64,000 bases of DNA, from assembly GCA_023213395.1 (NCBI GenBank), contig CM041465.1:50289741-50353740 (forward strand), in the 5' to 3' direction. Shown piece by piece: positions 1 through 64,000 of the stretch. The translations under genes were made by a program, and so were the position numbers. Each line of letters begins with the position of its first letter. Within the stretch, counting starts at the first letter, position 1. The notes beneath the pieces were generated by a model. It did not search any database, was not told where the DNA came from, and saw only the letters and a list, made by a program, of their open reading frames with translations. This stretch comes from Cycas panzhihuaensis. Taxonomy: Eukaryota; Plantae; Cycadophyta.

Positions 1-316
1 CCAATGCTTAGACCTAGCCTTGTAGGGTATCCCTCTCTATGACTACCTGGTTGCTCTCTATGTGGAGTCCATCCAGCTCTCCCTAAAGTTGTCTTATCCT
101 TACTTGGTGTCCTTGGGACTCCAACGCCTACATATCTATAGCCCTGATCAATGGGGTGAATGTCATTGTATATACCCTCACTAATCAAGGCTCCTCTCCA
201 GCTTGGATGGGAGGTTGTCCCTCAACATAGACCTGGGGGAATAACTCCTGGACTACTACCTCTAATAGCCTCCCCATCTCTGTCGCACCTGCCAAATCAT
301 GTACACCATATGTCAG

Positions 317-367
<51 letters not shown>

Positions 368-2261
368 AGCATCAAAATCAAATCAAAGTAAGCTATCTAA
401 GTAGCTAGTAGTCGAAAGATATCGAGTAAGAGTATTGTCTCACCTCTTGGGATAGCTGGCTCCTCCGCTCTGACGACCACCTCCTTCGCAAGAGCTCCCT
501 CAACTGTCGGTCCTCCCTCCTCTACCTTTGGTACTACCTCTCCTATCTCTTGGACTGTTGGGGCATCTCTTACCTCTCCTCCTCCCTTTATCATGGATAT
601 TGTTGCCTCTACTGCTACTACTATGGCCACTATTGCTACCGGTGACCCGCCTACTACTCTCCCCTTGCCTGGTGGCGCGTGTCATGGCCTATCTCTCCTC
701 GTAGGTGATGATGGGCATGCCTCTCCTCCTACAGCTCCTTACAGGATTACCTCTCCTCCTGCAATGCCTAATGGGCCTGTCCCATCACCCCCATTATTGC
801 CTCCACTCTTGTCAGGCTCATCTCTTAGCTCCCCTATTGTGTCATCACTCTCCCAGTATACCCCTCTATATGGGTCCATAATATAGTCTACCAGGGTGAG
901 AAGGTCTAACAACGTTACCTCCACTAACCTCTAGATATATGCATGATCCTCGGTTTCTCTAAACTAAGTCTGCCACCTATGGACCATGGGCACCCATACT
1001 AAGATTGGGTGCGGTCCCCCGGATGGTGCCATTGCTCTAAAATTGTCAAAAACTAGCACTAGAGTAGGGCGCAATACGAGAATCCACCTCTCCATACTAC
1101 TCAAATGGTATCCAACTATACCACCATGTTTGTTGTTATCAAGGCAGCCTAGTCTAGCCTCTCCCCAGCCTTACATCTCCTAACTGTGGCCATCCATCCA
1201 CCCAGAATATCCATGTAGTTCTGTAACAGAACAAAATGGCTATTGTAATGAGCTTCCTCATCCGAGGAATCCTGAACATCACCATAGCCTAAATCAACAC
1301 TTGTTGTTGGTCCCACCTGCCCTAACTTATGAAATATAGAGCCACCTCTGTGTGTGCAACATTTGTGCTAGATAATGTGCCCAATGATGCCAACTCTCCT
1401 CCTATTGGTACCCCTAGAATCCTCCTAATATCTCTTGGTGTGATAGTAATGTCTCCTACCTGGGGGAGATAGAAAATGTGTCGCTGTCAATCCTAGTAAA
1501 ATACTATATCCATTATGAGGTGTCGATCTGATGCATATTGGGGTATCCTGATAACCTTCAAGAGCCTGTAATGTCTCAGGATCGTCCTGTCCCTCTGCGA
1601 CATCATCTCTATAAAGCTCAACATCACAACTTTGATGTTCTCACAATTGTCCACTGTGATAACTGCCTGCAAAACAACCCAAACATTAGTCTAAATACCT
1701 TTCATAGCATGTCATGTCACCCCTGGGATGTCTCTTGCTCTAATTGGATGAGTCAAGCCATCCTTTTGGGCCTCATTTCTTATTTTTTCCATCACCTTAT
1801 CTCTACCCCGTATTAAACTCTCCGGTGCTACAAAGTTTGATATGGGCCCTGTTGAGATTTTCACATCCCCTCAACAGCCCTGTGGCAAACTCCATGACAC
1901 CGCGATCTTTACCATAGGGCCATTGTTTCCCCCCCTAGAAGGAGGACACCCAAAAAAAACCCCAAAAGTATCCTGAGTGGGCCAAGGCTTGGCCAACAAG
2001 GACTAGGGCTACCTAATGCCCTAGTTCTCCCCCTCCACAGGGTCCTAAATTGTCCTTAAGGGGCTAAATCAAGCTATAAAAAACCTTAAAAAATCATTAA
2101 ATGTAAATGATGAAATGAAGAGGGTAAGGGATGATCCACTCATTGGATCTAACCTCGCCACCACCATCTCGTCGTCCTGATCATGTGGGTTGTCTCTGCA
2201 CCTCAATCCAATGGTCAGATCTCCTGCTGTGTGCTCCTAAAATCTAGTAAGGCTCCGCTAT
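1..2261 (-). pseudogene. Plant mobile domain (PMD, aminotransferase-like PF10536) ORF, degenerate and apparently spliced
   Basis: Minus-strand translation of ~1530-1395 gives DRHLIMDIVFY*D*QRHIFYLPQVGDITITPRDIRRILGVPIGG, matching the PMD motif D..LI.AL...W....H.FHLP.GE.TIT..D...ILG.PI.G. Further down are RLD*AAL, SMERWILVLRP and LDLLTLVDYIMDPY (ORF 739-924). Stops are TAG/TGA from TGG/CGA-type transitions. Confidence 0.75.
321..365. repeat. (AT)n microsatellite
   Basis: About 22 perfect AT units. Confidence 0.98.
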
Positions 2262-2327
2262 GTAGAAGGAAGGGCTCTAGATCGATCACAAGCCGATGAA
2301 AATAAATCTCATTTTTACCCTCCTTCC

Positions 2328-2336
2328 TTTATATAT
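2328..2336 (-). promoter_or_regulatory. Candidate TATA box for the antisense PMD unit
   Basis: Minus strand reads ATATATAAA about 70 bp upstream of the inferred mutated start codon at 2261. Confidence 0.35.
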
Positions 2337-2897
2337 GTGGGGGCCCCGAGGGGCCCTTTCTCCTTTTCCTTTGTTGTGGTAGCCTTTGAGACCATCTCTT
2401 TAACCTCATCGCCTTTACCTTTAGGGTTTGTCCCCTATTTCATCTCCATGGCCTCCATTTCAAGCTTTTTGGTGCATTTATGATGACTCCTTCAGTCTCC
2501 TATAGACCCCTTTTTGTCTTATTTTTTATGTTGCTCTAAAATATACCCATGTTTATACTCTTTTAACTCATTTCACCATTCTAGATCCATTTTTGTTACC
2601 TGTATAAGCCTTTAAGGCTCCCAAAGGAAGTGCCTCCCCTTTTCTAAACCTCACCTTGGTCCTTTTAGTGACCTTTGGAGCCCCAAAAGGGCCTTTTCGT
2701 CATCGTCTCCCTACCTCTTTGTCGGGTTGGTTTCCTCACCCCTAGGTAGCCTCTTCTCTGGACTCTCCTTTATGACCCATATTCATAACTTTCTGAGTGA
2801 TTGTAGCCCTGCCGTTATCTTTTCTCCCTTCTTTCTGCCTATTAACCTTGTCGTCACTATTTCTCCTACCATTTGACAGAAACCTTGCTCTTTCACT

Positions 2898-5770
2898 ATG
2901 GTATTACTTATCTTCACTGATGGAGAAAGTCGTGGTAATCTAGGACCTTTTACTACCACGTGTATCCTCCATGACCCCTCTAGATATGACTACATGCATT
3001 CTATAGTCTTTCTCCTCAAGGCCACAAATAATGAAGCTGAATACACAGCTATTATTGAGGCCCTTACCGATGTACTCTATTTCCACCACAGTCCCATTGT
3101 CCTTCCTTGTGACTCTCAAATCATCATGTCACAACTTACCCAGGTTTACTAGGTACTGAGACGCTCTCCGCGGGGCAATGATCCAACGTCTAGCGGAAAG
3201 GGCATAAAAATAATAGGCTAAGCAAGCTAGATAGCGAGGATCATACCTCGTAGGACGTCTGTGCGCCAGAGCGCGGTACGGGACTGCAAGGTGCCTGGTT
3301 GCTTCCAGGTGGCCATGCAAGACGAGGCCTTCCTACCCTTCGGATGGCCGGGAAGGGAAAAGGAACCTCACGGCCGCGCTTCTCAAGGCAATGAGAAGGC
3401 GACGAGGGGGCAACCAACCAAATGCGTAACGGGTCTAGAGCAAGTGTGGCTAAGGGGCACAGGTAAATGGGTCCTCTACTACTATGTTATGCAATGTAAT
3501 AAAGTAATACGAGAAAGCAAATGTAAAATAAGCGGTTATTTTTCCTTTTTCTTTTATGTTCCTTTACCTATCAAAGTAAATGCAAAGAGACATAAGAGCA
3601 TAAAGAAAATACGAAAGATATATGGAAAATACACCGGATACGGCCCCGAGTGAACGCAGGTTCCCTCCCGGTTGCACTCCTTCCCTCCGTCCTCCGCGCA
3701 TGCAACGCCGATCAAGACAACGAAGGGGTTCACTTACCTCCCGAGAACATGCAAGGACTAAATAAACTGAAAGAACAGAAAATAAAGCTCAAAACAAGAA
3801 GGGGAAGAATACTGCGAGAGCCGACCGTAATCAGGTTGATCTCGCGCCACTCCCTCTTAAGCGACCCTCAAGACAAACAGAAGAACGCCTCCTCCTGGAG
3901 AGAGGCTACGGCTACCCGACAAGATATATATGTATATACTGAAAATGAAATCAACTAAGCTAGAAAAATGTAGTTAAGCACCAACATGTAACGAAAATGA
4001 AACAAAGCCGCGCGATAAATATGCGGATTGTCGTACACCATAAAACGCACCAAATGGGATTGAGTGTAGCCTCGGGATGGCTAACTCACCCACAAGAGGT
4101 CTCCACAGGGTATAGGGGAAACAGTGCTAGCATGCAACAAGATGAGTCATGTAATAACAAATTTCTTACACCAAGAGGGAAACTCAACCCAACTCTCCAA
4201 GGCTTCCCTAGCTCCGTTTCCTAAGAAAGCACGGGTGCTAAAGGGAGAGAGGATAAGGGACGGAACCCTTGGGGAGAAGGACGGCAATGGGGGACGGAAC
4301 CCCGCCTATCTCCCTCAAATCCTCGTGAAAACACTTTATGCCGGCTAGCTTAGGAAATGGCGAAAGAGGAAGCTAAGAGGAAGAGGATGGGTTTCAAGGA
4401 AATACAAGAAAATGTGCCTAACCTAGGGCAGCACTCTAGTAAGCCACAACTACTAAGATTACTTGCATCAAACGACCAAGAGAAACTCAAAGAAAGTGCA
4501 TGCAAAAGGGAGGAAAGAATTTGCAAGCCAAACAATGGAAAAAACAAGAAAAAAGCACCAACAAGAGACAATAAATACCTTGAATAGAGAAGAATAAGTG
4601 CATGTAGGTACTTGGCCACTTGGAGCAGCAGCTCAAGCAATGTCTAAGAGGTGGTGTTGAATGTCCTTTGCAAGAGAGTAGAAGAGTAGAGCTTCATGCA
4701 AGTTGAGAGGTTGAAAATGGGTCTTTGAAGTGGTCTTTTTGGTGAAGAAATCCTCATGAAGCTTTGAGTATTTGTGGAGAAGAGTGGTGCTTGCAATGGA
4801 GCTCCGTAGGGGGCATCAATGGCCCTGCAACTCCAGCTGGTAGCAGCCCACTTCACCTCTGTCCCCAATCAGAGAAGAAGTTCTCTTGTTTACTATTTCT
4901 TTGCCTTGTCTTTTGTGGAGAAGTTGCTCTAGAAAACTTGAAAAGTCAAGTGAAGAATGAAGCAAATGAGTGAGAAAAAGGCTTTTATGCCTTGGGCATA
5001 GCAAGTGAACATTGGGGGCCTTGGGGCGCCTCAGACGTGAGCCACGCCAGCTCACAAAAACGCGCCATCGTCGCGTGGTTTCTCTTTTAAATTTTAAACA
5101 ACAGATCACAAGAACTCCGCGATCACTAGTTTACCACTACCAGCATCGACCAAATTCAAAAAAGAGAAAATATAACTTGAAATCGTTTTTGGTAAGGTCA
5201 AAAGCTAGGCATGAAATACATCAATTAGGTGAAGGTCTAGGCCATGGGCAAGTACTCATAATGGTGCAAAGAGCCCTAACTAAGGGTTAAACCGGCTTAG
5301 GAAGGATTTGCACCATAAGTGGCATGTGTGTAACAAGAATAAACAAGCTGGCAAAAGCATCCCGAAAGACCATGGAGACATCGTGAGTGGTTGTACGCCA
5401 TACGGTGTCGATTCACGATGAATGCCCCTCACCGTGAGTCGCCATAAATGAGGGGTGCTGTTAGGCACATGCATTATGGACAGGCAGTCAAACGAATGCA
5501 TGTAGGCAAGCATATGCCAATCAAACTATTCTAAATTACTCCAGCACTCATAAGTAAGAAAAGTAAGAACATATACCTGAACAAACCTCTGTCGATGGGT
5601 CTCGAGTCCATTCCCATTAGCTGGGAAACAGGTACATTACCTATGTTTGAGATCCCTCGCTTTGACTACTAGATCTCTCTTATCTTGTTTCTCCTCCATG
5701 GATATTCAACACATTCCTCGAGACTTAAACGTCAAGGTAAACGGTCTTGTTCATTACATCCTCGAGCATC
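2898..5770 (+). pseudogene. Archaeal/Tat-type RNase H (aRH), split by an insertion at 3154-5640
   Basis: 2898-3153: FTDGESRGNLG...TNNEAEY.A...DSQIIMSQL (RNase HI catalytic D/E/D motifs). Resumes at 5646 with ...MDIQHIPRDLNVKVNGLV (HIPRxxN motif). Confidence 0.85.
3154..5640 (-). mobile_element. Probable solo LTR (~2.5 kb) inserted in the RNase H
   Basis: Flanked by CTAGG (3149-3153) and CTATG (5641-5645), a 5-bp TSD with one mismatch. Removal restores QVY(Q)V(R)DP. The minus strand starts (T)GTAATGTACC. There is no domain ORF, and it shows patchy similarity to the LTR at 6290-8816. Confidence 0.7.
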
Positions 5771-6289
5771 GTCTCTCTCTTCTCGACGATCCTCCTTGAG
5801 GAGCCTATTAGGTTGCCTAATTACCCAGGTTTCAGGATCGTGCCTTCTTCCATTTTGCAATCCATTTACATCTCTTAAAGTTGGTTACTGATGAGGTTAA
5901 ACTATAGTGACCACCAGGTTTGTTTCTTCACCTTGTCCTTCATACCACCCATGGTATGAAGCCCTTGTATGTCAATCTCCACTTGTACATACCTCTTGCC
6001 TATGTTATCTCATTGATTATGCTCATGACTATTAGCATCATTTACCATACATAGGTGTGATGGGGGCATCCCCCTCATCCACCCTCTCTTTCATTAGATT
6101 CTAGGGTGATGCATAGGCAGCCCCTATGTTTCCCATCTCTCCTCCTTGTCCACATGTTTCACCATGACACTCAGCACACCCCTGGACGATGACACCATTA
6201 TAGTTTGATATATGATACTAATCTTTATGTTGACAACATTCACCATCACATCATGCTTCTGAGCAACGAGGCTCTACTGCCAAGAGGGC

Positions 6290-8816
6290 AGCATTTCCTA
6301 GCTACTAGAAATGGATATGGATGACTCACCTCAGGTAATCACAGGTATATTTCTATCCTCATTTTCATTGGCTTCAAGATGCTACTGGATTGTCGATAGA
6401 TGCATATTGCATGCTATTGATTGATTACATGATCATTGTGCTTAGCTTGCCTACATACTCATATTTGCACCTAATATTCTAGCCTATGACGACTTGAGAC
6501 AGGCATCCCATGGCACCTCATAACCCTCTACCATGCCTCCACATCATCTTCAAGCACTTCTGGCTCTTGTAGCCCATTCTTTATCACCTCTTGGTGTGAT
6601 AGGATCCCTAACAACCTATTTAGGCTTGATCATCATCCTTGTTCGCCACTTGTCTCTCTTTAGGGCCTTGTTATCATATTTTTCTCATTCATCATAGTCC
6701 CTTTAGCTCTTAAAATAACCCCCTAGACACCTTACTAATGTATTAGTTTTCTCTTTCATTGTGTAAGGCCTCCTTTTTAAGGAGCCTTCAGGGCTCCCCT
6801 TTGTGTTTTCACCTAGTTTTGAGTGCAGCACTGCAAATTCTATGGTACCACTATAAACTTTGTGGTACTGTGAAGTTTGCCATGGTATGACTATTTATAT
6901 TTATTTTTTTACCTAGCCATAGCCAATTTTGTATTAAATACAAAATTAACACGTCGTGTTGGGTTGTTTCCCACCTAGGGTGAGCCCTAATCCCTCGTTA
7001 GGTTACGGTTGGGTTTAAAAACCCAAAATTTGCCTCATCCTTCCTCTTCTCTCCTCTCCTCTCTAAGGAAATTTCTGAAAAGAAGGCTCTCTCCTACTAT
7101 TACCTATTCTCCACTCCTGCCATCTTCTTCCTTAAGGTAAAACCCTAAGTTACAGGTCTGTAGCAGTGGGTTTTAGGACAGATCTTCTCCATAAGCACTC
7201 CATCAAGTCACAGGCATCAAGTTTGTTTGTATGTTATGCTCTCTCCTCATAACATTGCAAGGGTTCCTCACCAGTCCTTCAACAAAAACCTTTCTCCCAG
7301 TTAACACACAAGGTAGATTTACTTCAAATCTATTTTAATAAGTATCTACAGACCTATACATTATTCCCTTCCTTAAGTAAAAGAGTTTTTCTTACTTATT
7401 TTCTAGTTTGCTTTGTGTGGCCATTCCACACATCTTCATAAAGGAATGCAAACCCTTCATTTTCCTGGGCTTGTTCCCTTACACTTTGAGGCTTTTTCTT
7501 GGGCTCAAACTAAGGAGGTTGAGAGGGAAAGATGCAACAAAGAGCGAAAGGAGTCTTAGGCTAGGGTTCTGACCCTCTTGGCCATCTCCTCAAGGGTAGC
7601 CCCTACTCTTTGCTCTTTTCCTCTCCCATACCTCTCTTATACACCTAAAAAACCTTGGGGTAGGGAACCCTATTAGTTGCAACTTGGGTAGTAGCTTGCT
7701 ATACCTGTAACTAGCCTTCATGCCTTCATGAAATCTGGTTTTAGCAGCAGCACCTTGTGATTTACATAGTCTTAGCTCTAATTTTGTAAATCTTGCAAAA
7801 GTTGCACAAAATAACTTTTGTAACATTTGTAACTTTTACATCTTTTGCAACATTTCTATACATAAATTTTACTACCCTTTTTACTGTTAGAGAAACTTGA
7901 CTTCTTTCTTGATCCATCGTTTGAGTACTTGGATACGTGGAGACATTCCACTTGGAGGGTTAGCCATTCCGAGGCTATCTTTCTTTCTTCCTTTTACCCC
8001 TCTTTTTTCCCATACTCATTGAGTCATTACACATGCACAATAGATGAAGTTAACGTTGTATATGGTGCTTATTTAAAGGATATTTGCATAACATCACTTT
8101 CCTTTTTTCTCTTGATAAGTATACACACACACACATACACACATATGTGTGTGTGTGTGTGTGCTTGCTCCCATGTATGTTTAGTGCTCTTGGGAAAGGG
8201 TAAGCAGCTTGTTGTGCAAGTTTCATGCTTTTTAGAGCAAACAAGGGTCTTCAGAAATGTACGCATGCCTCTCTTGTTATCATCATGTTACTTTGAAATT
8301 TTATTGTAAGCAATTCTTTTTTTTAGTTCTTTCCACACTTTCTCTTTGAGGAAGGTAAGGAAGCCCCGCTAGTATTCCTCTCACAACATTAACTGCAACA
8401 AGGAGTGTTAGGCAGACGAAAGTGGATTGCGTGGAAAGAGAAAGAGCCTTTACACTAACTACCTTGGTTCTAGGTCCACCCCCTTCACTCTATCTTCTCA
8501 CTCATTCCTTTCCCCCTTACTCCTAAAGAAAGAAATGAAAAAAAGGGCAAAATAGTTTGTGTTTTATTGTTCATTACTTATTTGGTTTGATCATATAGGA
8601 GGAAGGGTAGGGAGTTTATACATATAGGTATTGATCTCATCAATTACATCCTCATCCCCCTCTCTTTGCTTGAATCCTATGTCCACTAGAGTTAGAGTGC
8701 AAAAGGTTGTGAGTCCCTCCACCCTAACCTATCCTCTTTCCCATGTATTATCGGGTTAGCTTACATTATCCCTTGCATTCTTTACTTATGATTCTTGCTT
8801 GCTTGGTTCCTGTGAC
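6290..8816 (+). repeat. Long LTR-like block of the Tat-like element
   Basis: Collinear motifs shared with the reverse complement of 3154-5640 (TTTCC.AGCTA..G.AATGGA; CAGGTATAT; GCTTGCCTACAT; AGGTAAG..A.CCCC; AAGGAGTG). Ends near TGTGAC at ~8816. Ends are uncertain. Confidence 0.45.
8119..8164. repeat. (CA)n-(TG)n inverted microsatellite
   Basis: ACACAC...CATATG...TGTGTG, self-complementary. Confidence 0.9.
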
Positions 8817-9441
8817 GCTTCTAAAAGGTAAAGAGAGAGAAGCTAAAATCAAGAAAGAGAGAGAGAGTTGTTGTTTTTTTTCCTTTTCTTTTTTAATTCA
8901 AATATAAATCAGAAATAGTAACAACTCACAATATTACCTCGCTTATTATAAAATAAAAATAAAAGATGCATTACATAGCACATATACATCTAGTCATCCA
9001 TTTCAGGTGTTGATACCTTAGGGAGATCCTCCTTAAGGTCCTTCTCCTCTTCTTTAGTAAGGCATCACTTTGCCTTACCTCTTTTTTGAAGTTGGCCTTT
9101 TCCCATCCAACTTCTTCCTTGTACCTTCGTTACCAATTACCCATTTCTTATTTGTAGGTATACTTTTCTTCCATTAGGGTCTACCTCCTCCTTTTCCCTC
9201 TCCTTGGGAAAGGTATCCCTCATTTCAATCCTCCTTCCTTGGCCATCCAGGATAGGGGGTCCCTTTGAGGCTACTCGACAAACTGAGGAAGCCCTCTTAC
9301 CCATCTTGAATCTAAGAAGGTACTCACCATAAGGGAAGGCTTGTGCACCATTTGTAGGTCCTTAAACCTACGTTTTGATACACGGATGCCCTTTGTGGTT
9401 AATCCTTTCTATTGCTTCCAAAGATCCTTTAGCCCCATGAT

Positions 9442-10710
9442 TGTTAATTATATAAGCTTGATCCTTTTGCATCCGGTGACCCCCTAGAGGTGCACTTCCA
9501 AATATCATGTGAGAATTTAGAATTGCTTAGGCTTCTCTTGATGCCATGTAGAATTCCTATCAGATCTTTGCTAGTTTTACATAATATACATGGAAACCAA
9601 ATAGAAGAATGAACATAAAATGCATAGATTTTAACATGGGAAACCATTTTGAAGGAAAAACCCATAGACGAAGTAATTGTTAATGATTTATTAGATGCAC
9701 TAATGATTACATTATTTCCTTCTCACTTCTATTTTACCCTATCTTGAAACCATTATAAATGATTTGAAGGATACAAACATGAAGAGTTAAGACTCTTCTA
9801 AAAGGTTTAAGACTCTTTTGAATGGTTGCACCCCATCAAACATTTATACTCCTACCCCTTTATATCTCAACCCTTTATGTCCCTTCAAATCTCGATACTC
9901 ATGACTCTTCATATCTCATTCCTAGTTTCCACCACTTACTGCCACATGAAGCATTAACTCTACCATGTGTTAATCATAACCATGGTTGCTAATAAAATAA
10001 ATGCCTTCATTAATGCAATGAATTACACATTATTCTATTTGTGTGAGAGAGTAATAGCATGCTTATGAGATCATCGCTTGATGTCATTTGCATTGTGCAT
10101 AATGTCTATATGAAAAATACCCTATATCTGTGATCTTATTTTTACATTAATACCATGTTAGAATTTAGAATTTAAGTTTGATACCATATTATAATGAGGT
10201 TATTATTATATAATAGAAGTATATCAAACATTTATAATGAATAAATTATATCATGAGGAATGTGCATAAATAATCATATAAAGCAATAACATGAATATCA
10301 AATATCAATCATAAGAAACATGCACCACAAGAGAGACAATGAATTTATATGTGAAAATCTAATGTGGGAAAAACCACACAAAAAGTTGAAGTTGGGAGCC
10401 CCTCTTAGATATCAGAATGATTACATATCTAGGTCAAAAACCTTTTTCTCTCAAGTTCTCAAGTGTTGTATATGCATATTTATATCAATACTCATCTCAT
10501 GAGTAGCCTATAATATCTCTTGAAACTTTACATCATACAATAGAATGTTTTTATGGATCTGTATGCATTGCCAAATCTCTCAATGCATCTCATAAATAGG
10601 ATTATGTGTGGGTTCACAACATTAATATTAAATATTAGATATATGAACAATCACATATTCCAATATAAGTGTCAAAGACAACAAAAATATAACTGTATAG
10701 TCAACACAAA
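9442..10710 (-). mobile_element. Degenerate LTR fragments (Copia-type) with Met-tRNA PBS-like sites
   Basis: Minus-strand TGGTATCA-like sites at 10176-10186 and 10145-10155. GGTTTTTCC...TTTCCCA-type LTR motifs at ~9640-9663 and ~10350-10380. No coding remnant recognised. Confidence 0.45.
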
Positions 10711-13700
10711 CTATTGAATATTAGGGTATCATTCAAGCAGTTAAATATAACACCTACGCCCTAATCCAAACTAATGTGGTAGATTTTGGGTGATTGTGTA
10801 GCCATTTAGAAGAGGTGCTTTGTAATTAACAACTTTACAAATTCTCTTCAAATAGCCCAACTATTGTAGAATAAGAAAAGGTTAAAAGGTGAGAGGTTGA
10901 AGAATAGATAATTCTATCGATTCTTGCTGGGTCTACCCAAAGTATGTAGTTAGGATTCTAACCTTTTCATTTTTATTTCTTATTCATCTACCAACCTCAA
11001 GATCTTTATAAGAGAACCCTACAACCAATTAAGGATGATCATGGCTTTACTCAATTGGTATTTTGTATACTAAATATACTAGGATGTACTTTTTTGATGT
11101 AAACAATGCTTCTTACTAATTTAAAGACTAGTATTTGATCTACTTGGTATTAAGTCCTTCACTATTGTTAAGGAATTTGTGATGTAATCTATTAGATTAA
11201 TTTAGTTATGTTGGTTATCTATGGTTTACACCATTTATAATTCTGAGGGATTTATAATGATGGTATTCTATAATTCTACTTTACTTTCTTTTTCTTTAAA
11301 ATGCATAATACATGTTCTTAGTCTTGCCCGTACTATTAACATGCTTATAGAAACACTATTCTACTAACCATTATTTCACTTGTAGATAAGGTTTACTAAT
11401 TCATTCATTTATTTTATGAGTAAGTTGATGTGTTTTTAATATTGAATATTTTGTAGATATTTTTTTGTTCTTGTGGTCACTTATTAAACATTTTGCAAAC
11501 CAAATCCTTATAAATTAATTTTTGGGGAGGTACAAAAATAAGAGGTGATATGGTTAAACCTTCAACATAAGATGCCAATAGGAGAGGGGAAACTATTCTA
11601 CCAAAATCACCTAGGACTTGCACATAGATTTATTTGCTTTAGAGGTAACTATAATAACCAACCTTAAACCCATTGAAATACTTGAGGTAAATACAATACA
11701 CAAAATGTCCAAAAGAGACTATAAACACTTGCTCACGTTTTCATCAAATCTTAAGATTTAGCAAGAGTGTCAAAATACTACATTAATGCTACCATAAACT
11801 CGATGAAATACCATGTTTAATGATTATTGAGAATTGCCTACCAAGCCACCACTACCATAAATGCCTTGAGCTCTATTAGTCGACTACACACCCCTAATAG
11901 TAATAATATTTGACCCATCCATACCAACATTGATCATTATGATGCTTCTTAGTTATATATAGGTAAGTTGTAACATGCTTACACTTACATATTGATGTAC
12001 CAATCCCCATATGGTCCAAATTGTTGAGTGAAAATTATCAAATGCTCTAATCTTAAGTTCCATTGGGAGGAAATTAGGGCATAAAGCAAAGTATTAATTG
12101 CCAAAGATATTTAAGCTCCCATTAGTATTCATGGGTCCAACCACATATGTTATACTTTGATTGTTGGACTACTTTGATTAGACTGCCTCTAATTCATTTT
12201 ATTTTACCTTGATGGATTACCACCTTTATCTCCATAATTTTAAGAATGTACATAAGAGTGTAGGACACAAGCTAACTCATAACATCTATAGCAATGTCCA
12301 TAACATATCGAATTGAGCCTAAATATCATATACACATAGACTATACTAGCATCCACAATGAACCTAGGTAAGAAGCCAAGACTAAACCACGATAATAAGA
12401 TTCCATGCCTTATGTTGTGAAATAAGAGCTTATCATCTTCTTTAATAAAGCATTACCCTTACTATGGACTTGAATTAGCCGAATAAAATAGGACTTTAGA
12501 ACATCTAATTCTATTTAAACTTCAATACTATATGGAAACGGTTATCAAAATAATTAACATCAAACTCAAATAACAAAAGACTTTTGTGCATTTCATTTAG
12601 CTTCAATAGCTCTATTAAATTTAGTTGAGGATAATATCATGTCCATTATCCATCATAGAATGTACCCAATCTCTAAATCCTCTCTTTGCATTACTAAAAT
12701 ATCGATCATGGTGTTATTTGTATCATAATTTTATGTGCTAGCCATTGATTTTCATTATATATTGCCTTTAAATCTAAATATCTAAGAGACTAGTAAGTAA
12801 AAGCTCTAAGATTGTTGCTTCCATATTTATCTATAGCTACCAATGCTTCTAATAGATAAAGATATATGACATCGATGTCATCTCCATAACTATCTATAAA
12901 AGCAAATTGTTCCCTCCTTTTAATCCCCAATGGATACTAAATATAACCTAATCATTATTTATGGTTGAATCAATTGATTCATCAATCTAAGAGTGATATT
13001 CCTATCCTTGCCATCATAGTTTTTTTAGGACAAGCCAAACAAATGAAGTTGGATTGGCAGCAATATTGATCCACCATATATAAATACACCTCATTACACT
13101 CAAGTTGACCATGAAATATTAACCGTCCCACAATGCTAATCTAGGAAATTACCCAACATTAATCAAGTTCCTCCATTGTTTGACCTCACCCTAAATATGA
13201 TGATTCAATAAAGATTGAACCATTGATTCATTGATCCATAATAACACTAAACCAACACACACCTTACTTACTAATCAATACAATGTGGATCAACCATCGT
13301 CATTGAACCACCAATCATCCTAGAAAGGCACATGCAAAATGGCATAAAGATATAAGGTTCATAATCTTTGAATCTTGCTAAATAACATCGAGATTATGGG
13401 TGTTGATCTAACACTAACTAACAATGCCAATAAAGAATCCACCCCCCAAACTACCATAACCTAAAGTTAAGCCAAAATGGCATAACCAAACATATAAACT
13501 GACACAACCATAAAACATCCCCTCTTCATAGCCAACTCCCACAAATATAATCATGAAACCTCACCATTGAAACTCTAAATTCACCAATCCATATGACTAG
13601 ATCTCCTTGGTGCCATTATTTGATTATCATAACTTTGTCTTGAATAAAACTAGCCCCTAAATTGGCAAGCTCATTAGCTCTATGATTATATTAATGAGTG

Positions 13701-14415
13701 ATGTGGTAAAACTCAATGTTTAAAAATCTTTAGGATAGGTTTACAAGTTCTTACAAGAGAGATTTAAGATTCATACTTCTTGGGCTTTTATTATTCTTTG
13801 CTACTTTGATCATTAGCATCAAGTCCCCAGAGACTTGTAATTGCTTAATCTTAACTTTCATATCCTTGGTTAGTACCCAATGAAGCCCATGAATTTTGCT
13901 TCATTGTTCGATCTCACTCCTAATCCTTTAATATAATCCAAATGGTGTTCCCTCAATGGTCCCTTAAAAACCCTTACCCCCCCCCCATCCCATGTGCACT
14001 CTAGCTAATCTCATATTATACTTAGAAATGCCATAAAAAATAATTGATAATAATCTCCCCTATACTCAAGTTGTTTGATATAGTTATCCTTGTAGATTGG
14101 GTGATTTTCTACTATGATTTCTAATTCTTTACCTATACTTATTTTGCCATTGCTCAAAGGGCTAAAAGAGTAGATCACAAACTCTAAGCATGGGATAGTA
14201 GCTTTAGCTAGGTTTGAATATATATTTAACAAGTTATTGTTGAAGGGGGTTTGTCTTAAAATATAGACTCATTTTAGTTGAGGAAGGGGAGTAATATTTA
14301 GATCTTATTTATTTGTGGTTTTCCCTAAAACTAATAAGGGCACTTACCCTCCTAGCTTAATGCAATATACTTGAGCTCAAAGTTGTCTATATCCAATGCA
14401 TGTCTACACTTCAAA

Positions 14416-17400
14416 TATTAGAGTATAATGTTTTATCCTAGGACTATTAAAGAAGAGAAATAATGTGATTAAACCCTCATTATACTTAATCTACATATTT
14501 ATTTATGATAACCATGTAAATGGTTACATAGTCTAATGTATAAAAGGGAGGATTTCCTCACATAATAATGAATTCTAGTTTTCTTCCTCATCAATCTAAG
14601 GAGCCTAATTTTTTAACATGGTATCATAGCAGGCTGTGTTGCTCATTCAATAATTCTGAGGAAATATTTTTTAGTAAGATCATGTGAAGGGGTTCAAGAT
14701 CGTGTCAAATCATTTACAGAATAAAATAAAGTCATCAAAAGATAGAATATCCCTCTATACGAATTTGTATAGAATTGTATAAACAAGTACGTGCTCAAAT
14801 TTTTTGAAATTCTCAGATTGATCTAAAATTTTACCAGCGGGTGCATCTTTATATGGCCATCACTTCTTCTAACTAGGTTAATGTCATTTGAAGACTTTTT
14901 CAAGGAGAAAGTCTAGCCTTTCTATTCACATGGGTTTGAGGAGAAAACTAATCATCTTAATCAAATCTATATGCCAAATTAAGTAATAGTAGATTCATTC
15001 TCTTTATTTTCAAAATCTGATTCTTTTGATACCAACTTTACAAATTTCCATACTTATTTTTGGATTTTTCAAGCACTTTTCATAAAAACCCTAAGTGCAT
15101 AGATCAGAACTTTGAGTCTGATTTTCTTCTTGTTTGAAAAAAAACATCAGAAAAGAATCACAGATCCAGATACCTATTTGAGAGATCTACAGTTTAGGGT
15201 ATTTTTCTAATAATTCTATACAAGTTTGAATCCATACAAAAATTCATATAGACATCCATATAATCATATGACCTTGATCTCTCAGACCTACTTGACTTCT
15301 CAAATCTATTTTTAACTCCGTACAATCATGACATCCTCAATTTCGAGTCTTAATGATACAAATAAATTGACCAAGAATAATTTCCATGTTTAGAGAATTA
15401 AAATAAAAGCCTTATTGTGTGCCAAAAATTCTTGGGAATTAACTATTGGGAAGGAAAAAATGCCAAAAGCTGAAGGAGATGCCCAGAAAATTTGGAAAGA
15501 AAGGAATAATTTAGGAGTAATAACTTTGAAATTGTCAGTCTCTAATCATCTTTTAATATACACTGACAAATCAAATTCTTGCTCCCAATTTTGGAAGGCT
15601 TTTAAAAATCTCTATGCCCAAAAGAATAGAGTAAGGGTGATAATTCTGAAAGAGGAGTTATTTAAACTAGTTATGAAGGAAACTAAAACAATAGCAGACT
15701 TCATTCATAAAGTCACTACTATTTGGAATGAATGCTTGAGTAGTAGGGTAACCATCTCTAAAAGAGAAATAGTTGAAATGGCAGCAGGAAAGCTTTTAAA
15801 GGCATTTAATATAATTATTAATATAATAACCAATACTAGTATAATTGAAGAAATGACCCTTGATGAACTAACTCAAATATTGTTGAGACAAGAATAAAGA
15901 AACAAAAGATATAAAGACATTGACGAAATCAAAGATGCCTTTGTGACAAAATTAAACATAGGAGGCTCAAGAGGAAGGATGGTTTAGAGGTAGAGGATAT
16001 ACTCCTGAATCCAGAACTCCTTCATGAGGAAGATGGTCAGAAAATAGGGGACACAGTCGTATGTATCCTCCAAGAGATGCTCAGGTCTACTTCAACTATG
16101 GTAAACCTAGACACTTTTCAAGCCAATGTTACATGTTTAATATTTCTTATCACTATGGATAGTTAAGACATTATCTATACCAGTGTCATCGATGTAGAGA
16201 AGAAATCCAGAGAGGGAAGAGATCAACTAGAAATTATAGCAAAGAATAATCAAAGGAAGAAGAAGAAGAAACTACTTTCATTACTACTCTATCAACTAGC
16301 CTTTAAGATGAGGATGTATGGTACATTAACTTGGGAGCATCATGACACATGATAAATAGAAAGGATTGGTTTGGGCCCATCAAAGCTTATTCGTCAAAAT
16401 CAATCAAACTAAGAGATACGTATCCTTTAAACATTAGAGTATAGACCATTGTTGTGAATTTATAAGGTTATGTAAAGAAAATCGGTAATATACTTTTTAT
16501 ACCTTAACTTAAGATAAACCTTTTGTTAGTATCCCAACTGAGCGATAAGGGCTTAAGGACCATATTTGATGAAAAGGGTATGTGTTATATGTTGGACATA
16601 AAAAATTGTGGTGTTGTCATTGCTAAGGGGGTAAAATACAATGACTTGTATAAACTACTATCTATTCCTGTTAATCCAAATGTAAAAGCATTATGTGATG
16701 TAAACACTAATGATAATAATAAAATGTGGCATTTGAAGTATGGACATCTTCCCATAAATAAATTAGAAATGATGAAAAGGAATAATATAGTTAATAGGCT
16801 TGCTTCTACCTCATTAGAACATTTTTATTTGTAAAGGTTATCAATTTGGAAAACAACATCATTTTCCCTTCACAACCAATGAATGCCATGCTCAAGAGAA
16901 ACTATAGCTAATACACACAAATTTGTGTGGTCATTTGACACCACTGTCCATAAATGGCTCTAGATATTTCTTAATTTTCATTAATGATTTCACTAAGAAA
17001 GTGTGGGTGTACCTTATTCATAATAAGTTAGAAATGTTTGATACATTTGAAGAATTCAAAGATGAAGTAGAGTTAGAATTAGGATGTAAAATTAAATGTA
17101 TCAAGTTTGATAATGGAGGTGAATATATTTCCAAAGAATTTTTAGACTTCTACAAAACTAAAAGTATATGAAAGCAATTTACAATCCCCCATACACTTAG
17201 TCCAATGGTATAGTTGAACGAAAGAATAGAACCATAATGGAAATAGCACATAGCATAATTCATGGAAACTAAATTTCAAGAACTTACTAAGCATAAGAAG
17301 TAAGTACATTATGTTATTTAATAAATCGAAGTCCAACCACATCATTGCAGTAGATAACACCTAAAGAAACATGATATAAATAACTTAAAAATCTTTAGCA

Positions 17401-19595
17401 CCTAGGACTTTGTTCATTTTCTAAATAAAAACAGGACAAAACTTGATTCAAAATGCATAGAATGTAATATGATTGATTACAATAAAAATTCAAAGGGACA
17501 CAGGTGTATAGATCATAAAACTAATAAAATTTATGTAAGTAGGGGTGTAGTCTTTAATGAAGAAATTCCTATAGAGGTCAAATCTCTAGTATAAATAATT
17601 GAAGAAGTATATAGGATTGAGCCCCAAAAAGAATCTTTTACTAAAGAATTAAGAGTAACCACTAAAACTAAGTTGGAAGAATTTGAATCTACTACTCATA
17701 CTAAAGAAGAATAGTAGTGAGAAGAGTCAACTATTGAAGCACTAAGGAAGCAGAAAAAGATACCAAAATGGTACATTAAAACCATAGAAGAAAGAAAAAG
17801 AAATGTGTTTACATACAGAACTAGAAGTTGGTAACATCAAGCCCCCTTCAACAGATTATAGCCATAATCATTTAAAGAAGTGAAGGAGCATACTGAATAG
17901 AGATTAGTAATAAATGCAGAAATGGATGCTATCACAAAAATCAAACTTGGGATCCAGTAGAGTTGCCCCCAAATAAACTAGTGGTTAATTATAAATAGGT
18001 GTATAAGGTAAAAGAAGGTATTGATGGGAAGATAGGAAAATTCAAAGTGAGGTTGGTGGCTAAAGGATACACTCAGACCATCGAGATTAACACCGATGAA
18101 ACATTCTCATCTGTGGCTAAAATGAATATAGTCTGAACAATTATTGCATTGGCAACCCAAAATAATTGGAAAATTTACAGTTGGATATCAAAAGTTCCTT
18201 TCAAAATGGAGATTTAGAGGAAGAAGTCTACATGTGAAAACCATAAGGCTACATTAAGATGGGATAAAAGCATTTGGTATGTAAACTTAAAAAGGCACTA
18301 TACGGATTGAAACAAGCTCCCAGAGCTTGGCATGCTAAGTTGGACAAACACTTGTCTCAAAATGGCTTCCACAGATTCAATTCTAATTCTAGTCTTTATG
18401 TAAAAGAAAATGATGGAAAAATCTCAATCATTATTATATATGTTAATGACATGATTCTTATTGGAGACAACACCAAATCCATCTCAAATATAAAGGGTCA
18501 ACTAGAAAAGGATTTTGAAATGATAGATTTAGGTTCTTTGAACTACTACTTGGGAATAGAAATTAAACAAAATGAAGAGTCAATTATACTTTCACAAGGC
18601 AAATATATCAGAGATTTTCTAATTAAATTTCAGATGGAGAACTACAATGAAAGTGCAACTTCTATGGAAGTAAATTACAATCTAGTCTTACATGAAGAAG
18701 AACCTACAGTTGATGGCACTCTTTACAGATATTTGATTAGAAGTCTTATTTATCTCACTACCACAAGACTTGACATCTCATATTCAGTAGGTCTGGTTTA
18801 CAAATGCATGCAAGAACCAAAAATGAAACATTGGAAGGTAACTAAAAGGATACTCAGATACCTAAAAGGTACTATAGACCTAAAACTAGTATACAACAAA
18901 GAGAAGTCAACTTAGTCGGTTGGGTATTACGACTCTAACTAGGTAGGAGACAAAGAGACTAGAAGATCTACTAGTGGATAATGTTTCTTATTAGGATTAT
19001 CCACCACTTCATGGACTAACAAAATGCAACTAACAATTGTTATTTCATAAAAAAAAGTAGAATACAAGTTAGCAATTAGTGCAATATGTGAAGTACTCTA
19101 ACTTAGACAATTGTTAATAGACATGAATCAATTGTAACAAGAACCAACATTATTCTGTAATAACCAAAGTGCAATAAAGTTGACTAGAAATCCTATTCTG
19201 CATGCACGAATAAAGTACATAGAAGTACATCATCACTTCATTCACGAAAAGGTGCAAAGTAAAGAAATTGATCTAACATATTGTCCCATAGGAAGTCAAG
19301 TTGCAGATATTTTTATAAAATCTCTTGGTAGAGATAAGTTTTAAGTTCTTAGAGAAAGAATAAGACTAAAGAGGATAAAGCATTAAGAGAGAATGTTAGA
19401 GTATAATGTTTTATCCTAGGACTATTAAATAAGAGGGGTAATGTGACTAAACCCTCATTATACTTAATCTACATGTTTAGTTGTAATAACCATGTCAACA
19501 GTTACATAGTCTGATGTATAAAAAGGAGGATTTTCTCACATAAATATGAATTCTGGTTTTCTTCCTCATCAATCTAAGGGCCTAATTTTTTAACA
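14416..19595 (+). mobile_element. Full-length degenerate Ty1/Copia element (Copia-1)
   Basis: LTRs 14416-14618 and 19394-19595 (~90% identical by eye). TSD TCAAA (14411-14415 / 19596-19600). PBS TGGTATCATAGC 14619-14630. PPT ~19384-19393. Domain order gag-INT-RT-RH. Confidence 0.97.
15328..19383 (+). pseudogene. Copia-1 gag-pol with stops and frameshifts
   Basis: gag (15415-15897), WHLKYGH, integrase DNGGEY, RT LKKALYGLKQAPRAW and YVND, RNase H KYIEVHHHFIHE. Confidence 0.93.
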
Positions 19596-22434
19596 TCAAA
19601 ATCCTCCAAACTTGAACCCAAATAGCCTTAGGAAAGGGACATTTCATAAATAAATAATGTGTACTCTCCACACTTCCTTTACATAATACACATGTTTATG
19701 GGGCAAAGATCCATCTTTTCTATAAATTCTCAAAAGTTAGTATGGCTCTCTAGATGACTAACCATATGAAGTGATCTACCTTTTGAATTAATAGATTCTC
19801 CTATAGTTCCTTCCATTTGGACGTTAGCTCATGATTTTTGGAGTAATTCCCCTTATACATGCTTTTATATGTAGTATTAATGGAGTATGACCTAGGGCCA
19901 AAGAATAGACCCCATATGAGCCTATATTTGCCTTTATAGATCCTCACCTTTTACTAGTCAAAGAACTTTTTGTAATATTTATAGTCTCTATAAAGAATTA
20001 AAGGGAGATACTATAAAGAGAGGCTTACCAGAATTTATTTAGGTCCCATATGTTATACAAAACCTATTTAAGATTACCTTAATTCTTCTTACTTCATGAA
20101 TAGAGGCAAAGGTAAATATTAGGTCATCATTAGTAAATTGGGTGTGAGAAATATTTTCCAAGAATAAAATTATAGTTACCCTACTTATCTCTTCTTAGTT
20201 ATGTGCACTAGATAGTGACCTGCTCAATCCTTCAACCATTAATATATACAAGGTAAACAAGAGGGGACATCCTTGCCTAATGCCCTTCTAGGCTCTAAAG
20301 AACTCTGTAGGGGTCTCATTCACTAGTATTGCTTCTAAGGGGTGCTCATATACCCTCCTATCTAATGGATTCATTTTTCATTATACCTTAGATTGGTTAG
20401 GATTCTTAGTAAAAGACCCTAATGGAGTCAATCAAATGCATTGGCAATATCAAGCTTAGTCATTATTAATTTTCTTTATAAGGCTTGCCTTGAGTGGATT
20501 ATGTCATGTGCTATTATGACCTAATTAAGAATATGCATGCTCTTTGCTACTCCTCCTTATTTGCTTCATATAATACTAGGCAATATTTCTTATAGCTTGG
20601 TAGTCATAACTTTAGACATAATCTTATATAAATAGTTACATAAAGATATGGATCTAAATCTTTCCAATTGGAAGCTTAATTCTCCTTTAGGATTAATGCT
20701 ATAAGAGTGGCATTTAAGGCTTTTAAGTCCTTCCCTAATCTTCTTGATTCATTAACCACTTAAAGTAGATCCTCCTTAATAATGTCCTGGGTTGCTTGGT
20801 AAAAGTTAGCATGTAGTCCATCCGAGTTGAGGGATTTATTTAGGTGTAGGCTAAGAATTGTTTGACGCAACTCTTCCAAAATCACTACTTTGGTAAGGTT
20901 AGCATTCATTTTTAGAGTTACTATCCTAGGTATTTCATTTATCATCACATCATATTCATCCTCCCAATGAATTGATCTTCTTTTAATAGGGAAGTGAAGT
21001 GGTTTCTAACTAATTCATAAATTTCTTCTTCTTATGCATAATGGTTTTCATGTTAGTCTTTGGTTCTACCATTCCATTCTCTGTTTGGCAAGCTTTAAGT
21101 GCCTTATGAAAGAAGCATAAGTTTGTGTCTCCTAATTTAACCTAAAGCATTTAAGACCTTAACCTTGCTATAACATTGTTCTCCTTCTCTATTATCTCTA
21201 GTCTCTTAATCAAGTGTACTTCCTCCTATTTAGTGGTAGGAGAATCTTCCTCTACATTCGTATATTTTTTAGTGCTTTAAGTTTGCTTCTTACATTTAAT
21301 GGCTCCTGCTTAGTCTATTTCATGACACTTCACTACTAAGCCTTGAGTTTAATTTTGAAAAACCTCATCTCACAGTGAAAAATAAATATCTTAGTGCCTA
21401 AGAATTTTGCCCATGACCACTACTTCTAGATGAGAAGCAAGAATTTCTTGCATTAAATCATTCTTGGGTTAAACTTGAAAGGAGAATTTCTAAACTTATA
21501 TGGAGCTTGCATCTTTAGTATGATTGGGGTGTGTTAGAATAACTTCTTGATTAGATGTTGGCTTCTACATATATTATTTCTATTATAGATTTAAAGACTA
21601 AGAACATCTCTAGCCTTTTAAGAATTAGGGATTATTCATACCTCTTATTAGACCACGTGAACATCCCATTAGTTGTTTCAATGTCCAAAAGTTTATTTTC
21701 TTCCATCATGTTAGTGACTAATCCTATATTAGGATTCAAGGAAAATTGCCCATTAAGTTTTTTTTAAGATGCAAGATTAAATTGAAATTGCCTTAAAGTA
21801 TCCAATTTTGGATGTGCTCAACACTCTCATCTTATGTGCTCTTATTCTAGCGCTCTCTATCTAAAGTGGGGTGATTTGGCCCATATACATTCGTAATGTC
21901 AAGTACTTTGCCATATCCTAGAACTTAAAACTTGCATCTAATCTAATTTTTACTCTTGACCATTACCTATCATTTAGAGCAATCCATTATTTCATATGGT
22001 GGCAATACCTCCATATTACCCTTGAGCACCAATGCTCTTAATGGAATAACTTCTACCATCCCAAGTATGATTTCAATTTGCATATTTCTCTTAAGATAAC
22101 TTAGTCTTTTAAATAAGTAGAACATTAGGGTTCTACTCCTTAATCTATTCCTTTAGGGTTTGTTTTATTGAGGACGAACCCAAATCTCTTACATTCCATG
22201 ATACGATAATCATCTCCTTCCCTAATAAGATGGTTTTCTTAGTCTTAATCACTCCTTCATTAGCATTCAAGTTCTCAACCATTTGATTATTTGGGGTAAG
22301 TTTCTTATTAAATATACATAGTTAGGATTGAGTACCATTTTTAGCTCCTTTTATTGACTCCTTATGATAAGCTTCCTTATTTGTTGGCCTACCTTGCCTC
22401 CTCTTCTTAGTTTTTTCGTAATCCATGTCAACCT

Positions 22435-25400
22435 TGTTAGAGTGGTCATTATGCACTTAACTACCTAATATTTAATGTGGCACATGTGTTATGTTATTAA
22501 AGCACTCAACCACCTTATATTTAATGAGGTGTGTGTGTCATGTTATAACGTGTAACTATGAGGTTGTTATGATGCATTATCTATGACAAATTTCATGCAA
22601 AGTTTATTATGATTGAATTAATATGTACCAATAGATCTAGCACTCATGGATATATATAAAGCGATCCAAGTTCATTGTACATGATTGATGCCAGATGGCG
22701 AGCTATTCCATATCAATTTAATCAATAGATCTTTGGTGGTGAATTTTTTCCTGAAAGGGTTTCCCATAGATATTTTATTATTTTCTTAATTCTTTCATGC
22801 TTGTTATGTACATAAATAATCTTTGTTTGTCTATGATTTATTACATGGTATTAGGGCTCTATTTCTTCTTGTTTTCTTATAAAATATTTAAGTGGGTACT
22901 AGAGTGTGATTTCTAATATGGTATTAGAGCTTAGGGTTGTACATAAATAGGCGAAGTTAGGTGGAATGATCAAATTACAAGTTGTTAGGTAGTACTAGCT
23001 CAATCCTTTATTAAGGATTGATCTTTATTGACAACCAAAAGAGTTACCATGATAATGTAATAATGACTTTATTTGCAGTTTATGTATTTTCTTAGTGTTA
23101 CATCTATTCTACAAGTTCTTATCTATTCTCTAAGCTATTAATGAAGTAGTGGTTCTAGTCAATTAACTGTTCACATCATAAGTGAAAGGTTTAAGAATAG
23201 ATGTAGATGATTCTTTGTTGCCTAGTTGATGAAAGTTGATAAAATAGTTGACACTAGTTAGGAGAAGTCACAATTGCAGTAGACATACATGTAGGAGAAG
23301 TTGCTAATTTAGTTGTTGTTTAAGTAGCACAAGACTAATGGCAATTTGTCGGTTGAGATATCAATCAACAATATTAGATACACCTATGGTCGGCATAGTC
23401 GAATGCTCCTATAAAGTGAGCTCGATAACAACCGATAGGATAGTCGAGGTTGGATGCTACTAGAGAGATATGTCGATAATAGTCAACAGGGTAGTCGATA
23501 GAGGTTGGATGTTACTATCGAGTGCTACCAATGAAGTTGAACAATCAACAGCATAGTCAATGAAGTTAAATAGTTAATGAGATTGCTAATGAAAAGGGAT
23601 GGGTAATAAAATTATTGACAGAGGTGGTTATAGTCGTAAGTAGTCGATGAGGTTTGGCACAACAACAATCAATTAACGAAGTGGTCAATACCTCAATCGA
23701 CAAAGTGGTCATTACCTTAATTGATGAAGTGGTCACTATTGCAGACATCAATCGACGGAGATATCACTCCATAAATGTGTCAATTGATATAAGGCATCAT
23801 TACATTTGTTTCAAGTTATACTTGTGAGAGTTTTAAATAGTTCTGTCGAAGGGTGGTTTAGGGTCTATATATTTGCTTATTTTTCATCATGGAAAAGTTA
23901 GTTCCTCTAGTAATTTTCAATGGTAATAACTTTAATAAATAGAAGACAAATATAGAATTGGTTCTTATGGTTAATCAACTTTGGGCCATTACCAAATATA
24001 AAATTGTATCTGTCTCTTTAGATGAGAAAGAACGTATTCATATTGAGGAGAAATAATTTATATATGTTGGGTTGCTAAAGTTATCTTTGGCTCTTGACTA
24101 GAGAGCTTTAGTTCATAAGCTTGAACCTTACATGAAATCTGGACTAAGCTATGTGAGATCTTTGAAGAAAGAAAACTAATAGATGTCTTACTTTCATGAT
24201 GAAATTATTGAATTCTAAAGTTGAGGATGAGAACAACATTAGTATTTATATGAATAAGATAACTAATTTGAAGAACATGTAAGATGAATTAAAGTAAAAC
24301 TCAGTTGAAAATACATTGCTTTTGCCATTGTTATGTTAAAATTACTTCTTGTATTTAGAACCTTCCAAACTATCTATGGTAGTAATGAAGCTATGGAAAG
24401 TGAATCATTTCAGTCACTAAAAAACTTGATTCTAGTGGAGAATACCAAGTTGAAGCATCGTGGAGTGCTTGCTAGGTTGAGTTTAAATCAAGCTCTGTTC
24501 ACGAAGACATAAAGAAAGGATGTTATTTAGAAGAGTAAGTCTACACAACAAATAGGCAAGTTGTCTCATGAGAAGAAGAAATTCATAAGTAAATATAATT
24601 ATTACAAAAAAGAAGGCCATAAAGAAAAGTTTTGTCAGTTCAAGAAGCAGGACAAGCATAAGACTAACCAAGTCAACAAAGGAAAGAATGTTGTGGCATA
24701 ATATGGATATTGTCAATGACGACTAAGTCTAGTCAGAAAGATTACTAGATTCTTGACTTAAGTGTACAAAAATGCATAACCTATTAGAAGCAAAACTTTG
24801 ATGCTTTTGATGAAGGTACAAGTGATGCAAATTTCATTATGAGAGATGTTTGTATTTTGCCTATAGAAGGAATTAGTTCCGTTTCACTTATAGGGGTAAA
24901 TTCAATAGTATGTACTATATACTAACCACGAAGTTAAATCTTTTATCTAACTAGAAAATCTACAAATAAGGTATGAAAACTAAGCTTTATAATAATAGAT
25001 GCATAGTTAAGGATCTAAAGAAAAACTTCTCTATCATTGTTACTATGAGAGTGTAGGATAAGTTTTAGGTGTTTGAGAAATTTAGAGCTTAAAAGGGTTA
25101 TTATGCTTTTGTCGCTAGTGCCGATAACAAAAGTAAGTTATGGCATGAATGATTGGGCCATTTTAACTATAGAAGTATCAACCTGATGAAAAGATTGCAT
25201 ATGGTGGTAGGGTACTACATGTTGCTTGTTTAAAAGGCAGTTGTGAAGGATGTGCATATGGAAAGAATCATCGTTATATATTTTCTAGAGATTATGCTTC
25301 GAGAGCAAAGAAGAAGCTTGAACTTGTCCATATTGACCTGATGGGTCCATTACCTAATCCTTATATTTTAGGTGTTTGATATATTCTTGTGTTTGTAGAT

Positions 25401-28400
25401 GATTTTAATAAAAAGGCATGGGTGTTTTTTATAAGAACAAGTTTGATGTACTTGAAAATTTTTGTTAAATAAAAAAATTGTGTAAAAAATGAGTGTAATA
25501 ATAATAAAAAAAAAGATTTTAATAAGTGATAATGGAAAGGAGTATGACAATAATGCCTTTAAAAACAATGCTACCTTGATTGTGGTATTAAGCGAGAGTT
25601 GATTGGCTTGTATACCCTACAGTAAAATAGTGTTATAAAAAGGAAGAACCATATCATGATGGAGATGGAAAGGAGTATGGTACATTCAAAAAACTTACTA
25701 CTGATGTTTTGGGCAAAAGTTGTATCGACTATTATTTATATACTAAATTGGATCACAATAAAGGTCATTCATGGTATTACCCCTGAAGAATGTTAGATTA
25801 GTCATAAACCTTCCATTAATTATTTTAAAGTATTTAGGTGCATTGCATGTGCATACGTCCCTGACAAATATTACAAGAAGTTAGATTGTAAGAGTTTAAA
25901 GTGTATTTTTGTGGGGTAGTCAGAAGAGAATAAAACTTACAGACTATGGTTACATATAGTGGTAGGGTTACCACATGTTGCTTGTTCATAAGGCATTTAT
26001 GAAGGATGTGCATATGGAAAGAATTATTGCTATCTGTTTTCTAGAGATTGTGCTTGGAGAGCAAAGAAGAAGCTTGAACTTGTCCATACTGACCTGATGG
26101 GTCCATTACCCAATCCTTCTATTTTAGGTTCTTGATATGTTCTTATATTTGTAGATGATTTTAATAGAAAACACTAAGTGGTTTTTTTAAGAACAAGTCT
26201 GATATACTTGAAATTTTTTGTAAAAGAAAAAATTATGTAAAAAATGAGTATAATAAAAAAAAAAGATTTTAAGAAGTGATAATGGAATGGAGTATGATAA
26301 TAATACCTTTAAATAATTATGCCTTTATCATGTTACTAAATAGGAGTTGATTGTCTCATATATCCCACAACAAAATGGTATTATAGAAAGGAAGAACCAT
26401 ATCATGATGGAGATGGCAAGGAGTATAGTACATTAAAGAAACTTACTATCGATGTTTTGGGTAAAAGCTATGTCGACAATTGTTTATATACTAACTTGGA
26501 TCTTGATGAAGGCTATTAATGGCATTACCCTTGAAGAATGTTAGACTAATCATAAGCCTTCCATTAATTAGTTTAAAGTATTTGGGTGTATTACGTATAC
26601 TTACATCCCTGACAAACATTGTAAGAAGTTTGATCACAGGAGTTTGAAGTGTATTTTTGTGGGGTAGTCAGAAGAGAATAAAACTTATAGACTATGGGAT
26701 CCATAGGGGAAAATAATTATAATTTGTTAGAATGTTAAGTTTGACCAGTCATCAACGTACCATGTTGAAAAGACATCTGAAGATAAGTTTTATCCTCCAT
26801 TTCTTCATTTTCTTGGTTGACCTATTAATAGAGGAGTCAAGTTTCAAGAGCCTAATATTTTGTTGACAAGATCAAAAGCTAGACCAAGTGGAAGTGCTAA
26901 CGAGGAGTTATTATATGATGAAGCATGGACAACACCCCATGATCCTTTATAGGCAAGGAGGACTATTGAAGACTTTCGCATGATAGTAGAAGAGCTTATA
27001 GATGGTCAATGGATAAGAAGATAATATACTTGTCAGACTCTTGTGGTAGACACCAACGACTCTAGCAATCCCATTTCATATGAGGAGGCAAAGAAGACTA
27101 GTGATGGAGAGCTACAATGGAGGAGTACATCTTAATTATGAAGAATGATACATGGGATTTAGTTCTCTTATCTCTCTCTAAGAACCTGGTCAGTTATAAG
27201 TGGGTCTATAAGATGAAGTATTACTTCAATAGAGAGGTTGATAAGTACAAGGTTCAACTTATTGCACATGGTTTTAAATAGAAAGTAAAAAATTAATTAT
27301 AAGGAGACATTTACACCAAACTCTAAGATGTCCATGATCTAATTGATCCTTACTTTATTAGCTATATATGGTTGGGAGTTACACCATATGGACGTTAAGT
27401 TTGTGTTTCTTAATAGAGATCTAAAGGAGGAGATTTACACATCACAACCTGTGGGATTCATTAAGAAAAGTTAGGAGCATTTAATGTGTTGACTGAAGAA
27501 AACTCTTTATGACCTGAAATAAGCATCACATGCTTGGTATAAGAAGATGGATGCTAAATTGAAGGAAGATGGGTTTGTATCGACTGAAATAAAACTGAGT
27601 TTTTATATTCGAAAGAGTAGATCGACAATAGTTATTGTTGTGTCATATATTGATGACCTTATTCTTATAAGCAATTGTAATAAAACTATTACATCAACAA
27701 AGTCTTATATGGGATACACTTTTAATATGATAGATCTCGATCAACTCCATTATTTCTTGGGCATTAAAGTTAGGTAGATGGAGGATTGCATCATGTTGTC
27801 ACAGGCGAGGTATGTTGCAAACCTGCTTGAAAGATTTGGCATGAAGGATTGTAAATCGATAAAGACAACATGTGTGAAGGGCACAAAGCTTCTTAAAGAT
27901 ATGGATAAACCTGTTGTAGATGGGACTTTATATCAGCAAGTAGTAAGGAGTTTGATTTATTTAACTCATACTAGGCCTATTATTACTTATGTTATTGGAT
28001 TTGTTTCCCATCTCATGCATAATCGCTAAGAGCCTCATTGGGTTGATGTTAAAAGGATTCTAATGTATATGAAGGGAACACTTAATCTTAGCCTTGAATA
28101 CCTTCGTGGTAGAGAAGCAAACTTGCATGGTTATACAGATATCGATTAGGGTAGAGATGCAGAAGATCGAAAATTGACTATAGGTTATAGTTTTGGCATT
28201 AACAATGGATTTGTATCATGATAAACCAAAAAGTAGACCACTATTATATTGTTGTTTATAGAGGTTGAGTACCAATGATTGAGTGTTAATGTGAGGGAAG
28301 TTGTATGGTTGTAGGGACTATTAGAGATGTTTGGAATTGCTTGTAGCATGCTTATCATATGTGTTAATAATCAAAGTATTATTTGACTCTCTAAGAATCT

Positions 28401-28570
28401 AAAGTTTCACATACATATGAAGCATATTAACATCCAACACCATTACATCTATGAGTAGATCAGATTAGGGAAGTTACAAGTTGAATTTTGTCCAAGTGAG
28501 GAACAACTTGTGGACATGTTTACTAAAGTTCTTAATAAGATTATATATTTCTAAGATCAAATCAATATCT
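22435..28570 (+). mobile_element. Degenerate Ty1/Copia element (Copia-2); 3' LTR not found
   Basis: 5' LTR TGTTAG...TTACA 22435-22845. PBS-like sites at 22846-22858 and 22919-22931. gag ~23890-24700, integrase ~25140-26750, RT YIDD (27547-27777), RNase H to ~28560. Confidence 0.88.
25195..26697 (+). repeat. Tandem duplication (~750 bp x2) of the Copia-2 integrase region
   Basis: 25195-25949 and 25950-26697 both run from TTRCATATRGTGGTAGGGT to AAAACTTAYAGACTATGG. Confidence 0.95.
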
Positions 28571-28739
28571 TATGATATAGATTCCAGGACCATTCTCTCT
28601 TTGATCCTCAAGTCATTGCTTGCTTAAAGGCCTTATTAAAGGGTTGCTAGATATACATGCTCAAATGTTGAGAGAAACTTCCTAGCCTACATTCATACTG
28701 CCAAAAGGAAGCAATGCACGTATTATCACCTGTTGACCA

Positions 28740-29800
28740 TTAAGACATGTTGCAACACTGTACCTTGCAAACCCCAAAAGGAGTGTCCCCCGGGTAGGGA
28801 GAGGTAGTGTTATTCTTAATTGAACTATTGGATTGCTTGAGCTCCTTAAATACTTTCGTTGTACTATTTATCATATGATGGTCTTCATCTTCTTCACTAA
28901 TAGAAGATAGGGCTTGAAACTTATTATTAGAAGTATTATTTTGCTTATTTTCTACCTTATTTATAAATTTGGGTCTAGAATGGCCTTTTCTTTGGGCTTG
29001 AACAAAACCATCACTATTGCCACGATTTGGTGCCATTCTTGCTACACCCTTGTTTTGGGGACATACATGGGCAAAGTGGCCATTTTGATGGCATAAATTA
29101 CATTTGTATCGAACTTGGGCATAATCAAGATCTCTAGAGCTAAGACTGCTTATCTAAGATAACCTTAACTTGTTCAAGTAAGCCCTTTATAATGTCCACT
29201 TCAACACAAATCAAAGCAAAGGAGGTTACCCTTCGAAGCAAAGTAGTTTTCATAATTTTGATGTATCACCCAAGAGTTGTACCAACAATTATAAAGGCTT
29301 TTTCACTCCATAGATGCATAGGGAAACAAGGAAGTTGTACTCAAACTAAGATGGTATTCAAGATTTCTTATCTTAAGTCAAATGACAGATCTTGGTATTT
29401 CATGAATAAACCACTTTGAGCCATGAATTATTATATCTTTTTTAAAATGACGTCTCTATCAATAACATTCTTAAAAATAACCACAAAGAAGCCTCTGTCC
29501 ACATTACAAATTTTAGGCTCATAAGAGATAAGGCCATGAGTTTAGACCCCTTAGTGACAACCAAAGATTGAAAGACTTACAAATGAGACCACTTGACATT
29601 ATACATGTGTAATTTTCAAGCATGAAGCTTGAGTCAAGCATAACACAAGGGTTGTACTTGTTTTGTTTTATGCATAAACTCTATTTAAGGGCCTTCTCTC
29701 CCGCCACCCTTCTATCAGGGCAAGCATCTTAGGATGGCATAAGGAGATGAGGAAGGGAGGCACCCTTTAGGGAGGAGGATGAACCCACTGTGATTGTAAA
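28740..29800 (-). pseudogene. LINE ORF1 remnant (DUF4283 plus zinc knuckle)
   Basis: Minus strand: VDRGFFVVIFKN, FPMHLWSEKAF, ICVEVDI, LDYAQVRYKCNLCHQNGHFAHVCP (CX2CX4HX4C), then NKFQAL. Confidence 0.85.
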
Positions 29801-30199
29801 CATTAAACAAACCATAACAATTAGCCATTAATCAAGAACACTCCAGTTTCTTTTCTCCTAACTTCTCACTCTAAGGGCTTATTTTCTTGATTACCCTCAT
29901 CATTTAACCATCCTAGTGTATGCATGCATGTTATTTATTTGCATCTATTATAGGTGCATTACATATATTTATATCCCTAATAGATGATACCAAGATAATT
30001 TTAATTTATTAGAGAAAAAAATGTTCTCCATTAAAAAAAATCACCAATATAAACTTCCTTAATTTATTTTAAGGAGTGAATAGACAATACCATACATGCA
30101 TGTCAAAAGGACAAAATGAGCTCTTTATGTCCGTTTTATGTGCATCGAATAATTGAAAAGGACAACTATGATTTCACATAATTTGTATTAGCTTAAGAG

Positions 30200-31162
30200 T
30201 ATTCGCATCCCAAAACCCGGTTATTGATAACTTATTCTCGAAACAACTTAAGGAATCAAACAATTGATCTTTGTAATGACGTTAGCATCAGAAATGCATA
30301 CATTCATTTTAGGTAACATGCAAATGCTTTTATTTTGAACGCGTACAAACATTCGCCTTGGGAATTACAGCCGAAAAAAATATCATTTCTAGGTGTCAAT
30401 ATGCGCAGTTAATGCGTTCATCCAACGATCTTCCACACCATTTGGAATACATTACGGCCCTTGATTAGTGCATTAAATGCTAAGGTGGACATTGGACATT
30501 CCAAAACTTCTATGGGTGGATTACCATTACTAACGTTCGCCGGAAACCCTGTCTCCGTCAACAAAATTCCTCTTGTGCTGAGACAGGAACGATGGTTTCC
30601 GGGCCGGAGCCAGCAGCAGCCGTTACATAAATAACAACCGTTAGTCAACCTCATCGATTGTTAAAGCCAAGTAAAACCGTTCCACCACCTCAAGAGGGTA
30701 CATTAGATACTGCTCCTGTTAACTTTTACCACTACTCTGCCACTCGCATCACTATCGCGCAACGATCGCATATAATGTACACCGTTTGATTAAATTATAA
30801 TGCGAAGGATGCTCGAACTCTAGCAGCTCATATCCACTATGGATCTTCGGAGGCGATCACGTGCAATCGCTCCCAGAATTTACAGAATCAAAACAAGAGG
30901 CGAGAAACCAGACGGTTTTGAAAGAAACGCCCGGTATCGTTTTGTGTAGGCTAGGGTGGTTTCAAGTAACATGCAGCCCAGTTTATGATAGGCCTCTATT
31001 ATTTGGTTTCCTAGTTGGGACTGCTTAAACATCACCCTGCACGGAGATTTAGTGAAGGCCACGGCCGTCATTTGCACGGAATCCTGTCGGAGATGCGAAG
31101 CATTTATATTATCTAACGATCCAATGCTCTGATGATTCAGTCGCTCATCGCTTGTCGGATCG
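30200..31162 (+). promoter_or_regulatory. CpG-retaining promoter/5' region of the sterol desaturase gene
   Basis: Abrupt rise in CG dinucleotides relative to flanking TEs. G-box CACGTG at 30858-30863 inside an imperfect inverted repeat. TATA-like TTTATATT at ~31103-31110. Confidence 0.6.
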
Positions 31163-31544
31163 ATGACAATGGGAGACCACCTACGTTGTGCTCTTATTGC
31201 TGCCCTGGTTTTGTATTTCGGTGTTTCCTCATCTGTTTCTGAACCTGCTAATACCGGATGCTACGATGTTTCCTGTGATTCCATATCGATTACAAATTTG
31301 AGTGTAAATGATTTTCGGGAGAAAGGAAGGGATGAGTACTTGCAATTATTTGTGGAAGAGACGGGGTGGTACAATAGCATTGTGCTCGGCTCGCTGTTGC
31401 CCCGAAGGATTTGGTCGCCGTTGCCGCACGTTCTGCAGACATGGCTGCGCAACTACCTTGCTGGAAACATTCTTTATTTCCTCACGGGAGGGCTTTGGTG
31501 CTTCTATCTCTATTACTTAAAGCGCCACGTCTACTTCCCCAAAG
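31163..31544 (+). CDS. STE1: Delta7-sterol C5(6)-desaturase, exon 1 (partial CDS)
   Basis: [69 protein letters not shown] closely resembles the N-terminal part of Arabidopsis STE1/DWF7. Phase-1 donor CCCAAAG|GTTTAT at 31544/31545. No stops. Confidence 0.93.
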
Positions 31545-31588
31545 GTTTATGGATTTCTGCTCTATCTTGTATTTACCCGCAATTTAAA

Positions 31589-31629
31589 ATATATATATGT
31601 GTGTGTGCGCGCGTGCGTGCGTGCGTACA
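31589..31629. repeat. Compound alternating purine-pyrimidine tract (AT)n(GT)n(GC)n(GTGC)n
   Basis: 41 bp of uninterrupted RY alternation, 45 bp after the donor site. Confidence 0.9.
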
Positions 31630-31829
31630 GTTATCGTATGAAAAATAACATTTGGCCCAAGATATTTTCAGAGTTGAATCGCTGGAAAATTAGATTAAAT
31701 TCAAAATGAGAGAGGATCGCAATTTGTCATGTGTACTAGTCCTTAACCCATCCCATCCGTTCCAATCTAATCCAGGCCAAGTTTATCCCATAAACCCTAA
31801 CTTCTGCTAGCCCTGCCACCTACTAAGAT

Positions 31830-32290
31830 GGCGAATGGGCATGACCGATTGTTTAGCTTCAATCATCAAGTAGTTGTCGATTGTACTCGAGCCCAAAAAG
31901 AAGGAAATCCTTTTAAGCCATAAATCCGGGCGACAAAGGCCTAGTTCTGCAAATGGGTACAATCCTCCAATGGAGTTGGGTTCTATCATGATTCTGTTTG
32001 CATGGAACTAGAGCCCTCCCAGATGCAACCGACGGGTTGTATCTTACCGGTAAAGCAAAGCCGCTTTGCTTGATCGAGCCTAACGAGTTACAAAATTGGG
32101 ATGATAGCAAGTCTTCCCTTCCCTTCATAAAGACTTGGCCTCTAAGGAGATTGCGGTCCTAGGAATAGAATATGAAGACTTCAATGTCCGTCATATCATG
32201 CCTGCAAAGAACTCACCCCTAAAATTGCAAAGCAAGACCAATTTTCTGGATATCAAAAAGAAGAGCGATGTCTATGCAAACCAATCAAAT
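31830..32290 (+). pseudogene. Possible highly diverged LINE ORF1-like remnant
   Basis: Fragments WVQSS, PLCLIEP and IEYEDFNVR...SCLQRTHP*NC (needs a frameshift) loosely resemble the DUF4283/zf-CCHC end. Confidence 0.25.
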
Positions 32291-33235
32291 TTGTAACGAA
32301 AACTTTTCTAGTTGTAGTTAAGGTGTAACCTGCTTTATATTTTGAAAATGACAGGTTGCATCGTTCCCAATGATGGTGAATCTCGATCGCTTAAAATTAT
32401 TCTCTGGATGTAATTCTCCTCTACGATCTCACACCCGAGTCAAGTAGTCCTTTTCCAGAATGTGTTTTCCATCGGCAGTGTACATTTGTTGCCTTGACGC
32501 TCCTTGCAAGATTTGCACTGGAATGCGCTTGAATCGGTTGCGATTTTTTATTATCATAATTCCAGTTCTCCATGCATTGACTTAATATAGGTGTCGAGAA
32601 CAGAGATGTGGAAGACTGCCAACGGGGGCCCTTTCAGATTGTAAGCTGCTTCACCACTGAGTTCAATTGACAATAACCTTTTAGGGGACAAAACATCTTG
32701 ATTGAAACTTTTCTGACTGCCCCTTTTGAAGGGTGATGTGCTCCAGGATATAGGGGTTATGATGCTGTTGGACAATTCTGCTACTGTCATCCAACTATTG
32801 AACTCATGGCGAATTGTTGTGGAAATGCCCCAAATAGTCATAAATTTAATAAGCACAAACATAAAGAAGAATATATGCACTAGCATGGGAATGTTGTTGA
32901 AAGGTGAGTTTCATCCGTGATAAATGCCAGTGAGAAGAAAAGTCAATAGAATAAGGTTTGAAGGGATAAGAACACAACTGAGAAAGTGGGGAAGGGAAAG
33001 ACCAGGGTTGAAGAGCCCAGATTCTACTAACAATCAATAATCTTATTTGAACAGAAAATCTTTTCTGACTTCTAATATTTCCTATTATTAAAATTTTACA
33101 CTACAGTATTTGCTGATAATACAAGCTTAGCAATAATTAAAAATAAAATGAAGTTTCAGATTCATGAATATTTCCCAAACTGAAAAGGATGAAATATTTA
33201 AAGAAAAATGAAGGATTGGAAAGTTCTTAAGAAAC

Positions 33236-33574
33236 TGCTGGAAATAATGTTTAATCCTTGATTATTGTAATCACTTGGTGATGTCTCTCTCAAATGTTGT
33301 GCACACATGTGAACACTTTTAATATGTAAGCATTATTAATTTGTGTGATCATGATTTAGATCTTTATATATTCTCATAGGTTTTCAAAGAGATTCTCCAA
33401 TTTTACTAGTTCTTTATGATACGAATCATTTTTAGAAATATGTACCTATTATAATGCAATAGATGAAGACTGATCATTCTTTCAATCTCTTTTGTGTTTT
33501 GAATTGGTGTGTATTTCATATTTCTCAACATGCTATTATAGCTTATTTTAATTATTCCAACATGGTGTCAGAGC
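33236..33574 (+). mobile_element. Orphan LTR with Met PBS
   Basis: TGCTGGAAATAATG...TTCCAACA (33236-33562) followed by TGGTGTCAGAGC. Termini resemble the LTRs at 37584 and 42551. Confidence 0.65.
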
Positions 33575-36500
33575 CTATGGTTTAGTCTTCATAAGATAAG
33601 TCTATGATTTTGGATTGAATGTTATGTGGTTGACGGATATTTGTTTTATTCTCAATTCTATGAAATTTAGAGGGTTTCATTTACAAGTTTCGATATTTGA
33701 TTCAAATTTGTAATTTGTTGAGAGTATTAATTTAGTGTACTAATGGAAATATATGGATGTGGTGCCTAAATTAAGCATGTATTTGTTTGAACAAGTGGGT
33801 CCACAAACTCAATTGTTTTGGGAAGATTTATTGTGGCCATGCTTAATTTGTTATGGTCAATTCTTGTTGAGAGAAAGTCATGGGTTTCATGGGGTTCGTA
33901 TGAAGGTAGCAGAAAACTTATAGAGGTAGCAATGTGTTTGATTTGAACTTGCCGAACTCAAATCGAGCTTTCTTGGCATCCTGTGTTGACGACTATTTAG
34001 CGCATCGGCATTTTGATACCATCCGGTAACATAATTGTCATGTGTCCTTCTTATCCCTTGATGGTTGCTGTGCTTAGAATTTTGTAACATATAAAGCAAC
34101 TTTGCAACAATCACTACATATGCAACATATTCAATTTCAACATGAACAACCAAACATCAATCACATAAGATGCACCTGATTTTCTTCATAACTCATATTT
34201 TATTAATCAACATTGAATATGTTCACTAGAACTTTACATCGCTTTTAATGTTTGACTTTCATTGTAGAGAGGACATCATACGACTTAATCAATTGGCTCT
34301 CCCCCCTTTAGAATGTATCATAAGACTCAATTTCTTGGCTCTTATTGTTGAACCAACAAGAGAAACGACTTACTTATATTTTTTTTACATAGCCAAAATG
34401 TTAAAAATTTGAAAGAGTACAACTTTACAACATAGCTTTTGACTCTTCATAACACAAAACCCTGATTAATGATAATCATGTGTTGCTTCGTATATTTGTA
34501 TGTTAGTATTGTCATACGAACTAGCTCTAGGAGTTTTGTGTAGAGCCATCCTAAGAAGCACCAACAATTTCAAAACCATTCCATTCCTATCAGAACCATC
34601 CCATAGCTGTCCTTGCATTCCCAAAAACTTTTTAGAAAACTTCCCAAAAACTTTCTAGAAAACCTTTAGGAAAACTTCCCAGAAACTCCTTTACTAGATT
34701 CTTATTAGTTTGCATTGGTTTTTTACTCAATCACATGTCACTATCATTCCTGGAAATGTCCATGACTGTTCCCAATCATCCCAAAACCAATTTCTTTGCC
34801 TACATCTATCCAAGGGTTCAAAAAAATGTTTTGAGCATCCTTGCCTAATGTTGCCAAAATCCCTGTTGTTATCTTGACAAAATTTTTTGGTCATGGGTCA
34901 CCTTCCCCCACATATTTTCTTGAGATGGTTGTGTAGCTCACTGAGTTGCATATCTCTCCTTTGTGCTTCATCCCTTCATTAATTTTTATCAAGTTTTTTG
35001 AAACACTTTTTGGAACCCTTATGATGAGATGATTTCACTTGAATTTCCATTTTGTTGTTTTGTTTAGGGCTTTTGTAGGGCTTTATCCATTCTCGTTGTT
35101 TTGTTTAAGCTTCCTTTTTCTTTATTTCTCAGTGTTGTAAAGTGATTCATATGGAGTTATGGATTTTCTATTTTTGGTGTTTGATTTTTTTTTTTTTGTA
35201 TTTTTGTTTCTATGTATCAAGATGGAAACAATTCCTTGATACCAGGATAGTTTTGATTGTCCTCAACTTCAAGCAAGACATTTATGGTACAACTGATAGA
35301 TTCCTCCAAGAAATTTGTCCAACCCTAATTGTGGTAGGATTTGAGTTTGCTACCCTTGACCATTTCAGGCAATAGTCGACTTGCCAGTTCCCTTAATTGG
35401 ACAGTGCCATTCTCATACAACTCTTCAATCAGGTATGGCCCTTTCTAGTGTATCTTTAATTCTCCCTAATGCATTTGAGGTTTGTTGTTGAATTGCCATA
35501 CTCAATCACTTTTTTTGAAATATGATGTCTTGATATGGTGGTCGTGTGATGCCATTTCTGCCTTTTCCTTGCTGTGATTTGCTTTGTTAGTTTCTTTGTA
35601 TTGTCCCTTGATTTATCTTTGGTTTTGCCACTATGACTTGTAGAAATGTGGCTATCATGCATTCCTTTTGTTTATAGTTATTTCCATTGCCAAGGTAATT
35701 TTTTTCGAAGTTGTCATCTATGTCAAAATATTCAGCCCTGCATTTCTCTTCATCCATATCAGTATAAAATTCCTCATCCCTAGCTGTGTTTGGATATTAA
35801 TCACTATTATCCTTACAACAATGCTTAATTGCAATTTCACAACTATCCATATTTTTAGACTCCATATTATGATTCATATCAGTGATAATTCTCATATTAT
35901 AATAGTTAGTACTTGGTGTATTTACTCCATATGCTTCTTGCAACTAATTGTATACATATGAATTTCCATCACCACCTTCAGAGTTCAAGCTTGGTTGCAA
36001 TTTTTCGTAACTCTTGGGCTCTTGCTCATGTGTGATATTGTAGCAACCTTACAGAATTCTTCTAACAAATTTTATAGAAATAGACAAAATATCCACGAAA
36101 TGCACTTGCAAAATATCCAATCAAGAGAACAATAATACAAATCCACTTGAATACTTATGACATACAAATATAAAATGGTATGAAATGAATATAAACCAAA
36201 TAGATACAAGATTACCAAATGACTCCGCAATCATTGTTGATAATGAATCCCTCTTAGAGGCGAGGTGCCCTCCACAATGCTCCCAAAAGGGCCGAAAATA
36301 TTACAGTCCAAGACTTCTCGGATGATGTAAAATGAGGCCGCAAATCCTCTTTAAATAGGTGGCCGAAAGAAAGTAATAGAAGTCGGCCAGAAAAGGTGAT
36401 AATCTTCTTAATATTGCTCAAATAGAAGTCGGCTAGAACTTCTCAAAAAACTGGCAGGCTGACTTTAAATAGTCATAACTTTTGATATAGATGTCAGAAT

Positions 36501-36592
36501 TAACTTTCGTCTAGATTGTTGGAATCGATGTTCAGAGGCCTTTGATTTGAATGGTAATAAGCTATATTTTGACCATATTTTGAAATGCTGCA

Positions 36593-37583
36593 AGTCTCCC
36601 CCCCTCAAAACATGCTTTGCCCTCAAAGCATGGGTAAATTGTAAATTGTATCCATTCTTCAGATTTCCATGTGGCTTCACTATTGTCCATTGCTTTCCAT
36701 TTGATAAGGTATTCTGTGATTTCATGAGAACGCAACTTTTTGGTACATTTTTGAAGGATACCTTTTAGTTCAACTGATAGTCCTCCTTCTTCATCTAATA
36801 TTGGAAGTTCTGTTTGGATTGGTACCCTCTCTCCTAACTTCCTCTTAAGGCAAGAAACGTGGAATGTATTATGTATTCGACAATTTGGGGGAAGCTCTAA
36901 TTTGTAGGCTACATCTCCAATTTTAGCCAAGATTTTATAGGGTCCAAAAAATTTCGGTTGAAGTTTATTTTGCCCTGTTTGTTTTAGGCTATTTTGCTTG
37001 TAGGGTTGTAATCGCAGAAAAACCCAGTTTCCTACCTTGAATGTACGCTCTATTCTTTGAAGATCAGCTTGTTGCTTCATTCGATTGCGAGCTAAGTTCA
37101 AGTTATCTTTTAAGGTATCCAGTATCTGCCTTGATTGTTGGTGATACTCTTCGATCAATTGTACTTTGGATAGCTGGGTCCAATTAAGGATGGATGGCAG
37201 CTCAAATCCATATAATGCTTGAAAAGGGGACATCCTGGCAGACGTGTGGTAAGTTGTATTATACCACCATTCTGTTAAATGAAGCCATTTGTGCCACTGG
37301 TGTGGGCTTTGAGTGGTGAAATTACGTAGATACCCCTTTATGCATTTATTTACAGCTTCTGTCTGACCGTCTGATTGCAGATGATATGCAGAACTCATAT
37401 TAAGCTTCATGCCCGCCAATCTGAACAATTCTTGCCAGAAATGACTGGTGAATTTGGGATCGCGATCGCTAACTATCACTTTTGGAAACCCATGGAGACG
37501 ATATATCTCCTTGATGAATAACTCTGCTATTTGAGGAGCTTTTGCTGTTACTTGAATTCCCCTAAAATGTGCATATGTGGTTA
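36593..37583 (-). pseudogene. Integrase C-terminal half and chromodomain of the chromovirus
   Basis: IVSDRDPKFTS, QSDGQTEAVN, GPYKIL, FHVSCLK, EYLIKWKAMDNSEATW; frame is open into the PPT. Confidence 0.93.
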
Positions 37584-39039
37584 TGTTGGAATAATGTGCA
37601 TTCCCATTTACATGTCCATTTAAGTTCATTTCATGTCATTAGAATAATTGCTCACATGGAATATTCTTGATGAGAATATTCTAGTGAGAGAAGATTCCTA
37701 GTCAAAGTTCTAGAAGTCAAAGATGCTCAACTATTAATGAGTTAGTTTGAGCACACCATAAATCATGGAGTTTGTTGAACCAACTCCTATGTTTAGACAT
37801 AGTGTAAAACTATAAATATGTATTTGTACCTTACATATTTTCTTAATGAGATTTGGAGAGTTGTGAGTCATTGTCGTATTGTCATTTCTTGTGTATGTCA
37901 CATGTGCTTTATGACATGTTTCCAACTCATATCCTCTCATTCCAACATGGTATCAGAGCTTAGGTTCTTGACATTTGATTTCTGCCATGTTAGCCTTAGC
38001 TTTCTAACAGCTATATGCTGAAATTTAGTGCTGATTTCTGTCCATTTCTTACATGTATGCTTGTGAAATTTTGTCTTTAACATTAAAAAAAAAAAAAAAG
38101 ACATTGCAACTGTGAGAAATCTATGTACTATATAACTGTGAGAAAGCTCTGCTACGGATTTGCCCCTCGTCCCTATCCGTTCTCTGTTATGGGCTGCCAC
38201 TAGTCACTAACAATACTCAGTCTGGTGCCAGGAGCTGTCAGACGCCATGCAGGACGGTGGAGAGTCGTCACCTGCCAGAGTGGAGCTGCCGTATTCCTTC
38301 GTGATTCCTCCATCTGTAGGAGTCGCCAGCGCCCTACGCTAACAAGCTGTCTCTCTGTGTAGAGCCGCCCTCCATCGCTAGACATCTGTCTGCTGTCTGG
38401 AGTTGCAACGCTCCGTTGACTAGTGGCTAGATGCCATAGCTGTCAATCGCCTCGCACAGCCGCCATTGTGGAGAGCCGTAGTAGGTCCCTGCACCTGACA
38501 TCCAGATGCCATCACTCGGAAGCTGTCGCCATTTGAGACGTTGAGCTGTCCTCACCGTCGTCAGCATCACCCCGTACTGTCGCCGAACGGGAGGCGTTGT
38601 CACCTACAGAGTCGAGTCGACTCGACCCGAGCTGAGCCGCTTAGCCGCCAGACGGCGTTCATCGTACTAAGCCGCCGTCGCCAAACTATCTCCGCAGTCA
38701 CGCCAAAGACATTAATCGAGACGGAGATGCATCGTCACTGGAAAGAAAACACTAAGATTGAAAACCAAATTCGCTGTCACAGTTGCCATCTAACAAAGGT
38801 TGCCGCCATTTCGAAATTCGACGCCGAAGAAAAAAATCAGAATGATTTCATCATCAGATATATTTTAAAGCTAATGTTATAACATTAGGTTATAATATTA
38901 GTATATTCTTTCAGATATTCCTTTTTCAATATTGATTTTCTTTTATAGTTTGCCACTTTATTAGTTTAAAAGATTTATTTCATCTTTTAAGAATATATCT
39001 TTTTGTGGCATTTGAAGATAAATTCTTTAGAGGAATATT

Positions 39040-41100
39040 ATTTTAAAGAGGACATTAAGCATAATGTATTGTCCTTTGTCCTTTTTAAGTGTATTTCATC
39101 TTGGCGACATGTAAAAGGGTACTTTAAGAGGTCTTGTATTAAGTAATTTGTCCTCTTTTAAAAGTACACCTTTGGGCTCTATTCTAAAGAATACTTTAAG
39201 AGGATTTTTATTCAACTTAATCCTCTTCTTTAAAAGTATTTATTGGCGGACATGAAAAGTACCTTAAGAGGTATTTTTAACACATTAAATCCTCTTTATA
39301 AGGTACATATTGGTGGCTCAAAAGAGTACTAGTGGCAAGCACATTGAGAGGATTTCGTCAAGTATTTTATCCTCTTTAAAAGTGACATTATTAGTGGCAT
39401 ACAGATGCTTTAAGAGGATTATAAAGGCGGTTTATCCTCTTCTTATAAAAGCATCTTTTGGTGACATAAAAGAGCACTTTGGGCAGCATAAAATAGTACT
39501 TCAAGAGGATTTGTCTTATGCAATTCATCATCTTTTAAAGGGTGCCATTGGTGACATGTGAAAGAGTATTTCAAGAGGTTTTTAAAGCATTTTTTTCCTC
39601 TTTGAAATATATTATGATGGCTTCATTTGAAAGATACTTTAAAAAGGATCTTGTTAAGTATTTTATCCTTTTTGTAAAAAGTATCTATTGGTGGCACAAA
39701 AGAGCAAATCTTTGGCGGACATGAAAAGTACCTTAAGAGGAATTTTTAATACATTTAATCCTCTTTTTTAAGGCACATTTTTGGTGATGTAAAAGGGTAT
39801 AAAACCTTAAGAAGACTTTAAGCTTTCAAGCTTAATATTTGTCTTCTCTTCAAAGGTATTTATTGGCTTCAATTTGGGAGTACTTCAAGGACATTTTCTC
39901 ATGTACTTAATCCTCTTTAGAGCATATATTTTGACTCTATTTGATGAGGATTTTACAATGTACTATGAGAATATTTGTAAAGGCGAGACTTTAATGTACT
40001 AAGTCCTCTTTTTATAGAACTTTTAGAGGACCTTTTAATGTACTTATTCCTCTTTATTGATGGGTTTTTAAACCTTTATTTGTACTCTCTTAAAGTGTAA
40101 TTCACCTTGCGGTCACTGAGTGATGTGGCACTCATACTTGCGGTGATTTAAAACACTTTCTCCTTAATTTCTTAATTACAGACTTCTTAAAATGTCTGTG
40201 AATTACTAGCTAAAATTTGCTAGATTCACTAAGGCAAAAATGAAAGTCCTATGTAATATAACACTTCCAGTCTTACAAAGACCTATGGGAGTTGTTGAAG
40301 GAGAAGACAGGAAGCCTAATCAGACCCAATTAAAGGCAACATAGTGCGACACATAAAAGGGCATGATATCTTAAGAAGATTTTAAGCTTTTAAGCTTATT
40401 ATTTTGTCTTCTTTCAAGGGCATAATACCTTAAGAAGTTTGTCTTCTTTTAAAGGTATTTTATTGACTTCATAAAACAGTACCTTAAGAGGATTTTAAAT
40501 ACTTTAATCCTCTTCTTTAAGGTACATTATTGGTAGGATAAATATGCTTTTAAGAGGATAATTAATGTGGCACATCCTCTATTTTTTTTAAAAGCATTTT
40601 TTTGGTGACATTTTAAGAGGATTACTTCAAAGTATTTTATCCTCTTTCAATGATGTTTATGGTGGCAAAATAAATACTTTAAGAGGATTTTTTAATGCAT
40701 CTAATCCTCTTCTTTGGTGGCACAAAAAGAGCACCTTTGGCAACACATTAAAAGGATATAAAACCTCATGAAGACATTAAGCTATCAAGCTTTATTTTGT
40801 CTTCTTTCAAGGGCATGATATCTTAAGAAGACTTTAAGATTTTAAGCTTAATATTTTGTCTTCTTTGAAAGGTAATTTTTGGCTTCAATGTAAGGAGTAC
40901 TTCAAGGGCATTTTCTCAAGTACTTAATCCTCTTTAGAGCATATATTTTGACTCTATTTGACGAGGATTTTTCAATGTACTTTGAGAAGTAATTTGTAAG
41001 GGGAGTTTTTATTGTACTTAGTCCTCCTTTTAGAGCACTTTGAGAGGACCTTTTAATGTACTTATTCCTCTTTAATTGATGTATGATAAAGGTGTTTTAA
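39040..41100 (+). repeat. Array of ~60-75 bp hairpin-forming units
   Basis: Recurrent TAC(T/C)TTAAGAGGAT-loop-ATCCTCTT..AAAGTA stems separated by TTGGYGRCA; roughly 20 units. Confidence 0.9.
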
Positions 41101-41380
41101 ACCTTTATTTGTACTCTCATTAAGTGTATTTCGCCTTGCGGTCACTGAGTGATATAATACTCACACTTGCGGTGATTTAAACACTTTTTTTCTCCTTACT
41201 TTTCTTACAGACTTCACAACATGTCTGTGAATTACTGGCTATAATTTCCCAGATTCACTAAGGCAAAATGTAAGTCCTATGTAATGTAACACTTTCAGTC
41301 CTACAAAGACCTATGGGAGTTGTTGAAGGAGAAGACAAAGCCTAATCAGACCCAACTAAAGGCAACATGGTGCGGCACAA
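39791..41380 (+). repeat. Internal duplication (~560 bp blocks 39791-40353 and 40809-41380) including the relic gag start
   Basis: Both copies contain CCTTGCGGTCACTGAGTGAT, ATGTCTGTGAATTACT and ACAAAGACCTATGGGAGTTGTTGAAGGAGAAGACA. Confidence 0.92.
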
Positions 41381-41967
41381 TATATCACAACATGGTGTCA
41401 TATGACATGACACGACATGACTTGGCAGAATTGGAACCTGAAACACTAGCATTCATCAAATTGCTAGTAATTGATGAGTAGATTGCTCGTCTTTATTTGC
41501 TTACATATGATGCAAAATGACTCTTAATGAGTCTTGATACTTGCTTTACTCTTAAAAATGTCTAGTCTCTTCATGAGCAGAAACTGAAGGAGACAAGCGA
41601 CTTATGTTGTTGAATTGTAGAGTATATAACTCTTATCAACCTGCATGATATTTATCATACCTTAGACTACCTTAACCTCTTCATTTATGAGTTAGGTAGC
41701 TTACTATTGCAGCTTATTATGTAATGGTGATGATAGTTGTAGTGTTGAGGTGTTAATGAAAACGCCTAACAATTCTATGAAGCAACAATGTCTTGGAAGA
41801 TGACAATAGTGCATAAAATCAAGCACGATATTGTATTCCAAGATTATGACATTTGGAGAAGCAGGACAATGAGCGTGTTTTTACGCATTGATGATCACAA
41901 CTAACATGTACTACATGAGGATGATGAAATCCTCTTTGGGAGCTTTGTAAAAGGCAACTGCAAAGGC

Positions 41968-42211
41968 AAATCAACGACAGGATGTGGATGTCACTAAATT
42001 CTGGTTGATCATAATCAACGACAGGATGTGCATTTGACCACTTAAGTTCTGGTTGACTCAATTCAACGATAGGATGTGGATGACACTTAGTTCTGGTTGA
42101 TCCAAATCAACGACAGGATGTGCATAAAACCACTGGATTCTGGTTGATCTCTTGTAGCAGTTGAAGGCCAAATCGATGTGGATGTGCATAGCACCTAATT
42201 CTGGTTGATCA
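41968..42211 (+). repeat. ~45-bp minisatellite (4-5 units) derived from Copia RNase H coding sequence
   Basis: Unit AATCAACGACAGGATGTG....TTCTGGTTGATC; translates as KSTTGC..., matching RKSTTGY.F.LGSG.ISW. Confidence 0.85.
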
Positions 42212-42913
42212 CTTGATGTGGATAGCTTATTCCACCAAGACGGTATGCAAAGCAGCAGTCACAGCATTTGAGAAGCCTTTTGGGCTTAATTGACTTCTTT
42301 GACTTCTTCAATTGTTCTACTACAACAAAATGCCTTCCAACTATCGAAGAATTGGGATTCCATGACAGATTCAAGTTTGTGGAAGACCACCATCATTCTA
42401 TTTGACAGCATATGGAGCACGGCATAGTTAAGTTAATATATTGTCCCTCAAGTTGTATTCTCACTTAGACTTTAAGTTGTGAGAATTTTTTTTGAGAGAC
42501 TTAGGACACTGATGTTTATGTAAGGAAATGAACTTAACATTATGGGGGGGTGTTGGAATAATGTGCATTCCCATTTACATGTCCATTTAAGTTCATTTCA
42601 TGTCATTAGAATAATTGCTCACATGGAATATTCTTGATGAGAATATTCTAGTGAGAGAAGATTCTAGTCAAAGTTCTAGAAGTCAAAGATGCTCAACTAT
42701 TAATGAGTTAGTTTGAGCACACCAAAAATCATGGAGTTTGTTGAACCAACTCCTATGTTTAGACATAGTGTAAAACTATAAATATGTATTTGTACCTTAC
42801 ATATTTTCTTAATGAGATTTGGAGAGTTGTGAGTCATTGTCGTATTGTCATTTCTTGTGTATGTCACATGTGCTTTATGACATGTTTCCAACTCATATCC
42901 TCTCATTCCAACA

Positions 42914-45900
42914 AATCAATCCATAACAACAAAAATAGTATCCTTTCCTTTTGATTTTGGTAGCCCCATGATGAAGTCCATAGATATCTCCTCCCATCTT
43001 TGTTTCGGAATCGGTAGAGGCTGAAGAAGACCTGGAACATTTACATTCTCTCATTTGTTTCTCTGGCAGTGATCACATTCTGCTACAAACTTCTATATTT
43101 CTTCTTTCATTCCTTTTCAGAAGAAATTTTCTCGAATTTTGCGATAAGTTGTCTACTCCTATATGGCCTCCCATTGGTGAAGCATGGGCCTCTTCTAAGA
43201 CCTTTGCTTTGATTGTCGTTGCTACAGGCACTAGCATCTTACCTTTTCGCAAGATTAAATTTCCTTGGAGAGAGTACTTGGTATTAAGTCCTTCCTTGAT
43301 TTCTTGCAGTGCCTTTTGAGAATGAGCATTCTCATCGTAACTATTGACTAGTTCCTCTGTCTATGCTGGGTTAATTATGGTAATGGCTTTTAATGATGCT
43401 TTATCCTCTTCATGATCTTCTGCTATGGATCTTGATAATGCGTCTGCTATGATGTTCTCCTTTTCTTTCTTGTAAACTATTGAAAAGTCAAATGCTTGTA
43501 ATCTGCTCACCCACTTTTGTTGTTCCTCTATTAAAGATTTTCGATTTAGAAAATATTTCAAACTGTCGTGATCAGTCTTGACGATAAATTTATTTCCTAG
43601 CAAATATTGTTGCCACTGTTCGATGGAGTGCATAATGGCTAGCATTTCTTTGTCGTATATTGGTTTGAGGCACTCATGACTATTGAGCCTACGACTTTCA
43701 TATGATAGTGGTCGATCTTCCTGTAATAAAACCGCTCCCAACCCAAAACCGGAGGCGTCACATTCAATAGTGAAGGGTTTTGAGAATTGTGGTAGTGTAA
43801 GAACTGGGGCCGTAGTCATAGCTGTCTTTAATTGTTGGAATGCCGCTTCTGCTAATTGGTCCTATTTAAATGCCTCTTTTTTTGTCAAATCTGTTAGAGG
43901 TGCAACTATATGAGCATAACCCTTGATAAATTTGCGTATGATCCCGACAGCTCCTAAGAATCCTCGAATTCCTGTAACATTCTTAGGTGTGGGCCAGTTA
44001 ATAATCGCCTCGATCTTCTTTGAGTCAATTTGCACTCCTTTGGAAGATATTATATGTCCCAAATATTCTAGCTCTGTTTGACCAAATGTACATTTCTTTT
44101 TGTTTGCGAATAATTGTTGGTTTTGTAATAACTGGAGGATGATCTGAATGTGTTGAAGATGCTCCTGCCAAGAACGGCTATAGATTAGGATATCATCAAA
44201 AAAAGTTAGCACAAATTTTCGAATATATGGCTTGAGGATCTGGTTCATCATATTTTGAAACGTTGCGGGGGCATTTGTTAGCCCAAAAGGCATAATCCGA
44301 AATTCAAATAGCCCTTCGTGTGTGCGAAAAGCCGTCTTATGCGTGTCTTCTTTTTTGATGCGAATTTGATAGTATCCAGAGCGCAAATCAATTTTTAAGA
44401 ACTTTGCTCCATGAAGTTCATCCAAAAGGTCATTGATACGAGGGATCGGGTATCTATTCTTGATCGTTAATTTATTGAGAGCCTGATAATCTCCACACAT
44501 ACGATATGATCCATCTTTCTTTCATGCAATTATAACTGGAGATGCGAAGGGACTACTGCTCGGCACGATGATTCCTTGTTGGAGAAGATCTTGAGTGATG
44601 TGTTCAATCTCTTGTTTACGATGGAATGGGTGCCTATATGGCCTAATATTGACAGGGGCCGATTGAGGAACCAAATCAATCGCATGCTCATATCCACGAC
44701 TAGGAGGAAGTTCAGGTGGTAGTTCCTCAAAAACCTTACTATATTGGTTAATTAGTTCTTGCACCTCTGTGGGAACTTCTTCTGTTGTTACCTTATAACA
44801 GGAAATCATGAACGAGGTGGGATTTTTTCGAAGTATCTTTTCCATTTGCTGAGATGATACCAATTGTGCTGGAGGAATGTTGGGAGCTTGTAACTTGTAC
44901 TTACGTCCCTTTTGGTGAAAACACATAAATCGCGTCCGAAAATTGGTAACAATGTTTCCCAAGGTTTGAAGCCATTGTACTCCTAGAACCATGTCAACCC
45001 CGTCGATAGGCATGGCAAACATGTAAGTTAAGGTCGAGTACTTCGCAATACGTAAGCTTACTTGTTGGCAATAACCACCACAAGGCATAGTCCTACCATT
45101 TGCTATTGCCACTTGGAATATATTGAGTGGCTTTACTGTGAGACCTAACTTTTCTGTAGTAGGACGATTTATGAAATTGTGTGTACTACCACTATCTACC
45201 AAAATGGAAACCTCTGCATTTTTTATTAACCCTAGAAATCTTAATGTCTGCGGTGCACGCGTCTCCCCACTGATGGCTTGAAGTGATATTTGAATATTGT
45301 CCGGGTCTGTACTCAATAACTCCTCTATCTGGGCTTCATCTTCTTGGACCAATGCTTCCTCTTCTATAATTTCTTCCCTAGTTTCATCAGGGAGAGGGTC
45401 TTCTTCATTATTCATCATGAACATCTTCTTAGGAGGGCATCTATGTTCCCGATTATACTTTCCTCCACAACGAATACATGTTCCATTCTTGATGTGTTTT
45501 GCTCTTGACATTCGTTCATCTTTTTTCTCCCCTATAGGAGCACCGACTTTAGTTTCAGACTGTGTCCAATTTAGTTTAAATTGCTGGCTGGGAGGTCTTT
45601 CAAACTCGGTTCGACGAATGAAACTTTGTCTTCCTTCTCTAAATTCTACTTCAATGTTCCTGGCATGGTGTATGGCATCGATCAGGAAGCTCACTTCCAT
45701 GGTCTTTAGTCGGTACCTGATATTACCTCGAAGACTTGCTATGTATACTTCTACGAGTTGAGGTTCACTAATATGGGCATCCACCATACTATGCAGTGCT
45801 TGGAACTGTTCAGTGTAAGATTGTACCTTACCGACCTGTTGTAACCTAGTAAGCTGGGCTAAATAATCCGTTTTCGTTGTATCTTCATATTGCTAGAATA

Positions 45901-46395
45901 GAGACTTCTTAAAAAAATCCAATTGTAGTGGATTGTTCCCTCATAATTTCTTTGCCACTAATGAAAAAATTGTAAGGCTTTTTCGTATAAGTGCAATGCT
46001 ACCACCACCAAATTTTCTTTATTGGTTAAAGGGGTGGTTTTGAAGTAGACCTCCATTTGCATCACCCAACTACGAATATACTGAGATCTATCTGGGTCAA
46101 ACTTTTCTAGTTGAAATTTAGTTCCCTTAAGATCGAGCCCAGCCTGATCTCCTGAGTATTCCCCTTCTTGGCTCTGCTTCTCTTCTTTAGCTCTACTTTG
46201 AAATTCAAAATCTTTTTTTGGAGCCAATAGAATATCACAAATTTCTTGTATATTCGATTTCAATTCCTTGTACTGGGTTTGCATTAGCGTGATACTACCG
46301 TCCAAATGGTCCACCCTTTTTGACACGTCCTCGATTCCCTGGGAGGCTTGGAGCACCATTTTTCCTATTGTGGTTTTTCCTGACCTTAACTCCAT
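42914..46395 (-). pseudogene. gag-PR-RT-RH-INT(N) of the chromovirus, with few stops and frameshifts
   Basis: ORFs 45958-46437, 44522-45787, 43862-44500 and 43361-43819; integrase [13 protein letters not shown] at ~42960-43000. Confidence 0.93.
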
Positions 46396-49300
46396 TCTAT
46401 TGAAAAAAAATTTCTCAAATATTTTTTGTAGAGACACGCTAAATACCTGCTTTGAATGAAGCTCTGATACACCACTCGTAGCAACCTTACAGAATTCTTC
46501 TAACAGATTTTATAAAAATAGACAAAATATCCACCAAATGCACTTGCAAAATATCCAATCAAGAGAGTAATAATACAAATTCACTTGAATATTTATGACA
46601 TACAAATATAAAATGGTATCAAATGAATATAAACCAAATAGATACAAGATTACCAAATGACTCCGTAATTATTGTTGATAATGAATCCATCTTCGAGGCG
46701 AGGTGCCCTCCACAATGCTCCCAAAAGCGCCAAAAATATTGCAATCCAAGACTTCTCGGATGATGTAAAATGAGGCCGCAAATCCTCTTTAAATAGGCGG
46801 CCGAAAGATAGTAATAGAAGTCAACCAGAAAAGGTGATAATCTTCTTAATACTGCTCAAATAGAAGTCGGCCAGAACTTTTCAAAAAATTGGCAGGTTGA
46901 CTTTAAATAGTCATAACTTTTGATATAGATGCCAGAATTAACTTTCGTCTAGACTGTTGGAATCGTTGTTCAGAGGCCTTTGATTTGAATGGTAATAAGC
47001 TATATTTTGACCATATTTTGGAATGCTACAGATATTCATTACCATCGATTCTTCTACAACCTTATATGCTCTTTGAAATACTTAGATTTTTAGCCATTAA
47101 ATCATTTGCGATAATGTAATGGTTAACTTTAACTATTCTGATAGATTCTCTAGCAGTTTCAATTTCTATAGAATGTTTTTCAAGGGAATGTTGTTGAATA
47201 AATTAGCCACATTGATTTATGTGGCCTCGATTGCTTGTGGCCTCTTACTACAGGGACCTCACTTTGTTTTGGGGATGCCCTCCATAATATACTTGCTCCA
47301 CTATTGGCTTGGGTAAGGTGGGGCTGTTCTTTTCCACTTCATTGGCTGCTTCCTCTAATGCCTTCTTTCCTTGGGCAAAGTAGTCAATTTTCATACCATT
47401 CTTCTTAGGATTAGTTGCCAATTCACTTCTTGTTTGTAGATTTAAGACTTTGAGTGTGTTGGGCTCAAACGACATCAAGTTACTTGTTCTCATGCTCAGC
47501 GGGCAAATTTTCGAAGGTTGATTACATGGTCCACAATTCTATTGTTGGTGACGTATTGCTTTAGTCGAATATGATGACCTTACTTCTCCTTTGCCTTGGC
47601 CATTGCTTTGAGTGTTTCTCCCTTTGGGGTTACAATAACAATCCTTGATTATGTGCGTGTCTGTATCACATATGTGACACCACTTTTGTTCTTTGTTCAT
47701 ATTTTTTGGGTTATGAAAACATTCCTTTGTGGTGTGAGTATTCATGTCGCAGATGTGATGCCACTTCAACTCTCTTATTACTTTGTTTTTATGATTAAGG
47801 TAGCACTCTTTTGTGTCAAATGTTTCTTAACCTTGCAATTTCTTTCTTTTTTTCGACTTCTTATGGCTCTTTTTTCATCATAATTTTGCATGCCTTTTTT
47901 GCTCTTAATTATTTAATTTTTTTCATGTAACATTTTCAACACATTATCTTGTGTGCTTAATTCCTTCAACTCTAACTCTTTTTCGAACCTAATAGCTAAC
48001 TCTTTTTCTTTTGCAAATGATTTATTAAGTCATTGTTTTGATGTGTTCCTTGATTAAGGTTGCAGTCCATTCATGAAGTAGTTTTTAATAGAAATTTGGT
48101 AGTATCTCGCTGCTATTAATGCTTGCTACTATAATAGACATGCGACTTGAATAATCCAATATCGATTCCCTTGGTCGTTGCTTAAGGTTCCCCAATGTTT
48201 GTAAGACAACCTTGTTACTTCATAGTTTTTGAAACCTTTTTTGGAAGGCGTCACAAATTTGTCGCTAGGTTTCTTGGTTGCTTTTAATTCTTTGTATCAC
48301 ACTAGTGGCACTCCCCTTAACATGCATACAAATCTTCTTTATCTGCTGTTCTATTGAATCTGTCATTCCATCAAAATTTAGGTGGTCTCATACACTTTTG
48401 TTATGACAATTAGAGGATGCCATCTTGGGAGGTGTCCTTGGTGTTAATACTTCCTTTTGTTTTACTAATTTTAGGTGACAAACCTTTCTTTAGTGTTGTT
48501 CCTTCCTCTTCCTTGAATAACAAATTGCTGTTATGGGCCTTCACTTGAATGATTCCTTCTACACCTAGTATTTGGATTGCTAATGGTGTTTTTATAATAA
48601 ATAAACAAACTGTCGCTTGGTTAAGGTGCAATATTGAATAGCTTTTTGGTAAAATAATTTTTTCAACTTGCCTTGGGACCTTTTTTGCCTCTTCTTCATC
48701 ATTTTTCGTGCTCTTTAGCCTTTCTTTTGGATCAAAATCTTCATTATTTTGTCAGAATCTCTTCTGGGTCAAATATGTTAGGCATACTTCTTGCTATCAT
48801 AGTGCCTTCTTCAGTCACAGTTGTTTGGGGTGTTATTCATTGTGAGTAATTTGACTAGGATTGAAATATGCAAAAAATATTAGAGTTATTAGGCAGGATT
48901 GGTCTAGCTTCAAAATTCCTTTCATTCATTAAGAATGTTTGATGTCTAACGTACAAGTCGCTATACAATTATATACAAAGTGTGATTAGTGACGGTTGAA
49001 GAATGAGCAATAATTGCCTTAACATTTGTTATCACATTAAATGATGACCCTATGATTCACCTAATATTCCATTGACCCATCACTAACCGCTAGAACCCAT
49101 GACATAAACATTAATTCAAACACTCTCACTTAATATTTACGTCATTGGCTTTGTCACCAATACGCTATGATTTTGTCAAATTTGTCCCTAACCAATGGTT
49201 TGGTAAAAATACTTGCTAGTTGTTCTTCAATAGCCTTGTACAAGAGCTCAAACTCTTTATTTTCAATTTGCACTTGGATCAAATGGTGACGCACCTCAAT

Positions 49301-50754
49301 GCGTTTGGTGTGAGCATGGAACATTGGATTCTTGGCAATTTTCAATGTACTTTGATTATCACAATATAAGATACTCACCTCATCCTGATGAAGTTCCAAA
49401 TCACCAAGGACCCATCTCAACCAATTGGCCTGACTGAAAAGAGTTAATGTCACAAGGTCGTTACATTAGTTGATTATTTCGAAAAAGGGTTTTAAGTGAA
49501 TTTTAAATTAGATCACTTAAGTGAAATGCACTTTCATGTGCATTATGTGTAATTTCATTTCACCTAACTCTAATGCTCCCTCTCTCAATATAAAAGTAAA
49601 AGCTCAATGGAGGAGATTCATTCTTACCTCCCCATTTTGTGAGAGCTACTTTCTTTCTCTCAAGTCTCTCTTGCTCCTATGTTTGCCTTTGTGTTTAGTG
49701 CATGGAGATGAAGGATAGATCCACTCTTTTTATGTGGTATAAGAGCTTGCTTCCTTCATATTCCTCACTTGCACTTGCAATGGAGCTATCACTTCCTTCT
49801 CCCCCATAATCTATGTGGTGAAGGGGATTGTGAAAGTGAATTTAGAAATATTTTCAAGTTATTATGATAGCATATTTTGTATTGTTTGCTTTTCCTTTCT
49901 CTTTTGCAGGTTTGGAAGCATAATACAAGGAGTTGTAAGGCCCAAGGATTCCAATCCTTTGGTGGCCATTCATGCTATCTCATTCTTCTTTTTCTTTTTC
50001 CTTTTTTGTCCAGTTAACAAGGGAAAATGCTGTCGAAATTTTTCTAGTATTTAAAAGAATGATTGTAAGGGGAGGTTTTACCCATTTTATTTTTAAAGAA
50101 TTTTAAGCCATTTAAAATATCTATCATTGTATGCTCTTATCTTGCCCATATTGAGATCCTGGTGATCAAAAAATGATGGAAATTTCATATGGTATCATGT
50201 GTTAATGAGATATTAGCAAGCTAAAATTTTTGCAGAAATACAATTTGATTGCTGAACTTCACAGGTCTACAAAATCTTTTACAGAGATCCAATTGACGTG
50301 ATTCTAATTGTCAAAGCTGAGGCTTTGAGTCTACTTTCCAGCACAAAAACCAGCACCTAATTTGGATGTTGTATGAGGAAGTTATTGCTTGTTTTAGTGA
50401 ACAATAATTATTTTTAGTAAGAATTCTGGAAAAATATAATTTCTTAACTTTGCGGGGTTGCCAAAAACTTTCCAGAACTCATTTGGACCCGATTCCACTT
50501 TCTGAAGATGAAGCTCTGAGTCTAGTTTGCAGCACAAAAATTGGCACTCCATTTCGACATCGTGAGAGAAAGTTATTGCAAATTTAGTGAAGACTACTTT
50601 CTTTTGCATTAACAAGAAAAAAGTGAAGAAAATTTCTTCATTCTTTTTATAAGGCTTAAAAGCCCATTGTAAAAGTGAGAAAAAAAAACACCTAGATCGG
50701 AGCAATATCTGGTGTCCTCACTCACTTATTAGCATTGCATTTCAACACTTTAAA

Positions 50755-50860
50755 ATCACTCAAAGCAAGCACTCTAAAGACACTTCAAGCAAGCACTCCA
50801 AAAGCACTCCAAGTAAGCACTCCAAGTAAGCACTCCAAAAGCACTCCAAGCAAGCATTCT
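50755..50860 (+). repeat. Short tandem repeat AAGCACTCCAA(GC/GT) in the Copia-3 leader
   Basis: About 8 imperfect 11-13 bp units. Confidence 0.85.
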
Positions 50861-51517
50861 ATTTTTAGTTAAATGTACATTTGATGCAATTTGATAATCT
50901 TTTCACTCTTCCTAAAATGAACGCATCACGTACGCTATTTTTTGCCATCTTGTACTTGTTCACACACTTGCCAAGGTTGAGATACCTTGGTTGGCAGAAT
51001 GCCCTGCCATAAAGGAGGTGTGGGTTTCAAGCTGGGACTGGACTAAACCGGAATATTGGTGAGGTTTGGTTAGCCATACCATCGTGCCTCAATCAGGGAT
51101 CATCCTAATAACCAATCGGGAAAACTGAAACTTTAATACAAGATTAAAATATACCCGATCCAATATCCGTCATAGCCATGGGTATGCACGTACCACTCTT
51201 TACAGGAGGTATATAGCTATTCATTGGTGAACTGGGTGAGGATTGGGAGTACAGGCTCGTTGTGACTTGGATTTCATCACCAAAACGATTCTTGGTGTAT
51301 CGCGGTGAAGGCCAACTTAATTCTACTAGAAGCCTAGTATCCTTCAACAACCTCAACTACATGTTGGACACAAGTTAGAGGTTATTGGGTTGATTACGCA
51401 TCCTACATTTGAGTTTCAAGTTGTGTAGACCCAATGATGTCAGCTTCTACATTGGCCTACAATCTTGTATATTGATCACTTACTTATTTGTAAAAAGTGA
51501 TCCATAGTGTAATTACA

Positions 51518-51645
51518 ATCATAGTGCTTCTCATATTCCCTCTGCGTCAGTTAATATTTGCCACAAGTGTTAGTGGCCAATTTTTATCATAGTGCTTCTC
51601 ATATTCTTGCTGCGTCAGGTTAATATTTGTCACAAGTGTTGGTGA
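51518..51645 (+). repeat. ~68-bp direct repeat upstream of Copia-3 gag
   Basis: Two copies of ATCATAGTGCTTCTCATATTC..CTGCGTCAG.TTAATATTTG.CACAAGTGTT. Confidence 0.85.
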
Positions 51646-51776
51646 CTTTTCTCTAAGTTGCTCCCTTCATCTTTGAGCAACCATTCTCACTTCTTCTTCC
51701 TTCTGCTATACTACTTCATTACATTTCTCATTTTTAAATAGTCCCTTGTTCATTTCTTCCCTTCTAAAAAGACACC

Positions 51777-54700
51777 ATGTTTTCACAGTTCAAGCAAAAT
51801 GTGAACTGCATTTTAAAAAGGAAAGAAAATTGGGACATGTGGTTCACTGGTGTTAGAAATGTTGCAAAGTATGAAGGTCTATGGAGAGATCATTTGCAAC
51901 CTACACCATCTGTTGCAACTACAGCTACCACATCTGCTTTAGGAGGAGGTGTTCCAACTGCTCCCACTGAAGCTGCAGCTAAACGCCAATGGGAACTTGA
52001 TGATGATAAAATTCGTGCAGGGATACTGCTTGTCACTGATTATTCTCTGCATAATCTCCTTGATGAAGCTGTACATGATACAGCATGGAAAGTTCTTGAA
52101 GTTCTTAAGAAGAACTTTGACACTAAATCAGACTTAGAATTTGTTCACTTAGTGTTGAATGAAAATGCAGAAAAGACATGCAAGTGAAACAATCAATCTC
52201 CTTCGTCCAATCAAGCAAGCCATTGATAAAGATTTTAAAACTCAATGCATTACATGGGCTTTCTTGATTCAGTCATGTCTTCATATCCCAGATTATAAAA
52301 ATCTGTTAGGAAGTCTTCAATCTAGTGGCACTTTGAAGACCCTAAACTTTGAGGATCTTGTTGATAAGTTCATTGAATTTGATAAGACCTTTGATACTGA
52401 CTTTGCTACTACATCAGATCCAGTTGATGCTGTTTTTGAAGTGGAAAAAGATCTTTGTTATACCAAAAATCAAGGTCAATACTCTCGTAGAGGTGGTAAT
52501 TCCTGTGGAAGAGGAAGAGGTAGACAACAAGGACAACGTCCTCTTAGTCAACAGGCTCCTCAACTCCAACAAAAACAATCTCAAGGCCAAGGCCAAAATA
52601 ATCAACCTGGACCTAGATCCAGTAATCAGAGACTATCCAACGAGCCCAATACTTGGACTGGAAATCAAACAATCGTGTGCCAAAGGTGTAATAGAAAAGG
52701 ACATTATGCCAAAAATGCGTAATCGCCACCAACAAACTACCAAGTTATCAACAGCGCCATGGTGCACATAATGTTGATAATACTTCTTTTGAAGATGCTT
52801 TTGGTGGAACGCAATTTGCTCATGCATACCTTCAAAGAATTGGGACCACTTCATCAAATGTTGTTAATAGATCCACTAAGTATATTGAGGCTCATTGTGG
52901 TTATGCTTATTCATTTTTGCCTTCATCACTTGGAGTTGCAAATAGTGTCACCTCAAATACTTCATCGTGGATCATGGATACTGGAGCAACACAGCACATG
53001 ACTTGTCATCGCTAGTTCTTTCAAGATTTTGACTCTGAATTCGTGGTGTTGTACACATGGCTGATAAATCATCTCAGCCAGTCGAAGGACTTGGAACTAT
53101 TTGCCTGAAACTCCCAGGCCTTCTAGATTTTACACTTGTTGATGTTTTATATATTCTCGCCTGGGCGTAATCGCTCTCCCTGCCCACCCTTGTCTCTCGT
53201 GGATTTGATCTGAGTGTAACTGCAAATAATTAAACTCTCTGTGTCATTCACCCTCCTTCAACTGCTGTGGTTATGACCGAAATTCTTGATGGCAAACGTT
53301 TTTCCCTAACTGGCTCACCATCCTTTGAAGCCAACTATGTTAATGATAACTCTGCTTTTACCACAACCCTGACTCCTCAAAAGTTATCCCAAGCAGCCCT
53401 ATGACATGCTCATATGGGCCATATCAAAATTGATCGTTTAAGAGAACTATAAGCCACTCTTCTTGGTTTGCCTAGGCTCTCCTCTAAGCCCTTTAAATGC
53501 GAAGCATGTATTATTGCCAAATCTCAAAGACAACCCTTTCCTCGTAGTTAGTGGAAATCTAGCCAACCTTTGCAGCTTGTACACTTAGATATATGTGGTC
53601 CTATGCCCATCCCTTCTCTCAAACTGAAGTGGTACTATATTACTTTCATTGATGATTTTACCAATAAAGTATGGGTTGCTTTTCTTGCAAAGAAAGATGA
53701 AGCTTTTTCTCCGTTTCAAGCTTTCAAGGCTCGCGTGGAAAATGAATCTGGATTCAAGATCAAAATCCTCAGGACTGACAATGGTGGCGAGTACACATCT
53801 AATGAGTTTGAATCGTACCTACGTCAACATGGAATCAAACATTAGACCATCTGCGTGTCCTCCTCAAAGAAATGGAGTTGTCGGCGCATGAACAGACCAT
53901 CATGAATATGGCTTGTGCTATCTTTGGTATATAAGAATGTCCCTATCTATCTTTGGCCGAGGCTATCTGGATCTGTGTATTGCATCAACACTGTTAGTCC
54001 CTCCAAGCTTGGCCCCTCTCCACATGAAATGTGGTATGGACAAACCCCCTCTATCTCCCACTTTAGAAATTTTGGCTCTACTTGTTATGCTCATATTCTG
54101 GAGGAACATAGAAATAAGCTCTAAGATAGAGCCATCAAAGGCATCTTTGTTAGATACCCTATGGACAAAAAGGGATACAAGGTTTTTATACCTTCAGAGC
54201 GTAAAATCATCATCACTAGAGATGTTATCTTTGCAGAGATTGAAGATCAATTACTCAGACTTGACTCCAAGATGTCTTCATATCGATTTAATGATGCTAC
54301 TGAATTTGATGTCCAGATTCCAAAATTTAGGGGGGGAGATGTTGAACAATTGCTCAAAATCTTGGAATCTGACAATAGAGCCTCGGAGGATACAAGCTGT
54401 GATTCTCAGCCAATGTGTACACATCTAGCACCATCATTTGTGAACAACCAAGTTGACAAAGGCAAAGCCATAGCAGAAGGATCATCTTCTCCAACATCTG
54501 TGGCTGACCCATCTTCTCCAGCATCGTCAACTTCCTCCATGCCAAACATTTCACATGATCCTTTTCAGGATCAAAACGAAGACCAAGAGGCTGTGGAAAT
54601 GAAAACCTCATTCCCAACTCGAGGTTTTCGTGAAGCCTACCAGCTACACAAGGACATGCGACCAGATGAGGTAGGCAAAACTGGCACTAGAAGTGCCCAT

Positions 54701-56290
54701 AGAGCAAGGATGCATGAATCACTTTCCATTGAGCTTGAACTAGCAGAATTGCACCTTGCTCTTAATGAAGAGCCCTAACGTACCAAGAAGCTGTAAGGCA
54801 TGCAGCTTGGAGAAATGCTATGAATGAAGAGTACCAATCTCTTATCAAGAATGGTACAGGGGAGCTTGTTGATCTACCACTTGGAAGAAAGGTAGTTCAA
54901 AATAAATGGGTGTTCAAAAACAAGTACAGATCAGATGGCACCCTAGACAAACACAAGGCGAGGTTGGTAGCAAAAGAATTCACGCAAGGGAAGGCATCGA
55001 CTACACTGAAATCTTTGCTCTTACAACCAAGTGGCCTACAATCAGAACTCTTATAGCCTTGGCTGATCAACAGGGTTAGAAAATCCACCAACTCAATGTT
55101 AAGACCACATTTCTCAATGGGGACCTTAAAGAAGAAATTTACATGGCTCAGCCAGAAGGATACGAGACTGTTGGTCAGGAGCATAAGGTTTGCAGGCTCA
55201 AAAAGTCCTTATACAGCCTAAAGCAAGCCCCTCGTGCTTGGTTTACCAAGTTGTCTGAAAGAATGAGGCAACTTGGATATGAGGTTTGTGATTATCAAGA
55301 TATTGATGCAACATTATTCATCAAGCGCCAAAATGATAAAGACACTTACCTCTTAATCTTTGTGGATGACATGCTAATAACGGGAAATAGTAAACAGGTA
55401 ATCAGCCAGCTGAAGAAGGACCTTGCTAAAACTTTTGAATTGTCTGACCTCGGGTTGATGAAATATTACTTGGGAATTGAAGTGACTCAAAAGAATGGCA
55501 AAATCTTTCTCTCCCAAGAAAAATATATCAATGATCTTCTGACAAAGTTTCAGTTAGAAGGTGCTCGACCAGTGGATACACCTATGGATCCTAATATTAA
55601 ACTCTCAGCTGATGGTGATATTAGGGAGGCAGACGCAACACTCTACAAGCAACTTGTAGGTAGTCTCATCTATACTACCAACACAAGGCTAGATATTGCA
55701 CACTCTGTTGGCATTCTTGCAAGATTCATGACAAATCCTAAGCAGAATCATTGGCAAGCTGCAATATGAGTGTTGAGGTACCTAAAGACGACTAGCAAAT
55801 ATGGTCTGTTCTATGAACCCAATGCAGAATTTAAACTTTATGCATACATGCACTCGACTTTGCTAGAGATAAAGACACGTGAAGATCTACGTGCAGTGCG
55901 TAACATTTCTTGGAACAAGACCAATATCATGGAGATCCGCATTGAATATAGTTGCACTCAACCGTCAACGCTGAGTACATTGCTGCTTCTGAGACAAGCA
56001 AGGAGGTGATATGGCTTAGAAAATTGTTGAATACATTAAATGCCACTCAAACAAGTTCTACTAGCTTACATGTAGATAATCAATCTACAATCCAGATGGC
56101 TAAAAATCCTGTATTTCATGATTATACCAAACATATAAGTACGAAAGTCCACAAGATTAGAGAACTAGTTCATGATGGCACAATTCAATCGAGTATCGCC
56201 TCACGCCAGATCAAGTGGCCGATATCTTCACCAAACCACTGAAGAGGGTGAAGTTTGAACAGTTCTGAAAGCAACTCGTCCTTAGGGCCT
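51777..56290 (+). pseudogene. Copia-3 gag-pol with many frameshifts
   Basis: CQRCNRKGHYAKN knuckle, WIMDTGATQHM protease, RTDNGGEY integrase, LKQAPRAW and FVDD RT, KNPVFHDYTKHI RNase H. Confidence 0.94.
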
Positions 56291-56340
56291 CCATCTCCAA
56301 CTGATTGAAGGCGATGACAATAGGACCATCATACTCTGTC

Positions 56341-56432
56341 TCATTCGTGAAAACCCCTTGTGGGCGCGGAAGGACAAGAGCAAGTCTCTGCTCTATCCCA
56401 TTCGTGAAAACCCCTTGTGGGCGCGAAAGGAT
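56341..56432 (+). repeat. Direct repeat in the Copia-3 3' UTR
   Basis: Two copies of CATTCGTGAAAACCCCTTGTGGGCGCG.AAGGA, ~57 bp apart. Confidence 0.9.
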
Positions 56433-59400
56433 AAGGGTTGTATCATTTTGGAAAATCGGAACCTATGAAAACCCGAAAGGGCATGGGGGATGACCAAATG
56501 GTATATGGAGACTCAATAGATTTTAGCTACAAAATTCATTGTATTGATTGGCTATCTGGCTTCATTTAAATAGCCGCCTGAGCCAGGTTAGTAGATTAGA
56601 AAATTTGTGGGTTTTCTTCTCCGTGAGGGTTTTCCACAAAAGTGTCATAGTAGTTTGCTTTGTAAGAGGCTCAAATGAAGACCTCATAGGATTGAATAAA
56701 ATAGGATGAAATGACCTTCTACCATTAAGGGGAGATTGAAAAGAGTTAATGTCACAAAGTCATTACATTAGTTGATTATTTCGAAAAAGGGTCTTAGGTG
56801 AACTTTCAATTAGATCACTTAATTGAAATGCACTTTCATGTGCATTATGTGTAATTTCATTTCACCTAACTCTAATGCTCCCTCTCTCAATATAAAAGTA
56901 AAAGCTCAATGGAGGGGATTTATTCTTACCTCCCCATTTTATGAGAGCTACTTTCTTTCTCTCAAGTCTCTCTTGCTCCTATGTTTGCCTTTGTGTTTAG
57001 TGCATGGAGATGAATGATAGATCCACTCTTTTCACTGACAAGTTGTTGCAATTGTAGCTTTGTACTCTGCATCAGTAGATGACGATGCAACATTTGGTTG
57101 CTTCCTTTTGCTCCAAGTGACAACAAGAAAATCCAAATTGAGGTAATACCCTAGAGTGGATCTTTTGTTATCAACACATCCAACATAATCGAAATTTGAA
57201 TACCTTTCTAGCTTAAAGTTGTTTTTTTGGCTGAACTCCAATCAATAGTGCAATGTTCCTTGCACTAAGGATTCTCTTTGCAACTTTCTAATTGTGTTGC
57301 TTTAGCTCTATGATGAACCTCTATACCATGCCAACTGGAAAGGATATACTAGGCCTAGTTGTAGTCAAATAAATCAAGCTACCAACTAGATGCTTGTACA
57401 TAGTGCCATCTATCTAGTCCCCATCGTTCAAAGTTGTTAATTTTGAATCTTTCTCCATGGGGGTTGGGGGAGGTTTACAATTCTTTATTATGAATTTTTT
57501 CATAAATTTTCATGCATATTTACCTTATGAAATTATGATTTTTTCAGGTTTATGTCAAATTTCCACTTCCAAAAAGTAGTGGAGTAGTCCAAGATCTGTC
57601 ATCTCAAATGTTCTCTTGAGACCATCTTTTAGGTCTTCAACTTTTGAGGCGTTATTACCTGTGATTATAAGATCATCCACATACAAAATTACAAAGATGA
57701 TTAACTGTTCACCTTTGGCTTTGATATATAGGTTTGGATTAGTTGGTGACCTTTGAACGCTGTTATTTAAGAAAATACTAATCGATCTTGGAATACTAGG
57801 CTCTTGGAGTCTATTTTAAGCCATACAAAGCTTTCTTCAAGTGACACACAAGGTGTTCTTAACCTTTTGCTACATATCTAGTGTGGCTACTCCATAATAA
57901 GCCTCCTCCTCAAGATCTCCATTGAGGAAGGCACTCTTGACATCAAGTTGGTTTAACTATCATTTGAACTAAACAACTATTTCTAGTATCAGTCTAATTA
58001 TTACCATCTTGGTTATTGGAGCAAATGTCTCTTGGTAGGCAATACCTTCTATCTTCTCAAAACCTTTCGCTACAGGTCTAGGTTCGTATTTATCAACTGA
58101 GCCATCAAATTTGAATTTGGTTTTGTAGACCCACTTATATCCAATCACCTATTTGTTTGTTGGCAACTCAACTAAGTCCCAAGTTTTATTTTGCTTCACA
58201 ACAAGGATTTCAACATTCATTGCTATTTTCCATTTCAAATCCAAGTAGACCTTCTCAAAACTCGAAAGCTCACCAACATTTAGCACATTTTCCATCAAAG
58301 TAAAATTGACCGTGTTACGTCTCATCCTTGAGTTGTGTTTTCATTCAATCTTAGGTAACTCAGTTTTTTTTGTGGTTTTTAAATTCCACTTTAGGAGTTT
58401 CTTGGCAAGTGGAGTGACCTCAAGTAGCACTTGAGGCTGTCTTGAGTGTTTTGATATTACTTCTTCTCACCTTCCATTTGAACTTTTGGTTTTGCTCTGT
58501 CTTAGGTTCAACAAACAGTTGCCTCAAAGAACTAGATTTTGGTTGTTCCTCGATCTGTTTTTCTTTGTCTTGCCATATCTTCAAAGTGTCTAGTCCAACA
58601 TCTTACTTGTCAACTTCTCTAGAGATGACATCTTGAGTTGTGTGTACCTTTTTGGTTTCTAACTCGAATACTCGGTACACTTTGCTTTCTTTGTTGTACC
58701 TGATGAGGATACCCTTAGAACTTTTATCATCAATTTTTTAATGTTTTTTTTTGGGATGTGCATATACATAGTGGTTTCAAAGATTCTGAGATGGCTTGCT
58801 ATAGTCTTTCTCCTTGACTAAGCTTCTTCTAGTGTCATATTCTAGATAGCCTTCGTTGAACCCCTGTTGATCAAATATGTTACCATACCAATAGATTCAA
58901 CCCAAAGGGCTCTAAAAGATTCTTCACTTTCATAATCAACTTGCCCTTTTCAACCAAAGTCCTATTCATTCTCTTAGCAACTCCATTCTACTGAGGTGTG
59001 TGTGTTGTTGTTCATTGCTTTTTAATTCCATGGTCCTTACAAAACTAAACAAACCCCTAATATGATCTGAGGATTTTCAACCTCTGATTATTTTCGTTTC
59101 CTACTTTCACTTTGAACTCCTTAAATATATCAAAGGTTTGGGATTCTTCTTTTATGGGATAGACCCAAACTTTTCTTAAAAAATCATTGATGAAGGTCAA
59201 GGAATATCTTGCACCTCCAAGTGAAGTGGTAAGCATCAGACCATAGATATCTAAGTGGACAAGGTTTAGCTTTTTGGTTGCCCTCCAAGCTTTACCTTTA
59301 TGGAACTTCTCCCTATGTTGCTTTCCCATGACATAAGGTTCACAAATCTTATTCACTAGTTTATGTTTTGGAAGACCATGTACCATATTCAATCTTTGCA

Positions 59401-60399
59401 TCATATGAAGATAGGAGTAGTGTAAATGACCCATTCTTTCATGCCATAAGTGAATTTGACATGATACATCAACAGTAAATGCTTTTGGTTTATAGATTTT
59501 CCTAAGAGCCTATAAAGACCACCATGTTTGACAACTTCTACAATAGTTTTGCATCATGATTGCTGATAGTAGTCTTCCCATCGTTGAAGAGAATGCTCAC
59601 TCCATTATCTTTAATGTGGTTAACGAAGAAGTTCTTCTTCAATTTTGGCACGTACATTACATCGCCAGTGTAATGGTCTTCCCCCTTAGGTGTGAATGAG
59701 ATACACTTTATTGTCTCCTAAGGTGACTATCTGCCAAGTTGCTTCCCACATGTGCCTGAACCATTCAATCCTGCCTATCATGTGCCCCAAAGCCCCAAAA
59801 TCGATATAGCAGACATCATATGTTTTCATACTTGTCTATGAAATTGCCACAAAGTGTTTTCATGTTTGTGAGTTGAGCTAGTTGATTGTCTAGAAATGTG
59901 CCCTGCTTGCAATTTCTTCCCTTGATTTTGCTGATCATCCTTCTTCTGTTGATGAACTTGCTATTTTCAATAATCCCCCTTGAAATGGCCTGGTTTGCTA
60001 TAGTAGTAACACGCTTTGGTCGCCCCTTTTGAGTAGAGTGTTGCAGTTGTTGAGTCTCCTCCTCCTTTGGAATCAAAGGGTTTCTTTCCTTTTGACTTCA
60101 TTGAAAACACACCAAAGGATTTCCCAACAATGTTGTCCTTCAATATTTGTTCATGTCGCAAAAGCAATGCCTCTAGCTCATTAAATGTGATATTTCTTGC
60201 TTTTTTTGACAAGAAAAAACTTGTCACAAAATTTTCAATTCTCTTTGACGAGCTACTTAACATTGCAACAATGGTGTCCTTATCATCGACATTCTCCCCA
60301 TCATTCTCCAACTAATTTCTTATTCCTTCCACCATTTGGAGATGTTCAACCATTGAATCTGTCATCCTAAGATTGTACAGTTGATTCTTTAAAATCATG

Positions 60400-63341
60400 T
60401 GTACTCTATCCTTGTCACAAACAAAGCTCGAACAAGAAGGGAACACAGAAGAGAATATCGATCATATTAATAGGACAACATGCTTATATTACCATATAGA
60501 ATCATAAGTAAAATACACCATAGATTGCGGCAAACCTTATTTCATTACCAAAAAGGGGACTGTATTGACCTGAGAAGGGCTGAGTGCAGGCCCAAAGTAC
60601 AATAATGGAAGAACCCTCAACTCAGTACAATGTGAGATATAATGGAAGAAAGGAGGGAAGATCCAATACACTCTCACACACGTATATGTATACCCCCTTC
60701 CTTCTATAGTCTTTCCTCCTAACCATTTTCCAATTAACTTTTAGCTAACTTTTAATTAACTCAATAACAATAATTTATTAACAATAACACTAATTACATT
60801 GGTCATCATAATTATGATCTGGAGTCGTGGTTGTACTCAGATTACAATCTGGTTGCATAACCTTTACGATCTAGTCAGAATCTGGTTGCGACCTGGTCGC
60901 AATTCCTACGATCTGGTCACAATCTTCATGATTTGGTCGCAGTCTGGTTACGATCTAGTTGTAGTCTTCACGATCTGATTGTAATGTATTTGTGATTTGG
61001 TCGCAGTCCTCATATAGATGGTTGCACTTCGTTGTGCTTATCATACTTCTGATCATGCCTGATCGTATTTGATCATAATTTGATTGCAACCAAAATTGCA
61101 TAATTCTTTCATCTTGCACTCATCTCACCCGTCACAAAACCAACGAGTGTCCTCACTCGTACAAACTTTCAAATATTTTCTTAATCCTTCATCCCCCCAA
61201 AATTTGAAATCAATAATATATAGGTGACCTCATTCTTTAAAAGGCTTTGCCATATATGTTTGGGTGAAAACAATCATATTAGGACATGGCCATAATCTAT
61301 TGAGACAACCTTTGATGGTATACTTCTCCACTAGGTCATCTATCCTCCCTTGACGTACCTTGTTATTTTTATGTTTTGCGGAGTCACCTCTCTTCGCTTG
61401 TATGTTTTGTAGAGTCATCTCTTTCTACTTCTATATTTTGTGGTGTCGCCTCTTTCCGCTATGTTAATCTACCTACTCAACTACATTATATTTTGCAGAG
61501 TCACCTTTTTCCGCTAAATTATCTATCTACTCAACTATATCATTGGGTTCCTCGTAATACCAAGTATTACACAGCAGAATTGTCATATCATAACTGACAA
61601 CCATCACCAAAAAGACCCAATTACATCTTCATATGAGGGACTAAATAAATTGTGGTCACACTAGATACAATTCAACACTTTCCACAATGATGATGAACTC
61701 TACATGAGGGCACAAACATCAGCCAAAACGCATGGGTAACTGACTGCTACATCTGCCAGTTGCTAGAATGTCCATCAGATACATAATTCATCATCCTATT
61801 AACTTGAAGTCAATATAAGAAGTGATCATCCACTGAAGCTCATGGATAATCGGCTGCTGAGCCTGCTGGTTTCTAGGACGTCCCTCGTATACGTGGTTCA
61901 TCATGGCTGATTGAAACTCAAATTTGGGGTTTATTCTATGCCCATGTATATAGTGTTGCAGAGCAAACTTGTTATTGCTAAAAATTGATACAACATTATT
62001 GATGCTAGTAGTTATTGCTGCACTTAATGCTACCATTAGAATCCTGTTGTGGACAAGAAAAACCATCATAAAATTTGAGATAAAGAAAACTTGCCCATTG
62101 TTGCCTCATATACCTAGATCATGGAATTCTATACCTTTTGACATTTGTAATCACTATGGATTGCACTATGAATCAATATTGGGTCATTGCAATAATTTTG
62201 ATGTGTGTCCGGATCACACCTCAACCTTATTGAACATATAACCCATTCATGACTAGATCGAAGAAATATTAGGTGTTTGGATGACCAAGCCTCGACCTAA
62301 AATAATGTTATTCAACTAGCCATATACAATAAAAATACCAAGTCGTACCCAACAAATGTCTAAAAGAAAAAAAAACTTAAGTATGCCCTGTTGATCAAAT
62401 ACTACATCATAGATAAATCACTTCCCAGACTGTCATCAATCCATTGTCTAGTCTCAATGCCTGGTTCTTTAGGATCAACCTGAAATGGGTATGATAAGGA
62501 ATAAGCTCTTCATGTCTATCCTTTGGCCATCAATTCCTAAGCTTGAAATAGACCGGGAAAAGTGTAAGAAGCAGTGATTGCACTCCAATTCACCACATGA
62601 GGAGAAATGAAATCATTGAGGCATCTAGGAGGCTCGTGTATTCTTGGTGAGTAAACTGAAATTCTCAGAACTCTACCCATCATATCATAAGCTTCTTGGA
62701 AAGTTAAATTACATATAGAGTTCTAAGCATTGTCTGCAATTGTCTTATTTCTTGGACTGCTCTTTGTTTTAGGCTAGCTTATCATTTTTCGGCTCTTCCT
62801 TAACTTGTTCCTCTTTGGCAAGTTCCTCACTGGTATCTTTAATGTCACTAGGTTCTGTTGGGGATTCCTTCTTTGCATCCCCATTCACATATATGTATAA
62901 CCCCCCCTCTCTATTTACATGAATGTTCCTTTTCTAGTCTTTCCTCCTAACCATTTTCCAACTAACTCCCAATTGACTTACAACTAGCTTTTAATTAATT
63001 CATTAATAATAATTTGTTAACAATAACAATAATTACATTAGTCATCATAATTATGATTTGGAGTCCTCCTTGTACTCGGATTGCAATATGATTGTACAAC
63101 CTTTACGATTTGGTCACAATCTAGTCGCAGTTCCTATGATTTGGTCACAGTTCTTATGATGTGGTTGCAATTTGGTCACAGTCTTTCACAATATGATTAC
63201 AATGTAGTTGCGATTTGGTTTGTTGTCCTCACGATTTGGTCACACTCTGTCGTGCTTGGTCGTACATCTGATCACACTTGGTTGTATATGATCTTAATTT
63301 GATTGCAACCAAAACAACATAATTCTTTTATATTGCACACA
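60400..63341 (-). mobile_element. 2.9-kb deleted LTR element inserted in Copia-4 gag (superfamily unclear)
   Basis: TG...CA ends with perfect TSD TCATG (60395-60399 / 63342-63346). Removal restores NYARIMILKNQLYNL. 3' LTR 60400-61122 with PPT-like GGGTGAGA next to it; partial 5' LTR ~62888-63341. Confidence 0.85.
60820..61090. repeat. 11/22-bp tandem repeats (ACGATCTGGTCGCAATC-like) within the LTR; second copy ~63055-63310
   Basis: Repeated GAT(C/T)TGGT(C/T)(G/A)CA units in both LTR copies. Confidence 0.85.
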
Positions 63342-64000
63342 TCATGATCCTTGCATAATTTTTCATCTCAAAGGTAGACGTGATGGCATCCCATGCTTCC
63401 TTAGGTAGTTTTTCTCTTTTAACATTTTTCAGTAGAGCTCCATTGATGGACATATTAATTAGTCCTAAGGCGAAGTCACTTTTATCTTCGTACTTTGCGT
63501 TTTCACAATCAGTGGCAATTTTCTCATCTAGTACAGGCATGTTATCCTACACAATTTGCCACAACCCATTTATTCAAAGTAAATTGGTCTTTTAGTGCTT
63601 CTAGGTGCCATAATTTTGAGCATTGATCAATTTGTTTGTTTGGGAGTTGAACATATTCTCACCTAGAATTATGTGGAGAATTAAAAAATTCACATAAAAA
63701 TCTTAAAAATCACACACAAAATTGGGCATTAAATAGCCTTGACAAACCACACATTATTATTTTATTATTATTATTTTGTGCTTTTAATATTTTTGATTAG
63801 ACACCACATAGGGAGTTGGAATATTACCATGTGGCCACTACAGAAAGGTGCAAATTTAAATTACAAAGTGAAGTGTATTCTCATATTTTGATTTGGGCTG
63901 CTAAAAAAGTTAGAAATAGATTTTACACTTTATGAGGACATGTGACTTGGGGACCTTCGTTTGGGGGCTAGCTATTGAAACTCAAAAGTTATAAACAATG

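What the first reader, a model, noticed from the sequence alone, without database searches (positions are those of the whole stretch)
39040..41100. Array of covarying RNA hairpins with a conserved linker in the leader of a recently mobile non-coding retroelement
Seen: roughly 20 units of 60-75 bp, each a long stem-loop whose arms change together. Examples: GTACCTTA-AGAGG...CCTCT-TTATAAGGTAC (39259-39306); AGATGCTTT...AAAGCATCT (39403-39456); AGATACTTT-AAAAAGGAT...ATCCTTTTT-GTAAAAAGTATCT (39632-39686); AATACTTT...AAAGTATT (39190-39240); AGAAGAC...GTCTTCT (39803-39857). Loops vary, the 3' arm usually has a small bulge, and units are joined by TTGGYGRCA. The array lies between the PBS and the relic gag start. 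Established: packaging and dimerisation signals of LTR elements map to this region, and non-autonomous elements compete for helper Gag. Inference: compensatory change implies selection on RNA structure. This could be an amplified packaging/Gag-binding signal, a polycistronic small-RNA precursor array or a silencing decoy. It is sense to the host gene, so it would be part of the STE1 pre-mRNA. This is the best candidate for an undescribed system in the window.
Basis: partly seen in the sequence, partly recalled or inferred. Interest (0 to 1): 0.8.

Follow-up and report, generated by a model that had tools for sequence, protein, structure and literature searches.

The report
Hairpin array in plant retrotransposon leader
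A protein-less jumping gene of a seed plant carries about 23 repeats of one predicted RNA hairpin in front of its broken capsid gene, with the two arms changing in matched pairs, and these likely act as a repeated handle by which a helper element's capsid protein picks out the full-length RNA for packaging.

Summary
The array is real: 23 units of one bulged stem-loop (39030-41090) lie inside a 5,330-bp non-coding Ty1/copia-type derivative (37584-42913; LTRs differ by 1 substitution and 1 indel). Each unit's arms pair better with each other than with other units' arms. Nine distinct compensatory changes occur against 1.4-3.2 expected neutrally; a blind alignment gives a weaker signal in the same direction. 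In four laid runs of other organisms, 1 of 20 polymorphic sites falls in core stems (6.6 expected), while units are lost, reordered or given new loops.

Corrections: the array is two clusters, each ending at its own copy of the gag start (a ~1.03-kb duplication). The exact linker follows only 6 of 23 units. There is no 5-bp target duplication. STE1 is incidental. Helices of at most 10 stacked pairs argue against a microRNA cluster.

New: an acceptor-like splice site lies 10 nt before both gag AUGs, so the array may sit in a leader intron and mark unspliced RNA. Best reading: a multivalent Gag-recognition/packaging signal, probably inherited from the parent (0.5). Binding, splicing, strand and the parent were not shown. 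New variant of a known kind; interest 0.5.

The parts
37584..37947 (+). 5' LTR, 364 bp, TG...CA
   Evidence: 1 substitution and 1 indel against the 3' LTR
37948..37959 (+). Primer-binding site of the initiator tRNA-Met type (TGGTATCAGAGC; type recalled)
   Evidence: most plant copia groups use tRNA-Met (PMC6317226, passages)
38100..38900 (+). GC-rich leader segment, unstructured, nearly absent from laid contigs of other copies
   Evidence: GC 0.53, z +1.0; summed depth 2-7 over 38164-38736 against thousands over the array
39030..39870 (+). Hairpin cluster 1: 11 units, 15-17 pair stem, 1-6 nt 3' bulge, mostly 14-16 nt loops, UUGG-type linker
39879..40075 (+). Degenerate units that refold into longer multi-bulge stems (duplicated at 40896-41090)
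   Evidence: one compensatory transversion, 39902/39965 vs 40919/40982
40092..40159 (+). Gag-proximal hairpin, copy 1
   Evidence: z -3.07; same fold in copy 2
40157..40181 (+). Acceptor-like splice site (pyrimidine tract + CAG), 10 nt before the AUG; splicing not shown
   Evidence: pyrimidine score 0.81, reached by 24 of 1443 YAG sites on the + strand
40192..40345 (+). Putative gag 5' relic, copy 1, broken by stops and frameshifts; identity rests on position and a recalled motif
   Evidence: no Pfam hit, no homologue
40350..40890 (+). Hairpin cluster 2: 8 units, several truncated at recombination joints
   Evidence: z -5.1
41122..41186 (+). Gag-proximal hairpin, copy 2
   Evidence: z -2.78
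41183..41210 (+). Acceptor-like splice site, copy 2, 10 nt before the AUG; splicing not shown
   Evidence: score 0.95, reached by 3 of 1443 YAG sites
41221..41380 (+). Putative gag 5' relic, copy 2, broken
41969..42210 (+). Second array: five 42-46 nt repeats, each able to fold into a weak bulged hairpin; arms nearly invariant
   Evidence: whole-region z only -1.0; summed depth 115,000-140,000 in X1
42358..42447 (+). RNase H end relic of copia type
   Evidence: 40% over 30 aa to another copia RNase H in the window, E 0.008
42541..42550 (+). Polypurine tract
42551..42913 (+). 3' LTR, 363 bp
36039..47030 (-). Host chromovirus (Ty3/gypsy) whose integrase gene the element interrupts; LTRs 94.6% alike, 5-bp target duplication present
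   Evidence: contigs join across the empty site in X14, X16, X17

Best explanation
The array is a set of 23 related, predicted bulged RNA hairpins in the leader of a non-coding Ty1/copia-type derivative, kept base-paired by matched changes, and it likely acts as a multivalent signal by which a helper element's Gag selects the unspliced full-length RNA for packaging. Shown: the units, their covariation, stem conservation among sister copies, unit-level gain and loss, and an acceptor-like site 10 nt before each gag AUG. Inferred: the leader holds 30 AUGs, so the parent probably spliced this U-rich stretch out to translate Gag; only unspliced RNA would then carry the hairpins and be copied. Derivatives that lost almost all of gag-pol, and in some copies 1.4 kb of leader, therefore kept the array. 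Recombination between similar units during reverse transcription would add, drop and shuffle units. What is read is probably shape (an AAGAGG/CCUCUU helix, a 3' bulge, a single-stranded UUGG linker), not the loop. The array is probably inherited from the autonomous parent rather than invented by the parasite.
For: Own arms pair better than swapped arms: outer 105/144 vs 85.4, inner 160/184 vs 145.7, p 5e-5; p <= 0.002 in 8 of 8 one-unit-per-family draws. Nine distinct double changes vs 1.4-3.2 simulated, p <= 0.005. Blind MAFFT alignment: 1/500 shuffles reach the paired fraction, 3/500 the covariation score. Four runs of four other organisms cover 30 of 30 bins of 39395-39870; 1 of 20 polymorphic sites is in core stems, p 0.003. 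Unit-sized skips, reorderings and new loops between the same stems. A short-leader form (joint 38030>39457) keeps the array. Acceptor-like sites at 40181 and 41210. Position between PBS and gag matches where Ty1 dimerisation and Gag-binding sites lie (PMC6844567, abstract); parasitic BARE2 keeps its dimerisation and packaging signals (PMC3735527, passages).
Against: No binding, packaging or probing data. No GT-AG joint ending at either acceptor among the 15 joints shown (71 not shown); two RNA-guess contigs run unspliced through 40181; no donor was identified. Strand unresolved: both strands fold well and G-U vs A-C is 16:8 and 9:3 (about p 0.15 by my arithmetic). Registers were partly hand-set; on the blind alignment the number of pairs with double changes is not exceptional (64/500) and RNAalifold keeps only 6 pairs. 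All 9 double changes are transitions. This copy has 4 private changes, all weakening stems, three of them in one unit. With no span limit only 10 of 23 units keep their own hairpin at P>0.5. Summed depth is far higher over the LTRs and the second array than over this array, so many family members may lack it or carry a diverged form. Loops are not conserved, unlike many protein-binding hairpins.
Confidence: 0.5

Rival explanations
1. The hairpins are a host-facing RNA control element, not a Gag site: they keep the leader intron unspliced, export the unspliced RNA from the nucleus, or let ribosomes bypass the AUG-rich leader.
For: Same covariation evidence; the array ends at an acceptor-like site and the gag AUG; 14-30 upstream AUGs depending on leader form. 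How plant LTR RNAs leave the nucleus has not been studied directly (PMC12786077, passages). Repeated export elements in retroviruses are recalled, not tested.
Against: A translation role would not explain retention in copies whose gag is dead; export or intron retention would. Splicing itself is not shown.
Confidence: 0.22
2. No selection on RNA structure: a palindromic ancestral unit was amplified in tandem, and template switching between its arms during DNA synthesis keeps them matched.
For: Tandem arrays are common in non-coding parts of large plant LTR elements (PMC6317226, passages). The unit has an inner ~23-nt periodicity of GTAC-like cores. Both strands fold. This copy tolerates broken stems.
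Against: Arm-to-arm correction should erase the 3' bulge, yet all 14 complete units keep it. Polymorphism avoids stems among sister copies, though cross-mapping between units inflates loop variants. The array survives deletions that removed its neighbours.
Confidence: 0.14
3. The array is a source of hairpin small RNAs or a decoy for the silencing machinery.
For: Hairpin-forming palindromes in maize Sirevirus LTRs are siRNA hotspots (PMC4728375, passages). Energy per GC content is high in several units (MFEI up to 1.3).
Against: Longest stacked helix 6-10 bp and 31-62 nt stems are short of what plant Dicer-like processing needs (recalled knowledge). No Rfam match. Covariation changes the would-be guide sequence.
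Confidence: 0.07
4. The repeats act as DNA: an enhancer or insulator array of protein-binding sites behind the promoter.
For: GTAC occurs 21 times, 10 per kb against 2.2 elsewhere; GTAC is an SBP-box core (recalled). AAGAGG and CCTCTT are 13-16 times enriched.
Against: GTAC is replaced in several units by paired variants that destroy the motif but keep the stem.
Confidence: 0.07

Closest known systems
LARDs (large retrotransposon derivatives, e.g. Sukkula) and other non-autonomous plant LTR elements
   Same: LTRs, PBS and PPT without coding capacity; internal part over 4 kb (PMC9033089, passages); said to specify conserved RNA secondary structures (PMC7215508, passages).
   Different: Keeps recognisable relics of a copia parent; the structure is a modular array of one small hairpin with unit-level turnover. 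The original LARD paper was not read, so its folds were not compared.
Leader packaging and dimerisation signals of Ty1, BARE1/BARE2 and retroviruses
   Same: Located 5' of gag; kept by a parasitic derivative, as in BARE2 (PMC3735527, passages). Placement inside an intron would mirror retroviral Psi (recalled).
   Different: Ty1 uses a few palindromes and a pseudoknot (PMC6844567, abstract), not about 20 repeats. The introns reported for BARE1, EVADE and Ogre are in or between coding parts (PMC3735527, PMC12786077, passages; EVADE position recalled), not in the leader.
Palindrome-rich region of maize Sirevirus LTRs
   Same: Copia-type element, variable number of hairpin-forming repeats, arms more conserved than centres (PMC4728375, passages).
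   Different: Those are 17-nt GC-rich palindromes in the LTR promoter region; these are AU-rich 50-60 nt bulged hairpins in the transcribed leader, with compensatory changes.
Cassandra TRIMs and retrozymes
   Same: Non-autonomous plant LTR elements that carry a conserved structured RNA (PMC7215508 passages; PMC4918200 search listing only).
   Different: No 5S or hammerhead match here; the structure lies outside the LTR.

Membership tests
LARD / non-autonomous LTR element | Two LTRs with PBS and PPT | tested here: met
LARD / non-autonomous LTR element | No protein-coding capacity | tested here: met
   only one stop-to-stop frame of 100 aa or more (127 aa), no Pfam hit
LARD / non-autonomous LTR element | Internal part over 4 kb | tested here: met
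   4,603 bp (37948-42550); short-leader, unduplicated copies would fall below this
LARD / non-autonomous LTR element | Conserved internal RNA structure across copies | tested here: met
   tested over 476 nt only across copies
LARD / non-autonomous LTR element | No gag or pol domains in any member (strict LARD wording) | tested here: inconclusive
   RNase H relic E 0.008; gag relic unconfirmed
LARD / non-autonomous LTR element | 4-6 bp target-site duplication | tested here: not met
   flanks GGTTA and AATCA, one shared base; holds for this copy only
LARD / non-autonomous LTR element | Mobilised in trans by an autonomous partner | not testable with these tools
   no genome held; no partner found
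Ty1/copia ancestry | RNase H as last pol domain before the PPT, copia-type sequence | tested here: met
   weak (30 aa, E 0.008)
Ty1/copia ancestry | Copia-type gag | tested here: inconclusive
   no Pfam hit in 4 frames tried; resemblance is recalled
TR-GAG | Intact gag ORF | tested here: not met
Cassandra / retrozyme | 5S or hammerhead motif | tested here: not met
   0 Rfam matches at gathering score in 64 kb
Polycistronic microRNA cluster | Stem long enough for a 21-nt duplex plus lower stem | tested here: not met
   at most 22 pairs, longest stack 10; criterion recalled
Polycistronic microRNA cluster | Precise small-RNA read pairs | not testable with these tools
   all runs laid were contigs
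Packaging signal (Psi) | Located 5' of gag on the genomic RNA and kept by defective derivatives | tested here: met
Packaging signal (Psi) | Needed in cis for packaging and bound by Gag | not testable with these tools
   needs experiment
Packaging signal (Psi) | Absent from the spliced mRNA | tested here: inconclusive
   acceptor-like sites; no spliced joint among those shown

The most novel reading that the evidence does not exclude
A plant copia lineage sorts its RNA the way retroviruses do, with a leader intron, but its packaging signal is a scalable array of one hairpin. Non-coding parasites of the family compete for helper Gag by changing the number of units, as in this copy's duplication of the whole array-plus-gag-start block.
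Probability: 0.2. Interest if true: 0.75.

Novelty: new variant of a known kind. Interest (0 to 1): 0.5.

Why it matters
How plant LTR retrotransposons choose which RNA to package is little known outside BARE (PMC3735527, passages), although these elements fill most large plant genomes. A 60-70 nt module, present in many natural variants with covarying stems, gives a small substrate for probing and Gag-binding tests. It also gives a way to ask whether unit number predicts the success of parasitic copies. If the leader intron is real, it adds a splicing strategy not listed for plant copia elements in the two papers read on this point.

Tried and rejected
No whole genome is held, so full-length sister copies and the autonomous parent could not be read. 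Pattern scans of viral contigs (3 loci) and metagenome contigs (14 loci) gave only chance matches: 0 of 17 loci align beyond the 16-36 nt seed region. Protein search with the gag relic: 1 candidate, none scored; Pfam: no gag or RNase H family in 7 relic frames. No structure-based look-alike search of the relic was obtained. Rfam at gathering score: 0 matches; H/ACA-like boxes were considered because the linker ends in ACA, but the bulge is one-sided and nothing matched. Expression: no RNA holder is on record; three RNA-guess runs have contigs over the array but also over the flanking chromovirus, so this is no evidence either way. Kissing loops: 5 of 20 loops hold a 6-nt palindrome (1.7 expected, p 0.02), but 4 belong to one unit family; not accepted. 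Comparison of the two duplicated blocks (7 of 50 substitutions in 178 of 552 shared-pair sites) is circular and carries little weight. Host lineage: the STE1 exon-1 tree leaves the window in an open fork with flowering plants, apart from the Cryptomeria rows, with no starred support. Earlier findings by place and by sequence: nothing; words: nothing, one unrelated note. Nine paper searches listed no paper describing such an array; the library lacks most subscription papers, bioRxiv supplements were closed, and no supplements were read.

Full report
Setting. The window is plant DNA rich in nested retrotransposons. Exon 1 of a sterol C5-desaturase (STE1) ends at 31543; no other exon was found in the window. 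Its core is 80% identical to an Amborella protein and 72% to Cryptomeria, and it has an N-terminal extension as the Cryptomeria, moss and lycophyte proteins do. The tree does not resolve the host; a non-conifer gymnosperm is my inference. The finding lies in an element at 37584-42913 with 364/363-bp LTRs that differ by one substitution and one indel, a PBS at 37948 and a PPT at 42541-42550. It interrupts the integrase of a chromovirus on the minus strand (36039-47030). The insertion has no 5-bp target duplication, whereas nearly all surveyed plant elements have 4-6 bp (PMC6317226, passages; that survey selected for TSDs). With recalled substitution rates one difference means roughly 0.1-0.6 million years, with wide error. 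The only frame of 100 aa or more has no Pfam hit. A 30-aa relic before the PPT matches another copia RNase H in the window (E 0.008). The gag relic rests on position and a recalled motif; Pfam and the protein search did not confirm it.

The observation. AGAGG...CCTCT hairpins occur 13 times in the array and once elsewhere in 64 kb. I delimited 23 units: a PWM scan gave 24 hits, 4 were dropped as false or overlapping, 3 were added and some registers set by hand. A unit has an outer stem of 7-9 pairs, a 1-9 nt bulge on the 3' arm, an inner stem of 8 pairs, a loop of mostly 13-16 nt (23-25 in one family) and a UUGG-type linker. Exact TTGGYGRCA occurs 6 times. Cluster 1 folds at z -8.4 on + and -6.6 on -, cluster 2 at -5.1 on both; seven comparison stretches give 0.0 to -3.7 on +. 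The block 39793-40353 is repeated at 40809-41379 (86%), so each cluster ends in its own gag-proximal hairpin and AUG.

Covariation within the copy. Own arms form Watson-Crick pairs more often than arms swapped between units: outer 105/144 vs 85.4 (16 units), inner 160/184 vs 145.7 (23 units), p 5e-5; with one unit per family p <= 0.002 in 8 of 8 draws. Leaving out the two degenerate C units, 14 family-level double changes fall into 9 distinct column-and-pair types; a neutral star-tree simulation expects 1.4-3.2 (p <= 0.005 for 9). All 9 are transitions. On the unfitted MAFFT alignment of 22 units the signal is weaker: paired cells 1/500 shuffles, covariation score 3/500, cells with double change 11/500, pairs with double change 64/500, pair types 292/500; the structure beats all slid versions. 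The tool warns that related sequences can beat such shuffles. RNAalifold on 11 units keeps only 6 inner pairs. With unlimited span 10 of 23 units keep their own hairpin at P>0.5, because arms of different units are also complementary. G-U against A-C counts are 16:8 and 9:3, so the sense strand is favoured but not shown.

Sister copies. 20 of 24 listed runs hold part of the element, from 13 coded organisms and 14 studies; I laid 8 runs of 7 organisms. Four DNA runs of four organisms cover 30 of 30 bins of 39395-39870. Of 24 listed substitutions at 23 places, three are near-fixed differences at which the majority letter pairs and this copy's does not, or only wobbles. Of the other 20 places 1 is in a core stem (6.6 expected, p 0.003) and 4 in the stems read widely (8.6 expected, p 0.027). 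Cross-mapping between units inflates loop variants, and contigs give no phase. A fourth private change at 39546 shows. So this copy is slightly decayed, mostly in one unit. Joints show unit-sized skips, reordering and new loops between the same stems, and a contig lacking the 1,030-bp duplication. A joint 38030>39457 in X14 and X17, with the same loose end in DNA runs X7 and X13, marks a short-leader form that lost the GC-rich segment and six units but kept the rest; its ends are not GT-AG. Summed depth in X1 is 2-7 over 38164-38736, 2,000-9,000 over the array, about 34,000 over the first gag start and over 100,000 over LTRs and the second array; depth is not copy number, but many members may lack this array or carry a diverged one.

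An added feature. Both gag AUGs have a pyrimidine tract and CAG 10 nt upstream; by a simple pyrimidine score 3 and 24 of 1,443 YAG sites on the + strand reach these values. The leader has 30 AUGs. The array is 37-41% U and about 31% GC, against 53% GC in the segment before it; plant introns are U-rich (PMC3735527, passages). This suggests a leader intron. Against it: no such joint among the 15 shown (71 hidden), two RNA-guess contigs run through 40181 unspliced, no donor was pinned down, and pyrimidine tracts also precede another gag start in the window.

Mechanism. The best reading (0.5) is a multivalent Gag-recognition signal on the unspliced RNA, probably inherited from the parent, kept by coding-dead derivatives because only RNAs that carry it are copied, and varied in unit number by recombination. 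Shown: structure conservation, retention, unit turnover, position. Inferred: splicing, Gag binding, packaging, the parent's state. Rivals: splicing, export or translation control (0.22); neutral amplification with arm-to-arm correction (0.14); small-RNA source or decoy (0.07); DNA binding-site array (0.07). STE1 cannot explain a trait shared by many copies elsewhere.

Comparison. The element is a LARD-like copia derivative; LARDs and TRIMs are said to keep conserved RNA structures (PMC7215508, passages; size definition PMC9033089, passages; blurred naming, bioRxiv 10.64898/2026.03.01.708851, passages, which has no mention of hairpins). It fails TR-GAG, Cassandra, retrozyme and microRNA-cluster tests. 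Ty1 uses leader palindromes and a pseudoknot (PMC6844567, abstract); BARE2 keeps packaging signals (PMC3735527, passages); Sirevirus LTRs have hairpin-forming palindromes (PMC4728375, passages); tandem arrays in non-coding parts are common (PMC6317226, passages); plant LTR introns are reported for few elements (PMC12786077, passages). Nine searches listed no description of such an array; the library is incomplete. Unchecked notes of this scan report covarying hairpin arrays in other retroelements; they are leads, not support, but suggest the theme recurs.

Verdict. Observation confirmed; interpretation partly supported; new variant of a known kind; interest 0.5.

Noticed in passing
window 41969-42210: Second array of five 42-46 nt repeats, each foldable into a bulged hairpin rich in G-U pairs on the + strand (-8 to -11 kcal/mol), with depth as high as the LTRs; it may be the more universal cis element of the family.
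   Followed up: partly
window 37579-37583 and 42914-42918: Young-looking insertion with exact TG...CA ends but only one shared base at the flanks; a small deletion after insertion, integrase-independent capture or an assembly error are possible.
   Followed up: partly
window 38870-38902: A perfect 14-pair hairpin (-13.2 kcal/mol) and two further hairpins to 39031 lie just before the array, in a stretch that few laid contigs cover.
   Followed up: no
window 37584-37947: The LTR itself folds better than shuffles (z -4.0 on +), with a 12-pair hairpin near 37650-37690.
   Followed up: no
window 39030-41120: GTAC-like cores recur at about 23-nt spacing, three per unit, suggesting the 69-nt unit arose from a shorter palindromic repeat.
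   Followed up: partly
window 31163-31543: STE1 exon 1 with an N-terminal extension; no further exon in the following 32 kb, so intron 1 is very long or the gene is broken.
   Followed up: partly
window 33563 and 22919: Two more tRNA-Met-type PBS sites behind LTR-like ends; no related hairpin array follows them.
   Followed up: partly
window 50730-50860 and 61370-61537: Short tandem repeat arrays near other copia remnants; not strongly structured.
   Followed up: partly
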